A DNA stretch of 63,650 nucleotides, counting the filler, from Nemertoderma westbladi (taxonomy: Eukaryota > Animalia > Xenacoelomorpha), in assembly GCA_032718475.1 (NCBI GenBank). It is 3 parts of 3 records of this genome, joined end to end, with 100 filler letters (N's around TTAATTAATTAA, not from the genome) between each part and the next. Parts side by side here need not be neighbours in the genome. Positions count along the whole stretch, not along the records: positions 20,214 to 51,385 come from JAUCBJ010007377.1; 2 more parts are not named here. The stretch is one strand, 5' to 3'. The position numbers and the translations under genes were made by a program. Of this stretch, positions 1 through 63,650 are shown piece by piece (position 1 is the first letter of the stretch; each line of letters begins with the position of its first letter). The notes under the pieces are model-generated. The model was not told the origin of the DNA. It was given only the letters and a program-made list of their open reading frames with translations, and did not search any database.

Positions 1-1259
1 CTACAAGAAAGGAAATCGATCTCAAAAGATTGGATGAAAGGATTGAACAGACAGCAGCTCAGAGGGAGATCGAAACAGACCAGGTGGGAGTTTCTGATTG
101 GTTGATTTAATTGATAAGCTAAATCGTTATAAATAAATTGGATAGAATGTGAACTGCAGTTTAAACACGATTTTTAATTCCTCCATTTCTGCACGGCTCG
201 TATTTTGATTACATCACACTTGAATGCCGACATGTCGGTGGGTAACATTTTTATATCAGAAATAGCTACTTTTCTGTAGGTGCCATAAGTATTACCTTAA
301 AGGTGACATTTAGTCTTCTATAATTTTATATACCTAACTGCTGTTTACTAAAACTGTGTGCATAGAAATACAAGAATTTCTGAGGAACATAAAAAGGCTG
401 CTAATCACAGAAAAGACATCATAATGATGTTATTGAATATGATCCCTTTATCGAGTGGCTATCATTGTTCAGTGTAATTGGAAGTTATTAACTCTATTTA
501 TACAACTATGTTTATATTATATTATGTTTGTATTGACTATTACCTGTCATTTAATCGTGTACAATTATTTTAAAATTGTTAATATGTCGTGAGAGTCTTT
601 GTTTTGATAATTTATTTTGATGGCTTAATTATTTGCGGATCCTGTTGTGTTTTATTTAGGCAATTGGCGATCTTGAGATCCAACAGTTGGCTCTGGAGAG
701 CCAGAAACTCTGGCTGCATCAGGAGTTGGAGAAATACGCAGTGGATTTGTCTCGCGGAGACAACCCTAATCAAGGACTCCATCGTGGACCCGATGACGTG
801 CCAATAAAACCGGCCGAGACCGAGGTCAAACAGCTGTTGTTGCCAACACAACCGGCCCAGACAGAGGTCAAACAGCTGCTGGTGCAGGAGCGACTCGGTA
901 GAGCCGAGATGCAGCAGTTAGAAACGGAATTCTCTAAGGAGAAAGAAGCGCGGGAACATCTGTTACGGATGGAATCGGGAATACGGGAGGTTCGGTTGGA
1001 CAGTCGGAAATCCAAAGTGGAGAAAACTCGGGGAGAAGTCGGGAATTTAATGGGGGAGATCCAGTCCCGGTTAAACCCAACCGGTGGTGATGATAACAAC
1101 CCGGTATCAACCAAAAGGAAGGGAGAAAACAACGACACTGTTATTAATGGTTCCCATAGCGATGTGTCGTGCAGAACTTTCGAGGAAAAACAGCTGACAA
1201 TGTTAGCCGAAGTTAGACAACTAAGGCGGCGATTAGCTAATAAAACGAATTCTAATTAA
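1..1259 (+). CDS. 3' part of a spliced coiled-coil protein gene (exons <1..83 and 660..1259)
   Basis: Frame from nt 3 reads TRKEIDLKRLDERIEQTAAQREIETDQ up to CAG|GTGGGA at 83/84 (phase 0). Acceptor TTTATTTAG ends at 659, and the exon from 660 (AIGDLEIQQ) is in frame with ORF 687..1259. E/Q/K/R-rich helical composition; no recognisable domain. Confidence 0.5.
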
Positions 1260-2113
1260 TTAGTATACCTGCAGTGGACTCCTTTCTTTATTAATTTCCG
1301 CGTATCAAATTGGAATTTTGATAACTGTTAACTTAACTAATAATATTTGAACCGCGATTTTACTAATCTCAATCATGGCAACAAATTATTAATTCCAAAA
1401 TACAGATTCTCCAGTTCATTTACAACCATTCAAGTGTTGCTACTTACTGGATGGTGAATAAACACTGCCTTTTTGCTGTGTAATAAAGTAAACGTTATGG
1501 ATTTTATTGAAGTTGTGGTCATAGAGCTTCCATAATTTAAATATACACATATAGAGTTATAACTTTTTTTAATTAACACTCAGGAACTATAATAATCATT
1601 TTTAGTTTGTAATGAAATAGTTTGTTTTGGGAAGGTTTTAATGAATTTTTTGTGAATTTTTTGTGAATTTTTATTTTTACAGTACATCAGCTCGCATATT
1701 TCTATGAGAAAATGTTTCGTACAGCAAGCTGTAAAATAGGTTTAAGTTTTCTACTCTACTTTGACAACTTTTCAACCGCCAGTTGAATTATTATAAACTC
1801 AATAATTCTACATACTAGATATTGGTAGGTGTGAATATTACAATACTGTAATCTATTTTGTGGCATAACTACCGGTACTTTACAGAAATTGTTGAATCTG
1901 TAATATTTACGTATAATAATTTATGTAGGGTAAATTGTAAATTGTCATATTTTGGTTTGTTTTTTCCATATCTTCTCCAATTTTTAATAAAGTTTCCACG
2001 AGATAAAAATGTCAAAATTAAAGAAACACACGCATTGTACAATTTTCGCTATAGAATTTTCCTGTTTAGTGATTTCATTTCTAATGCCAAATTTAATGTT
2101 TCATGTATTCTAG

Positions 2114-2413
2114 ATTGTCTGTCTTTCTGTCAGCCTGCATGTCTATCTGTCTGTCTTTTGGCCTGTCTGTCTGTCAGTCAAAAATCATGAATGAAATACA
2201 CAACTGAAAATGTTGTTATAATGTAGGGGTTTCCCTGGTCTATGATTCCATTTCATGTCTGTTTTAAAGTTTAAAGGATTCCTATATGGTCTTTCCGGCT
2301 GTCTGTCTGTGTGTTATATTTTGACAGACAGACCGACAGGTATACAGACCAACAGCAAGCCTTTATATTTGAATACTGACACCAGAAATGGATTCACCGA
2401 CCAGGAAAACCTC
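2114..2413. repeat. (GTCT)n microsatellites and a degenerate inverted repeat, HINE/DINE-like remnant
   Basis: GTCT runs at ~2114-2176 and ~2299-2310. Segment ~2226-2310 (GGGGTTTCCCTGGTC..ATTCCATTTC..GTCTGTCTGT) is the imperfect reverse complement of ~2323-2413 (GACAGACAGAC..GAAATGGATTC..GACCAGGAAAACCTC). Confidence 0.5.
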
Positions 2414-2567
2414 TTTAAAGTTGTTCTCAGAGAGAAAGTGTTAAATTCCTTTGCTCTACTTCTAATGGAGGATTTATTACATCTGGGACTTTGTAGGGGA
2501 CCCAAATCGGTGTTTCCATCTAAGAGAATGTACGGGATACACATATCATTGGCTAATAATAACTGTT

Positions 2568-2736
2568 CCAAAATCTCGGCCATATAAACTCCCCATTCCA
2601 CAATCTCTACCATATAAACTCCCCATTCCACAATCTCTGTAATATAAACTCCCCATTCTACAATCTATGCCATATAAACTCCCCATTCCACAATCTCTGC
2701 CATATAAACTCCCCATTCCACACACACACACACACA

Positions 2737-2774
<38 letters not shown>

Positions 2775-5700
2775 CACACACACACAATATCTGCCATATA
2801 AACTCCCCACTCCGCAATCTCTGCCATATAAACTCCCCATTCCACAATCTCTGCCATATAAACTCCCCATTCCACAATCTCTGCCATATAAACTCCCCAC
2901 TGCGCAATCTCGGCCATATAAACTCCCATTCCACAATCTCTGCCATATAAACGCCCCATTCCTCAATCTCGGCCATATAAACGCCCCATTCCTCAATCTC
3001 GGCCATATAAACTCCCATTCCACAATCTCTGCCATATAAACGCCCCATTCCTCAATCTCGGCCATATAAACTCCCATTCCACAATCTCTGCCATATAAAC
3101 GCCCCATTCCTCAATCTCGGCCATATAAACGCCCCATTCCTCAATCTCGGCCATATAAACTCCCATTCCACAATCTCTGCCATATAAACGCCCCATTCCT
3201 CAATCTCGGCCATATAAACTCCCATTCCACAATCTCTGCCATATAAACTCCCCATTCCACAATCTCTGCCATATAAACGCCCCATTCCTCAATCTCGGCC
3301 ATATAAACTCCCATTCCACAATCTCTGCCATATAAACGCCCCATTCCTCAATCTCGGCCATATAAACTCCCATTCCACAATCTCTGCCATATAAACGCCC
3401 CATTCCTCAATCTCGGCCATATAAACTCCCCATTCCACAATCTCTGCCATATAAACTCCCCATTCCACAATAACTGCCAAATAAACTCCCCATTCCACAA
3501 TCTCTGCCATATAAACTCCCCATTCCACAATCTCTGCCATTTAAACTCCCCATTCCACAATTTCTGCCATATAAACTCCCCATTCCACAATCTCTGCCAT
3601 ATAAACTCCCCATTCCAGAATCTCTGCCATATAAAATCCCCATTCCACAATCTCTGCCATATAAACTCCCCATTAAACAATCTCTGCCATATAAACTCCC
3701 CATTTCACAATCTCTGTCATATAAACTCCTCATTCCACAATCTCTGCCATATAAACTCCCCATTCCACAATCTCTGCCATATAAACTCCCCATTCCACAA
3801 TCTCTGCCATATAAACTCCCCATTCCACAATCTCTGCCATATAAACTCCCCATTCCACAATCTCTGCCATATAAACTCCCCACTCCGCAATCTCTGCCAT
3901 ATAAACTCCTCATTCCACAATCTCTGCCATATAAACTCCCCATTCCACAATCTCTGCCATATAAACTCCCCATTCCACAATCTCTGCCATATAAACTCCC
4001 CACTCCGAAATCTCTGCCATATAAACTCCCCATTCCACAATCTCTGCCATATAAACTCCCCATTCCACAATCTCTGCCATATAAACTCCCCACTCCGCAA
4101 TCTCAGCTATATAAATTCCCCATCCTACAATCTCTGCCATATAAACTCCCCATTCCACAATCTCTGCCATATAAACGCCCCATTCCTCAATCTCGGCCAT
4201 ATAAACTCCCATTCCACAATCTCTGCCATATAAACGCCCCATTCCTCAATCTCGTCCATATAAACTCCCCATTCCACAATCTCTGCCATATAAACTCCCC
4301 ATTCCACAATATCTGCCAAATAAACTCCCCATTCCACAATCTCTGCCATGTAAACTCCCCATTCCACAATCTCTGCCATTTAAACTCCCCATTCCACAAT
4401 TTCTGCCATATAAACTCCCCATTCCACAATCTCTGCCATATAAACTCCCCATTCCACAATCTCTGCCATATAAAATCCCCATTCCACAATCTCTTCCATA
4501 TAAACTCCCCATTAAACAATCTCTGCCATATAAACTCCCCATTCCACAATCTCTGCCATATAAACTCCTCATTCCACAATCTCTGCCATATAAACTCCCC
4601 ATTCCACAATCTCTGCCATATAAACTCCTCATTCCTCAATCTCTGCCATATAAATTCCCCATCCTACAATCTCTGCCATATAAACTCCCCATTCCACAAT
4701 CTCTGCCATATAAACGCCCCATTCCTCAATCTCGGCCATATAAACTCCCATTCCACAATCTCTGCCATATAAACGCCCCATTTCTCAATCTCGGCCACAT
4801 AAACTCCCCATTCCACAATCTCTGCCATATAAACTCCCCATTCCACAATCTCTGCCAAATAAACTCCCCATTCCACAATCTCTGCCATATAAACTCCCCA
4901 TTAAACAATCTCTGCCATATAAACTTCCCATTCCACAATCTCTGCCATATAAACTCCCCATTCCACAATCTCTGCCATATAAACTCCCATTCCACAATCT
5001 CTGCCATATAAACTCCCCATTCCACAATCTCTGCCATATAAACTCCCCATTCCACAATCTCTGCCATATAAACTCCCATTCCACAATCTCTGCCATATAA
5101 ACTTCCCATTCCACAATCTCTGCCATATAAACTCCCCATTCCACAATATCTGCCATATAAACTCCCCATTCCACAATCTCTGCCATCTAAACACCCCATT
5201 CCACAATCTCTGCCATATAAACTCCCCATTCCACAATCTCTGTCATCTAAACACCCCATTCCACAATCTCTGCCATATAAACTCCCCATACCACACAATC
5301 TGCCATATAAACTCCCCATTCCACAATCTCTGCCATATAAACTCCCCAGTCCACAATCTCTGCCATATAAACTCCCCATTCCACAATCTCTGCCATCTAA
5401 ACACCCCATTCCACAATCTCTGCCATATAAACTCCCCACTCCACAATCTCTGCCATATAATATCTCCCCATTCAACAATCTCTGTCATATAAACTCCCCA
5501 TTCCACAATCTCTGCCATATAAACTCCCCATTCCACAATCTCTGTCATATAAACTCCCATTCCACAATATCTGCCATATAAACTCCCCATTCCACAATCT
5601 CTGCCATCTAAACACCCCATTCCACAATCTCTGCCATATAAACTCCCCATTCCACAATCTCTGTCATCTAAACACCCCATTCCACAATCTCTGCCATATA

Positions 5701-7062
5701 AACTCCCCATTCAACAATCTCTGTCATATAAACTCCCCATTCCACAATTTCTGCCATATAAACTCCCCAGTCCACAATCTCTGCCATATAAACTCCCCAT
5801 TCCACAATCTCTGCCATCTAAACACCCCATTCCACAATCTCTGCCATATAAACTCCCCACTCCACAATCTCTGCCATATAATATCTCCCCATTCAACAAT
5901 CTCTGTCATATAAACTCCCCATTCCACAATCTCTGCCATATAAACTCCCCATTCCACAATCTCTGTCATATAAACTCCCCATTCCAAAATATATGCCATA
6001 TAAACTCCCCATTCAACAATCTCTGTCATATAAACTCCCCATTCCACAATCTCTGCCATATAAACTCCCCAGTCCACAATCTCTGCCATATAAATTCCCC
6101 ATTCCACAATCTCTGCCATCTAAACACCCCATTCCACAATCTCTGCCATATAAACTCCCCACTCCACAATATCTGCCATATAATATCTCCCCATTCAACA
6201 ATCTCTGTCATATAAACTCCCCATTCCACAATCTCTGCCATATAAACTCCCCATTCCACAATCTCTGTCATATAAACTCCCCATTCCACAATATCTGCCA
6301 TATAAACTCCCCATTCAACAATCTCTGTCATATAAACTCCCCATTCCACAATCTCTGCCATATAAACTCCCCAGTCCACAATCTCTGCCATATAAACTCC
6401 CCATTCCACAATCTCTGCCACCTAAACACCCCATTCCACAATCTCTGCCATATAAACTCCCCACTCCACAATCTCTGCCATATAATATCTCCCCATTCAA
6501 CAATATCTGTCATATAAACTCCCCATTCCACAATCTCTGCCATATAAACTCCCCATTCAACAATCTCTGTCATATAAACTCCCCATTCCACAATATCTGC
6601 CATATAAACTCCCCAGTCCACAATCTCTGCCATATAAACTCCCCATTCCACAATCTCTGCCATCTAAACACCCCATTCCACAATCTCTGCCATAGAAACT
6701 CCCCACTCCACAATCTCTGCCATATAATATCTCCCCATTCAACAATCTCTGTCATATAAACTCCCCATTCCACAATCTCTGCCATATAAACTCCCCATTC
6801 CACAATCTGTGTCATATAAACTCCCCATTCCACAATATCTGCCAGATAAACTCCCCATTCAACAATATCTGCCATCTAAACACCCCATTCCACAATCTCT
6901 ACCATATAAACTCCCCACTCCACAATCTCTGCCATATAATATCTCCCCATTCAACAATCTCTGTCATATAAACTCCCCATTCCACAATCTCTGCCATATA
7001 AACTCCCCATTCCACAATCTCTGTCATATAAACTCCCCATTCCACCATCTCTGTCATATAAA
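2568..7062. repeat. 30-bp minisatellite, ~150 copies, consensus CCATATAAACTCCCCATTCCACAATCTCTG
   Basis: Directly visible tandem array with 29- and 31-bp variant units and higher-order blocks. Confidence 0.98.
2718..2785. repeat. (CA)n microsatellite expanded inside one minisatellite unit
   Basis: The CACA of the unit ..TTCCACAATC.. is expanded to a ~68-bp CA run, after which the unit resumes with ATATCTGCC. Confidence 0.95.
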
Positions 7063-8379
7063 CCAAGATCCAAGTCGAAATTGAATCGAAATTCAATTGA
7101 ATTGAATAGAAATCGAAACGAAATTGAATCTGTATAGCGGTTACTGTCGCTCTCTAGATTGTTTTTAAAGCTTTTACAGTTTTAAAACTCTAAAAATTAA
7201 AAATAAGTTAAAATATTTTTTTATTTCTTTTTTTGAGTTTTAAAACTTTAAAAACTTCACTGCAAAATAAATAGTTTATTTTAAAATCAATATCAAAATT
7301 CTACACTTATCTTGTTGCATATCCCAAGACCAAGATTCCAAGATCACCGTTTCTTCATAGTCCGGAGATAAAACTGAGAACTTAGTACCGAGCTATGGTT
7401 ATATCGGCCCCGGAAATTAATTATTTAGCACCAAATATTTTTCTGCAGCACCAATTGACATCCCCTAATCTAAATATCTCATCCCTAAAATCATTAAATT
7501 ACTCATACTGGTACCCAAAACAATTATTTGTACCCCAATTTTAATTCGCTTTCAACCAAAAACGATACCAAATATGATGTTTCTTCGAATATTTTATGGA
7601 ACTTTATTCATTAAATTTTATTAATTATTCATTAACCATAAAAAGGTTTATCTTTATATGTTTGTTCATTTGTATATTATAGTATCCGAACACTGTAACC
7701 TGCTCATTTTTCTATTTTTAATGCTATCGTTTATTGCTTTGTTTAGAAAACCCATTCTCTATAACCTGGCTATTTCGATATGTTTTTTTTTTAGAAAGTA
7801 CAAACCTATATAAACTGCTTCTTTCCTTAAACCTCAATTATTTGTAATTTCATAATGATAAAATAAATCCCAACGGTAAATTTATGGTTTGAATTGAATT
7901 TATGGTTATGATTTAATATGAAGATATGTATTTATTTCTGGGAATATATATTTATTTTGTTGAAAATTTGTATTTATTTTTGGGAATATATATTTATTTT
8001 GGAGAAAATTTGAATTTATTTTTGTGTGTTTGACATTTATTTTGGTATGGATCATTCATTGGTTTTTGGGACCATTTTTCTTTGTTATTTGGTGTTGATA
8101 TAATAATTGTTTTGGTGAAATTTTCATCAATTTTGCTGACTTTAATAGCCTAAAATAACCAACGTGCGATCAGAGTGTGGGCTATATTATATACATATCT
8201 CTAAATAAGTTTCCCAAAATAACGCCCATATCTCGAGATATCCGAATATTCATACAATCAATCAATATATCTATCTGTGATAAGATTACTATATGTGACA
8301 ATAGTAATACCCAATTAAAACTTATATAACATTGGTAATTAATTAAAAATGGCCGCTTTCAGCCACAGAAGGGAACTTA

Positions 8380-10308
8380 GTGACTTTATCTCCGATCGAT
8401 ATTATCAGGGAAACAGGAGGTTTTAATTCGCCATCTTTTAGCGTTCCAACTAATTCCATCGAGGAAATAAAAGAACAGCTAGAATGTATTCCCGATGTGA
8501 ATCTATCTGATCCAGCGATCGATCTGTTGGAGAATGTTGATGACGTCAGTTCCGGTAGACAGTCGGTTACTGTTGCTCCAGCTGTACTAAGTGCCGAGGT
8601 ATCGGTTAACGATAAACTCGCTAACAGTTTGGGACGCGTTGGTTCCGAAACCGAATGGACTTCTAGTGGCGGATGTCCGACCGCAGCAACTGAGCAAGAA
8701 GAAATGGATACAGTGGTTTCGGGTTCTTCTACAGTTGAGTTGCATTTAAATATCATCGTAACTCCTAAATCGACGGCTCCTTTCAAACCCCGATGTGGTT
8801 TACGACCCAGAAAGGGGGTCCCCGATTACGCCAACCGCAACTGCCCGATTAAGGCCTTTAACCAGTTTATATTCTGCGACCTTTGCGGCGAGGAATATAA
8901 TGAATTACAGTGTCCGGTACACGGGGAGTTTAACTTCATACCGAATACCGAAACCACTCTTGGTGGAAGGAACCGGGGCAGCAGATCACTTCCGCCGTGT
9001 TTGGAGATAAAGAAATATCTAATTCATAATAAAGGGGTGTTTACCAAGGTCGACTTGAATCCAGGAACATTATTTGGTCCTTATCATGGAGAGAGGAAAC
9101 CAGGTAAACCTAAATCCGGTAAGTCTGATGGTTACAGCTGGTTGCTGTTGGATGATGAGGGTAGATACTTTACTATCAGCGGGAGACAGGAGTGCAAGTC
9201 GAATTGGATGCGGTACGTAAATTGCGCCAAATGGGAACAGGAACAAACCCTCTGTGGGTTCCAGTTGGGAGGGGATATATATTATCGGGTCTGTAAAGCA
9301 GTTGCTGCCGGTACGGAACTCCTTACTTGGTACGGAACGAGTTACGCGGAAGAAATGGGATTAATTAGTAAACAACCGAAGGATAAGAAATTGGGGATGA
9401 AAGTTATGGAAGACGGGATGATTCTGTGTACCGTGTGTGGAAGTTACCAGTCTGTTAATCAGGAGGCAATTATTAGACACCAAAGTAGTCTAGGTGGATG
9501 TGCTGAGAGAAAGAGATTGGATTTAGCTCACGATATGAGTTTGCATAAATTCCCGTGTGAACATTGCGACGTTGTCTACACCGTGGAATCTTTTCTCGTT
9601 TCCCATTTAAAACGGAAACACAATGAACCCGGTTCTACTCCAACAGGTTTGGGTTCCAACGTTCCCACTGGTACCAAGAAACGTTCCAGTTTAGATAAAC
9701 CTGTTGATAGTTTGGGATGCAGTTCTTGCGGGAAGGTGTTCCGATTTAAATCCCAACTAATGGAGCACGAACGGGTTCACTCTGGTGAGAAGCCGTTCAG
9801 CTGCTCTACATGTAGTAAAGCTTTCAGCAAACAGTCCAGTCTAACAACCCACCAACGCACTCACTCTGGGGAGAAACCCTTCCAATGTATTATGTGCAGC
9901 AAAGCTTTCTCAGAGAGCGGCCATCTAATAAAACACAATCGTACCCACACAGGAGATAAACCCTACAGCTGCAACGTCTGTAGTAAATCATTCACCACAA
10001 GTTCCTATCTAACAACCCACCAACGCATCCACACAGGAGATAAACCCTACAGTTGCAACGTCTGTAGTAAATCATTCGCTAGGAGTTCCCATCTAACAGC
10101 CCACCAACGTATCCACACAGGAGATAAACCCTACAGTTGTAACGTCTGTAGTAAATCATTCACCCAGAGTTCCTATCTAACAACCCACCAACGTATCCAC
10201 ACAGGAGATAAACCCTACATCTGTGATACTTGCGGTAAAGCATTCTCCCAAACATCAAGTCTATCGACCCATAAACGTAACCAGCACAGCGTACCTCAAA
10301 CTCCTTAA
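8380..10308 (+). CDS. PRDM9/PRDM7-like PR/SET histone methyltransferase with C2H2 zinc-finger array (no KRAB/SSXRD visible), intronless
   Basis: Zinc knuckle FCDLCGEEYNELQCPVHG; PR/SET motifs SLPPCLEI, GTLFGPYHG, GYSW, SNWMRYVNCA, EQ, IYYR, GTELLTWYGTSYAEEMG, collinear with PRDM9; post-SET finger CEHC..HLKRKH; seven tandem C2H2 fingers with TGEKP/TGDKP linkers. Start uncertain (see findings). AATAAA near 10405 and 10433. Confidence 0.88.
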   Translation: MTLSPIDIIRETGGFNSPSFSVPTNSIEEIKEQLECIPDVNLSDPAIDLLENVDDVSSGRQSVTVAPAVLSAEVSVNDKLANSLGRVGSETEWTSSGGCPTAATEQEEMDTVVSGSSTVELHLNIIVTPKSTAPFKPRCGLRPRKGVPDYANRNCPIKAFNQFIFCDLCGEEYNELQCPVHGEFNFIPNTETTLGGRNRGSRSLPPCLEIKKYLIHNKGVFTKVDLNPGTLFGPYHGERKPGKPKSGKSDGYSWLLLDDEGRYFTISGRQECKSNWMRYVNCAKWEQEQTLCGFQLGGDIYYRVCKAVAAGTELLTWYGTSYAEEMGLISKQPKDKKLGMKVMEDGMILCTVCGSYQSVNQEAIIRHQSSLGGCAERKRLDLAHDMSLHKFPCEHCDVVYTVESFLVSHLKRKHNEPGSTPTGLGSNVPTGTKKRSSLDKPVDSLGCSSCGKVFRFKSQLMEHERVHSGEKPFSCSTCSKAFSKQSSLTTHQRTHSGEKPFQCIMCSKAFSESGHLIKHNRTHTGDKPYSCNVCSKSFTTSSYLTTHQRIHTGDKPYSCNVCSKSFARSSHLTAHQRIHTGDKPYSCNVCSKSFTQSSYLTTHQRIHTGDKPYICDTCGKAFSQTSSLSTHKRNQHSVPQTP

Positions 10309-10774
10309 AGAATCCTTAAACTGTTGTGTATCGAGGGAAGGATCTTTAGTCGCTCGATCTGTGGAATTACTGAACTTAGTCTTCTCACAAGGAAGAATAG
10401 ACTAAATAAATTATATTAGGATTCGTTTTTATAATAAATTACATTTTATTTTGTAATAGTTGTTACTATATAAAGTGTATAGTTTTACTACCGGTACTAT
10501 AGGCCTCACTTATGCAACAATATTGTAGGAACAAACAAATTATACTGATAAAGGAAGGTCGACCTACCCAGTGGTCTTTTAGAATATTAATTTATACCTA
10601 ATGTATACCTTATTTAATTTAGTATCAATTAATTAATAATAAAATATAATTTATTATAAATTGTATTTTTGAAGTTATAATAATGGGGTGGGGGGTTAGA
10701 ACAGCATTTTGGTTAAAAAAAATCATTAAATTGGTTTTATGATAGCTATTATAATACACTATTCTACATCTACC

Positions 10775-12653
10775 CAAGGGAATGGTAGAGTGCTTACAAC
10801 GCGGTGGATTTCGCCTAACCAAATTCACTAGTAACTCCCGTGAGTTCCTGGAATCGATCCCAGTAGAAGACCGAGGTGTTAAAGACCTTGACCTCATTAA
10901 GGACGATCTTCCAGAAACCAAGACTCTTGGATTGAAATGGGACACGGAGAGAGATATTTTATTCTTTCAATGGAAGCAACGAGATAATCCAGTTAGAACT
11001 AAACGGATTTGTCTGAGTATTCTGAGCACTTATTTCGATCCGTTGGGATTCATTAGCCCAGTCATACTAGTTGCCCGGAGCTTAGTACAACAAAATGTGG
11101 CTCGAAAACCACTCGTGGGATGATCCACTCAAGGGAGAACTGCTAAAGAAGTGGATGAAATGGGAAGATTCTTTACCATTTATCGAGAACTTTAAGATTT
11201 CCCACTCGTATTTCGGTCACGTTATTCCCACGTATTCCTATCAACTCAATGTTTCTGGAGACGCCAGCGATATTGGAATAGATATAGTAGCCTACCTGAG
11301 GGTTGAAACACCCGATGGAATTAAAGTTTCATTAGCCACCTCTAAGGCCCTAATAAACAACAAAGTGTTGTTAAGAAATCCACAGATGCGCTTAAGGGAT
11401 CGTTTCTCTAGCACAATGATCGATGGGTTAATACGTGTTGGAGGGAGATTAACCAATGCTACATTGTCCTTTGACACTAAGTTTCCCATACTCATTATAA
11501 ATCTTGAAGTACAAATCAAGATGATTGTAGATGTTCACAGTAAGCTTTACCACGCTGGTAGAGAACGAGTTCTTAGCGAAATTCGAACTCGCTATTATTT
11601 CCATAAGCCCCATAGAGCTCTAAACCAAGTTCTTAGGAACTGTATACCCTGTAGGAAAGCATTTAGTAGGCCTTTAACACAGCAAGAGGCAGAATTACCT
11701 AGGGAACGAGTAAGCTGTTATGAACCACCCTTTACTAATACTGGTGTGGATTTATTTGGCCCTATTGAAGTATATCATGCTAGGACTATAGTCAAGCGAT
11801 GGTGCGTCATCTTTGTCTGTATGACTTGTAGAGCGATCCATCTAGATATGGTGAACGATCTATCTACCAACAGCTTCATACTGAGTTTACGCCGACAAAT
11901 CGCTCATTTTGGGACTAGCAACACTATGAGATCTGACAAAGGAACTAATTTCATTGGCGCCAATAACGAGATTAAAGCTTACGTAAAGGATTGGAACCAA
12001 AGACAGGTGGACGATCAGCTAAGAGTAACAGCATCTAGCTGGACGACGCCGACGCCGCCGACGCCCCTTGGTGGGGAGGAAGTTGGGAGAGACTCATACG
12101 TACCGTAAAGACCGCATTTCACTTTATAGTGCCGTGCCGCGCCTATCTCACCAACGAACTTTTGCAGACGTTAATGGAAGAAATCGCCGCCTATCTCAAC
12201 GAGAGACCGCTTATGCCAGTCTCATCTAGTCCCGCCTCCCTAGAAGTGCTAACACCTGTGCATTTCCTACTAAAGAAACCTGTAGCCATGCTCCCGCAAT
12301 CGGAAATAACAGACGGAGATGAATACTGCTGACAAACTTGGCAACTTATGCAGTTATTATCCCGTCGTTTCACTGACCATTTCGAAAAACATTATTTTCC
12401 TACGCTATAACGCTGGTTTGCGCAGCAAGAAAACGTCAGCGCTGGAGACATGTTCCTTATCGTGGAATCAGATCTTCCCCGTAAGCGGTGGCAGACAGGT
12501 CGTATCATCAAGACTCATATATCCGATGATGGTTTAGTGCGATCGGTAGAACTCGTCGTCATGCGACGTAACTTTAAGAAACCTGGAATTGTGTTCGAAA
12601 CGCAACAACTTAATCGCCCGGTTGGTCGTTTATGTTTACTGGAAAGAGACTGA
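10775..12653 (+). mobile_element. Degenerate BEL/Pao LTR-retrotransposon pol (RT end, RNase H, integrase, DUF5641-like tail)
   Basis: GGFRLTKFTSNS, KTLGLKWD, FDPLGFISP, WDDPL, GDAS, GLIRVGGRL, H-H..C-C zinc motif, PFTNTGVDLFGP, FVCMTCRAIHLDMV, SDKGTNF, LNERPL, LTPVHFL, W..GRI..DGLVRSV..RPVGRLCLLE. Several frameshifts and an internal deletion near 11350. Confidence 0.93.
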
Positions 12654-13267
12654 GAATTGTCCGGTAACTATGGAAGGCAAGAGACTCTTCCCACGACCAC
12701 CTCCCTAATCCAACAAACATCTAGGGACTCCCCAATGTAACAGCGTTTGGAGTGGGTGTGTGACTACATTATTTAATTTTTTTATATTTTTATATTTATA
12801 TTTATGTATGCATTATTATGTAATTTCTATTATTATAATCGTTTTCTTTAATTTTATTTAGTAGAATAATATTTTAACGATTATTCAGTAGATTAGTGTA
12901 ATATATTTTGTGTTTTATTACTTAATTACTTAGTATAATATATTTCGTTAACGGCGAGAAATAATTTCATTTTCTCTTTCCTTACTGTCCGTATCCTACT
13001 ATAAATACGTGACTACAGTAAGATGAAATGTCAGTACTTATTAAAGTACAATAAAGCTCCTACTATACTTAAGTATTATTGGTAAGTAGAGTATTAGGAA
13101 AGCAAAGTTCAGATCCTCGTGTCTCGGTTAAACCAAGCTCTGGGTAGACCTTGGAAATGACTTGCCTCTTCTCACTGACATTGCTTGTTGCAATATTGCT
13201 CTCTTACCGTATCTTAAATAATACATATAGTAGAAAGATGTCCATTTTAACAGTAAGCGCGCAAAAT

Positions 13268-13620
13268 AAATCTGTTAAACTTTTGACCATCTGAAATTCT
13301 AGTCGATTAAGATATTGCGGCACCAACCGATATACTTGAAAGACAAAGTTCTAGAATCAGTGGTTAACGTCCCCAGACATGTTCTGGAATAAATCGGTGC
13401 TCATCTTAAATATTAAATATTTAATAAATATTTGATAAATATTTACAACGTTTGTTATAACAAATGTTAAAATAGAGGAAATGCTAACAAATCTGTTAAA
13501 CCTTTAGATCCTCTAAAATTCTAGTCGATTAAGATATCGCGGCACCCACCGATATACTTAAAAGACAAAATTCTGGAATTAAGGATCCTAGTCCCCAGAC
13601 ATGTTCTGGAATAAAACTGT
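13268..13620. repeat. Two diverged ~130-bp direct repeats (~220-bp spacing) in the non-coding region after the BEL pol
   Basis: AAATCTGTTAAAC..AAATTCTAGTCGATTAAGATAT.GCGGCACC.ACCGATATACTT.AAAGACAAA..GTCCCCAGACATGTTCTGGAATAAA at ~13268 and ~13488. Confidence 0.85.
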
Positions 13621-14437
13621 GTCTATTTTAATATCAAATAATAAAATTCACGGGAATAAATTTTAAATTCATATCCTCTCATGAATTTAATAAATTGTCA
13701 TTTTATACAATTTATAAACATTCCCAAAATTCCGTTAATTAATAGATCATGGGAGCGGAGATTCACCCTATTAAGTATATCAGTGTGAGAGAATCTCCAG
13801 TGTATAGTCAATAGCCGATAAAATTCATAAAATCATGTATAAAGGGAATATTGACAATTAAAGAGTCACTATTAAATAGCATCCCAGATCTGTATGCATG
13901 AGAAATACCCTAATTCTACCACTAGTTTGCATAATGTCACCATAGTAACAACCACGCTAGAATTAGAAGTGAGTTAAAAGAACAATAGAAAGCTTGCCCC
14001 ATTGAATAGCATGTGGAATAAATAGCACCTTGCTAGTATCTAGGGATACATAATAATAACGTGGCGTTCTGGAAGGCATTTGACTAATGGACAAATGGCC
14101 CGAATGTGTACAATTTGTGACAGTTGTGTAGAATTTGTGCATTTATAGGTGAATGTTACTACTAAAGTGTGTTTACAGTAGCGAGTCGCAGTTGTGAAAG
14201 TTACCTTACCTCTGTAGCAAGAACCTGAAGTAATTCTAAGCCCTTGGGACGGACAGTGGAGTGACTCGCGCTGGTTATTGTTGTCGTTGTGTAGCTAATA
14301 CATTGGCGAGAGGCACAGCGGCGACAGTACATCAGTGCTGAGGATCTTGTGCTGTCCGGGGGCATTGAGGGGGAGGCAGCGACGACCACTGGCCTAAATA
14401 TCATTAATTATAATATTGATAAACTTATATAGCAGCT

Positions 14438-16520
14438 ATGACTGAGTTGATAGAAGATGATCTTGGTATCAGGGAGCGATATACCCTACCACTGCAAGCG
14501 TTTGTTGATAGTTTGATAAGCGGCGACGCGAGTCAACACACGACTGAAGACGATGGCTGTTATATTGAACTGCCAATGTCAAAGGAACAGCTCAAGCGTG
14601 AATTGGACTATAGAAAATTCACCGCTCGCTATACGCATCGTAATGGCACGTATATGGACTTCTTAACTACTGGTCATCCTTTCGATTTTCACGATACGGA
14701 CGATGTAGACACCGAAAGGGAAATGATTCTATTTAAATATCATGCCCAGCGGAGTTGGAATGATAAACTGAGAATTGAACATCAAAATTCTATTTGAAAC
14801 CGACTCGAAAGAGAATTACTTTGGTATTACTGCGATGAATGCCCTAGACCCAATCAACAAACGGAATGACATAAACATCCGCGGAGACATTGCGCTAAAA
14901 ACACAGTTTTACTCGCTATACTTACGGGAGTTTTGAGCGTAATTTGTTTGACATATCACCTATGCTCGCTCGACTCAAACGATCCTATGATCAGAGTTCC
15001 GGAATACTCGGTCAGACCTCCTCATTCCCGGGTGCGACCTCAGACTCTTGATCCTATTAGTATGACGGATCCTCCTGAGTTGTACTCATTGTTCAAAGAT
15101 CTAGTGTTACCCAAACAATTAGTCGGTGGCACTCCGGTTGTGGGCTCTCTAGATATTTGCCCATCCTACCTAGCCGGATTGGGACGCGGACATCTAATAT
15201 CTCCGTTCAACCCATATAATCGTCCCGGTTTAACTCCGACACAACCTGTCACCGAGGTGAAGGAAAGCGATGTACGAAATGCGCTAGACGCTATTCGGCA
15301 AAAGATCAGAAAAGGAACCTACGATTGTTTAGACAAAGGTAAAATAATTAGCTTTACCCCAGTTCGATCGTGAAATCCAGAATCTTGAGGAAGATATCGA
15401 ACTTGGACGAACATACTCTCTACAAGAGTTCTTGGACGAACGCTTCCAAAGACAAGCGGAGGAGAATCAGCTTGAGGAGAAACATATCGAAATGGATGAG
15501 AGAGAAGAAGCAGCTTTAGCCCAACCGGAAGCTCAAATCCTTATGACTGATCTCTATTCCAAAACCATCATTCATCCTTCGATGGTTCCCCATTTTGGAG
15601 ATAAACTCTTCACCACAGCACAACCTCAACCGGTTGATATCAACTTAAGATCTAGAGATCTTATCGCTGACGCTCCTATGTTACAACGTCCACCAATCGA
15701 GGCTGCTCGTATACGGTATACTCGTTGAACCTCCGGACAATCGAGCAGATCTTGTCCGTCGTATGATACACGAGGTCAACCTATGCGCTAGACCTTTACC
15801 GAACTTATTTTACGGGATCAAAGATCACCCCTATTATGTCCATTTAACTCAATATTATATGGTGAAACCGGAAGATCCTACACACAGTTTAAAGTTTCTA
15901 CCATTGATAAATCCCCTCGATCTTGTTGAACTCGAACAACTACAGAAATATTTAGATCAATTGGTTAAAGTAAACTCATTCAGAAAACCTTATAATGTTT
16001 CAAGAATAGAAAAGGACATAATACCTCCGTATAATCTTGATGGATTTATTAAAACTCAATTAGTCCATTGGAATTTATATGTATTGTTCAAGGAATAAAG
16101 AATACATTGACTTGTTCATAAACTGACATCCTGAGTTACAAGAAGTTCATAGAAGACCATATTAATATAAAGCCAGAGAACGTGAATTAGAGAGAACAAT
16201 CAAACCAAGGAAATTTCTCACTATACATGGTCAACCTACCGCTGTCGTGCAAACGACCCATCAAGGACCAGTAAGAGCTGTCGTCCTGAAACGAGCTCTA
16301 AAGGTTGTTCGCCCTCGATCCACCGATGTCGACATCGATCAACCGGGTACCTCGACCGGCGGATACACCGACCGTAATCCAAAACCTTCTGATGCAATCG
16401 TATTGCACCCTTCCCCCAGGAGTTATAGCCCTCCTAGTAAAGTGGCTCGCCCCAAAGAGAAAAGGACTCTTACTAGTCTCAAAAAACTTTGTAAACGCCG
16501 TTCATGAAAGAAGGACTGAT
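14438..16520 (+). pseudogene. Disrupted accessory ORF of an LTR element (paralogue of 20214..22445)
   Basis: ORFs 14438 and 14933 share a frame separated by stops; further pieces are frameshifted. The C-terminal part (HPELQEV..RELERTIKPRKFL..GPVRA.VLKRALK..PRSYSPP.KVARPKEKRTL) matches the end of ORF 20388..22445 and is followed by the same PPT and LTR start. Confidence 0.75.
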
Positions 16521-16591
16521 AGTTTAGAGTATTTTTGTATTTTAGTATTTTTTTATATTTTATAGACTTAAATCCCATTTTCTGGGAGCGG

Positions 16592-17736
16592 TGTAAAAGC
16601 TTTTGCGGACATAACATGTCATTTTTACGCAATGCGCGGAATACTCTAAAATAGCCCTAAAATTGTTCAACTACGCGTCGGACTGAAATTAGAACCAAGA
16701 TGACGAAATCTGTCAGCTGATTCTTTGTGTACGTGGAGATTCCTTTGTTTGAGCCTATTCAGCCAATCAGAGCAATCTTCCCAGTTATGCCAGTAGAGAC
16801 CTACCTGTGTAAACTGGCGCATGCGCATTAGTTATTTCGTTTGCATTATCGTATTGCGCATTATCGTTTTTTCTGAGAATTAGATTCCTCTCAGAATTCT
16901 GTACTAAGTATGGTCGTTTCAGACTTTGGCCCAAGAACATCTGATGGCCTTAGTTATAAGAACGTAAATCTATTAACTTGCTTGAATCACCAAGCCATTC
17001 GACTCAATTCATACTGGTTTCACCGGAACACTGAACTTCATGAACATATACTGACTGTTCACCGCACTGTTTTAATGCTGTTTTATATTGTGTTAATTGC
17101 TGTTTATATTAATGGATGTTATATTTGGAGAATGCCGATAAATAATCGTAAACCCCTCAACTTTCTTGATTACTGGGGTAAGCGGAGGGCATGGTCTACC
17201 GGTAGCAACTGTGACTCAAATTATAGTGGTTTTTGTGTGAATTAAATGCTATTTCATAATCCCTACGTGTGTCAGTTGCAATCCTCCTTATATATGATCA
17301 AAATCAGTGACGGTCGGCAATTCAGTGTGAATTAGTGTAAAGTCGTGTGAAGGTTAATAAAGCATCTCCTAAAGAATGCGCTATTTACGAAACTCTGTGG
17401 CCATCTAGTTGTGATTAGTGTAAGTCATAACTCTGTTTTCATACTTAAAGCGCCACGTCCTAAAGGAACTGTTAATATTTCCCCGAAAGTAAATATAGTT
17501 GTCAGAGAATATATAGTAGCAATCAATAGAATAATACAAAGTAGCCTACATCGCAATAACTTCCTAGGGAACCCGAATCCAGTCTCCCACAACGTGGGTC
17601 ATACGCCGCCCACGGACTGGCTTCGGTGGATGTAACTTCAGTACACCAGGTAATTGGTAAGGGCTAAAGTCGATTCATAATTAAAAAGACATTTAAATTG
17701 GCAGGTTAAACTGCTAAAGGTCTGAAAGCGCGAACA
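16592..17736 (+). mobile_element. LTR (family B, copy 1), preceded by PPT-like TTTTCTGGGAGCGG
   Basis: Starts TGTAAAAGCTTTTG, ends AAAGCGCGAACA. Shares both ends and internal blocks (GCGCCACGTCCTAAAGGAACTGTTAATATTTCCC; GGCAGGTTAAACTGCTAAAGGTCT) with 22524..23723. Confidence 0.8.
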
Positions 17737-19169
17737 GCCACCTAGCGGCGCCGAATCATTTTCTCAAATTCGTCTGATATATTTGTTAAAACTGAAACCA
17801 TATCGAACGGATGTCCTCGGTGTAGTCACATAACGCTCATGAAGTCCATATTGGTCACCACCGGTAGGACAGTGGCACAATCAATGTCCCCAAACCATCG
17901 ACCAGTTTCTACCCGGAGACTCTACGATAGTAAACGCAAGCGGGTATAGCTAATCAGAAGTTTATATGGAATTCCAGAACTGTAAACTTTGTTCACATTG
18001 AGACTGAGGTTGAAGAATTTATACGTTTTTACTTTGTTGTTATCGGCTTTCTGGACAACATTCATGATACATTTTTAGATCATTATTTCGGTTTAATACT
18101 GAGAAAGACATAAACTTTTTTTACACATAAGACCCTTTGATTAAATTCAGTACAAGTCATACTTTACAGCACATCCGATGGGAGGTCATCCATTTTTTCT
18201 TCTAACAAATCTGTTTTTGCGTTCGGAAACCAGTGCTTCCATACTCGTCATTTTACTTTCAAATAAATTTAAATTGTTCTGGGTAGTTCTCCTAACATCT
18301 ATCTCCTTAACCCTCTACTTCATGAATTATTATTTTTTAGTTGGAAATATTTTTCAATGTTTTTTCTGCACAAATTGGTTCAAAATATACAAAAAGTGAA
18401 AAAAAAATAATATTTTTACTCAATTTTCGTTATTGTACAGTATCAATTATGCTACAGCATGGGGATAGCCTTTCCTAAATTTGTAGCAAATATGCTACAG
18501 TTTATAATTTACACAAAAATATACTGTATATTATTATCCATAGTTTTCCAAAGTTACAACATCAAGAAGTATTATTTCAATACATAATTCATTTTGGTGA
18601 GCTTCGCAGCATAACAGAGCTTCGCGCAGTTAACAATACTGTGGTTTTTGGGGTTTAGAAATTCCTAGATTGACACCCTGCTGATAGGGGGGGGGAGGGG
18701 GGGGGGGGGGAACTTGACGCAATCAAAATTCATCCATCTCCAGGGGAATTGGACGCAAATAACAGCTGATTTCTCTCAAAAATAAAACTGTAACCTGTTC
18801 TATTGTGTTTAGTTCATTGTTTTGGTTAAAATAACGTTCCACTGTAACCTGCTCCTTTCTCAAAATTGAGAATTTAACTTTGAGGCGGGATATTAATTCG
18901 CCAAGGCGGGTTTTGCGTCCAATTCCCCCGAACGGCAGGGGGAGACAAGGGGGGGGGGGGGGGCTGTCTCCACCCTGAGTATGATATTTACCTCCTTTTG
19001 TACACCTTCCGGAGTTAATTTTGTCAATTCGAGGTCCATTTCTAGGTCGACGTGTCCCTCTCTTTGAGCCACTCTTCTTGGCATCAGATACAAAGCCAAG
19101 TCTGTTTCCGGTGAGCCTCCCGAAACGCTCCACTGCACTGTACGATAACACGCCCTAGACGAGGATCAC

Positions 19170-19315
19170 AAGTTTACTTACAATACAATGACTTTGCAAT
19201 AATAGGTAGAGCTGATAGTAATTACGACCTGCTAATGAAAGAAAGCCTCATAATCTCCCGTCACAGAAATGATCAGGTAACCCATGGTAACCTCATTCCC
19301 TTTACTTAGTTTTAG
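19170..19315 (+). mobile_element. Penelope-like element 3' fragment (GIY-YIG C-terminus)
   Basis: Hand translation QYNDFAIIGRADSNYDLLMKESLIISRH..LIPF resembles the F.I.......L.IKESL.I...PL tail of Penelope endonucleases. Confidence 0.5.
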
Positions 19316-20113
19316 ATAAAATTCACGTAAGGCCAGATCTACTGTATGTATTAATTAATTACTCTCCCGTTTAAATACTAGTATCAATTCAGTTATTTTA
19401 CCATGCATTATTTTTTCTGTAGTTGAGTTGCTGGCAATTTTCGTGTTTTCATTTTCGCTCACTCAGGGTACTGGTTTGAGGGGCAGGTTCGTTTAAAGCC
19501 AGCTTGCTGGCTTTCTAGTTATAATTAATATATATATGCCGCAGAAACACATAAAATAATGCATATAACTAAAATTGAGCAATCAGGTTTGTGTTGCAAC
19601 TGTTACGGACATAAGGAGAATCCCAATGTATGTAGTAAAGTATAGATAGATAACATAACAATAATTCAATTTGAGGAGTTGAATATTTAAGTTATTGACG
19701 TGATTTTGTTGTATGTAATAACTATGTATTTACATACTTGTGTCTAAAATAGCACACGTTTACAGTGTGATGATCCGAGTGGCTTTGTTACACGAACAAA
19801 AGTTAGTGAGTGAGTGAAAATAAAGCCACGAGGATCAGCAACAAGTATATATGTAGTTTTATTCCAAAATTTGAACATTACGAAATGATTGTACATATAC
19901 ATTGTAATTGATAGAAACTGCACAAATTATATTAGTTGCTGTATAAATAAATGTAAAAATGACATAAATTATGTTATAAATAAGTTAGCTTATATTTATC
20001 GCGGCGTTTGGAGCCATGTTATAATAATATAGCTAGGCCCTACTGGTTATTAATGGCTATACCCGGCCTACCGGTAGGTAATGCAGTAGGCCTATCTGGC
20101 TGTCCGGCAAATT

Positions 20114-20213
20114 NNNNNNNNNNNNNNNNNNNNNNNNNNNNNNNNNNNNNNNNNNNNTTAATTAATTAANNNNNNNNNNNNNNNNNNNNNNNNNNNNNNN
20201 NNNNNNNNNNNNN
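20114..20213. other. Artificial assembly linker (44 N + TTAATTAATTAA + 44 N)
   Basis: The same 100-nt construct recurs at 51386..51485; the 12-mer puts stops in all six frames. Confidence 0.97.
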
Positions 20214-22445
20214 TATAGTGATCTCCCTGACGCTAATCAATGCGCCACCTTGTGGCATCCGGTAGGGATGACCCTCGAGAACGCCACCAAAGAGTGGAAT
20301 GAAACTCTTAATATCATTGAGATGTAAGGCGTTGTTACTTACGATAACGAAGGTAGCGTTCCAATCGGAGAATTAGGAACTACGCGCATGATACACATAC
20401 GCGGATTAGCTGGTTCCACTCACGTGTTTACGCGAGCGTGTTCCGACGTGATCGATTATTCCTTTGAAACTCTCACCGAAACGCAAAAGAATCTCCGACA
20501 TGGACAATTCGAACTCGCGCAGTGTTACGTCATTGACACCGAACGCAAACCGGCCATGGGTATCGATGGATCGATGTTACCCCAGCCCATTCTCGAGATG
20601 TTATTCAACGAAAGAATCATTAAAATCGGCTCAGCTGTTTACGGAGATCTTCAAAACGACTTTCGGAATATGGAGAATATCCCCTATCCTTTCGTGGATA
20701 CTCAGCTGATAGCTCCTTGGGCCGAAGGCCGAGGTTTCTTTCGCACCATGTATGCTAATGCGTCTAGCAACATTACAAAGGTGCAACGAACTTCCATCGG
20801 ACATCTTGCCTTTCAGGAATACGGGTGGAATTTCAAGGTCGGAAATCCCATCAACTATCAACAAGTATACGGAGACCATTATTCTCGATTATACTTTGAC
20901 GGACCGTTGACCGCACCTGGTGCCGTGTATAGCTTCATGAGTGTTCCACTCCGTCCCTCCTTAGCTATCTACACGATCTTCGAAAACACCGCACTTTCCG
21001 GTTGGCTAGCCGACGTGTGCAGTCGCACTATACGCGCCCATCCATTAATCCTTGGGACCAAACTCGCTAAGCTAGATGAACATAATAAATTCATCCGCTT
21101 TGAATGTTTCCGACGGTTTTTAACCCCGTTTCGCAACGTGGATAGCCAATTCAAAGACCGCGCTTTGACCAAGCTCAGCTTAAGAGACTCGGCTGCGGAG
21201 AAGTTAGATAGCGCTGGATTCGCTATTTTCAAAGACATTTGTATAATAAACCTGCACTCCTCGGTTATCCAAAGACCTCGGATCCCCACCGGTTATTCTG
21301 TCGTGGAAATTCAGACGATAGGTCCACTTGAGGAGACAGCCACGCCTACCTCAACTATACAAGGGGAAGACGAACCCATATGTTTAGAATCTGAAGAGAT
21401 TCAGCCCCCCACGTCTCGGAGTAGCGATAGCGACTACATATTGGAATGGTATCAAGGTCCCCAGTGTCTTACTGCGTATGATTATCGCCATGCCAATTAT
21501 GTTTCTAGACAACGTTGTCGGCTGTGCGCATCGAGAGACCATATTACGTCTATGGACACCAACGATCTTTGTTCCTATTTCCACGAGCAACCGTCGATGG
21601 AAATCTATTGTGCATATTGTCGGCTTAATAATTTGCACATTTTTGCTGTCTGCCCCCAATTTATGACTCAATGCCATCATTGTCAATTAAAAGGACACGC
21701 CAGCTTTGATTGTCCCTTTAACCATGATTTAGAGAGCGTAGATGAAATGATTGTACTACGTTATATCAGAGCTTGGGAAGCAAACGCTGATTTACATTGT
21801 GATTCACGCCATCGCTATTATCCTGGACGCGCTTACGAAGGAGTTTATGCGTTCCATCCTTATTTGTTTGCCTCCGTCGAGCAGAAATCGCGCCTATCAA
21901 GTTATGAACTATTGAAGCGCGTTGGAGAATGTATTTCAACCAAATATGTACGCAAATTTCTCAGGAGCATTAATCCGAGTGACATCAATTCGTACAACTT
22001 AATAAACTTTATCCGTCAAGATCCGGCCTATGGAGACTTATTTGTCAACTCACACCCCGAGTTACAGGAAGTATATCGACGGCCTTACGAGTACAGAGCC
22101 CGCGAACGCGAGTTGGAAAGAACCATTAAACCAAGGAAGTTTCTAACTGCCTATGGTCCACCCACGGCCCTCGTTCAGACCACTCGTAAAGGACCCGTAA
22201 GAGCGGCTGTCTTGAAACGAGCTCTCAAAGCCGTTAGACCCCTCTCCCCGGACGTTGATGTCAATCAACCCGGTACTTCGACCGGCGGATATACCGATCG
22301 TAATCCCATACCTTCTGATGCAATCATATTGCACCCTTCACCCAGGAGTTATAGCCCTCCTCGTAAAGTGGCTCGCCCCAAAGAGAAAAGGACTCTTGCT
22401 AGCTTTAAAAAACTGCGTAAACGCCGTCCGCGCAAGAAAGACTAA
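20214..22445 (+). CDS. LTR-element accessory protein: DEDDy (WRN/EXD-like) 3'-5' exonuclease domain, CCHC-type zinc knuckles, basic tail; one premature stop at 20325
   Basis: Frame is open from the gap, with TAA at 20325-20327, then VVTYDNEG (ExoI DxE), LPQPILEMLFNERIIKIGSAVYGD (ExoII), FVDTQ, SIGHLA..YG..FK, PLRPSLAIYTIFE (ExoIII-like). Downstream: CRLCASRDH..C, CAYC..H....C, CHHCQLKGHASFDC, and C-terminal KKLRKRRPRKKD. Ends ~80 nt before the PPT/LTR. Confidence 0.65.
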
Positions 22446-22523
22446 CTGTTTAGAGTATTTTTATATTTTAGAAACTGTGATTTTGTATATTTTATAGACT
22501 TAAATCCCATTTTCTGGGAGCGG

Positions 22524-23723
22524 TGTAAAAGCTTTTGTGGGATAACTGATACGTTTGCCTTTGCTGGCCAGTTCCCCCCCAGTCGCTAGAATACTCTCAA
22601 AGGGATTTATAACTAAAATAGTGCAAGCTACCAGCTTATTGGCTGATGTGCTGTACGGAGATATCTGGGCTCAGTTTAATCGGCCAACTAGCTTAGAGAG
22701 GTTGCCTTAGCCTTGCTGTCCGTATCGGCCAATAGAATTTGAGTGGGCGTTGATTTCGACCTATCCCAGAGCTACTGAACTGAATTTCCTATCTCACTGC
22801 TCATCCTCTGTGTTGGACGGGAGCTTCGGGGAATAAGGGTAGTTGGTATACTCGTATAGTCATTCTAGTCATATGATTCTTCATATGATTCTGTTGTTAT
22901 GTTCCCATTTTTCGCCATAACACCGGCTTTTGGGAATAACTCCAGTAAAACTGCTTAAATTATCGAAAGTATAACTGTTACCTCTACCACTTAACTAATC
23001 AATCTTAACTTACTTAACTCACTATTAATCATATTGTTTGTACTGTTATTTACCGTCAGTTATTAATTGTATCTATTTGTTGATGGAAATATTGCTCTTT
23101 GGATAATACGGATAAATCACCCAAATTTCCCAATTTTCTTGATACACTACAGGTTAGAGAGACAGGCTATACATAACAATTGCGATTTATATTAATGTGG
23201 TGTGTATTGAATCTAATGTTATTTAGCAGACCCTACATGAGTCAATTGCTGCTCTCTTTATGTGTGATCAAATTTACTGACGGTCGGCAGAATAGTGTGC
23301 ATGATTGTGATTGGTAACAAAGCATTTCCTAAAGAATGCGCCTTATACTTTAATCATAAGCGGTATCGTTGCGTTTAGTATAAGTCCTAGTTCTGTTTAA
23401 ATAGATAGAGCGCCACGTCCTAAAGGAACTGTTAATATTTCCCGAAAGCCAATAATATCTGTCAGAGATTAATTATTAACGATCTATCGAATAATACAGT
23501 AAGTTTACACTGCAACCTTACACTGCAATAATAAAATTTAAGCAGCCGAATTCAGCCTCCCGGGTGTAGATCCATCGGGTGAATGATCGCGCATGGGCTG
23601 ACTTCGGGTAATGTTTTGTGTATTAGCATAAAATATTGTCGTATGCTAAAGTTGTTTTAATTAACTAAAAGACATATAAATTTTGGCAGGTTAAACTGCT
23701 AAAGGTCTTCAAAAGCGCGAACA
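22524..23723 (+). mobile_element. LTR (family B, copy 2), preceded by PPT-like TTTTCTGGGAGCGG
   Basis: TGTAAAAGCTTTTG ... CAAAAGCGCGAACA (TG..CA with imperfect terminal inverted repeat). The 3' ~430 bp is nearly identical to 47902..48334. Confidence 0.82.
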
Positions 23724-23837
23724 CAATTAATATATTTATATGCAATTGATTGTATTTAATATATAATAATGAAATTATTATACGTGTTTATTAGTTGATA
23801 TTATTATTTTAGCAATATTATTCGTTAAATATTTTTC

Positions 23838-24305
23838 AAAACAAAACAAAACAAAATTTACAAATAGAAAACCCACCACCACACAAAATTAATATTTAAA
23901 ATATATCGCCTCAAAACTGGTCTGCTAGCCCCACGCCACGCAGACCGGCCCCATCTCCGAACCCCAATCCCCGCCACGACCGTCGCCCACCCCGGAGGCA
24001 GAGGGAGCTGGACCGGAGGAGTGCGAACTGCAGTCGCCGTCGAACACCCCCGAGCACGCACGCCATGCCCCTCTCTCGCACACCATCTCGCCTCGCCACG
24101 AGTGTCTCGGCGATATGGCCGATAAGGATCTGGGCCTCGGTGCTCCAGACACCATCGGTGGTGCCGACCAGCGCAGAGGGGTGAAGGACATCCTCCAGTC
24201 TTCAGTCGTCCGGTAGTGCAGCTTCTTGAGCCGACACCGCTGCTCCAGGATGGACTCGGTCAAGCGGTTGGCCTGGGTGTAAGAGGTGGCGTCAGCGTTC
24301 ACCAT
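23838..24305 (-). mobile_element. 3' fragment of a CRE-like (restriction-like endonuclease) non-LTR retrotransposon
   Basis: GC-rich island. Joining minus-strand frames gives VNADATSY..LKK..Y..SFTPL..DG...EA...HIAETL..VRRRLQFALLRSSSLCLRGGR, the typical CRE-group C-terminus, followed by a (TTTTG)n tail at ~23838-23856. Confidence 0.65.
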
Positions 24306-24530
24306 GCTTATTCAATCCATGAGGCTGCCAAAGTACAAGATTATGCACTGGATGGTCCTCACGGCGAAAGCTATGTCCTGCAAAGCGGAAGTGATTTTGT
24401 TCTAGTGTCAAGCTTGGGGGAAACAATGAGACACCTCCAATGTTATATAGTGTCTGGTTGGAGATGAGATAAAAATAATTGATTCTATGGTCACAGCGAC
24501 AATTATTATTTCGTGTAATTTTATCTTCAT

Positions 24531-26007
24531 TGTAGAATACGTATCAAATTATCGCAATACGTATCAGTTTCGAAAGAAAACAAAACAATAAACCGGTCTA
24601 TATAAAGCTCAACAAGGAAACTCCAGTTGGTGAGGAATCCCTGCCTGCCTGCTAATATTATCAACCTTTAATACAATTTACTAGCGTGATGGCCCCTTAT
24701 CCACCACATATACTGCAAGCTAAACTGCCGATAGGTAAGGGTTGTATCGAGTACAATTTATAAAATATAAACAACAATTTATCTTAAATTTTCCCGCTAT
24801 AACAAATTCTGTATATTTCTATACACCGCACCGCTGTCGACGGTAGTAAAAGGAAGGAAACTATACGCAATACTAAACCTGGTTATCTCGTGGATGAATT
24901 TGCCGATATTCTCTAATTTTCACTTCTACTCTGTAAAGTTAACTGTAAGAGTGTCAATCTAATGATTGTGAGAGATGATTAGCTATCTAAATACCCAAAT
25001 ACATTTATTTCTGGACAGTGAATAATGCTGTAGCTGAAACTTGGTATATAAGCTTACTCACCCCCAACAAAGTCAAAATAATTTAAGATGAAGTGAAATG
25101 AATATTAGTATCCCAATGAGACCCAAACCTAAGCCAAAACGATGAGCGCTGATACCAAATATATATCAACACTCTCCCCCCTTTGCACTTCCGTGATGCC
25201 TGTGTGGTTATTATGATGGGGTATCCCGGTTCAATTTGGCCCAAACCCAAGTACAGGAAATAGTTAAAGCACCAGTTAACCTAATGGAATTGTGTACATC
25301 AACCTAATGAGACCCCCCTCCCCTTGTGGCTTGCCCAGTCCAACTTACTGCCCTTATGTTTCACTCGTGTTGTGTAACATCATCCATCCATTTTGGGCTC
25401 CTGCAGTCGGCCGGTACGGCTCGACCTCCTCACTCCATAATTATTAGACGGAGAATGTGCCTCTCATGTTAAAACAATGGGGTTTTAATTCCGAACCGAT
25501 CACTGGATGTCTTTATCGCATACTGATTTGCAAAATTACCAACACAAACAAATAATTGGGGTTAATACATATTTATAGATACGAATACATTTTACGGTAC
25601 AAAATCAGAATTGGATATAAGATAAATTCAATACAATCAATAACAAATTCAATATAAAATCTTGAAGAGTAATACTGTAAGAATATAGGTCTGTTTTGCA
25701 ACCATATAATAACAAAACTGGTTTTTACCGGTTCCAGTAAGTTCTCGTTGATATTGCATAAAATTCAGTAAACCGGTTTTTACTTGGATATGAGAAGCTA
25801 CTAGCTTTCTTATTCGTCCAGCAAACAGATAAATGGCCAATCACAGCGCCCTTCTTATCACCTACATGGAATGGGCCTGGTGCATGCGCATAACTGAACA
25901 GTATCTAAATCAATTTAGAAGGGCCACCCGTTTAGGTAGAAATGTATTGGCACAAAATAAATGAGTTTTTTCCTGTATTGCTACTGCAGTACGTACAGAG
26001 TTTAACA
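24531..26007 (-). repeat. 3' LTR of the BEL/Pao element
   Basis: Direct repeat of 32476..33952; adjacent to the PPT. Confidence 0.96.
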
Positions 26008-26271
26008 CCGCCCCGGAAAACATCAACAGCGATATTATGATTGTCGCAAGATGTTTTCCCCAAATATAACCTTCATATAACCTATATTAAGCACAATTCA
26101 ATTAACTAAAAATACTTATTCCAAATTAAACTATCATAACATGACGGGTGGGTCTTGACGTATGAACACAAAATAATTCTAAAATCTACTTAAATACTTC
26201 ATTCATAATGACTATCATAAAAAATCAAAAAATAAAGTTTCTGCTGAATTTGCAAAAAAAAATATTATCTT

Positions 26272-26340
26272 TCTTACAGAATCGAACCTGGACATATTAC
26301 TTTCAAAGTCCGGCGCTCTACCGAATGAGCTATCATGCTA
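26272..26340 (-). other. tRNA-like (pseudo-tRNA or SINE head) sequence inside the 3' internal region of the BEL element
   Basis: Minus strand reads AGCATGATAGCTCATTCGGTAGAGCGCCGGACTTTGAAAG..CCAGGTTCGATTCTG, with an A-box/D-arm and a B-box GGTTCGATTC; acceptor stem does not pair well. Confidence 0.6.
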
Positions 26341-26795
26341 CGCAAGATAAAGTGTTAAATATAGTATGAAGATAATAAAGCCTTTCTTTCAATATAATAA
26401 TTTTATCTTCTTTCGGGTGACAAACATATTGCCTGGTTGCTTAGTAACACTATAAACAATAACACTACACAATCAAGAAATAACACAAATTGTTTTACAT
26501 TGCAATAAAGCCTTCAAACATTATTATAATGGTGTATAATTTTTAAAATAAATATGGTAATAAACATATTCCTTAGTAACGCTATAAACAATAACACTAT
26601 AATGATATGTTGGAGGAAAATGATTCAAAGAAATAACACAAATTTGTTGTACAGTGCAATCAAGTTTACAAAATATATACTATCATTTAAAATAAAGCAA
26701 ATTTACTGAATGCACAATAATTATGTAATAACAGGATCCCCTTTACATATCCCCCCCCCCTTTTTTTCCTGATTATAGAGCAAATCGTATCACCT

Positions 26796-29700
26796 TCAGG
26801 TCTTGGGTGGTCTTTGTTTATACCATTTTGATCTTTGTGAAAGAGTCGGTAGGTAGTATTTGATCCATAACTCCCAGAAGTTATTGGTCAGATATTGATT
26901 AACCTCCCAACTTTTCTTACTGTAGAGATCTCTCCTGTCATGTACAGACACTGGTAGTAAGGGTGTAGGTGGTTCTTCTCGCCACAACATACCTACCTCA
27001 TAATGTCCATTATCTAATAGTTTAGTTGTCCTGTTCATTATGTCTATCGCCCGTTGGTCGTCTGCGGATAGGGCTTTGTCATAACAATTTCGCTCTGCGG
27101 CATCTTGGTCTAACCATTGTAATACTTTATGATTCATCATCCTTTCTTCATCAATATAATCATATGCTAATTGTTTCCTATCCTCGATAATGTTAGGATT
27201 TCTAATTGTCTCTAATACTTCCTGCTTGGTTATGGCAGTTATATTTTTGCAAAAAAGGGTCAATATAGTATGGTCCCTCTTATATTCATCAGGGTCGAAT
27301 AACACCTGATGCATCCTTCCAACCTCTTCCTCTGCGTCTTCCTTGGGATCCTCATCCATTAATTTCAGGGAATCAATGTGATAGAAATCTGTGTCTGACG
27401 GGAATCCGAGTGGGTTAGTCAACAAGCAACTTTCCTCTACTGTAGTTACGTCTATCTCGGATACATTTTCATCATTAAAATCGGAAGGGTGTTTCACTTC
27501 TGACGTCATTGTGTTAGTTTGATAGTCATCCATTTCAAATGATTTGTTATTAGTGTTAGCTAACCATTCTAAAGGAAATCTAGTGTACCATCCTAACAAT
27601 GTTCTACAAGAATATGGCTCACCTGGCTTCCACTTTGTTGGCTTACTCTCTAGGACTCTGTGAGCATCGAAATGATCCGTTCCAATGATCATTGATACAT
27701 TACGATAATCTATGCGATACTCGGGAATATTATAGTCTTTAAAGTACTCCCTTTGTTTCTTATTAGGTATGGGCACAGATCCCAATAGTTGGGTGAAATC
27801 ACGTATAGCCGCAAATTTTAAATGTTTCATTGGTAACATACGTTGTTCTGTGGTAGTCTGTTTGGTTCTTGGTAGCAACGAATCTACTGTCAATCTCACA
27901 TACTTGATGGGAATTTCCTTTTGTCCATGTAATGATCCAACTTCCATTAGTGTCGACTTGGTTTTTTCCATGTCTGCGACCACACTTGCCACTTCCTCAT
28001 CAACGTAACTTTGGTTAGATGCATGATCTAATAGACAATATATGCGCTTAGAACCAAACTCACCTTGAATTTTGACTTGAATTATGCTGAAAGCAGCGGA
28101 CTGCGTTCGAGTTAGCAGGGTGGTGCTGGGTTCCGAATCAGTTGCATAAGTTTCTGGTTCTGAAGTTTCTCTGTACTCGTATTCACCTTCACTTGATGAA
28201 CCTGATTGGTAATTAGTCTCAAAATCGGTTGTTTGGGCAAATGTTACGTTGTGCTTGGTGGTATTAGCAGGTCTAGTCAATACTCTAGGATGGTCCTGTA
28301 GATATCTTTTAGTAGGCGTGTGTTGAGATGTGTGCAATAATCTGTGGTGCAATCGACCACAGTCAACGCATCCCTTACTTACGCTAGAGGTGGTACAGTC
28401 CCGCCGCTTATGCCCAGTGCCTAAACACTTCCAGCAAGCGTCTAGCGACCGAATGGCTAAACGCCGTTTCTCTACATCGAGTTTGGAAAACAGGTTGCAC
28501 CCTACCAGCTTGTGGTCATTTGATTTCTGAGTCAATTGATGACAATATTGACATCCACGAAAATCTGGTGGCAATTGTTGCACTGTAGTTACCTTGGGTC
28601 CAATGGGTGGCGCTACTTTAATTTTGGCGCTATATCCCGCAGCCGAATTCACCTTTGTCATTTCTTGGTCAGATAAGGAAGTGTATGATGATGCTGGGTT
28701 ACCAGCACTTACCATTGTGCTCTTAAATTTGAGTTGCTGACGTCTTTCTACTCCTAAATACTCTTCAGGGTAATTAGACCTCAACTCGGCCTCACCTTCT
28801 GCTGATATTACATCGTAAATATGTTTAATAGATAGTGATTCCCCCTTAGCTTCTACTCGGCTTTCTAGGCCCCTTACCTTTCGCCTATGGCGCAGTGTAA
28901 GTCGTTTCATAATGTCTCGTAGAATATCCGGTCTGGATCCGTAATGCTCACACCCATATATTGGCAAAATCTTGATTGCTGATTTTATAGCATCGGCTAG
29001 TTTCACTACTTCTATGGGTGTTACGGCTGGATTTCCCTTTGTCAATTCTTCAACTACTGAGCGAGCCATTCTAACATTACCACCATAGGTGGTTACTAAC
29101 CGCTCATAGGCAGATTCAAAGGCATTATCGTCTCCCACAAATGTACTTACTAGTTCCTTGGGTTCCCCTTTTAAGAATTGGTATAGATAACAAAATTTCT
29201 CATGTGAAGTAAAATCCTGTGACGCTACACAGGAATCTATATAATGAATGAAACTTCTCCAGTGTTTCGGTAATCCAGTGAAACAAGGTGGTTGCTGTGG
29301 AGGGAGACTCTGTCTCGCACCAAATTTAGATAACTCTGATGCGATCACTGATACTGGCGTTGAGCCACTCCCTTCTACATTTGAAGAACCTCGAATATTT
29401 CTTGGTTGTTGGTTCAACTTCATGCTGGGTTTAAATATTCTATATTGAAAGTGCGGTCTCGATCCCGGATACATTCCTTTTGCAGTCGTTGAAGGATCAT
29501 ATACTTCCTCCGAATCTGTGTTACATTCCATGGCTTGAAATTGAACCTTGGATTTTGGTAGTGTGATTGGGTTTACTTCAGGGAGATTCTCGGATAATTT
29601 TCGAGTGTGAATATCTCTTTGAGTACTATCTACTTTATCCTGCACTTCCTGAACCGACCACTTTACAGACTCAAACTCTTGATTTACTTTACCTTCAATA

Positions 29701-31670
29701 TGTTGAACCTGATCCTTAATGCCTCTTACCTCTTGCATCATCCTCTGGTTGCCTTCTTGGATGGCTTGTTGTAATTGATACATTTCAACTTGACGTTGTT
29801 CTGTTGTTTCGTTCAGTCTAAAGTTACGGTTATCATGTGAACAGTCCCAATCCACCAGTTGTTCATCCTCCTTCATCCTAAAATTCTCGCGTGACTCACC
29901 ATTATCTGCCGGATTTATAATGCCCCTTATAATGGGTGAAATTTGCTGGCATTCTATGCACTTACAACCTAACAAATGGTGTGGAGATAACTGGTCCATG
30001 TGTTTGGGGTCACGAGGGTGTTGCTGGTAGTCAGGCCACTTACTATTGGTGGAGTTCAATATCCTCGCAGACCCACTGGTCTGTCGTTGCTCCAAAATTA
30101 CGCTGGGTGGAGAATCGTCTTCTGGGTTAACCCAGCCCTTCCCTGCAAACTGGCGATGAAAAGATTCAATAAAATGGACTTTAGATTCCATTCCCTTCTT
30201 ATCGTGAGTTTGATTGTATCGTTCTATGGAAGATGCAACATGGTCTATCCCACTTAACAATGACTCGGCGCGCTGACATCGAAGAGCTGTCTTGGCTTCT
30301 TCTAACTGCATGGCTATGCGACGGCGATTATCCTCTAACTCATTCGCTTTGCGGTGGCGCTCCTGTTCCCCTAATTTTCTACGTTGATCGATGATCAATG
30401 CCTCTTGTTTTTCCTTCAACTCTAATCTTTGGCGGGCAATCTCCCGTTCATGTGCGTGACGTTTATTCTCATCAGCAATACGCTGTAATTGAGCATTGGT
30501 GTCACGCTCAATTCGTCTCCGCTCAATGGCTGCAAGTTTATCCGCCTTGGTACGTTCCGCCTCTGCCCTGGCGTGTTCAATTTCGGCTTCCGCTCGGGCG
30601 CGTTGAGCCTCGCGTCCGGCACTTTCGCACTCGATTTCTATCAAACGATCATTTGCTTCCCTCTCCCGCCTGGCGGCTTCATCTCGAGTTGTGGTGTCCA
30701 AAATATTACTGCCTCCTGCTAAACTTAAGCGCGAAATATCTTGGGTGATCGTCTGCAACTCAGCTTCCGCAAGCTCAGTGCTTATTCGTATCACTTCGCT
30801 CTGTTCAAAATGTAACTTATCCATCTCGGCTCGGCGACCATCTTCGCTTAACCTTCTAACTGTGTCCAGCTGCGATGCAGTTATTGACTGCGAACTTACT
30901 GACTCGCTATGTCGATACCACCTTCCACTTACCTGAGATGGTACACTATCATCTACATGAGCAGTTATCTTACCTGTTTTTTCGTTCTCCTTTGTTGGTA
31001 ATGGTAGTCCAGGTACTACCACTCCCTTCTTATGAAGATATATCTCCAACTTACCCTTGAAACCCAGAAACCATTCATTTAGCTCAAAATCTTCAGAGTC
31101 AAATATTTCGGTTTCAGGTCCCTCCTCCAAACTAGCGCGGTAATTTACTCTAAGCACATTTATACGCTTATTCATATCTATAAAATGGTTACGAATTACC
31201 TGCAACTTATCATATAGGGATGTCAGAGTTCTAAACTGTCTCTCTTTGGTCGCTATACTCACCAACTTCTGTAAATTGATTGTTTGCACGTGTAACAGCT
31301 GATCATATTCATCTAGCATTCTGGCTAAATCTGCCGGGTCATAGGATCCACTGTCTAGGCATTTGGTTAATTTATTTGTCGCCTTGGTTACCTTACCCAT
31401 GTAACCACCTGCACTTTTATTAATTGTAGGATGCCTCAAGGATGTGTTACTATCGTCACTGCTGTCAGCATCAGGGATTTCATCATCAGGGTGTCGAGCA
31501 GCACCCTGAACTATAAACCCAGAAGCAGGGACGATACCTACTGTCTGTGTGGTAGGGGCACTAATAGTCTCAATTACGTCAGGTGTGGTGACGTTTAATT
31601 GCTGACTGGACTCGTCAGCAGTCTCATATTGTTCTGTTACCGGAATGTCGGTATTTGTTGTTTGACTCAT
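26796..31670 (-). CDS. BEL/Pao Gag-protease polyprotein fused in frame to the integrase C-terminal tail (1624 aa; RT, RNase H and integrase core missing)
   Basis: Coiled-coil N-terminus; DUF1759-like PCFTGLPKHWRSF..EKFCYLYQFLKGEP; knuckles CQYC..H....C, CWKCLGTGHKRRDC, CVDCGRLHHRLLH; protease LLDHASNQSY and IIGTD; GHYEVGMLWRE joined directly to W.....NNFWELWIKYYLPTLSQRSKW. Confidence 0.93.
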   Translation of the reverse strand: MSQTTNTDIPVTEQYETADESSQQLNVTTPDVIETISAPTTQTVGIVPASGFIVQGAARHPDDEIPDADSSDDSNTSLRHPTINKSAGGYMGKVTKATNKLTKCLDSGSYDPADLARMLDEYDQLLHVQTINLQKLVSIATKERQFRTLTSLYDKLQVIRNHFIDMNKRINVLRVNYRASLEEGPETEIFDSEDFELNEWFLGFKGKLEIYLHKKGVVVPGLPLPTKENEKTGKITAHVDDSVPSQVSGRWYRHSESVSSQSITASQLDTVRRLSEDGRRAEMDKLHFEQSEVIRISTELAEAELQTITQDISRLSLAGGSNILDTTTRDEAARREREANDRLIEIECESAGREAQRARAEAEIEHARAEAERTKADKLAAIERRRIERDTNAQLQRIADENKRHAHEREIARQRLELKEKQEALIIDQRRKLGEQERHRKANELEDNRRRIAMQLEEAKTALRCQRAESLLSGIDHVASSIERYNQTHDKKGMESKVHFIESFHRQFAGKGWVNPEDDSPPSVILEQRQTSGSARILNSTNSKWPDYQQHPRDPKHMDQLSPHHLLGCKCIECQQISPIIRGIINPADNGESRENFRMKEDEQLVDWDCSHDNRNFRLNETTEQRQVEMYQLQQAIQEGNQRMMQEVRGIKDQVQHIEGKVNQEFESVKWSVQEVQDKVDSTQRDIHTRKLSENLPEVNPITLPKSKVQFQAMECNTDSEEVYDPSTTAKGMYPGSRPHFQYRIFKPSMKLNQQPRNIRGSSNVEGSGSTPVSVIASELSKFGARQSLPPQQPPCFTGLPKHWRSFIHYIDSCVASQDFTSHEKFCYLYQFLKGEPKELVSTFVGDDNAFESAYERLVTTYGGNVRMARSVVEELTKGNPAVTPIEVVKLADAIKSAIKILPIYGCEHYGSRPDILRDIMKRLTLRHRRKVRGLESRVEAKGESLSIKHIYDVISAEGEAELRSNYPEEYLGVERRQQLKFKSTMVSAGNPASSYTSLSDQEMTKVNSAAGYSAKIKVAPPIGPKVTTVQQLPPDFRGCQYCHQLTQKSNDHKLVGCNLFSKLDVEKRRLAIRSLDACWKCLGTGHKRRDCTTSSVSKGCVDCGRLHHRLLHTSQHTPTKRYLQDHPRVLTRPANTTKHNVTFAQTTDFETNYQSGSSSEGEYEYRETSEPETYATDSEPSTTLLTRTQSAAFSIIQVKIQGEFGSKRIYCLLDHASNQSYVDEEVASVVADMEKTKSTLMEVGSLHGQKEIPIKYVRLTVDSLLPRTKQTTTEQRMLPMKHLKFAAIRDFTQLLGSVPIPNKKQREYFKDYNIPEYRIDYRNVSMIIGTDHFDAHRVLESKPTKWKPGEPYSCRTLLGWYTRFPLEWLANTNNKSFEMDDYQTNTMTSEVKHPSDFNDENVSEIDVTTVEESCLLTNPLGFPSDTDFYHIDSLKLMDEDPKEDAEEEVGRMHQVLFDPDEYKRDHTILTLFCKNITAITKQEVLETIRNPNIIEDRKQLAYDYIDEERMMNHKVLQWLDQDAAERNCYDKALSADDQRAIDIMNRTTKLLDNGHYEVGMLWREEPPTPLLPVSVHDRRDLYSKKSWEVNQYLTNNFWELWIKYYLPTLSQRSKWYKQRPPKT

Positions 31671-32475
31671 TTTTTGGGATTTTTATATTTTATATTGATT
31701 AAAATTTTTTAATTTTAATTTGAATTTAATTTAATGAAATTATTTGCTTGTAATAGTTTACAAATTATTACACCAATTCAAATGTGAATTCAAATAAAAC
31801 AACTTTTACAACTCAATTAATTTCAAATTCTCTTATTTTTTATTTATTTCATAATTATAGCCTTGGCTCGACTTTAGGAGACCCTGGATGGTGGGACAAT
31901 AAGACACAACAAAGGGAAGTAATTTAAATTTTTTACTTAAAATTTACAACACCAAACTTATTTTGTATGCACAAGTATGCCACAAATACTGTGCATAAGT
32001 ATTTTAACAAACCTTCAAACAGCCACAAATGAACTATAGATCCCACAAGCACAATCCTATCGACACTACGACCAACCTGTGATTGCTGCTAAACGACGCC
32101 GTCCCACGTCCCAACCTCGTGAATGATCAGTTCACTTGCGTACCAAGTCAAACGTCCCCAGATCCCGGATTGGTTGCGGTGACGAAAGTGATGTTCCTGT
32201 AAGTTGTATTAGAGAATTAGATGGCTGTCTGGTAGATTTACCCTAATTTTATCCTAACAATTTCGACCGAAATATAAATTTTTTAATTTTTTATAAATCT
32301 TATAACGCAGCCCCTTTGGCTCTACAAACTTTCAAACTCGATACAAACTTTACTCAACGGCGGCGCTATAGCAACTCTGTGATTTATTTATAATTTTTTA
32401 CAACGCAAATCAGCTAAGAATTTGTTAAAAAGATTTCGCTAAAGCACATTGCAGATTTATTAACATAATAACCAC

Positions 32476-33952
32476 TGTAGAATACGTATCAAATTATCGC
32501 AATACGTATCAGTTTCGAAAGAAAACAAAACAATAAACCGGTCTATATAAAGCTCAACAAGGAAACTCCAGTTGGTGAGGAATCCCTGCCTGCCTGCTAA
32601 TATTATCAACCTTTAATACAATTTACTAGCGTGATGGCCCCTTATCCACCACATATACTGCAAGCTAAACTGCCGATAGGTAAGGGTTGTATCGAGTACA
32701 ATTTATAAAATATAAACAACAATTTATCTTAAATTTTCCCGCTATAACAAATTCTGTATATTTCTATACACCGCACCGCTGTCGACGGTAGTAAAAGGAA
32801 GGAAACTATACGCAATACTAAACCTGGTTATCTCGTGGATGAATTTGCCGATATTCTCTAATTTTCACTTCTACTCTGTAAAGTTAACTGTAAGAGTGTC
32901 AATCTAATGATTGTGAGAGATGATTAGCTATCTAAATACCCAAATACATTTATTTCTGGACAGTGAATAATGCTGTAGCTGAAACTTGGTATATAAGCTT
33001 ACTCACCCCCAACAAAGTCAAAATAATTTAAGATGAAGTGAAATGAATATTAGTATCCCAATGAGACCCAAACCTAAGCCAAAACGATGAGCGCTGATAC
33101 CAAATATATATCAACACTCTCCCCCCTTTGCACTTCCGTGATGCCTGTGTGGTTATTATGATGGGGTATCCCGGTTCAATTTGGCCCAAACCCAAGTACA
33201 GGAAATAGTTAAAGCACCAGTTAACCTAATGGAATTGTGTACATCAACCTAATGAGACCCCCCTCCCCTTGTGGCTTGCCCAGTCCAACTTACTGCCCTT
33301 ATGTTTCACTCGTGTTGTGTAACATCATCCATCCATTTTGGGCTCCTGCAGTCGGCCGGTACGGCTCGACCTCCTCACTCCATAATTATTAGACGGAGAA
33401 TGTGCCTCTCATGTTAAAACAATGGGGTTTTAATTCCGAACCGATCACTGGATGTCTTTATCGCATACTGATTTGCAAAATTACCAACACAAACAAATAA
33501 TTGGGGTTAATACATATTTATAGATACGAATACATTTTACGGTACAAAATCAGAATTGGATATAAGATAAATTCAATACAATCAATAACAAATTCAATAT
33601 AAAATCTTGAAGAGTAATACTGTAAGAATATAGGTCTGTTTTGCAACCATATAATAACAAAACTGGTTTTTACCGGTTCCAGTAAGTTCTCGTTGATATT
33701 GCATAAAATTCAGTAAACCGGTTTTTACTTGGATATGAGAAGCTACTAGCTTTCTTATTCGTCCAGCAAACAGATAAATGGCCAATCACAGCGCCCTTCT
33801 TATCACCTACATGGAATGGGCCTGGTGCATGCGCATAACTGAACAGTATCTAAATCAATTTAGAAGGGCCACCCGTTTAGGTAGAAATGTATTGGCACAA
33901 AATAAATGAGTTTTTTCCTGTATTGCTACTGCAGTACGTACAGAGTTTAACA
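32476..33952 (-). repeat. 5' LTR of the BEL/Pao element
   Basis: Direct repeat of 24531..26007; lies upstream of the gag ATG on the minus strand. Confidence 0.96.
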
Positions 33953-34062
33953 TTCATATATAAATGAAACTAAATAAATCAATTCATTTTCAAATTAAAC
34001 TTTAATCAATTATATCAGTTACATTTACAAACAAACGTAAACAAAATATAACATTAACTTGT

Positions 34063-36888
34063 ATTATATTAACTGAGTTCCTACAGTATATATCAGTTAC
34101 ATTATATTAACTGAGTTCCTACAGTATATATTAGTTACATTATATTAACTGAGTTCCTACAGTATATATCAGTTACATTATATTAACTGAGTTCCTACAG
34201 TATATAACAGTTACATTATATTAACTGAGTTCCTACAGTATATAACAGTTACATTATATTAACTGAGTTCCTACAGTATATATCAGTTACATTATATTAA
34301 CTGAGTTCCTACTGTATATATCAGTTACATTATATTAACTGAGTTCCTACAGTATATATCAGTTACATTATATTAACTGAGTTCCTACAGTATATATCAG
34401 TTACATTATATTAACTGAGTTCCTACAGTATATATCAGTTACATTATATTAACTGAGTTCCTACAGTATATAACAGTTACATTATATTAACTGAGTTCCT
34501 ACAGTATATATCAGTTACATTATATTAACTGAGTTCCTACAGTATATAACAGTTACATTATATTAACTGAGTTCCTACAGTATATAACAGTTACATTATA
34601 TTAACTGAGTTCCTACAGTATATAACAGTTACATTATATTAACTGAGTTCCTACAGTATATATCAGTTACATTATATTAACTGAGTTCCTACAGTATATA
34701 ACAGTTACATTATATTAACTGAGTTCCTACAGTATATAACAGTTACATTATATTAACTGAGTTCCTACAGTATATATCAGTTACATTATATTAACTGAGT
34801 TCCTACAGTATATATCAGTTACATTATATTAACTGAGTTCCTACAGTATATAACAGTTACATTATATTAACTGAGTTCCTACAGTATATAACAGTTACAT
34901 TATATTAACTGAGTTCCTACAGTATATATCAGTTACATTATATTAACTGAGTTCCTACAGTATATAACAGTTACATTATATTAACTGAGTTCCTACAGTA
35001 TATAACAGTTACATTATATTAACTGAGTTCCTACAGTATATATCAGTTACATTATATTAACTGAGTTCCTACAGTATATATCAGTTACATTATATTAACT
35101 GAGTTCCTACAGTATATATCAGTTACATTATATTAACTGAGTTCCTACAGTATATAACAGTTACATTATATTAACTGAGTTCCTACAGTATATAACAGTT
35201 ACATTATATTAACTGAGTTCCTACAGTATATATCAGTTACATTATATTAACTGAGTTCCTACAGTATATATCAGTTACATTATATTAACTGAGTTCCTAC
35301 AGTATATAACAGTTACATTATATTAACTGAGTTCCTACAGTATATATCAGTTACATTATATTAACTGAGTTCCTACAGTATATAACAGTTACATTATATT
35401 AACTGAGTTCCTACAGTATATAACAGTTACATTATATTAACTGAGTTCCTACAGTATATATCAGTTACATTATATTAACTGAGTTCCTACAGTATATAAC
35501 AGTTACATTATATTAACTGAGTTCCTACAGTATATATCAGTTACATTATATTAACTGAGTTCCTACAGTATATAACAGTTACATTATATTAACTGAGTTC
35601 CTACAGTATATAACAGTTACATTATATTAACTGAGTTCCTACAGTATATATCAGTTACATTATATTAACTGAGTTCCTACAGTATATAACAGTTACATTA
35701 TATTAACTGAGTTCCTACAGTATATATCAGTTACATTATATTAACTGAGTTCCTACAGTATATATCAGTTACATTATATTAACTGAGTTCCTACAGTATA
35801 TAACAGTTACATTATATTAACTGAGTTCCTACAGTATATAACAGTTACATTATATTAACTGAGTTCCTACAGTATATATCAGTTACATTATATTAACTGA
35901 GTTCCTACAGTATATATCAGTTACATTATATTAACTGAGTTCCTACAGTATATAACAGTTACATTATATTAACTGAGTTCCTACAGTATATATCAGTTAC
36001 ATTATATTAACTGAGTTCCTACAGTATATAACAGTTACATTATATTAACTGAGTTCCTACAGTATATAACAGTTACATTATATTAACTGAGTTCCTACAG
36101 TATATATCAGTTACATTATATTAACTGAGTTCCTACAGTATATAACAGTTACATTATATTAACTGAGTTCCTACAGTATATATCAGTTACATTATATTAA
36201 CTGAGTTCCTACAGTATATAACAGTTACATTATATTAACTGAGTTCCTACAGTATATATCAGTTACATTATATTAACTGAGTTCCTACAGTATATAACAG
36301 TTACATTATATTAACTGAGTTCCTACAGTATATATCAGTTACATTATATTAACTGAGTTCCTACAGTATATAACAGTTACATTATATTAACTGAGTTCCT
36401 ACAGTATATATCAGTTACATTATATTAACTGAGTTCCTACAGTATATATCAGTTACATTATATTAACTGAGTTCCTACAGTATATAACAGTTACATTATA
36501 TTAACTGAGTTCCTACAGTATATAACAGTTACATTATATTAACTGAGTTCCTACAGTATATATCAGTTACATTATATTAACTGAGTTCCTACAGTATATA
36601 TCAGTTACATTATATTAACTGAGTTCCTACAGTATATATCAGTTACATTATATTAACTGAGTTCCTACAGTATATAACAGTTACATTATATTAACTGAGT
36701 TCCTACAGTATATAACAGTTACATTATATTAACTGAGTTCCTACAGTATATAACAGTTACATTATATTAACTGAGTTCCTACAGTATATATCAGTTACAT
36801 TATATTAACTGAGTTCCTACAGTATATATCAGTTACATTATATTAACTGAGTTCCTACAGTATATAACAGTTACATTATATTAACTGA
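34063..36888. repeat. 38-bp minisatellite, ~74 copies, ATTATATTAACTGAGTTCCTACAGTATATA(T/A)CAGTTAC
   Basis: Directly visible, highly homogeneous head-to-tail array with no spacers. Confidence 0.98.
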
Positions 36889-37589
36889 ATTGCAACACTG
36901 TTGAACATAAACCGAATTGTTATTTCTATTTACCACAATATTATTTATTGGTTTCTGAAGCATTTTTGATATATTATTATGAATTCTTATTCCGACTGAA
37001 AATTAGTTAATTAATTCACCAGGTAAATCGACGTTACTCAATAACTGGCAATTATAAGAAAAACAATGGAGGTAAAAATAAAGAATTGGAGACTTCTATC
37101 TCTTGGCAGTTACCTGTCAGCTAGAGACGTCGCCACATTCACTCCCAATGTTGAATACTCTCACCATCCAACCCCATTCTTCAGTTCCCAAGGATCCCAG
37201 GTTTCCTTATCGCTGATTCGACATTCTAGTTACGAAATTGTAACTAACCTGACCACGAATCGAACAGGGGACCCCTAGCTGGAGATCAATGGTGTGACTC
37301 ATTCACTAGTCACCATGGTAAAGGGGTTACTAGATAAATATTGGGATTACCATATTTGTCAATCTTATACCTCCGTATATAATCCTATATTACCCCGACT
37401 ACATACTCTATATATAATGTTACAATAATTAGACTTGCCGTGGAGTATGTTGCCGCCAGGTATTAACTAACCCCAACCGTAATGTATTCATTCAATACTT
37501 GCCGTAGGCAGCATATCGCCGCCAGATAATCACACACACACAACATTATCGCTCCATTTAACTCCACATCCGCAATCTGTTTATCTTGA

Positions 37590-37860
37590 GGAGGAGTTAC
37601 TCTATTCGCCTCTACATCAGAGATCCCGAGTTCGGACCCGGGCTGAATCAGTTTAAATTTTGTAACTGGTACGTCAGGACAGCGATATGGGAACCTGGAA
37701 TCTGGGGGGAGTAAAGAAAGAGTGTGGCTAGTGATGAGTATTCAACATTGGGAGTAAGTGTGGTGCCCTCTCTGCCTTATAGATAACAGCCAAGATTGAT
37801 GAGTCTTCGGGTTGCCTCCCGTGAGTTTCTCGTTCACGGCTATGAGCTTTTAGATAACTA
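37590..37860 (+). mobile_element. Probable tRNA-derived SINE
   Basis: TCGCCTC..AGAGATCCCGAGTTCGGACCCGGGC contains a B-box-like T-arm hairpin at ~37626-37642; 3' boundary is uncertain. Confidence 0.4.
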
Positions 37861-38194
37861 GAAACCGAACTCAAAATTAGATTTCTTACCAATAATTGTA
37901 TCTCATTGATTCATAACTTCAGATATGCGCAGTTGTATAAAAAATTTATGCTAAAAATACAAAATGTAGGACAAGTAATTCTGGATTCAAATATTGTTTA
38001 TTGATTTGTCGCAAATGACGTTGAATGGACAATTAATTATCTAATAACGTCAACCTTTATGTTTTAGTGGGGTCGCTTAAGGCTGAAATATAGCAAAATC
38101 GTTAATTGCCGGACAAAAGCATGAAAATGTGACTACAGTATATATGTAAAAAAATGTGTAGATTAATCTGAGCCTGTGTACAAAAAAAATTGGC

Positions 38195-38520
38195 TACTTC
38201 CCTAGCAACAGGGTGACTTTTTCATAGCAACCGGATACTTTTGGTCGTATCTGTTATTGAAACTCGCCATATAGAAAAATTACGATTATATTACTGGGTT
38301 GGTTTAAAAATAGAAGCCGAGTACACGTTCCCATAGCAACAAGGTGACCTTTCCCTAGCAACATTATATTTAATGTAATTATGATTGAAACCTGGGATAA
38401 ATAACCTGGCTAGCAATAGAACAGTGATAGTGACATCGGCGCTGATACACGTTTCCTTAGCAACAAGGTGACCTTTCCCTAGCAACTGCCTGCAATTCTG
38501 ATTGAAACTTGGGATCATGT
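38195..38520. repeat. Three copies of a TTCC.TAGCAACA.GGTGAC.TTT.C.TAGCAAC module (non-autonomous transposon core)
   Basis: Copies at ~38198, ~38328 and ~38452, each followed by TTG/ATTGAAAC.TGG-like sequence. Confidence 0.65.
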
Positions 38521-38602
38521 TGGGATAATCAACCTGTATAGCAATATAAGGCCCATGTGAAGAATACCAGACTTTCTGCTGTTATATTTCACTTTGCAGT
38601 TA

Positions 38603-38831
38603 CCCCCATGTGAAGAATACCAGGTTTTCACTAATACCACAGGTTACAGAAGGGCTGAATCTAACCAAAACAATAAACGAATTAGTATATGTAAAGGTTA
38701 TAAGACAGAAATAAGCGCTATAAAACACTTAAAAAAGATAAATTTAAAAAAATAAAATAAAAAATCGTCATATATAAAATTCCAATAAAAAGTCGACCGA
38801 AAAGTGAATTCCTGGTATTCTTCACGTGCGG
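38603..38831. mobile_element. MITE-like element with ~29-bp terminal inverted repeats
   Basis: CCCCATGTGAAGAATACCAGGTTTTCACT (38604..) versus AGTGAATTCCTGGTATTCTTCACGTGCGG (38803-38831); an extra left-end copy at 38552-38570. Confidence 0.65.
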
Positions 38832-41235
38832 CATGGGCGAATATAAGATTATTAGTAGTTATATTAGAGTTGATTGATACACGTTTCCATAAAAATATTT
38901 AACTTTATGGGAATAATGTGTGTTTATAAAACTACAGTGTAAAAGTACAGTTAAAAATCCAAAAATGTAGCCACGGGCGAAGCTGACCCCATAATAATAA
39001 TAATATAATAATACAATATGGATATATTTCTCTAAAAAATCTGTAAGAACTACTGTACTTCCAACTTCAACAATTTTTTTACTATTTCACTTGCCAGGCC
39101 CAGATGTAATACGGTTTTAGAACATCGTCATGCTCTGAAAGGAGGCCAGAGGAACAAGATATCCTTGGCAATAACTTAAATCGTTCAAGAATGTTTCGCA
39201 TATAATGAAAACAAACATAGATAAATATAATACCAATACTACCGGTAGCTGTTCTTGTATTATATTCGTGTAGAAAAATGGTCAATAATCAGAGTGTAAT
39301 ATAATAAATAATCACAGTCATTTTGCGATTCTAGAATTAGAAATATGATACAGAATAGTACATCATGGTACTAGTGAGCTGGTTATTGCTTATTCCCTAG
39401 AGATTCACATTATGTAACTTTTGTTTTGGTTTGTGGTTTGTATATATTTATTGGCACTACTTCGCCCTGTCGACAGCCTCTGTCAATTTTTTTAACCATG
39501 GATTTTTTTGTGTTTTTCAATGTTTTTTTTTGATAATGGTGAATGTTCTAGAACCTTAAGTAGATATTTTTTTTAATAGCAGCTAGCGTTTTTTTAACTA
39601 GCTAGAATTTTTTGAAAATAAAAAAAAATTTTGTTAACATTATTAATTAGCTAGCGTTTTTATGAAGGTTGTGGGTTTTTTACTACAGTAGCTAGTAATA
39701 GTAAGTATTTAAGATGTTTAAAACTGATTTTTTTTAATGTTACGTTATTTATAGGTGTGATTGGTTGGTAAACAAGCCTATATTTTTTATGGGTTTTATT
39801 TTATTATTCTTTCCAGCGACAATTTTGCTGAATGTAGAATCAGAAAACTGTACCGATGTTCAAATAATCTCAAACGATGTTTAATATACACTATAAACTG
39901 TTATAATATCATCAATATTTATATCTACTAAATGTTCTATAAATTCTTTTTTCACCAATACCAAAAAAGCATTAAAAAACTCTAAAAAGGACTGGTGAAA
40001 AAATGGCAGGGGGTGAGTAGTATATATTACATGGAACCTCGGCCAAGGTCACCCGTAGTCCATCATTACCGTCCATTTCTGGTACTATAAGAAGCCACCA
40101 TTTCAACCTTTAGCAGTGGTCGTTATTATTTCAACCAATCAGATGTCAGCATTTCATCCGTAACCATGGCAACTTCTCAAGTTCCCGCATCTTCCGCTAG
40201 AGGCGTTATTAGTCACCCAACGCTAGTACTCCGTCCAATCACCAACCTTTATTTTACAGGTGTTCGGGTGTCTACAGGTAACTTCTACTATTTTTCAAAT
40301 CGCTATTTTTCAGCAACCAGTATTTTCATATTCACCAACCTTTATTTTACAGACGCTAGGGGTGTCTACAGGTAACTTCTACTAATTTTCATCAGTAACT
40401 AAATTTAATTTTGCAATTTTTCAGATAACAAAATATTCAACCGGGTTCGAACTCGGGACTGCTATAACTCCTCACAACTCACTACTCACTCTTCCACCCA
40501 ACCTCGAGAGAAAAAGGCGATAATTATCCGAGTTATAACAAAATATTCAATCGATGATATGATATGATATTGTACTGTACAGTACGTAGCCTAACCTAAC
40601 CATCCATTCGTATACCTACCGTAGCTATGATGGTTACTCTTCCTTTCACTTTTTTCTCTCCCTCTCTCTCTCTTTAGTGTTGTTTGTTATTGATTGATTG
40701 TTGTCAACTCAATGATTTCCTATCCACCCGCTACTTGGCCACGTTGCTGTATCCTTGTGTTTTACTGCAATTCTCCACTCACTCTTCCATCCAACCTCGA
40801 GAGAAAAAGGCGATAAATATCTGAGTTATACCATAGTCATTGAATTCTTCATCTTCATCACTGGTAGCAGATGTTTATAAATAGCTTCTAGTTCCTTAAC
40901 ATAATTACTATAGCGTAGAATACATTAATTCAACTATTAATAATAATCGATTTCTTTTATCGATGTAACTGATCGATCAACTAAGTTGAATATAAGTTAG
41001 AATGACAGGGCTAGCATTGATCACGTTGCATCTGTTACACGTTACTGCTATTTCACTCTCTAACTAACGCTAATGTAATAAATTTAGCTGTACACGTTGC
41101 ATCTGTTACACGAAGCAACTATATTCCTCACTGTAAGTCACTCTGTTTTATTAAAGCAAGCATATAAACCGAAGTTTTACATTCTAATAATCATTTATTT
41201 AGTTTTTATTTTTCAAAATAGTTTTCATTCTAATT

Positions 41236-42020
41236 ATGGATTTATTTAAAAAAACTTCAAGCAATACTTGGAAATTTACATTTAATAAATATACCTGTAG
41301 TATACCTGTACTCTTCAGAGTAAGACAGAAATATTAGAATTGTTATCACCACCACTCGAAATAATAAATCAGTGTTCTGTTGTTAATTTAACCAACCCAT
41401 CTTTTGTTGGTTTTGTAAGCAAATATAAAGGAACGACTTATATGGGACTATGGGAGATTTCAGCTAGATATTCTGATGCTATTGGTCTTAGGTATTATAA
41501 TGGGTTTAACTTAACAGCATCGGAAGTAAATTCATTGTGGTATGAATGGAATTATGAAATTAGTAACGAAGGTGTCTTTTCAGAGCTAGATACGGACGAT
41601 AAAGCTTTATCTGACCGACTTAAAGTAAAAATAAATGTACAAGAAAAAAAAGTAATTATTACAGACAAGGAAAGCAAATATTTACAGTTACATTACGATA
41701 AAGACATACCATATATAGAGTTTCTCTACGATATGATGTTAAAGGTTTCATCAACTGATATAGCAGACGGTTTCGCGATTCTATATCAACCAACTTGGAA
41801 GTTTAAGGTTAATAAGTCATTTCCAGAAGTAGTTTCATCCACATTTAATCCAAAGACATACATCGAAGAGACCTCGAGTGATAGAAAGCGCAGATCTACA
41901 TCTCAAACATCTTCCATTCCCAACAATGATTCTATACCTACAAAGAAAATAAAAGTTACAAAAGCAAGTGAAGAGGTAGCAGATTACAATAAGGAACATA
42001 TAAAAACAGTATCAGATTGA
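41236..42020 (+). pseudogene. PC4-like ssDNA-binding protein gene of the pPolB module, frameshifted by an 11-bp duplication
   Basis: FVSKYKGTTYMGLWE...NGFNLTASEVNSL resembles PC4 (VS.FKG....IREY...KGISL...QW..L). Removing one copy of TATACCTGTA(G/C) at 41290-41311 puts ATG 41236 in frame with ORF 41340..42020. Confidence 0.5.
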
Positions 42021-42586
42021 TTTATTATTATTAACTAGAGACTTTTCTTTTTCAGTTTCACACTGACTTGTAAAGGTAACTTTTTATCACAAAGCGTGAT
42101 TATTATAAAGTATTTGCATGTAAAGGTGACTTTATTGAGTAAATATTGGTGATAGTTTATATTTAATGTGAGCATGGGATTAGGTATAAAACATTCGCAT
42201 GTAAATGCATGAGTTTACACCACCATAATAAAACATTTAGCATGTAAAACCTACTTTATCAATGAAAATTAAAAAAACACATTATACACACATCTTGGTT
42301 TAGACTTGATTTTATTATAAAGAATTCAGTTGTAAAAGCAATTTTATTTATGATATTAGTTCCCAATGTAACTGTTATTTATGATTGGTTGGTATAAGTA
42401 GAAACTTGAAATATATATATATATAAAGAACTCAACTGATTCAATCGAGCTCATTCTGAAAATATTAAATTAATTAAAGTTTAGATATTATATTTTATTT
42501 GTGTTGAGTAGCTTATGAATTTTTTTGATTATATATATATAACAATATTCATATTAATTTTAAATTGTTTTTAGGATAATAAAGAG

Positions 42587-45500
42587 ATGGATAAACAATT
42601 GAAATGTCCATTTTGTCCTCCTCAAATTTCTAAACGTAACTATTTACGCCACCTAAGGACGCATTTTGAAGGTTATTCTTGTTTTAAGTGTCACGTTTTC
42701 ACACCTACAGAAGAAATATGTAAACGACATGAGTCAACTACGGGATGTAAAGAAATGAAGTTTTGCGTGTATGAAAAAACATGCCCTACTTGTAATAAAG
42801 AGTATTTATATGAGAATTACTTACGTCACAACTGCCACCAACGTTATTATCATGTTAGACCACAACGGAGCCAAAACAATACTATCGCATCTAGAAAAAG
42901 ACTGAAATCTGGTCAAGGTCCATCAATTTTTAGCATCGAACGAGCTGCACACGATAACCGTTTAGAAATCTATGTTTACAATCTTCCAGATGATGAAGAT
43001 TTTCCTGATATTCATTCATCATTAATTAAAATTCAACCTCACATCCAAACTTTATTATTGGGAAAACTTAGCGAAATGAATGTACTTAGACCCTGGCTAG
43101 GTGTGAATATACTCATGTATCGATCACATTTTTCAGAGGGTGATCAAGAAGAAACTTTCTATTTTAGTTCTTCAGGTGGTTCAGTTAATACCGTAGATTC
43201 ACATGAAAGTTTTGACACATGGTTTGAGTATGTACTAGAAACATTAATGCAAAATATAGCCATGTTTAACACTCGTGGCTCAGGGTGGCGCGTTAAATCT
43301 TTATTAAGAGTGGAAATTAAAGTAGCTGAATCCAAGTGTAGGTCGTTACTATATAAGGGGCATGGGTATATGGAATTACCTAAGGCTCTATCAGTTAAAA
43401 AATGTGTTATAAATATACAAACGGCTGATAATGATTGTTTTAAATGGGCAATTATAGCCACAAAATTTAGTTGCAAAGTGAAAGATCACAAATATCGTAC
43501 TTCGCAGTACAAAAATTATATGAGTCATTTCATTTTTGACAATGGGAACAAAGATTATCCAACAGAGTGGCAGCTTGCAATTAAACTTTTTGAAAAACAG
43601 AATTCAGCATATATAATTAATTTATTACTCTACGACAACAATCGAGTATCTATATTAAGACAGGCACCATTTAGTAAAATCACTCCAGATAAAGAGTTAT
43701 TGAATATATTACTTGTAAAAAATAAGAATACGAGTAAACAATCACATTATGTTTGCATAACTAACTTGAATCGTTTGATGAATACGAGAGCTCTTCATAC
43801 TCGTGGTAGGAAATATTGTGAACGGTGTTTGGCACCTTTCTACACCAATGATGTTCTAGAACGTCACCGTCTTGTTTGTTATCGAGGAAAAAGTCAAGTT
43901 GAGAAGCTACCATCTGAAAAAAGAACTCACATTAGCTTTAGAAATTTAGACAGAACATTACCAGCATTGTTTGTAATATATTTTGACATAGAATCTATTT
44001 TGGAGCCAGCCACCAACAGTAAATTTATTCAGAATCATATTCCTTGCGCTGTAAGTTATTTAATTGTTCCTAGTAGTGAATTAATCAATCCACCAAAATT
44101 TTATTTGAAGACCTTTACAAAAACAATCGACAACAACTGTATTCAAGACTTTTTAGACTCTGTATATAATGACATCACCCAATTATATAAGTGGTCGGAA
44201 GACCACACAAGAGAGAGAATGATACTTAATGATGCAGATAAGTTAAGTTTTTGGAAAGCTAAAACTTGCTTTTATTGTAATGTTTTATTTAAGGATAAGT
44301 CTGAGAAAAACAAACATCACTCACATATTACTGGTAACTATATAGCGGCCGCTTGTAACACATGTAACCGCTCTTTATCGTTGAAACGACACATGTATAT
44401 ACTCGCTGCACACAACTGCAATCTCTACGATTTGCATTTTCTTTTGCAAGTTGGTTTTAGCAATAATAAATATTCCGATTGGGATATAAAGGTAATCCCT
44501 AAAAATTCTGAAAGGTATATTTCACTAAGCATGCATATACCAGTGAAAGATGAAAAAACTAAGATCGAGCTACGTGTCTTAGACACATATCAATTTTTAT
44601 CCTTTTCCCTAAGTACTTTAGTTGATTGTTCAACAAAGGATATAGACAGCGAGGATATAACATCAGTTCTACCAATTACTGAACAGCAAATGAAATATTT
44701 TTATCCAAATTTAAATAATAAAAACAATTAAACGAAAAGGTATATTTCCCTACGAGTATCTGACAGATTTAAATAAATTCAATGATTCGAAATTACCATC
44801 AATAGACAAATTTTATAGTAAATTAACACAAAATACCTGTACACCCGAGGAATATAGTTTTGCCAACGCATCATGGAGTCAGTTTGACTGTGTGAATCTC
44901 AAGGATTATCTTTTAGCATACTTAAAACTCGATGTTTGTCTCCTCGCTGATATATTTGAGAACTTTAGGAGAGTGTGTAGACAAAACTACGAATTAGAAG
45001 TAGTTTATTATTGCAGTATCGCAGCTTTCACTTATGATTGCGCCCTGAAATACAATAAATGTAAGTTAACATTAATAAAAGATTACCAAACATATAGAGA
45101 TTTTGAAGCATCTATTAGAGGAGGGGTTTCATTCTGTCGAAAGCATTACATAGAATCAAATATACCAGATACTGATAATTATGATCCAAGCAAGGAAGAG
45201 TGTCATATTTTCAATATAGATTTTAATTCCTTGTATTCTGGTAATTTAAGTAAAAAGCTACCTGTTTCAGGTTTTGAACAAGTCAACGTTACATATTTAG
45301 AGAATGCTGCTCCAGAAGAACTGATAAAATATTTAACAAATCTTGATACTGAAGGTGATATTGGGTTTTTCTTAATTTGCGATTTGAAATATCCCAAAGA
45401 TATTCACGATCGTACATTAGAACTACCCTTAGCTCCAGAACATTTAAGTATAAATGAGATAATGCTTTCACCTTATATGAGGGAACAATTTAACAATGTT

Positions 45501-46604
45501 TGTAAACAAAGAGGCACTAATAGCAAGTATAAGATGTGTGCACCGAAACTTATGTTGACACAATTCGATAAAGAATTCTATCATGTAAATTTAAAACTGT
45601 TAAAATTTTATATAAAACAAGGTTTAATTGTTACTAAGCTCCATAAATTATATTCTTTCCATCAAGACTTTGTATTTAAACCCTATATAGATTTTAATAT
45701 TAATCAAAGGCAGCTAGCAAAAAGTTATATTGAAACAGCTGTCGTGAAATTGCTGAACAATTCTTTATTTGGAAAAACGATAGAGAAGATAAGGGACCGA
45801 TGCAACTTTCGTATCGCTAATAGTAAAGAAAAATGTGACCAATTAGTCAAACGTATAAATCACGAAAATTTCATGATTTATAACGATTCCTTATCGGGTC
45901 ACTTATTAGTAAAAGACTCTGTAACTCTCGATAAGCCGGTCTATATAGGTAGTACTGTCTTGGACTTGGCTAAATTGGATATGTATCAGCTGTATTACGA
46001 TAAATTGCTACCTATTGAGAAAGAATTAAACTGCCGAATTGAAATTGTAGCATCAGATACGGACTCTTTAATAGGTTGTTACTATAATACATCGCAGAAT
46101 AATTTTTTAAAAGCCTTAATTAAAAATAATATTCTAGATACATCCAATTACCCCAAGGATCACCCTCTCTACAGCGATAAAAATAAATCCAGGCTCTATT
46201 ACTGTAAAGACGAACTAGCCTCACGTGAAATTAAACAAGCGGTATTTTTAAGACCAAAATTATATTCAATTTTAGAATGGAATGATTCCAATATACAACG
46301 GGCAAAAGGAATAACAAGAGCTGTCGTGGATAAAAATATTTGCCACGAAGATTATGTAAGAGCATATAACTCAAACGAAGAAATTTCAAAAGAAATACAT
46401 CAATTTCAAAGTAAATTACACAAAGTGTATACTATAGCACGTGATAAGTTTGCTCTCAGCGCATTTGATGATAAACTTTATTGGGTTAATAAAAATCATT
46501 CGCTTCCCTGGGGTCACTATCAAACAAAGGTCGAAAAACCGATAAAGAAAAACAATATACCTATTTATCAGGAACCAAACAATGAACTATCAGATAGTCA
46601 ATAA
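42587..46604 (+). CDS. Protein-primed family B DNA polymerase (Polinton/adintovirus type), one frameshift at ~44715-44728
   Basis: N-terminal C2H2 fingers, GSGW, INIQ..DNDCFKWAI, HYVCI, ExoI YFDIES, endonuclease-VII-like CFYC..HHSHITG.Y..AACNTCN, ExoII HN..YDLHF; then in the shifted frame RKGIFPYEY, ExoIII YLKLDV.LLADIFENFR, IRGG, motif A DFNSLY, motif B KLLNNSLFGK, motif C SDTDS, KDE, RPKLYS, RAKGI, FDDK. Confidence 0.93.
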
Positions 46605-47127
46605 GAATGTAAGTTGCCAGCAAGTGTCAGCGATTAATTTTAAAGAATTAAAAAATCAATTATCAGGTAAACACATACTCAAACCAAATCAGTTTATATA
46701 TAAGATATTTGGTGCCACATTATTAATATTTAAAAATGGTCGTATTACATTATTAGGCAGTAAGTATAATTTCCAAAAAGTAAAAAAGCATATATTTGAT
46801 AAAACTAGTATTAATTTGATTTTAAAATCTGTTAATTTATGTACTTATATTTTTAGTATTAAGTCTGTAGTCTATAGGTTATTGATAAACAATACCGGGT
46901 TTTATGTTGTCTTTGATAATGTGCAACTTCAAGTTATATATGAACCTGAAATTTTTAATAATTGCAAAATAAGAATAAATAATACCGTAGTCATTTGCTG
47001 CTTTCATACCGGTAAATGTACTTTAATGTGTTCACCTAGCAAATTTCATATTTATTACCCTATATTTAGTAAACTTGTTAATTATTTATTAATGTTTGGT
47101 GTTGTGACTTTAGGTGTTGGTGATTAG
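46582..47127 (+). CDS. Divergent TATA-binding-protein (TBP)-fold protein
   Basis: Two TBP-like repeats: ATLLIFKNGRITLLGSK (cf. TBP TALIFSSGKMVCTGAK) and YEPEIF..CKIR....VICCFHTGKCTL (cf. YEPELFPGLIYR..VLLIFVSGKVVL). 181 aa, the size of a TBP core; overlaps the PolB stop by 23 nt. Confidence 0.72.
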   Translation: MNYQIVNKNVSCQQVSAINFKELKNQLSGKHILKPNQFIYKIFGATLLIFKNGRITLLGSKYNFQKVKKHIFDKTSINLILKSVNLCTYIFSIKSVVYRLLINNTGFYVVFDNVQLQVIYEPEIFNNCKIRINNTVVICCFHTGKCTLMCSPSKFHIYYPIFSKLVNYLLMFGVVTLGVGD

Positions 47128-47214
47128 AAGGTGAAAATTAAACATTATTATTTTTCAATCAATCTATCGGTAGTTAGGGAAAACTAACCTCGTTTGAATA
47201 AGTATGACTCTCAC

Positions 47215-47495
47215 GGGCTGACCGCGTGCCAAGCTGCGTGGCTGGCTGGCTGACTGCATGACCGACCACGAGGCTGGCTGCGTGCCGCGAGGCTGACTGC
47301 GTGCCGCGAGGCTGACTGCGTGCCGCGAGGCTGACTACATGACCGACCACGAGGCTGACTGCGTGCTGCGAGGCTGACTGCATGCCGCGAGGCTGACTGC
47401 AAGGCTGACTGCGTGCCGCGAGGCTGACTGTGAGGGTGGCTAGACGGCTGCAAGGTGGACCGTTTCCCAGCAGTGTGGCTGACTGCGCGCACATC
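47215..47495. repeat. GC-rich ~19-bp tandem repeat (GGCTGACTGCGTGCCGCGA) downstream of the pPolB module
   Basis: About a dozen variant units visible; the flanking block GCTGC.AGGT.GACC..GCAGTGTGGCTGACTGCG..CACAT recurs at ~47855-47903. Confidence 0.85.
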
Positions 47496-47901
47496 CGATT
47501 GTAACTGGCTCACGATAATGTATACATTGACTCAGTTTGTTACTGCGGGTACTGTTACATTAATACTGTGGTACCGGTACCGTACTGCAGTACAATGCTA
47601 ATTAAAGGAAATCAGCATGCTCTATCTGACTATACTGTTACATCAAGAACAGCGACAGTACTGCAGTACTGTATTGTTTGGGTAGGTGATCTAATCCCTA
47701 TATGTGAGAGCTACATGTCCCTTCTAGGTTATGACAGCAGTATGCTAATCAAGGTTCGGGTAGACAGCTGTATCCTTATAGTTGAAAAAAAAAAAAATGT
47801 TATTACATCAGATTACTGTTGTACTGATAAAATGGATGACAGTTGTGGATAGGAGCTGCGAGGTTGACCACATCCCTCGCAGTGTGGCTGACTGCGTACA
47901 C

Positions 47902-48334
47902 ATAGTGTGTATGATTGTGATTGGTAACAAAGTATTTCCTAAAGAATACGCTTTATACTTCAATCATAAGCAGTATCGTTGCGTTTTAGTATAAGTCTTA
48001 GTTCTGTTTAAATAGATAAAGCGCCACGTCCTAAAGGAACTGTTAATATTTCCCGAAAGCCTATAATATCTGTCAGAGATTAATTATTAACGATCTATCG
48101 AATAATACAGTAGGTATACACTGCAACCTTACACTGCAATAATAAAATTTAAGCATCCGAATTCAGTCTCCCGGGTGTAGATCCATCGGGTGAATGATCG
48201 CGCATGGGCTGACTTCGGCTAATGTTTTGTGTATTAGCATAAAATATTGTCGTATGCTAAAGGTGTTTTTATTAACTAAAAGACATATAAATTTTGGCAG
48301 GTTAAACTGCTAAAGGTCTTCAAAAGCGCGAACA
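47902..48334 (+). mobile_element. 3' portion of a family B LTR (copy 3)
   Basis: Near-identical to 23292..23723 and ends CAAAAGCGCGAACA. Confidence 0.9.
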
Positions 48335-48684
48335 GTAACAGTTTATAATCTTATTGCAGTAGGCAATAAGGTTGCAAAATACCGTAGTGACTGGTAAAAC
48401 TGAACCGGTACTCTGTAGGTCAGTAGGCCTAACTGTCATCACCGGTACCGGTACTGCTGTACAAGTACATTTAGTATTATTCGATTTTGATTATTGTATA
48501 CCGGTAGGCTGTTTAAGAGATTAGGGACTGTACACCCCTTGTTTCTTTTGGAGCTTATTTATTTCTGTCGGTTTTATTTCCTAGTAAGTTAATATTGAGC
48601 TGAAGACGTGTAAGTCTGCTCAGATTGTGCAAGTAATTGTAGGCTGAACTGCTGTCTGACTGTGTTGAGTTTGGAGAGATTACG

Positions 48685-49155
48685 GCGTGTGTAGAGTTTG
48701 TCTGATAAAGTGCCGTTAGTAAGTTGGGGCAGCCATATGCGGTAAGGTCAATCCCCTCTTAAAGAATAAGTCGTACTACCGTGTTAGAACGCATACTAAC
48801 TAACAGTTTCAGAGTCTGCATATACTGTAGTTTATTTAGGCTTGATCGTAGTCTGCCAGTGTTTTAGTCTGTGTTTGTTTGTGTGGTCTGTTCAGGTACC
48901 GTAATAGTTATTACTCAAATATTTTGTAGGCTAGATTGTTGTCTAGCTATTCTTAGGCCTGAAGGGATTGCTGCGTGTGTAGAGTTGGTCTGATAAAGTG
49001 CCGTTAGTAAGTTGGGGCAGCCATATGCGGTAAGGTCAATCCCCTCTTAAAGAGTAAGTCGTACTACCGTGTTAGAACGCATACTAACTAACAGTTTCAG
49101 AATCTGCACATACTGTAGTTTGTTTAGGCTTGATAGTGGTCTGCCAGCGTTTAGT
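48685..49155. repeat. Two ~185-bp direct repeats, 288-bp period
   Basis: GCGTGTGTAGAGTT..TGATAAAGTGCCGTTAGTAAGTTGGGGCAGCCATATGCGGTAAGGTC.. at 48685 and 48973. Confidence 0.9.
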
Positions 49156-50524
49156 TTGTATTTTGTTTGAGTATTCTGTACGGGTAGCGTAATATTTATT
49201 ATTCAGAGTTTATGCGATTATTCGCAACATTCATGTCCCCAAGTTTATTCCTACAGTAATTGTGCTTGTTATACATACCGTTATAGTTAAACTAACCCCG
49301 GTACTACATCAGGGCTGCTTGGCGTAGGTAAAGACTGACGACTTTGTGCTTCGGTCACTCCAGCAGATGCCGTGGTTCTTTTAACTGTTCAAGTATATTT
49401 AACTACTGATTATTTGTTATACCGGTACTTGTACCTAATTTAGGGTTTAGTGTACAGTGCTATCCGAAGTAATTAGTGTAGGCAGTATATTTGTGTTGTA
49501 AAGTGGTTAATAGGCACGCTGGATCTGGTAGTCCGCGGTAATTAACTTCTAGGTAGGAACAATCCGTGATACATAACGTAGTACCTATAGCGATACGGTT
49601 ATAGGTCGTCAGGCGGTGGTATTTTCCTATCTGGACAGTACAGTATATTTACTACTACTTATTATTTTCAAATACCGTAGTACCCTGTCCATTGTAATAA
49701 CCAGAATTCTAACCCTTTGTTAGGCTGGTTTGTAGACTTCCTGTAAAATTACCCTAAAAATTCGTACGTAATATTTTTGTTGTGTTTAACTAGAGATTTA
49801 ATCTCACCCGTATCGTAAGTAATTTGTAGTATTAAGTAACTTAGGTAAATTAGAATTATCTGTTTTAGTGTCCCATAAATAGCACTTCACTGAGAGCGCA
49901 CAGCTTCTGTGTAGTGACCCCCCAGAAATAATAACATTTATTTCAAATATTGACAAAAACCCATATAACGGGTATATAAATATTATAAATCAAATCAAAC
50001 GATTTATAAATAGTAGGCCTGTCATACAAAAACTAGGTCTCACTATCAGTTGGACTACTGCTTAAATAACGGTAACAAAGTAAGTTAAAGTAACCAAGTA
50101 GCCCTAAAATATTCAGAGATTCAAATATTCTAAAATAATTGACATACCGGTACTCACTATAGGCTTATTATATTTATCTCTATAAATTTGAGCTGAAATC
50201 ATACCGGTACTCTGTAATTAATTCTAGTTCATAATTATACTTACATGCTGTAAGTGTAAGCTGTATACCGGTATTCATTATAGGCCTACTATATATATAT
50301 ATATATTTGTGCTAAATTTATACACCGGTACTCTGTGGCAAATCTAGTCTGTAATAATACTTATATATACTATAAGCATACCGGTATTCTGATATAATAT
50401 ATATATATCCCGCTATATTAAGTAGCAGTATCGGTAATTAATTATTAGGCTAGCAGTGATACTGAATTACTAGACTTGCTTTAACTGTATTTATAGCTGT
50501 AGGCATTCGACTGTGTAAACAAAC

Positions 50525-51385
50525 ATGTCGGACACAACCCAATCACTGTCGGATAGTCTTTTGGAAAGTGTTAGAATGACTGTTAGACAGTGTCTTAAAA
50601 AGATCAGTGACCCAGATCCCAGTATAGAACATCCTAGATCCAAGTCTAAGTCACCTCCTGCTGTAAGAAAGGCCATCCCTACCGTAGTAGTGTCAGACCC
50701 TAGACTAGTAGAACACCGTAGGTCTATCATCGGCACTCGGGCCCAAGTCAAGCGGGATCAAGAAGCAGCTATCAAACAGCAGCAACCTCCTAGCCCAGAA
50801 CCTAGTTCTCAGCGGCCCGATGGCTCCAGTTGTTCGGATACTGCTGAGCGGAGACCCGAACGCGGAGCGAAGATGGCGGATACGGTTTATGATGAGCGAC
50901 CAACCTTTGAAGAATCAACCGACGCTGCTTCTCCTCAAGTGGAAAGCGAAGTGGAAAGCGAAGTGGAAAGCGAAGTGGAAAGCGAATTAACAGCAGCAGA
51001 GAAGCCGCGAACTAAAGATGCCATTGACATCTATCTGTCAGACTATCAGCGATTCATAGGAGACGAAGAGTTGAGGAGACGACTGTCTGGACTTCGCCCT
51101 AATAGTGAAGGAACCAAGCTTGTGTTGGACGCAATCGATGCGGAAATGTTAGCTGCAGAACAAGCTAAATGTGATGAAAAACTCCGCCTCGTTAGAGTCC
51201 AAGAAGAACAAGTAAAGAAAAGAAGGATAGAGGAACAAAAGGCGGCGGCTATGGCGGCGGCTACGGCAGAAGCAGAAGCCGAAAGAAAGGCAGTGGCGGC
51301 AGAAGCAGCAGCAGAAAGAAAGACAGCAGCGGCAGAAGTAGAAGCAGAAAGAAAAGTGGCAAAGGCAGTGAGAGAAGCAGAAAGG
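50525..51385 (+). CDS. Low-complexity/coiled-coil ORF running into the gap, possibly a retrotransposon Gag N-terminus
   Basis: AAACATG start; (VESE)4 repeat; A/E/R/K-rich helical end; preceded by a long repeat-containing non-coding leader. No diagnostic motif before the gap. Confidence 0.4.
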
Positions 51386-51485
51386 NNNNNNNNNNNNNNN
51401 NNNNNNNNNNNNNNNNNNNNNNNNNNNNNTTAATTAATTAANNNNNNNNNNNNNNNNNNNNNNNNNNNNNNNNNNNNNNNNNNNN
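51386..51485. other. Artificial assembly linker (44 N + TTAATTAATTAA + 44 N)
   Basis: Same construct as 20114..20213. Confidence 0.97.
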
Positions 51486-51699
51486 CCCTTGGTAGATCAC
51501 CATCTGCCTGGTCAGGCCATATACCCCTGCAGCCAAGTATATGGGTCCTTAATCCAGGACCAAGGGCGTCCTTATCCCAGAACGAAGGGGGTCCTAGTTA
51601 CAGGACCAGATTTGCCCTAGTAAGAGGGTCTATGCAGCTACAGGTGGCACCTCCTTTATGCTGCATGGAGGTGGCAAGTTTTCTTGATCAATGACCTAG

Positions 51700-52115
51700 A
51701 ATACCTGACCTGACATGTCCTCACCTGACTTCCGGATCCATGATCCCAGGTAACAGAAGTCGTCCACATGCTCAAGCATACCATCCTTTGAGCTTATGCT
51801 CATCCGATCAGAGACTTGCTGAGGACTTTCAAAGTTAACTGTCAAAATTTTGGTCTTTCTGGAGTTAATAAAAAGACCAACACTAGAAGCAGCATGTTCT
51901 AATGAGCTGAGGAACCGTTGGGCTCCCTCTAGTGATTCTGAGAGTACTCCTAAGTCATCAGCAAAGTCTAGATCAGTTAGGTACTTGGCAGGATTTCCTC
52001 GACTTCTGGAGCCAGTAGGTGGAGTTATCATCACCCCATCATCATTATGATGATCTAAGGACATGCGTAGAACATATTCAACCACAATAATGAACAAGAA
52101 TGGTGCAAGTGTAAG
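51700..52115 (-). mobile_element. RTE-like LINE reverse transcriptase fragment
   Basis: TLAPFLFIIVVEYVLR, LTDLDFADD, VGLFINSRKTK, VDDFCYLGSWI; truncated on both sides. Confidence 0.85.
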
Positions 52116-53270
52116 TGTCTCCTTGGAGGACGCCCCATAACACTTCAAATGGTTCTGTGTCACCGTCAACAGGTATAGATTATAACTTGGTGTATGTAAT
52201 TGTGATTTCATTCGAAAACGTAAATATTTAATCAAATTAAAGTGTCATCCTCGACGTGTAATTAGATCCTACCTCCCCTCTCACCCATTATCTCGGGTAT
52301 CTCTAAACGCATTGCGGAAGGTAGAACGACCTTCGATGTTCCCGATAAATTAAGATTTTTGATGCTCTAGTTAAACGTGACAATTTCGTCAGATGTAGTG
52401 CATCCCCTCGGTCGGTCTGTTGTTTACTGGGTTATCTGCAGTCGACCGTCGTATCCCAAGAACGCAACTGATCTTAACCCACTTCACCATAAAAAGTCAC
52501 CCGCCTTAAAAAGTACAATATTTTATTTACCCTTCTATAAAATTCCTTCAATGGAGTTACATTTTATAAATTCTGAATTTATTACTTTAAATAATTTAAT
52601 TAACTCAAATTCTGTGATAGTAAATTTCACAGTATCAGTAAGCCTGCCTATACGTATTGCAGTTCCTCAATATTATTCTTTCTAGGGTTTAGGCATTACC
52701 TGCACACGGGACGCAGCAAACTTCACCAGCGAGAAAACTTCGTCCGGAGCAATCTTCGCCTCAAAAGGAGTTTTAACAACCTCGTTTATTGTTTTGGTTA
52801 GAACAATTCGTCTCTGTAACCTATCGTGTCTGTAACCTGCTTCTTTCCCTCCAGCAGGCGAAGGTTGGACGCGGGCGAAGATTTCCCGCGGGCGAAAGTT
52901 GGACGTGGGCGGAGATTGCACCCAACCCAACCCTGTACTGTACACCACGCTTATGTTTATGGATTTAGTTCTGCAATAAATAATAATAGTAATAACACGG
53001 AAGAACAGAATGTATCCTATACGTAACCTTGGAGGCAGCTCCAAGGTATCGCCGCGGCAAAATTGTTTTTATATTTTTAAACTGTTGTGATATATGATAT
53101 AAATAAGATTAATTTATTTTTTAATAAATTAATAATAGGTCAAGTACATCAACATGACCCCTACTGTTACTGTAGATATGTAAATAGTAGTTCATGGTAT
53201 AATTTGTTCGAAGTAACAAAATAATGTTAAAAGTTCAACTTGTTACTTGTATGAGAGTTTCAAATTGAAA

Positions 53271-56108
53271 CTAAAAGTAGATCGCAACAAATAATAAGAT
53301 TGTGTTGAAAAACATTACACAATGAGACGACGAGACTCTTTGTCCAGATGATGACAACATGGATATTTTCTTTTCGTTCATATTTGTTGCAGCAAATCTC
53401 GTTGAATCTAATGTATAAATTATTTCTCCAGAGGTTGGCAAATTTGCGAATGACTTTCCTTCATTTGTGTTTGTGGCAGCAAATGTTGTTGATTCTAATG
53501 TAGAAATTATTTCTCCAGAGGTTGGCAACTTTGCGAATGACTTTCCTTCATTTGTGTTTGTTGCAGCAAATGTCGTTGAATCTAATGTAGAAATTTTTTC
53601 TCCAGAGGTTGGCAACTTTGTGGATGACTTTCCTTCATTTTTGTTTGTTGCAGCAAATGTCGTTGAATCTAATGTAGAAATTATTTCTCCAGAGGTTGGC
53701 AACTTTGTGGATAACTTTCCTTCATTTGTGTTTGTTGCAGCAAATGTCGTTGAATCTAATGTAGAAATTATTTCTCCAGAGGTTGGAAAATTTGCGAATG
53801 ACTTTCCTTCATTTGTGTTTGTTGCAGCAAATGTCGTTGAATCTAATGTAGAAATTATTTCTCCAGAGGTTGGCAACTTTGTGGATGACTTACCTTCATT
53901 TGTGTTTGTTGCAGCAAATGTCGTTGAATCTAATGTAGAAATAATTTTTCCAGAGGTTGGCAACGTTGTGGATGACTTTCCTTCATTTGTGTTTGTTGCA
54001 GCAAATGTCGTTAAATCTAATGTAGAAATTATTTCTCCAGAGGTTGGCAACTTTGCGAATGACTTTCCTTCATTTGTGTTTATTGCAGCAAATGTCGTTG
54101 AATCTAATGTAGAAATTGTTTCTCCAGAGGTTGGCAACTTTGTGGATGACTTTCCTTTATTTGTGTTTGTTGCAGCAAATGTCGTTGAATCTAATGTAGA
54201 AATTATTTCTCCAGAGGTTGGCAACTTTGTGGATGACTTTCCTTCATTTGTGTTTGTTGCAGCAAATGTCGTTGAATCTAATGTAGAAATTATTTCTCCA
54301 GAGGTTGGCAACTTTGTGGATGACTTTCCTTCATTTGTGTTTGTTGCAGCAAATGTCGTTGAATCTAATGTAGAAATTATTTCTCCAGAGGTTGGCAACT
54401 TTGTGGATGACTTTCCTTCATTTGTGTTTGTTGCAGCAAATGTCGTTGAATCTAATGTAGAAATTATTTCTCCAGAGGTTGGCAACTTTGTGGATGACTT
54501 TCCTTCATTTGTGTTTGTTGCAGCAAATGTCGTTGAATCTAATGTAGAAATTATTTCTCCAGAGGTTGGCAACTTTGTGGATGACTTTCCTTCATTTGTG
54601 TTTGTTGCAGCAAATGTCGTTAAATCTAATGTAGAAATTATTTCTCCAGAGGTTGGCAACTTTGTGGATGACTTTCCTTCATTTGTGTTTGTTGCAGCAA
54701 ATGTCGTTGAATCTAATGTAGAAATTATTTCTCCAGAGGTTGGCAACTTTGTGGATGACTTTCCTTCATTTGTGTTTGTTGCAGCAAATGTCGTTGAATC
54801 TAATGCAGAAATTATTTCTCCAGAGGTTGGCAACTTTGTGGATGACTTTCCTTCATTTGTGTTTGTTGCAGCAAATGTCGTTGAATCTAATGTAGAAATT
54901 ATTTCTCCAGAGGTTGGCAACTTTGTGGATGACTTTCCTTCATTTGTGTTTGTTGCAGCAAATGTCGTTGAATCTAATGTAGAAATTATTTCTCCAGAGG
55001 TTGGCAACTTTGTGGATGACTTTCCTTCATTTGTGTTTGTTGCAGCAAATGTCGTTGAATCTAATGTAGAAATTATTTCTCCAGAGGTTGGCAACTTTGT
55101 GGATGACTTTCCTTCATTTGTGTTTGTTGCAGCAAATTTTGTTGAATCTAATGTAGAAATTATTTCTCCAGAGGTTGGCAACTTTGTGGATGACTTTCCT
55201 TCATTTGTGTTTGTTGCAGCAAATGTCGTTGAATCTAATGTAGAAATTATTTCTCCAGAGGTTGGCAACTTTGTGGATGACTTTCCTCCATTTGTGTTTG
55301 TTGCAGCAAATGTCGTTGAATCTAATGCAGAAATTATTTCTCCAGAGGTTGGCAACTTTGTGGATGACTTTCCTTCATTTGTGTTTGTTGCAGCAAATGT
55401 CGTTGAATCTAATGTAGAAATTATTTCTCCAGCAGTTGGTAACTTAGTGAATGTTTTATTTTTGTTTGTGTTTGTTGCAGCAAATGTCGTTGAATCTAAT
55501 GTTGAAATGCTTTCTCCAGAGGTTGGCAACTTAGTGGATGAATTTCCTTGATTAGTGTTTGTTGCAGCAAATGTCGTTGAATCTGATTTTAAAATTATTT
55601 GTTCAGGGGTTGGCAAATTAGTCAATAATTTATTTTCGTTTGTGTTTTCTGCAGGAAATGAATACATCCGTTTGTATTTATTGTTGCAAATATCATTGAA
55701 TCTAAAATATATATGGTAAATTAACAAAAAAAAATACTGCTGGATCTCTTATAACATATTTATATGAAACAATTTATTTAATCATTTTTAAGATGTCCCA
55801 ATTACAATGACTCAACCTTATTGATATGGCACAATTAATATATCCTGCGTAATTTTCCTGGGACAATAGAATATGCCTTTTGATCGCCAAGGTTACCTTA
55901 TACAATGTATAGATTGGCCTAATGTTTCAAGTTGTGGGGCGAGCCACGAAGTTGGCGGAGCCTTAGCGAATTGACACTGTTAGGGGGTGGGTCAATTTAT
56001 GCAAATAGTTGTCGTCGTCGTCGTCGTCGTTTGGGGCGAGCCACGAAGTTGGCGGAGCCTTAGCGAATTGACACTGTTAGGGGGTGGGTCAATTTATGCA
56101 AATAGTTG

Positions 56109-56140
<32 letters not shown>

Positions 56141-59100
56141 GTCGTCGTCGTCGTTGTCGTCGTCGTCGTCGTTACGATTTTGACATGCTAATAACTTTGT
56201 CGGATTTAAAGCTGCCAAGTTGAAAATTTGTAGGTATCAATATGAGCAAAAGTTTAGATTTTTGAGAGACTTTCAGACACCATCAGTGCAATGGTCTCCC
56301 GCTAGAGGGCCACATGTCTAAACATTAAATGCCCTCCCATTTCTTTGCTTTTAATCCGTTTAAGCTGAAACTTGGCAGATATGTATTAGACCATTAGCTG
56401 TGACTTTCAAAGGAGGCGAATCCATCTGCAGTTCTCCAGTCTGCCGCTAGAGGGCCAAAGGTCTGAAAGTGAAATCGTTGTCGTCGTTACGATTTTGACA
56501 TGCTAATAACTTTGTCGGATTTAAAGCTGCCAAGTTGAAAATTTGTAGGTATCAATATGAGCAAAAGTTGAGATTTTTGAGAGACTTTCAGACACCATCA
56601 GTGCAATGGTCTCCCGCTAGAGGGCCACATGTCTAAACATTAAATGCCCTCCCATTTCTTTGCTTTTAATCCGTTTAAGCTGAAACTTGGCAGATATGTA
56701 TTAGACCATCAGCTGTGACTTTCAAAGGAGGCGAATCCATCTGCAGTTCTCCAGTCTGCCGCTAGAGGGCCAAAGGTCTGAAAGTGAAATCGTTGTCGTC
56801 GTTACGATTTTGACATGCTAATAACTTTGTCGGATTTAAAGCTGCCAAGTTGAAAATTTGTAGGTATCGATATGAGCAAAAGTTGAGATTTTTGAGAGAC
56901 TTTCAGACACCATCAGTGCAATGGTCTCCCGCTAGAGGGCCACATGTCTAAACATTAAATGCCCTCCCATTTCTTTGCTTTTAATCCGTTTAAGCTGAAA
57001 CTTGGCAGATATGTATTAGACCATTAGCTGTGACTTTCAAAGGAGGCGAATCCATCTGCAGTTCTCCAGTCTGCCGCTAGAGGGCCAAATGTCTGAAAGT
57101 GAAATCGTTGTCGTCGTTATGATATTGACATGCTTATAACTTTGTCGAATTTAAAGCTGCCAAGTTGAAAATTTGTTTTGTTGAAAATCAGTTCAACAGT
57201 CACCCGCTATGTCACCGCTGTTTAAAATCTCAGAATCAAAGAAATTTTGGAAACTTCTCAAGTCTGCCTGCGGTTCTAATGACGGCCTTCAGGAAGGCTG
57301 CAGTGTTTCCCAGTTTGAGGAACACTTCCGTAAGCTTAATGTAGAAAGTAATTTTGAGTTTATGGATACAGGCAGTATATCCAGGCCTCATAGTAGCAAC
57401 CTAGCTGAAAGCAAAGCTATTTTTGACTTGTATTTAGGTGAGGCTTTCTCAGAGGATGAAGTTAGCAGGGGGATCGACAAGCTCAAGCGTGGAAAGGCCA
57501 CTGGGCCAGATAGTATCAATTCAGAAGTTTTTATTGAGGGTGCAGACAGTTTGTTACCGGTCGTTACCTCTATTTTTAATGCCATTTTGCACTCAGGATA
57601 TTTCCCCTCTTGTTGGGGTCTTGCTAATTTGGTTCCAATATATAAAAAGAAAGGTAGTAAGTTCGATCCCAACAATTTTCGGGGAATCTCTTTGTTAAGT
57701 ATATTTGGTAAACTGTTCACCAACCTAATCAATTCCAGACTTCAGTGGTGGGCTGATTGTTTCGGAGTACTTATCGAAGCCCAGGCCGGGTTTAGAACAG
57801 GATTTAGCACCATTGATCAGATTTTCACTCTAAATGCTTTAATTAGCCATTTTTTAAAACGCGGAGCGAACAGAAATTTATACTGCGCATTTATAGATTT
57901 CCAGAAGGCGTTCGACTCCGTTGATAGATCTGCACTTTGGTCAAAATTACTTTCTCTCGGATTCTCTGGAAAAATTCTTACAGTAATAAAGAACATGTAT
58001 GGTGCGGCGAGGTCTCAAGTTCGATTTCAGGGTTCAGTATCTGAGCAGTTTGATTGTCTTGTAGGAGTCCGACAAGGGGAATGCTTGAGTCCCCTTCTGT
58101 TCGCGCTATTCATTAATGATTTAGAGGCGGAACTACGGGATGGAGGAATTCAGGGCCTGGATGTAGGTGCGCTCAAACTTTTCCTGTTACTTTATGCTGA
58201 TGATATCGTGTTGGTTAGTGAAAGTATTAGTGGACTACAGGGTGCACTCGATATCCTTGGTTGCTATGCCGACTATTGGGGTTTGCGGGTTAACATGGAC
58301 AAGTCCAATATTATGATTTTTAAAAACGGTGGGAATCTTGCACAGCGTGAACGGTGGACTTTCCACAATCGTGAACTCAAAATTGTCTCTGACTATACTT
58401 ACCTAGGAGTAATATTTTCTCCCTCTGGCGGATTCAGGAAAGCGGAGTGTTCTCTTGCAGAGAAGGCCTCTAAAGCATATTTTGTACTCTTAAAATATTT
58501 TTCGAAATTCCCAAACATTTCACTGAGCTTAAAAGTTCATATCTTCAATACACTTGTGAAACCGATCCTGGATTATGGAAGAGAAATCTGGGGTTTCCAC
58601 AGCGCTCCAGAGTGCGAACGAGTTCAACTTAAATTTCTAAAACGGTTATTGGGGGTAAAGTCAGGAACACCTAACTTCATGAGTTATGGTGAAACTGGAG
58701 TATTCCCGCTAGCATTGTCTAGGGAAATTCGTATAGTAAAATATTGGATTAAAATTATTAATTTACCAGACTCGCGTTTAGTCAAGCAGGCGTATCTTAT
58801 GCTACTTCAGGACTGTCTGACTTTCAATGACAGTAACTGGGTTTCTGGTGTGCGCGATCTGCTTAATAAGTCTGGTAAAAGTTGGGCGTGGGTCAACCAG
58901 TCGGTCAGCTGTAATAAAATGTTTATTAAATCTCTAGAACGTACATTACAGGATAACTTCATCCAGTCTTGGTGGAGTGCGATAGAAAATTCTCCCAAGG
59001 GAATTTGGTATTTCAAGAGGGTGTTTGGGGCAGAAAACTACTTAAACTCACTTAGTGGTTACCCTACACTGTGTAAGACTGTGAGCCGCCTAAGGTGTTC

Positions 59101-62100
59101 CTCACACGATCTACAAATTGAATACGGACGTTGGCATAATGTACCGCGTAACGATAGATTATGCCAGCTCTGTAACCTCCAAGAAGTGGAGGATGAATAC
59201 CACTTTGTACTTAAATGTCCGCTCTATCATGATCTACGCATTAAATTTTTGGCAGTAAGATATCATAGAAATCCTTCATCGGTCAAATTTCTTGAACTCC
59301 TCAGTCTGACGTCGGATTCCAAAATTAAGCAGTTTGGTGTGTTTTTATATCACGCCTTTAAATTACGACTGGAGGCTAAAACCTAGTTAGTACGTATTAC
59401 GTGTGTTGAATGTTTGTGGTGTGAGTATGTGTTGGTAGTTCTTCGGTTTAGGTTGTTATTATGTAGATATAATATATATTATGTTCCTACTTTACGCACT
59501 GGGTTCACCTATGTATTTCTTTTCTAAATGTATTTGTACTCCGGTATTGTAGCGTGCAGTTGATACTACTTTGCTCTCAACAATAGCCTTAACTGGCTTG
59601 TTGTGATTAACAATAAACAATATAAGCTATAGGACTACTTTATGCCTGAAAGTGAATAGATTCTCCCGTCTCATTGATTTTAATCAGTTTAAGCTGAATC
59701 TTGCCATATATTCTGGACCACATGCTGCGTCTTTGTGGGGGGGGGGGGGGGGGGGGGGGAGATTTAATCGGTCTGCCGCTATACGACGAAATTTCTGAAA
59801 GTGAGATCCGTCTCTCATTTCGTTATCCGTTATTCAAGATGAAACTTGGCCGATGTACGTATGTACTATTCATCCATAGGCTGTGTCTTTGTGGGGCTGG
59901 AGACCCTAATCCATCTTCAGTTCTCACTATACCGCTAGAGTCAGAAATGTCTGAATAGAAATGAAAGAGGTAAAAAGTGATTAGGCGAAATCTGCTTAAA
60001 ATTTGCTAATACAGTAATACTTTCGAATTAGTACTTAAATTAAATTTAAGTCACGTGCTGCGCGAAGGCCCCACTTCGTGTAGAATATGTATTGCTCCTG
60101 CTTATTTATTATCTTAAGTTATCTGGGACCATGTCTATAATTCTATAACTTTGTTTAATTTATCCAAGTTACCTGGGACATTGTATAGTTCCTGTGTAAT
60201 CCGTTTCACCTTCTGATGTAGAAACGGTCATTATTTCTTCCTGATCGGTGGAACATCGAAAATTTTTGTCTATGAAATAAAAGGATAAGTTCAGTATTCA
60301 CGAGGTTTATGAAGTCACTTTTAGTTCAAAAAAGTCTCAAGAAATTTTGCTTCCATTTTACGACTAAGTTTAATATGGTGATTCAAAAAACAAATTAGAA
60401 AATCATTCTCTCAGCAATTTCTCTATACCAATCAATCAATAAATAAATCAATATTTATTTTTTTAAAACCACTTCTACTAAGTGCATTGTACTGAAATTG
60501 GGCTGATTCGAATCGCAAGGATCGATTTAATAGGGGTAGATGTTGGTAATAACTTCTAAATCGCAACAGTTTTCAAATTGTATTCATATCTCGGTCAACT
60601 TTTGTCGGTATAGTACAGGTAATATTGCTAACACTGGTAATACAGTAAAACATAAGGGAAACATTGGAAAAAGGAATTATCCTATCTACACCACTAAATA
60701 CGTATTCCTAAATGTACAGTAATTAATTACTTAATTAATTATGTCTATTCCAGCAAGTCCTAAGAAATATATTAAAACGTAGTAAAAATACTACAAACTT
60801 CTTGAAAACAGTATGTGGTTGCGTCAACTAGAAATGGAACAATAAAATCAATTATTTCTTGAACTAACCTCCTATATGTATTACAGTTGTTCCAGAATTC
60901 GTATCACATTCAACGGAGTAGCAAGCTGCGACTGGGTTTGCAATATATCGTCCACTAAATTCCCATGTCTTGACCAAAACACATTTTGAACCGGGTGCAT
61001 TGTGTTCCAATAGCACATCATTTTCAGCTCTGCCACCAGTTTCGCAACTTCTTGCTCTCCACATAGGGCAGTAATCCGCGTAGCTGTTATCCTACACAAT
61101 AATAATGTAAAATGTTAAAATTGTTTATATTAATAGTTTAATACTTCAATAAATCAATTTATAAGTCTACAGGTGAACACATTACCTTACCGCTATATAT
61201 TAAACAGCGGAAGTTAACAGCTCCATACAATGAAACTTCTTTACAATGAAACTAAACCCGAACTTGTAATTGGTCTTTATTCGTAATGATTCCTTCATTT
61301 TGACTCAGCTTCTAGGCAAGCGATATGCAGAGCATATCACCTGTTCTAGAATAATTATACGATATATCAACCTGAAGCAAGTAAACAGCTAAGGCCGTGG
61401 TCAATCTCATTAAGATTTTGTAGGACAATTATGGCTACGGGGAAGATTCATGCTACTGAATTACCACAATAAATTCCAGGATATAGTGTAATATAACAGG
61501 CATACTCACAGAACCCATTTTGGGATCTTCAAAGTATTGGTACTCCTTCGGTAAATTATTTTCATACTTCGATATTGTGCACCCCAATATTGATGAGTAG
61601 TCAGGGGAACATCTTGACTTTCCATGATCATTAAGACCGCAGTAGGGATACGGATCTTCCTCATGGTCGTCGATCCAGGATTTACAACTTCCGGTTGCAA
61701 ATGAGCAACCGAGTCCTTTCCCAACATTCCATTCCAAGTTTCCAACTGAATAATCAGGAATATACCATCCTGTGTCTTCCAAGAAGGCGAGAGTTATTTT
61801 GGAGATGATGTCAACACTGCCGGAAGGTACTATTGGTGTCATAATCTCGTTATAAAACAATCTTTCTTCAAAATGACTTCCAACTCTATCCAGATTTATA
61901 TTTTCTAGCTCAGCTCCTCTCAATGTTTCACAATTAAAGTGTTTTCGAACTTCCCTCTGAACATTTGGAGTAGATAGAACCGTCACAGTATGATCTACAA
62001 CACCAGTACGAACTTTCCACCTGTATGTCACTTTTTCAATCATGTTACCTGTAGAACCGGAAGGTTTCGGAAGTCCATGATATTCCCGTTCAATTCTTGG

Positions 62101-62901
62101 ATTACCATTTGAGTCGTGAAAATATTGATATATATCAGAACTAAAGCCCAACGCATGTATGATTTCGTGTGCTATGGTACCTCGACTGTTATCTGCATTA
62201 TCTAGCACATTGAGCATGCTTGAACACAAGTTGACGTTACCCATCAGAGGTCTATCGTCTTCAGGTCCTGTTTTAAATTTTTTTTGGTTCCGAAAACACG
62301 AACTAGCATAAGCTTTCGTCTGGACCTTACACTGTTCGGTTACCTTCGCAGACACATACAGAACGAAATCCGCCCCACTAACTCCATTTCCGTCAACTCC
62401 AACTTTATTATTTCGGTTATACGAACTTCCATAGTAACAGGCAGCATGATGAGCCTTCGGAATCGTAACTTCTCCACAAATGCGGTCGTGAAGGCAGATG
62501 TCTTCGCTATTGCAGAAGATATTCCCCATTGCGTCCATTTTATATACTCCATCGATGCAATATATCTTGGCCAGGATTGGCTCTTTCATCGGTTGCTTAA
62601 CTTGTAGTATCCCTTGCAAGAAGTCAACCAATTTTGGAAACCATTCTTCCTTTATAACTTTGGATTTCTCCTTTGCGAGATTATTAATTGAATCGTCGTA
62701 GAAAACTTTAATCCGGATTGGAGCCGGGAGAGATCTCCTGGGACGGTTTAGATGTAGCATTGGGCCATCTTCAATCTCAGAGTGGTTAGAGAGATTAAAC
62801 CCAACATCATATGCTTTAACTGAAAAGGGAACTTCCGTTATTGGCTTAGGTTCACAACAATTAACCACAAAAACAAAAACAACAAACAACTTGGTTGCCA
62901 T
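53271..62901 (-). CDS. Leishmanolysin/invadolysin-like M8 metalloprotease with Ser/Thr mucin stalk and GPI-type tail; exons 62901-61510, 61091-60869, 60269-60173, 55701-53271 (1380 aa)
   Basis: Signal peptide, RPRR furin site, ADFVLYVS, AYASSC..DRP..G.VNLC, HEIIHALGFS, VRKHFNC..L.GAELEN, SHFEER..NEIM, ITLAFLEDTGWY. All three introns are GT-AG with matching phases 0, 1, 2, and the joins rebuild family motifs GS-DNSYADYCP and GTIQCP-R-FNDIC. Confidence 0.88.
53385..55625 (-). repeat. Coding 87-bp tandem repeat (~26 x 29 aa, TSGEIISTLDSTTFAATNTNEGKSSTKLP)
   Basis: Frame-preserving 87-bp period without indels or stops, followed by the hydrophobic C-terminus VMFFNTILLFVAIYF. Confidence 0.95.
55935..60080 (+). 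mobile_element. Helentron/HINE-like non-autonomous element: duplicated 5' head, (GTC)n, 3+ copies of a 315-bp unit, interrupted by a LINE
   Basis: Head GGGGCGAGCCACGAAGTTGGCGGAGCCTT at ~55936 and ~56033; (GTC)n at ~56108-56172; 315-bp units starting 56171, 56486, 56801 and a partial at 57116; diverged units resume after ~59640; AAGGCCCCACTTCGTG at ~60065-60080 is an imperfect inverted copy of the head. Confidence 0.6.
57209..59386 (+). mobile_element. 5'-truncated LINE ORF2 (RT plus C-terminal Cys/His domain), RTEX-like, intronic and antisense to the M8 gene
   Basis: KATGPD, PIYKK, NFRGISLL, QAGFR, FIDFQKAFDSV, GVRQG..LSPLLF, LLYADD, YLG; C-terminal RLRCSSHDLQIEYGRW..RLCQLC..EDEYHFVLKC. No APE domain. 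AATAAA near 59612. Confidence 0.92.
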
Positions 62902-63650
62902 ACTTAGGTTCTGTCGTTACCTTAATTAATTACTAATGGTTTTACCTACTTGTGTTTATACGAGGCATTTTGGCAGCCTCGCCTTGATTACTGCTGTGGG
63001 TATTACAAAGGTTTTCTAATCTAAATTACAGTATGTAAATTAATTGAATTCTAGAATATTATATATCGTCTCCACAGCTACCTATTATGGCATTTATCCT
63101 TTAAATTCATATTTCTTATGTCGTGATGAAGTCCCATAATTGGCTCTAAGGTCCTCCTGCCATTCCATCTTTACGGAAACACCCCTGATTCCCACACAAA
63201 AGTTTCTCTGGGGGATGCCTGATGCGATTGAACGTGATGCTGTTGAATATGAGATCGAGATCAGAAAATGATGGCAAAGTTAAATTGGGGTGATGGCCGG
63301 CATCGAATCCGTGGTATACCAAGAGCAATTGTGAATTTTTAAGTCCCTTTAACTATGGCAACAGGAGCATTTCCAAATCAGTACTTTCTACTGTGTTTAA
63401 AAATTGATCTACCCCACCTAAACCGACATCAGATAATCCGCTGAGGTAGAATCCGGTTACCATGAATGCGTCTTCAAATGTTGTTTTTACTGTAAGTTTC
63501 GGGTAATCTCTGCAAATTTTAATAGTTTTCAAAGCAATTGCCAAATACATGTTCCCCATAATTGTGACGGGATCCGAGAGGATCCCGGTTTATCCGGTGT
63601 TGTTTATGTACGCGTCCCCGCCGTGTGAATGAAAAGAGTTGTTGTTCCAG

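Follow-up and report, generated by a model that had tools for sequence, protein, structure and literature searches.

Mavericks encode no RNA polymerase of their own, and element-private promoters served by an element's own TBP are, to our knowledge, so far found mainly in much larger DNA viruses. Most large DNA viruses that encode a TBP also encode their own RNA polymerase; like the protein described here, their TBP homologues have a divergent saddle, whereas a Maverick lacks the polymerase, and its TBP would need to engage host RNA polymerase II. [quoted passage not shown] Our literature search on TBP in Mavericks and Polintons found only a figure label in a related virus: a TBP is marked for a MELD virus with an adintovirus-like PolB, in the legend of Fig. 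5 of PMC8502044 and in the legends of Figs. 5 and 6 of bioRxiv 10.1101/697771. That MELD virus would resemble the present locus in being a PolB virus of middle size with a TBP homologue; the legend belongs to a section on non-animal eukaryotes, and the labelled gene may come from another lineage. Polintons of the pPolB2 type with an HNH insert (PMC10748475) have, like the element described here, an endonuclease domain inserted in the exonuclease region of PolB, as described there, but the main text of that paper mentions neither TBP nor PC4, and a literature search on PC4 in Polintons found nothing relevant.

The locus studied here lies in a 63,650-nucleotide stretch of the Nemertoderma westbladi assembly (the window). 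With Mavericks, Polintons and Alpha adintoviruses it shares a PF03175-type protein-primed PolB, compact intronless genes, a likely (AGT)2 end motif and many copies, and its long relatives, as in Mavericks and Polintons, carry an rve-chromo integrase and weak A32/IVa2-like ATPase matches. It differs from Mavericks and Alpha adintoviruses in that the window copy shows no integrase or virion genes, and no OTU domain detected at the PolB N-terminus. The original prediction of a Polinton-like element is supported; the element extends beyond the 41236..47500 given for it, from about 40016 to 47900. In our interpretation the window probably holds the left portion of an integrated, truncated Maverick (Polinton) of adintovirus type. 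The element unit is repeated in public sequencing runs, whose read depth we never took as copy number; run X5's small contribution was set aside.

The likely left terminus is an AGTAGT at 40016..40021 (+), recognised from the sequence and from a repeat boundary, and corresponding to the (AGT)2 of the Maverick end motifs, (AGT)2//(ACT)2 or (AG)3//(CT)3, given in the text of PMC8097293. A contig of the flanking repeat (record 10 of run X2) matches 39854-40015 and then diverges into other letters, and the GGGGTG directly before the AGTAGT at 40016 is a candidate target-site copy. Downstream of the element there are 6 ACTACT sites, none of them followed by GGGGTG as the 6-bp target-site duplication of a Maverick would require, and no inverted partner of the AGTAGT end, as expected of a terminal inverted repeat, occurs in the window, which lacks the right end. 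One candidate right end, ACTACTACT at 49651, was rejected, having neither an inverted repeat nor a matching target copy, and we took an inverted repeat at 39488-40003 to be a flanking repeat in its own right. The left arm (40016..41200) is non-coding, may include a terminal inverted repeat, and contains internal direct repeats (40239-40297/40332-40391, 40475-40540/40768-40833 and 41022-41041/41093-41112). Towards the right lies a GC-rich tandem repeat with a 19-bp unit (47216..47430), of which a related 49-nt copy occurs at 47855-47903; a 106-aa ORF at 47174-47494 (-) was rejected as a gene, being repeat-derived. A far more abundant repeat outside the element (47902..51385) then cuts it, as indicated by a step in depth and by loose ends at 47902 in runs X3 and X5. 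This repeat has a 92% copy at 23292-23389 and is followed by an assembly gap, an N run at 51386-51485.

A search of all six frames of the window detected neither an integrase, ATPase or protease gene nor a capsid-like one in this copy cut on its right side, extending to the protease the original observation that no capsid, integrase or ATPase lay nearby. The absence of any core gene, together with a summed run depth that is broadly even from ~40 to 47.9 kb, would suit a minimal capsid-less element made of ORF1, PolB and TBP only, borrowing an integrase from other Mavericks or persisting as a linear plasmid. We consider such an element distinctly unlikely, as neither a right terminus nor an inverted-repeat partner is present, the right side is occupied by another repeat and a gap, and long relatives from its clade have an integrase and ATPase (loci L030 and L035) or a capsid-like gene (L035 and L062). 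The original prediction had left the choice between a fragment and a minimal linear plasmid; a single Maverick end motif, with another repeat and a gap in place of the right end, makes a fragment the likely reading, and the packaging ATPases and integrases of the long relatives speak against the plasmid.

All three genes of the element are on the + strand, confirming their predicted co-orientation. PolB is not a single intact ORF: a frameshift near 44,720 splits it into a 5' piece (42587..44731, + strand, 714 aa), with N-terminal Cys/His fingers, a probable terminal-protein region, the Exo I and Exo II motifs and an endonuclease-VII-like insert, and a 3' piece (44715..46604, + strand, a 629-aa frame), with Exo III and the Pol A/B/C motifs. 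All exonuclease and polymerase motifs of the protein-primed family B type are kept, and in runs X1-X3 the majority of the depth at the break carries an indel relative to the window. The 5' piece is 25% identical over 562 aa to the intact PolB of L035, and the 3' piece has 667 relatives at E<=1e-3, the best at 40% identity; among those listed, many carry PF03175 or PF02945. The insert, as originally proposed, is marked by CxxC..H..H..CxxCN at 44267, and Pfam Endonuclease_7 matches it below the cut-off (E=0.0076) in the window PolB and above the cut-off in L035. At the N-terminus, Pfam detected weak zinc fingers only and no OTU domain.

The third gene (46582..47127, + strand) is intact, encodes a basic protein of 181 aa (pI 9.6) and overlaps the PolB stop at 46604 by 23 nt, exactly as first noted. 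The profile and structure searches proposed for it both recovered a TBP fold, upholding the two predicted TBP repeats. Pfam TBP (PF00352) matches above the cut-off (E=5.7e-9), every one of the 35 PDB sequences that a profile built from five homologues hit at E<=0.01 is a TBP or a TBP fusion, and an alignment-based structure model (pLDDT 81.5) shows a full two-repeat saddle. Foldseek returned 44 matches to this model at E<=1e-3, every listed one a TBP entry, with E 3e-10 and TM 0.56-0.69. Identity to cellular TBP is 17-20%, and the homology was recovered by the profile route only: single-sequence searches were all empty (0 of 41 candidates, and 0 matches among 1.84 billion representatives), phmmer against the PDB found no TBP, and viral-contig scans with TBP queries gave zero loci. 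A single-sequence model (pLDDT 41.9) was too poor to use, its best match (Z 5.7) being no TBP; it resembled RNase HIII N-domains at Z 4.9-5.1. Taken together, profile matches and the predicted fold identify the 181-aa ORF as a real TBP homologue. In BFVD, matches include Heterosigma akashiwo virus, Ectocarpus virus EsV-1-53, Mimiviridae, asfa-like B263R and iridoviruses.

Alignment of the homologues shows which surfaces are conserved. E121, E123, F50, F125, F141 and G144 are invariant (51/51), and E121/E123 align with the stirrup residues E144/E146 of Arabidopsis TBP, described in a passage of PMC10005294 as contacting TFIIB; the acidic C-terminal TFIIB stirrup, E-P-E, is thus retained, which fits, since a Maverick TBP would have to use host Pol II. 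Three of the four DNA-kinking phenylalanines are also kept (F50, F125 and F141), as is N7. The first kink position is K or P, with no phenylalanine in the window protein or in the Maverick-type homologues (40/40), and is F in 8 of the 10 cellular-like ones; with the intercalating set incomplete, this is a divergent TBP-like protein and not a canonical TBP. The column of yeast L205 has T or N in 39/40 Maverick-type proteins, C in the window and L in 9/10 cellular-like proteins. According to PMC1636458, L205, V203 and I194 of yeast TBP set TATA versus TGTA specificity. The window protein resembles cellular TBP and the yeast mutant TBPm3 of that study in its two-repeat saddle, C-terminal stirrup and three of the four phenylalanines, but has lost the first phenylalanine and carries natural changes at the I194/V203/L205 columns, which in TBPm3 retarget binding to TGTA. 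A kept TFIIB docking site beside an altered DNA-reading face makes it likely that the element's genes are switched on through private promoter words. We favour, with somewhat better than even confidence, a TBP-carrying Maverick whose TBP would recognise a variant of the TATA word in promoters of the element and bring host TFIIB and RNA polymerase II to them.

The same residues bear on two other explanations. An invariant stirrup with one kinking phenylalanine lost, in a window protein that departs from conserved core positions, might mark a decoy that binds TFIIB or other TBP partners through that stirrup but DNA poorly, and so damps host transcription or defence; TRF2 is said, in a passage of PMC10005294, to lose TATA binding upon loss of an intercalating phenylalanine. 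This seems unlikely, because the protein is basic and keeps three phenylalanines and N7, and the changes on the DNA-reading strands are fixed within subclades and not random. The window protein itself has N126 where 38/40 have P, M149 where 36/40 have T and C150 where 50/50 have G, and sits on a long branch; with such departures from near-fixed positions it could be degenerating or have acquired a different function. In the TBP phylogeny called for originally, monophyly of the Maverick-type proteins had a bootstrap of only 37%. The long branch, the loss of G150/P126-type residues and the two broken neighbouring genes could also be taken to mean that the TBP-like gene came from the host, as a passenger now in decay and without function in this element, which we find barely credible given an intact ORF, a predicted full saddle fold and the same invariant residues in 40 Maverick-type homologues.

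The association of TBP with PolB extends beyond the window, as expected, with TBP homologues in 4/106 related PolB loci of other genomes. The PolB phylogeny, also called for originally, places the window with the TBP-carrying loci L030, L035 and L046 in a 32-member clade (support 1.0). Among tree loci of at least 12 kb, TBP occurs in 2/2 inside this clade versus 0/25 outside, a comparison with two long TBP-carrying loci in total and between relatives that share traits by descent; among clade loci of at least 8 kb it occurs in 2/4. The two long loci, L030 and L035, both have an rve integrase above the cut-off and weak packaging-ATPase matches; pX is present in L035 and PLA2 in L030. The putative capsid and protease genes of L035 were labelled by size, by known motifs and by their presence in further PolB loci, and the capsid-like ORF had no match in the PDB or NCBIfam. 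Scans of viral contigs for PolB found zero loci with a single protein and, with A6, 2 already known loci only. In the window, L035, L043 and L046 the TBP gene overlaps PolB or lies close behind it, and this, with a word array in the spacer before PolB, could mean that the TBP fold has been reused as a binder of replication origins or terminal repeats that aids PolB and is no transcription factor. We give this reading little credence: in L030, TBP lies 5.5 kb away from PolB, beside the packaging ATPase, and a replication role would leave the invariant TFIIB stirrup unexplained. A fixed PC4-PolB-TBP gene order did not hold up, as the genes are ordered differently in the relatives, which lack an ORF1 homologue.

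Because the window copy has no late genes, promoter words were sought in relatives, whose TBPs are 19-23% identical to that of the window. CATAAAC occurs in 7/14 upstream regions of L030 (0/200 random draws as strong), with each of the word's 12 copies lying on the gene strand, and TTAAGC in 5/14 upstream regions of L035 (5/200); 1/27 other long loci reached a comparable level. Neither word is present in the window element. Instead, the spacer between ORF1 and PolB holds, upstream of PolB (42069..42340, +), a candidate factor-binding array of five TGTAAA words, the array mentioned above, against 0.57 expected; four stand behind ATAAA and three read GCATGTAAA. After correction for the post hoc choice of word the enrichment is modest, with 80/1000 shuffles reaching the 6-mer count and 19/1000 the 9-mer count. 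The original prediction had proposed a private or decoy promoter factor; as both long TBP-carrying relatives have their own upstream TATA variants, the private factor is preferred to the decoy.

The first gene, ORF1 (41236..42020, + strand), is broken, with a 239-aa open frame at 41301-42020 and a low-complexity S/T/K tail, and a TATAAAC lies upstream at 41163. It is more than frameshifted: other copies, in public runs, hold roughly a quarter kilobase of extra sequence near 41,310, so the window copy has an internal deletion. The claim that it is PC4-like found no statistical support. A motif seen by eye at ~41385-41570 (V.KYKG..M.L.E...GFNL...E...L) resembles a segment of human PC4, and ORF1 may be a binder of single-stranded DNA similar to PC4. 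The proposed profile check gave no significant match: there was none to PC4/Sub1 (PF02229) in Pfam, PHROGs, PDB or Atlas, and the score of a 13-sequence bacterial PC4 profile on residues 20-100 was reached by 304/1000 shuffles. No ORF1 homologue was found in the 106 PolB loci, phages or Atlas, and a homodimer prediction scored 0.00, with an uncertain fold. Two small genes beside TBP in L035, L043 and L046 show no similarity to ORF1 and failed the PC4 tests as well, their weak scores (11/500 and 20/500 shuffles) vanishing with a larger profile.

Opposite these genes, at 41938..47188 on the - strand, one public run shows four GT-AG introns (45045-47188, 43914-44836, 41938-43765 and 41938-42824) and inner exons at 44837-45044 and 43766-43913. 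The joints occur in run X4 only, with zero depth in X1-X3; the introns have consensus donors and pyrimidine-rich TTTCAG/TTGTAG acceptors, and stop codons interrupt each of the three frames of exon 44837-45044. These features likely represent a spliced non-coding antisense RNA across TBP, PolB and ORF1, starting probably near the 19-bp-unit repeat; this RNA probably weakens or shuts off expression of the replication genes.

In the favoured mechanism, the TBP-like protein would bind the element's variant TATA word, its stirrup would recruit host TFIIB and then RNA polymerase II, and late genes for virion and packaging would be activated after protein-primed replication. The element family in N. 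westbladi would have a virion module, and none was seen for it; ORF1, possibly PC4-like, would act in strand-displacement replication and not in transcription. A broader proposal, which we put forward tentatively and hold to be rather less than even in probability, is that a whole Maverick lineage has an orthogonal promoter code, the TBP of each element docking host TFIIB and reading a TATA variant private to that element (CATAAAC or TTAAGC, and in the window possibly TGTAAA), with a spliced antisense RNA from the element's other end holding the replication genes down. The spliced antisense RNA, if confirmed, would mean that the element family is transcribed, and may indicate how it is kept quiet. 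If the orthogonal code is true, these would be natural altered-specificity TBP-promoter pairs, and Maverick-type TBPs would supply natural variants for the study of how TBP reads DNA. A TFIIB-competent, retargeted TBP lineage would offer a concrete, testable switch for Maverick late genes.

Three genes lie in the same orientation on the plus strand of the Maverick/Polinton-type element (~40016 to ~47900): ORF1, with an ATG at 41236 and a long frame at 41301–42020; PolB, at 42587–46604 and interrupted by a frameshift at about 44,720; and a TBP-like frame of 181 aa at 46582–47127, which overlaps the PolB stop by 23 nt. ORF calling in the window bears out the gene order, orientation and overlap given in the original prediction, which as a whole is partly confirmed, with its TBP upheld and its PC4-like gene a possibility. 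The element region is AT-rich, with a GC content of 28–33% vs ~40% for much of the window. At the frameshift site, most of the depth in X1–X3, three of the public sequencing runs matching the window, carries an indel relative to it, so the break in PolB is peculiar to this copy or to the assembly. Near 41,310, X3 and X4 contigs carry about a quarter kilobase that is missing from the window ORF1.

The identity of the 181-aa frame as a TBP is real: it matches the Pfam TBP family in two stretches at 36.1 bits, against a cut-off of 22.9. Single-sequence searches with the protein returned no relative. Among the ORFs of 106 loci from other sequences that hold a PolB, a scan picked up two TBP matches, in L030 (E=1e-6) and L035 (E=9e-5), to which a TBP profile added L043 and L046; a broader profile over all 106 loci detected no further TBP (next best E=0.17). 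The TBP profile also pulled 50 proteins from 829 candidates, 47 of which were aligned with those of the window, L030, L035 and L043 in 51 rows. A structure model of the window protein from this alignment (pLDDT 81.5) matches 44 PDB structures at E≤1e-3, all of those listed being TBP entries, and also resembles TBP-like proteins of large DNA viruses; since the input to the model was itself a TBP-like alignment, this resemblance in fold does not count as evidence separate from the sequence.

All 51 rows share residues E121, E123, F50, F125, F141 and G144, and E121-P-E123-I-F125 of the window aligns to Arabidopsis E144/E146/F148, reported as the TBP stirrup contacting TFIIB (PMC10005294). Judged by alignment, the TFIIB stirrup is kept throughout this set. 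The first of the DNA-intercalating, kinking phenylalanines is missing from the window and from all 40 Maverick-type rows, and is F in 8 of the 10 rows that we labelled by eye as cellular-like. At the columns that we assign to yeast I194, V203 and L205 by their offset, in yeast numbering, from the two C-terminal phenylalanines, K, V and C stand in the window protein, and L, H and T in most Maverick-type rows; these yeast positions are reported to retarget TBP to TGTA (PMC1636458). N126, M149 and C150 of the window, where other rows have P, T and G, its branch length of 2.3 in the TBP tree and a bootstrap of only 37% for the Maverick-type group count against a simple picture of this protein.

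The 3' piece of PolB has 667 relatives at E≤1e-3 (best identity 40%), and its 5' piece aligns over 562 aa with the PolB of L035. All catalytic motifs are present, along with an endonuclease-VII-like insert. We built a FastTree phylogeny of 117 rows and 574 columns from the window, 87 of the 106 loci and 29 of 120 proteins, with loci included at 480 or more aligned residues; L043 was too short and was left out. The window PolB falls in a 32-member clade (support 1.0) with those of L030, L035 and L046, which upholds the proposed tie between the TBP gene and this PolB lineage. The two TBP-carrying subgroups occupy different branches of the clade, in keeping with an acquisition long ago. Of the loci in the tree that measure at least 12 kb, 2 of 2 inside the clade and 0 of 25 outside have TBP, and at 8 kb or more 2 of 4 and 0 of 34, counts that cover related sequences and not independent events. 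Of the PolBs with a named source, that of Macrostomum lignano is placed closest, at a support of 0.33 that says little. Short contigs with a Polinton-type PolB in two bacterial genome bins (L107, L108) are likely eukaryotic contamination.

L030 and L035 carry an rve-chromo integrase and weak packaging-ATPase matches, with PLA2 in L030 and pX in L035; ORFs of capsid size and protease-like ORFs are present in L035 as well; they turn up again at other PolB loci and received no name from any library searched. Gene order differs from the ORF1-PolB-TBP of the window: L035, L043 and L046 have PolB, two small genes and then TBP, and L030 has TBP ahead of the ATPase. In this part of the locus (L035:7095-8940 in L035), the two small genes look PC4-like by eye, and in L035 and L043 TBP is followed by a presumably exonuclease-like gene, judged by a motif.

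ORF1 of the window had been called PC4-like. By eye, its residues near 41385–41570 follow the pattern of a human PC4 segment and may be succeeded by another beta-rich unit; on the other side, searches of Pfam, PHROGs, PDB and Atlas, and with a 13-sequence bacterial PC4 profile, returned no match. We put the chances that ORF1 is PC4-like at about even. If it is, a replication role would be the more economical reading in view of strand-displacement replication.

To look for promoter words, we took 80 nt ahead of each called ORF at all 29 loci of at least 12 kb and compared the best 6-mer and 7-mer with 200 random draws. CATAAAC stands in 7 of 14 upstream regions of L030 (0/200 draws as strong), and its 12 occurrences in the locus all share the strand of the genes, mostly a short way ahead of a start codon. 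L035 has TTAAGC in 5 of 14 upstream regions (6-mer, 5/200), with no significant 7-mer against 200 draws; of the other 27 loci, which include two duplicate pairs, one (L020, 3/200) reaches a comparable level. The element in the window, where no late genes are present, lacks both words. A TATAAAC stands 73 nt upstream of its ORF1, and its ORF1–PolB spacer contains five TGTAAA words, of modest significance after correction; that its TBP reads TGTAAA is speculation.

The element likely begins at 40016 with AGTAGT, an end motif of a type reported as common in Mavericks (PMC8097293), and a flanking-repeat contig matches the window up to 40015 and then diverges. This end abuts a ~520-bp AT-rich element (39488–40003) with inverted ends 72% identical, repeated in the runs. 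On the right, the sequence passes at 47902 into a repeat of much higher abundance, followed by a gap at 51386. This repeat (47902–51385) has a summed depth at least 10x that of the element in X1 and X3, carries ACTACTACT at 49651, and holds an ORF of at least 287 aa at 50525 that runs into the gap and has no Pfam or NCBIfam match. The window contains no inverted partner of the left end, no target-site copy and no Maverick core gene elsewhere, in line with the earlier remark that capsid, integrase and ATPase are lacking near the module. Of the two readings offered there, a fragment is the simplest, the element being a truncated copy, and a minimal linear-plasmid-like element is unlikely. X1–X3 hold thousands of contigs on the stretch, with identities from >99% to <90%, and single near-identical contigs in X3 reach depths of 3,700–6,500 vs 20–60 for low-depth ones; read depth is not a copy number, and these values point to a large number of similar copies, or else to DNA that is replicating.

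Elsewhere, the window has two satellite arrays, a 30-bp unit x150 with strong C skew (2566–7063) and a 38-bp unit x74 of 98% identity (34063–36888). A 653-aa uninterrupted plus-strand frame (8347–10308) is PRDM-like, combining a PR/SET domain with an array of C2H2 zinc fingers, and a 705-aa plus-strand frame (20328–22445) has no Pfam match and a weak RNase D-like one (E=0.0045). Frames at 11086–12108 and 57185–59386 (plus) and 26796–31682 and 61453–62916 (minus) comprise BEL/Pao-type retrotransposon pieces, a reverse transcriptase and one leishmanolysin-like frame (Peptidase M8). Together with the named relatives of PolB, the PRDM-like, BEL/Pao and leishmanolysin-like genes would fit an invertebrate animal as the host.

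Five of the 15 joints listed (34 further ones exist) are skips of 887–2,144 nt, among those listed only in X4. They define four distinct minus-strand introns within 41938–47188, with CT..AC ends on the plus strand, a pair expected by chance at 0.003 per joint when the 2–3 nt ambiguity of the cut is left aside. The minus-strand donors read GTTAGT, GTATTT, GTTAGT and GTAAGT, and the three acceptors are pyrimidine-rich, ending in TTTCAG or TTGTAG. X4, a run from one study listed as DNA by guess, is probably RNA, judging by these joints and by depth that peaks over the exons. An antisense transcript likely crosses the element, and is likely non-coding because its 208-nt exon has stops in all frames; any copy could be its source, and its start could lie within the element or within a host unit.

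Mavericks with an endonuclease-bearing PolB have been described (PMC10748475). The Fig. 5 legend of PMC8502044 and legends of its preprint use TBP as a label, and the text of the supplement searched does not contain it. No paper with an analysis of Maverick TBPs came up in our literature search; there may be more in figures, supplements and subscription papers.

PolB enzymes of this family replicate a linear genome by protein priming, and the element's PolB likely copies its genome in this way. Beyond the observed fold, residues, linkage and motifs of the relatives, we infer DNA binding and activation: the TBP-like protein would likely bind a variant TATA word and bend the DNA with three phenylalanines. 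Through its kept stirrup it would then bring in host TFIIB and Pol II, to the advantage of the element's own genes, and the antisense RNA may restrain the replication block.
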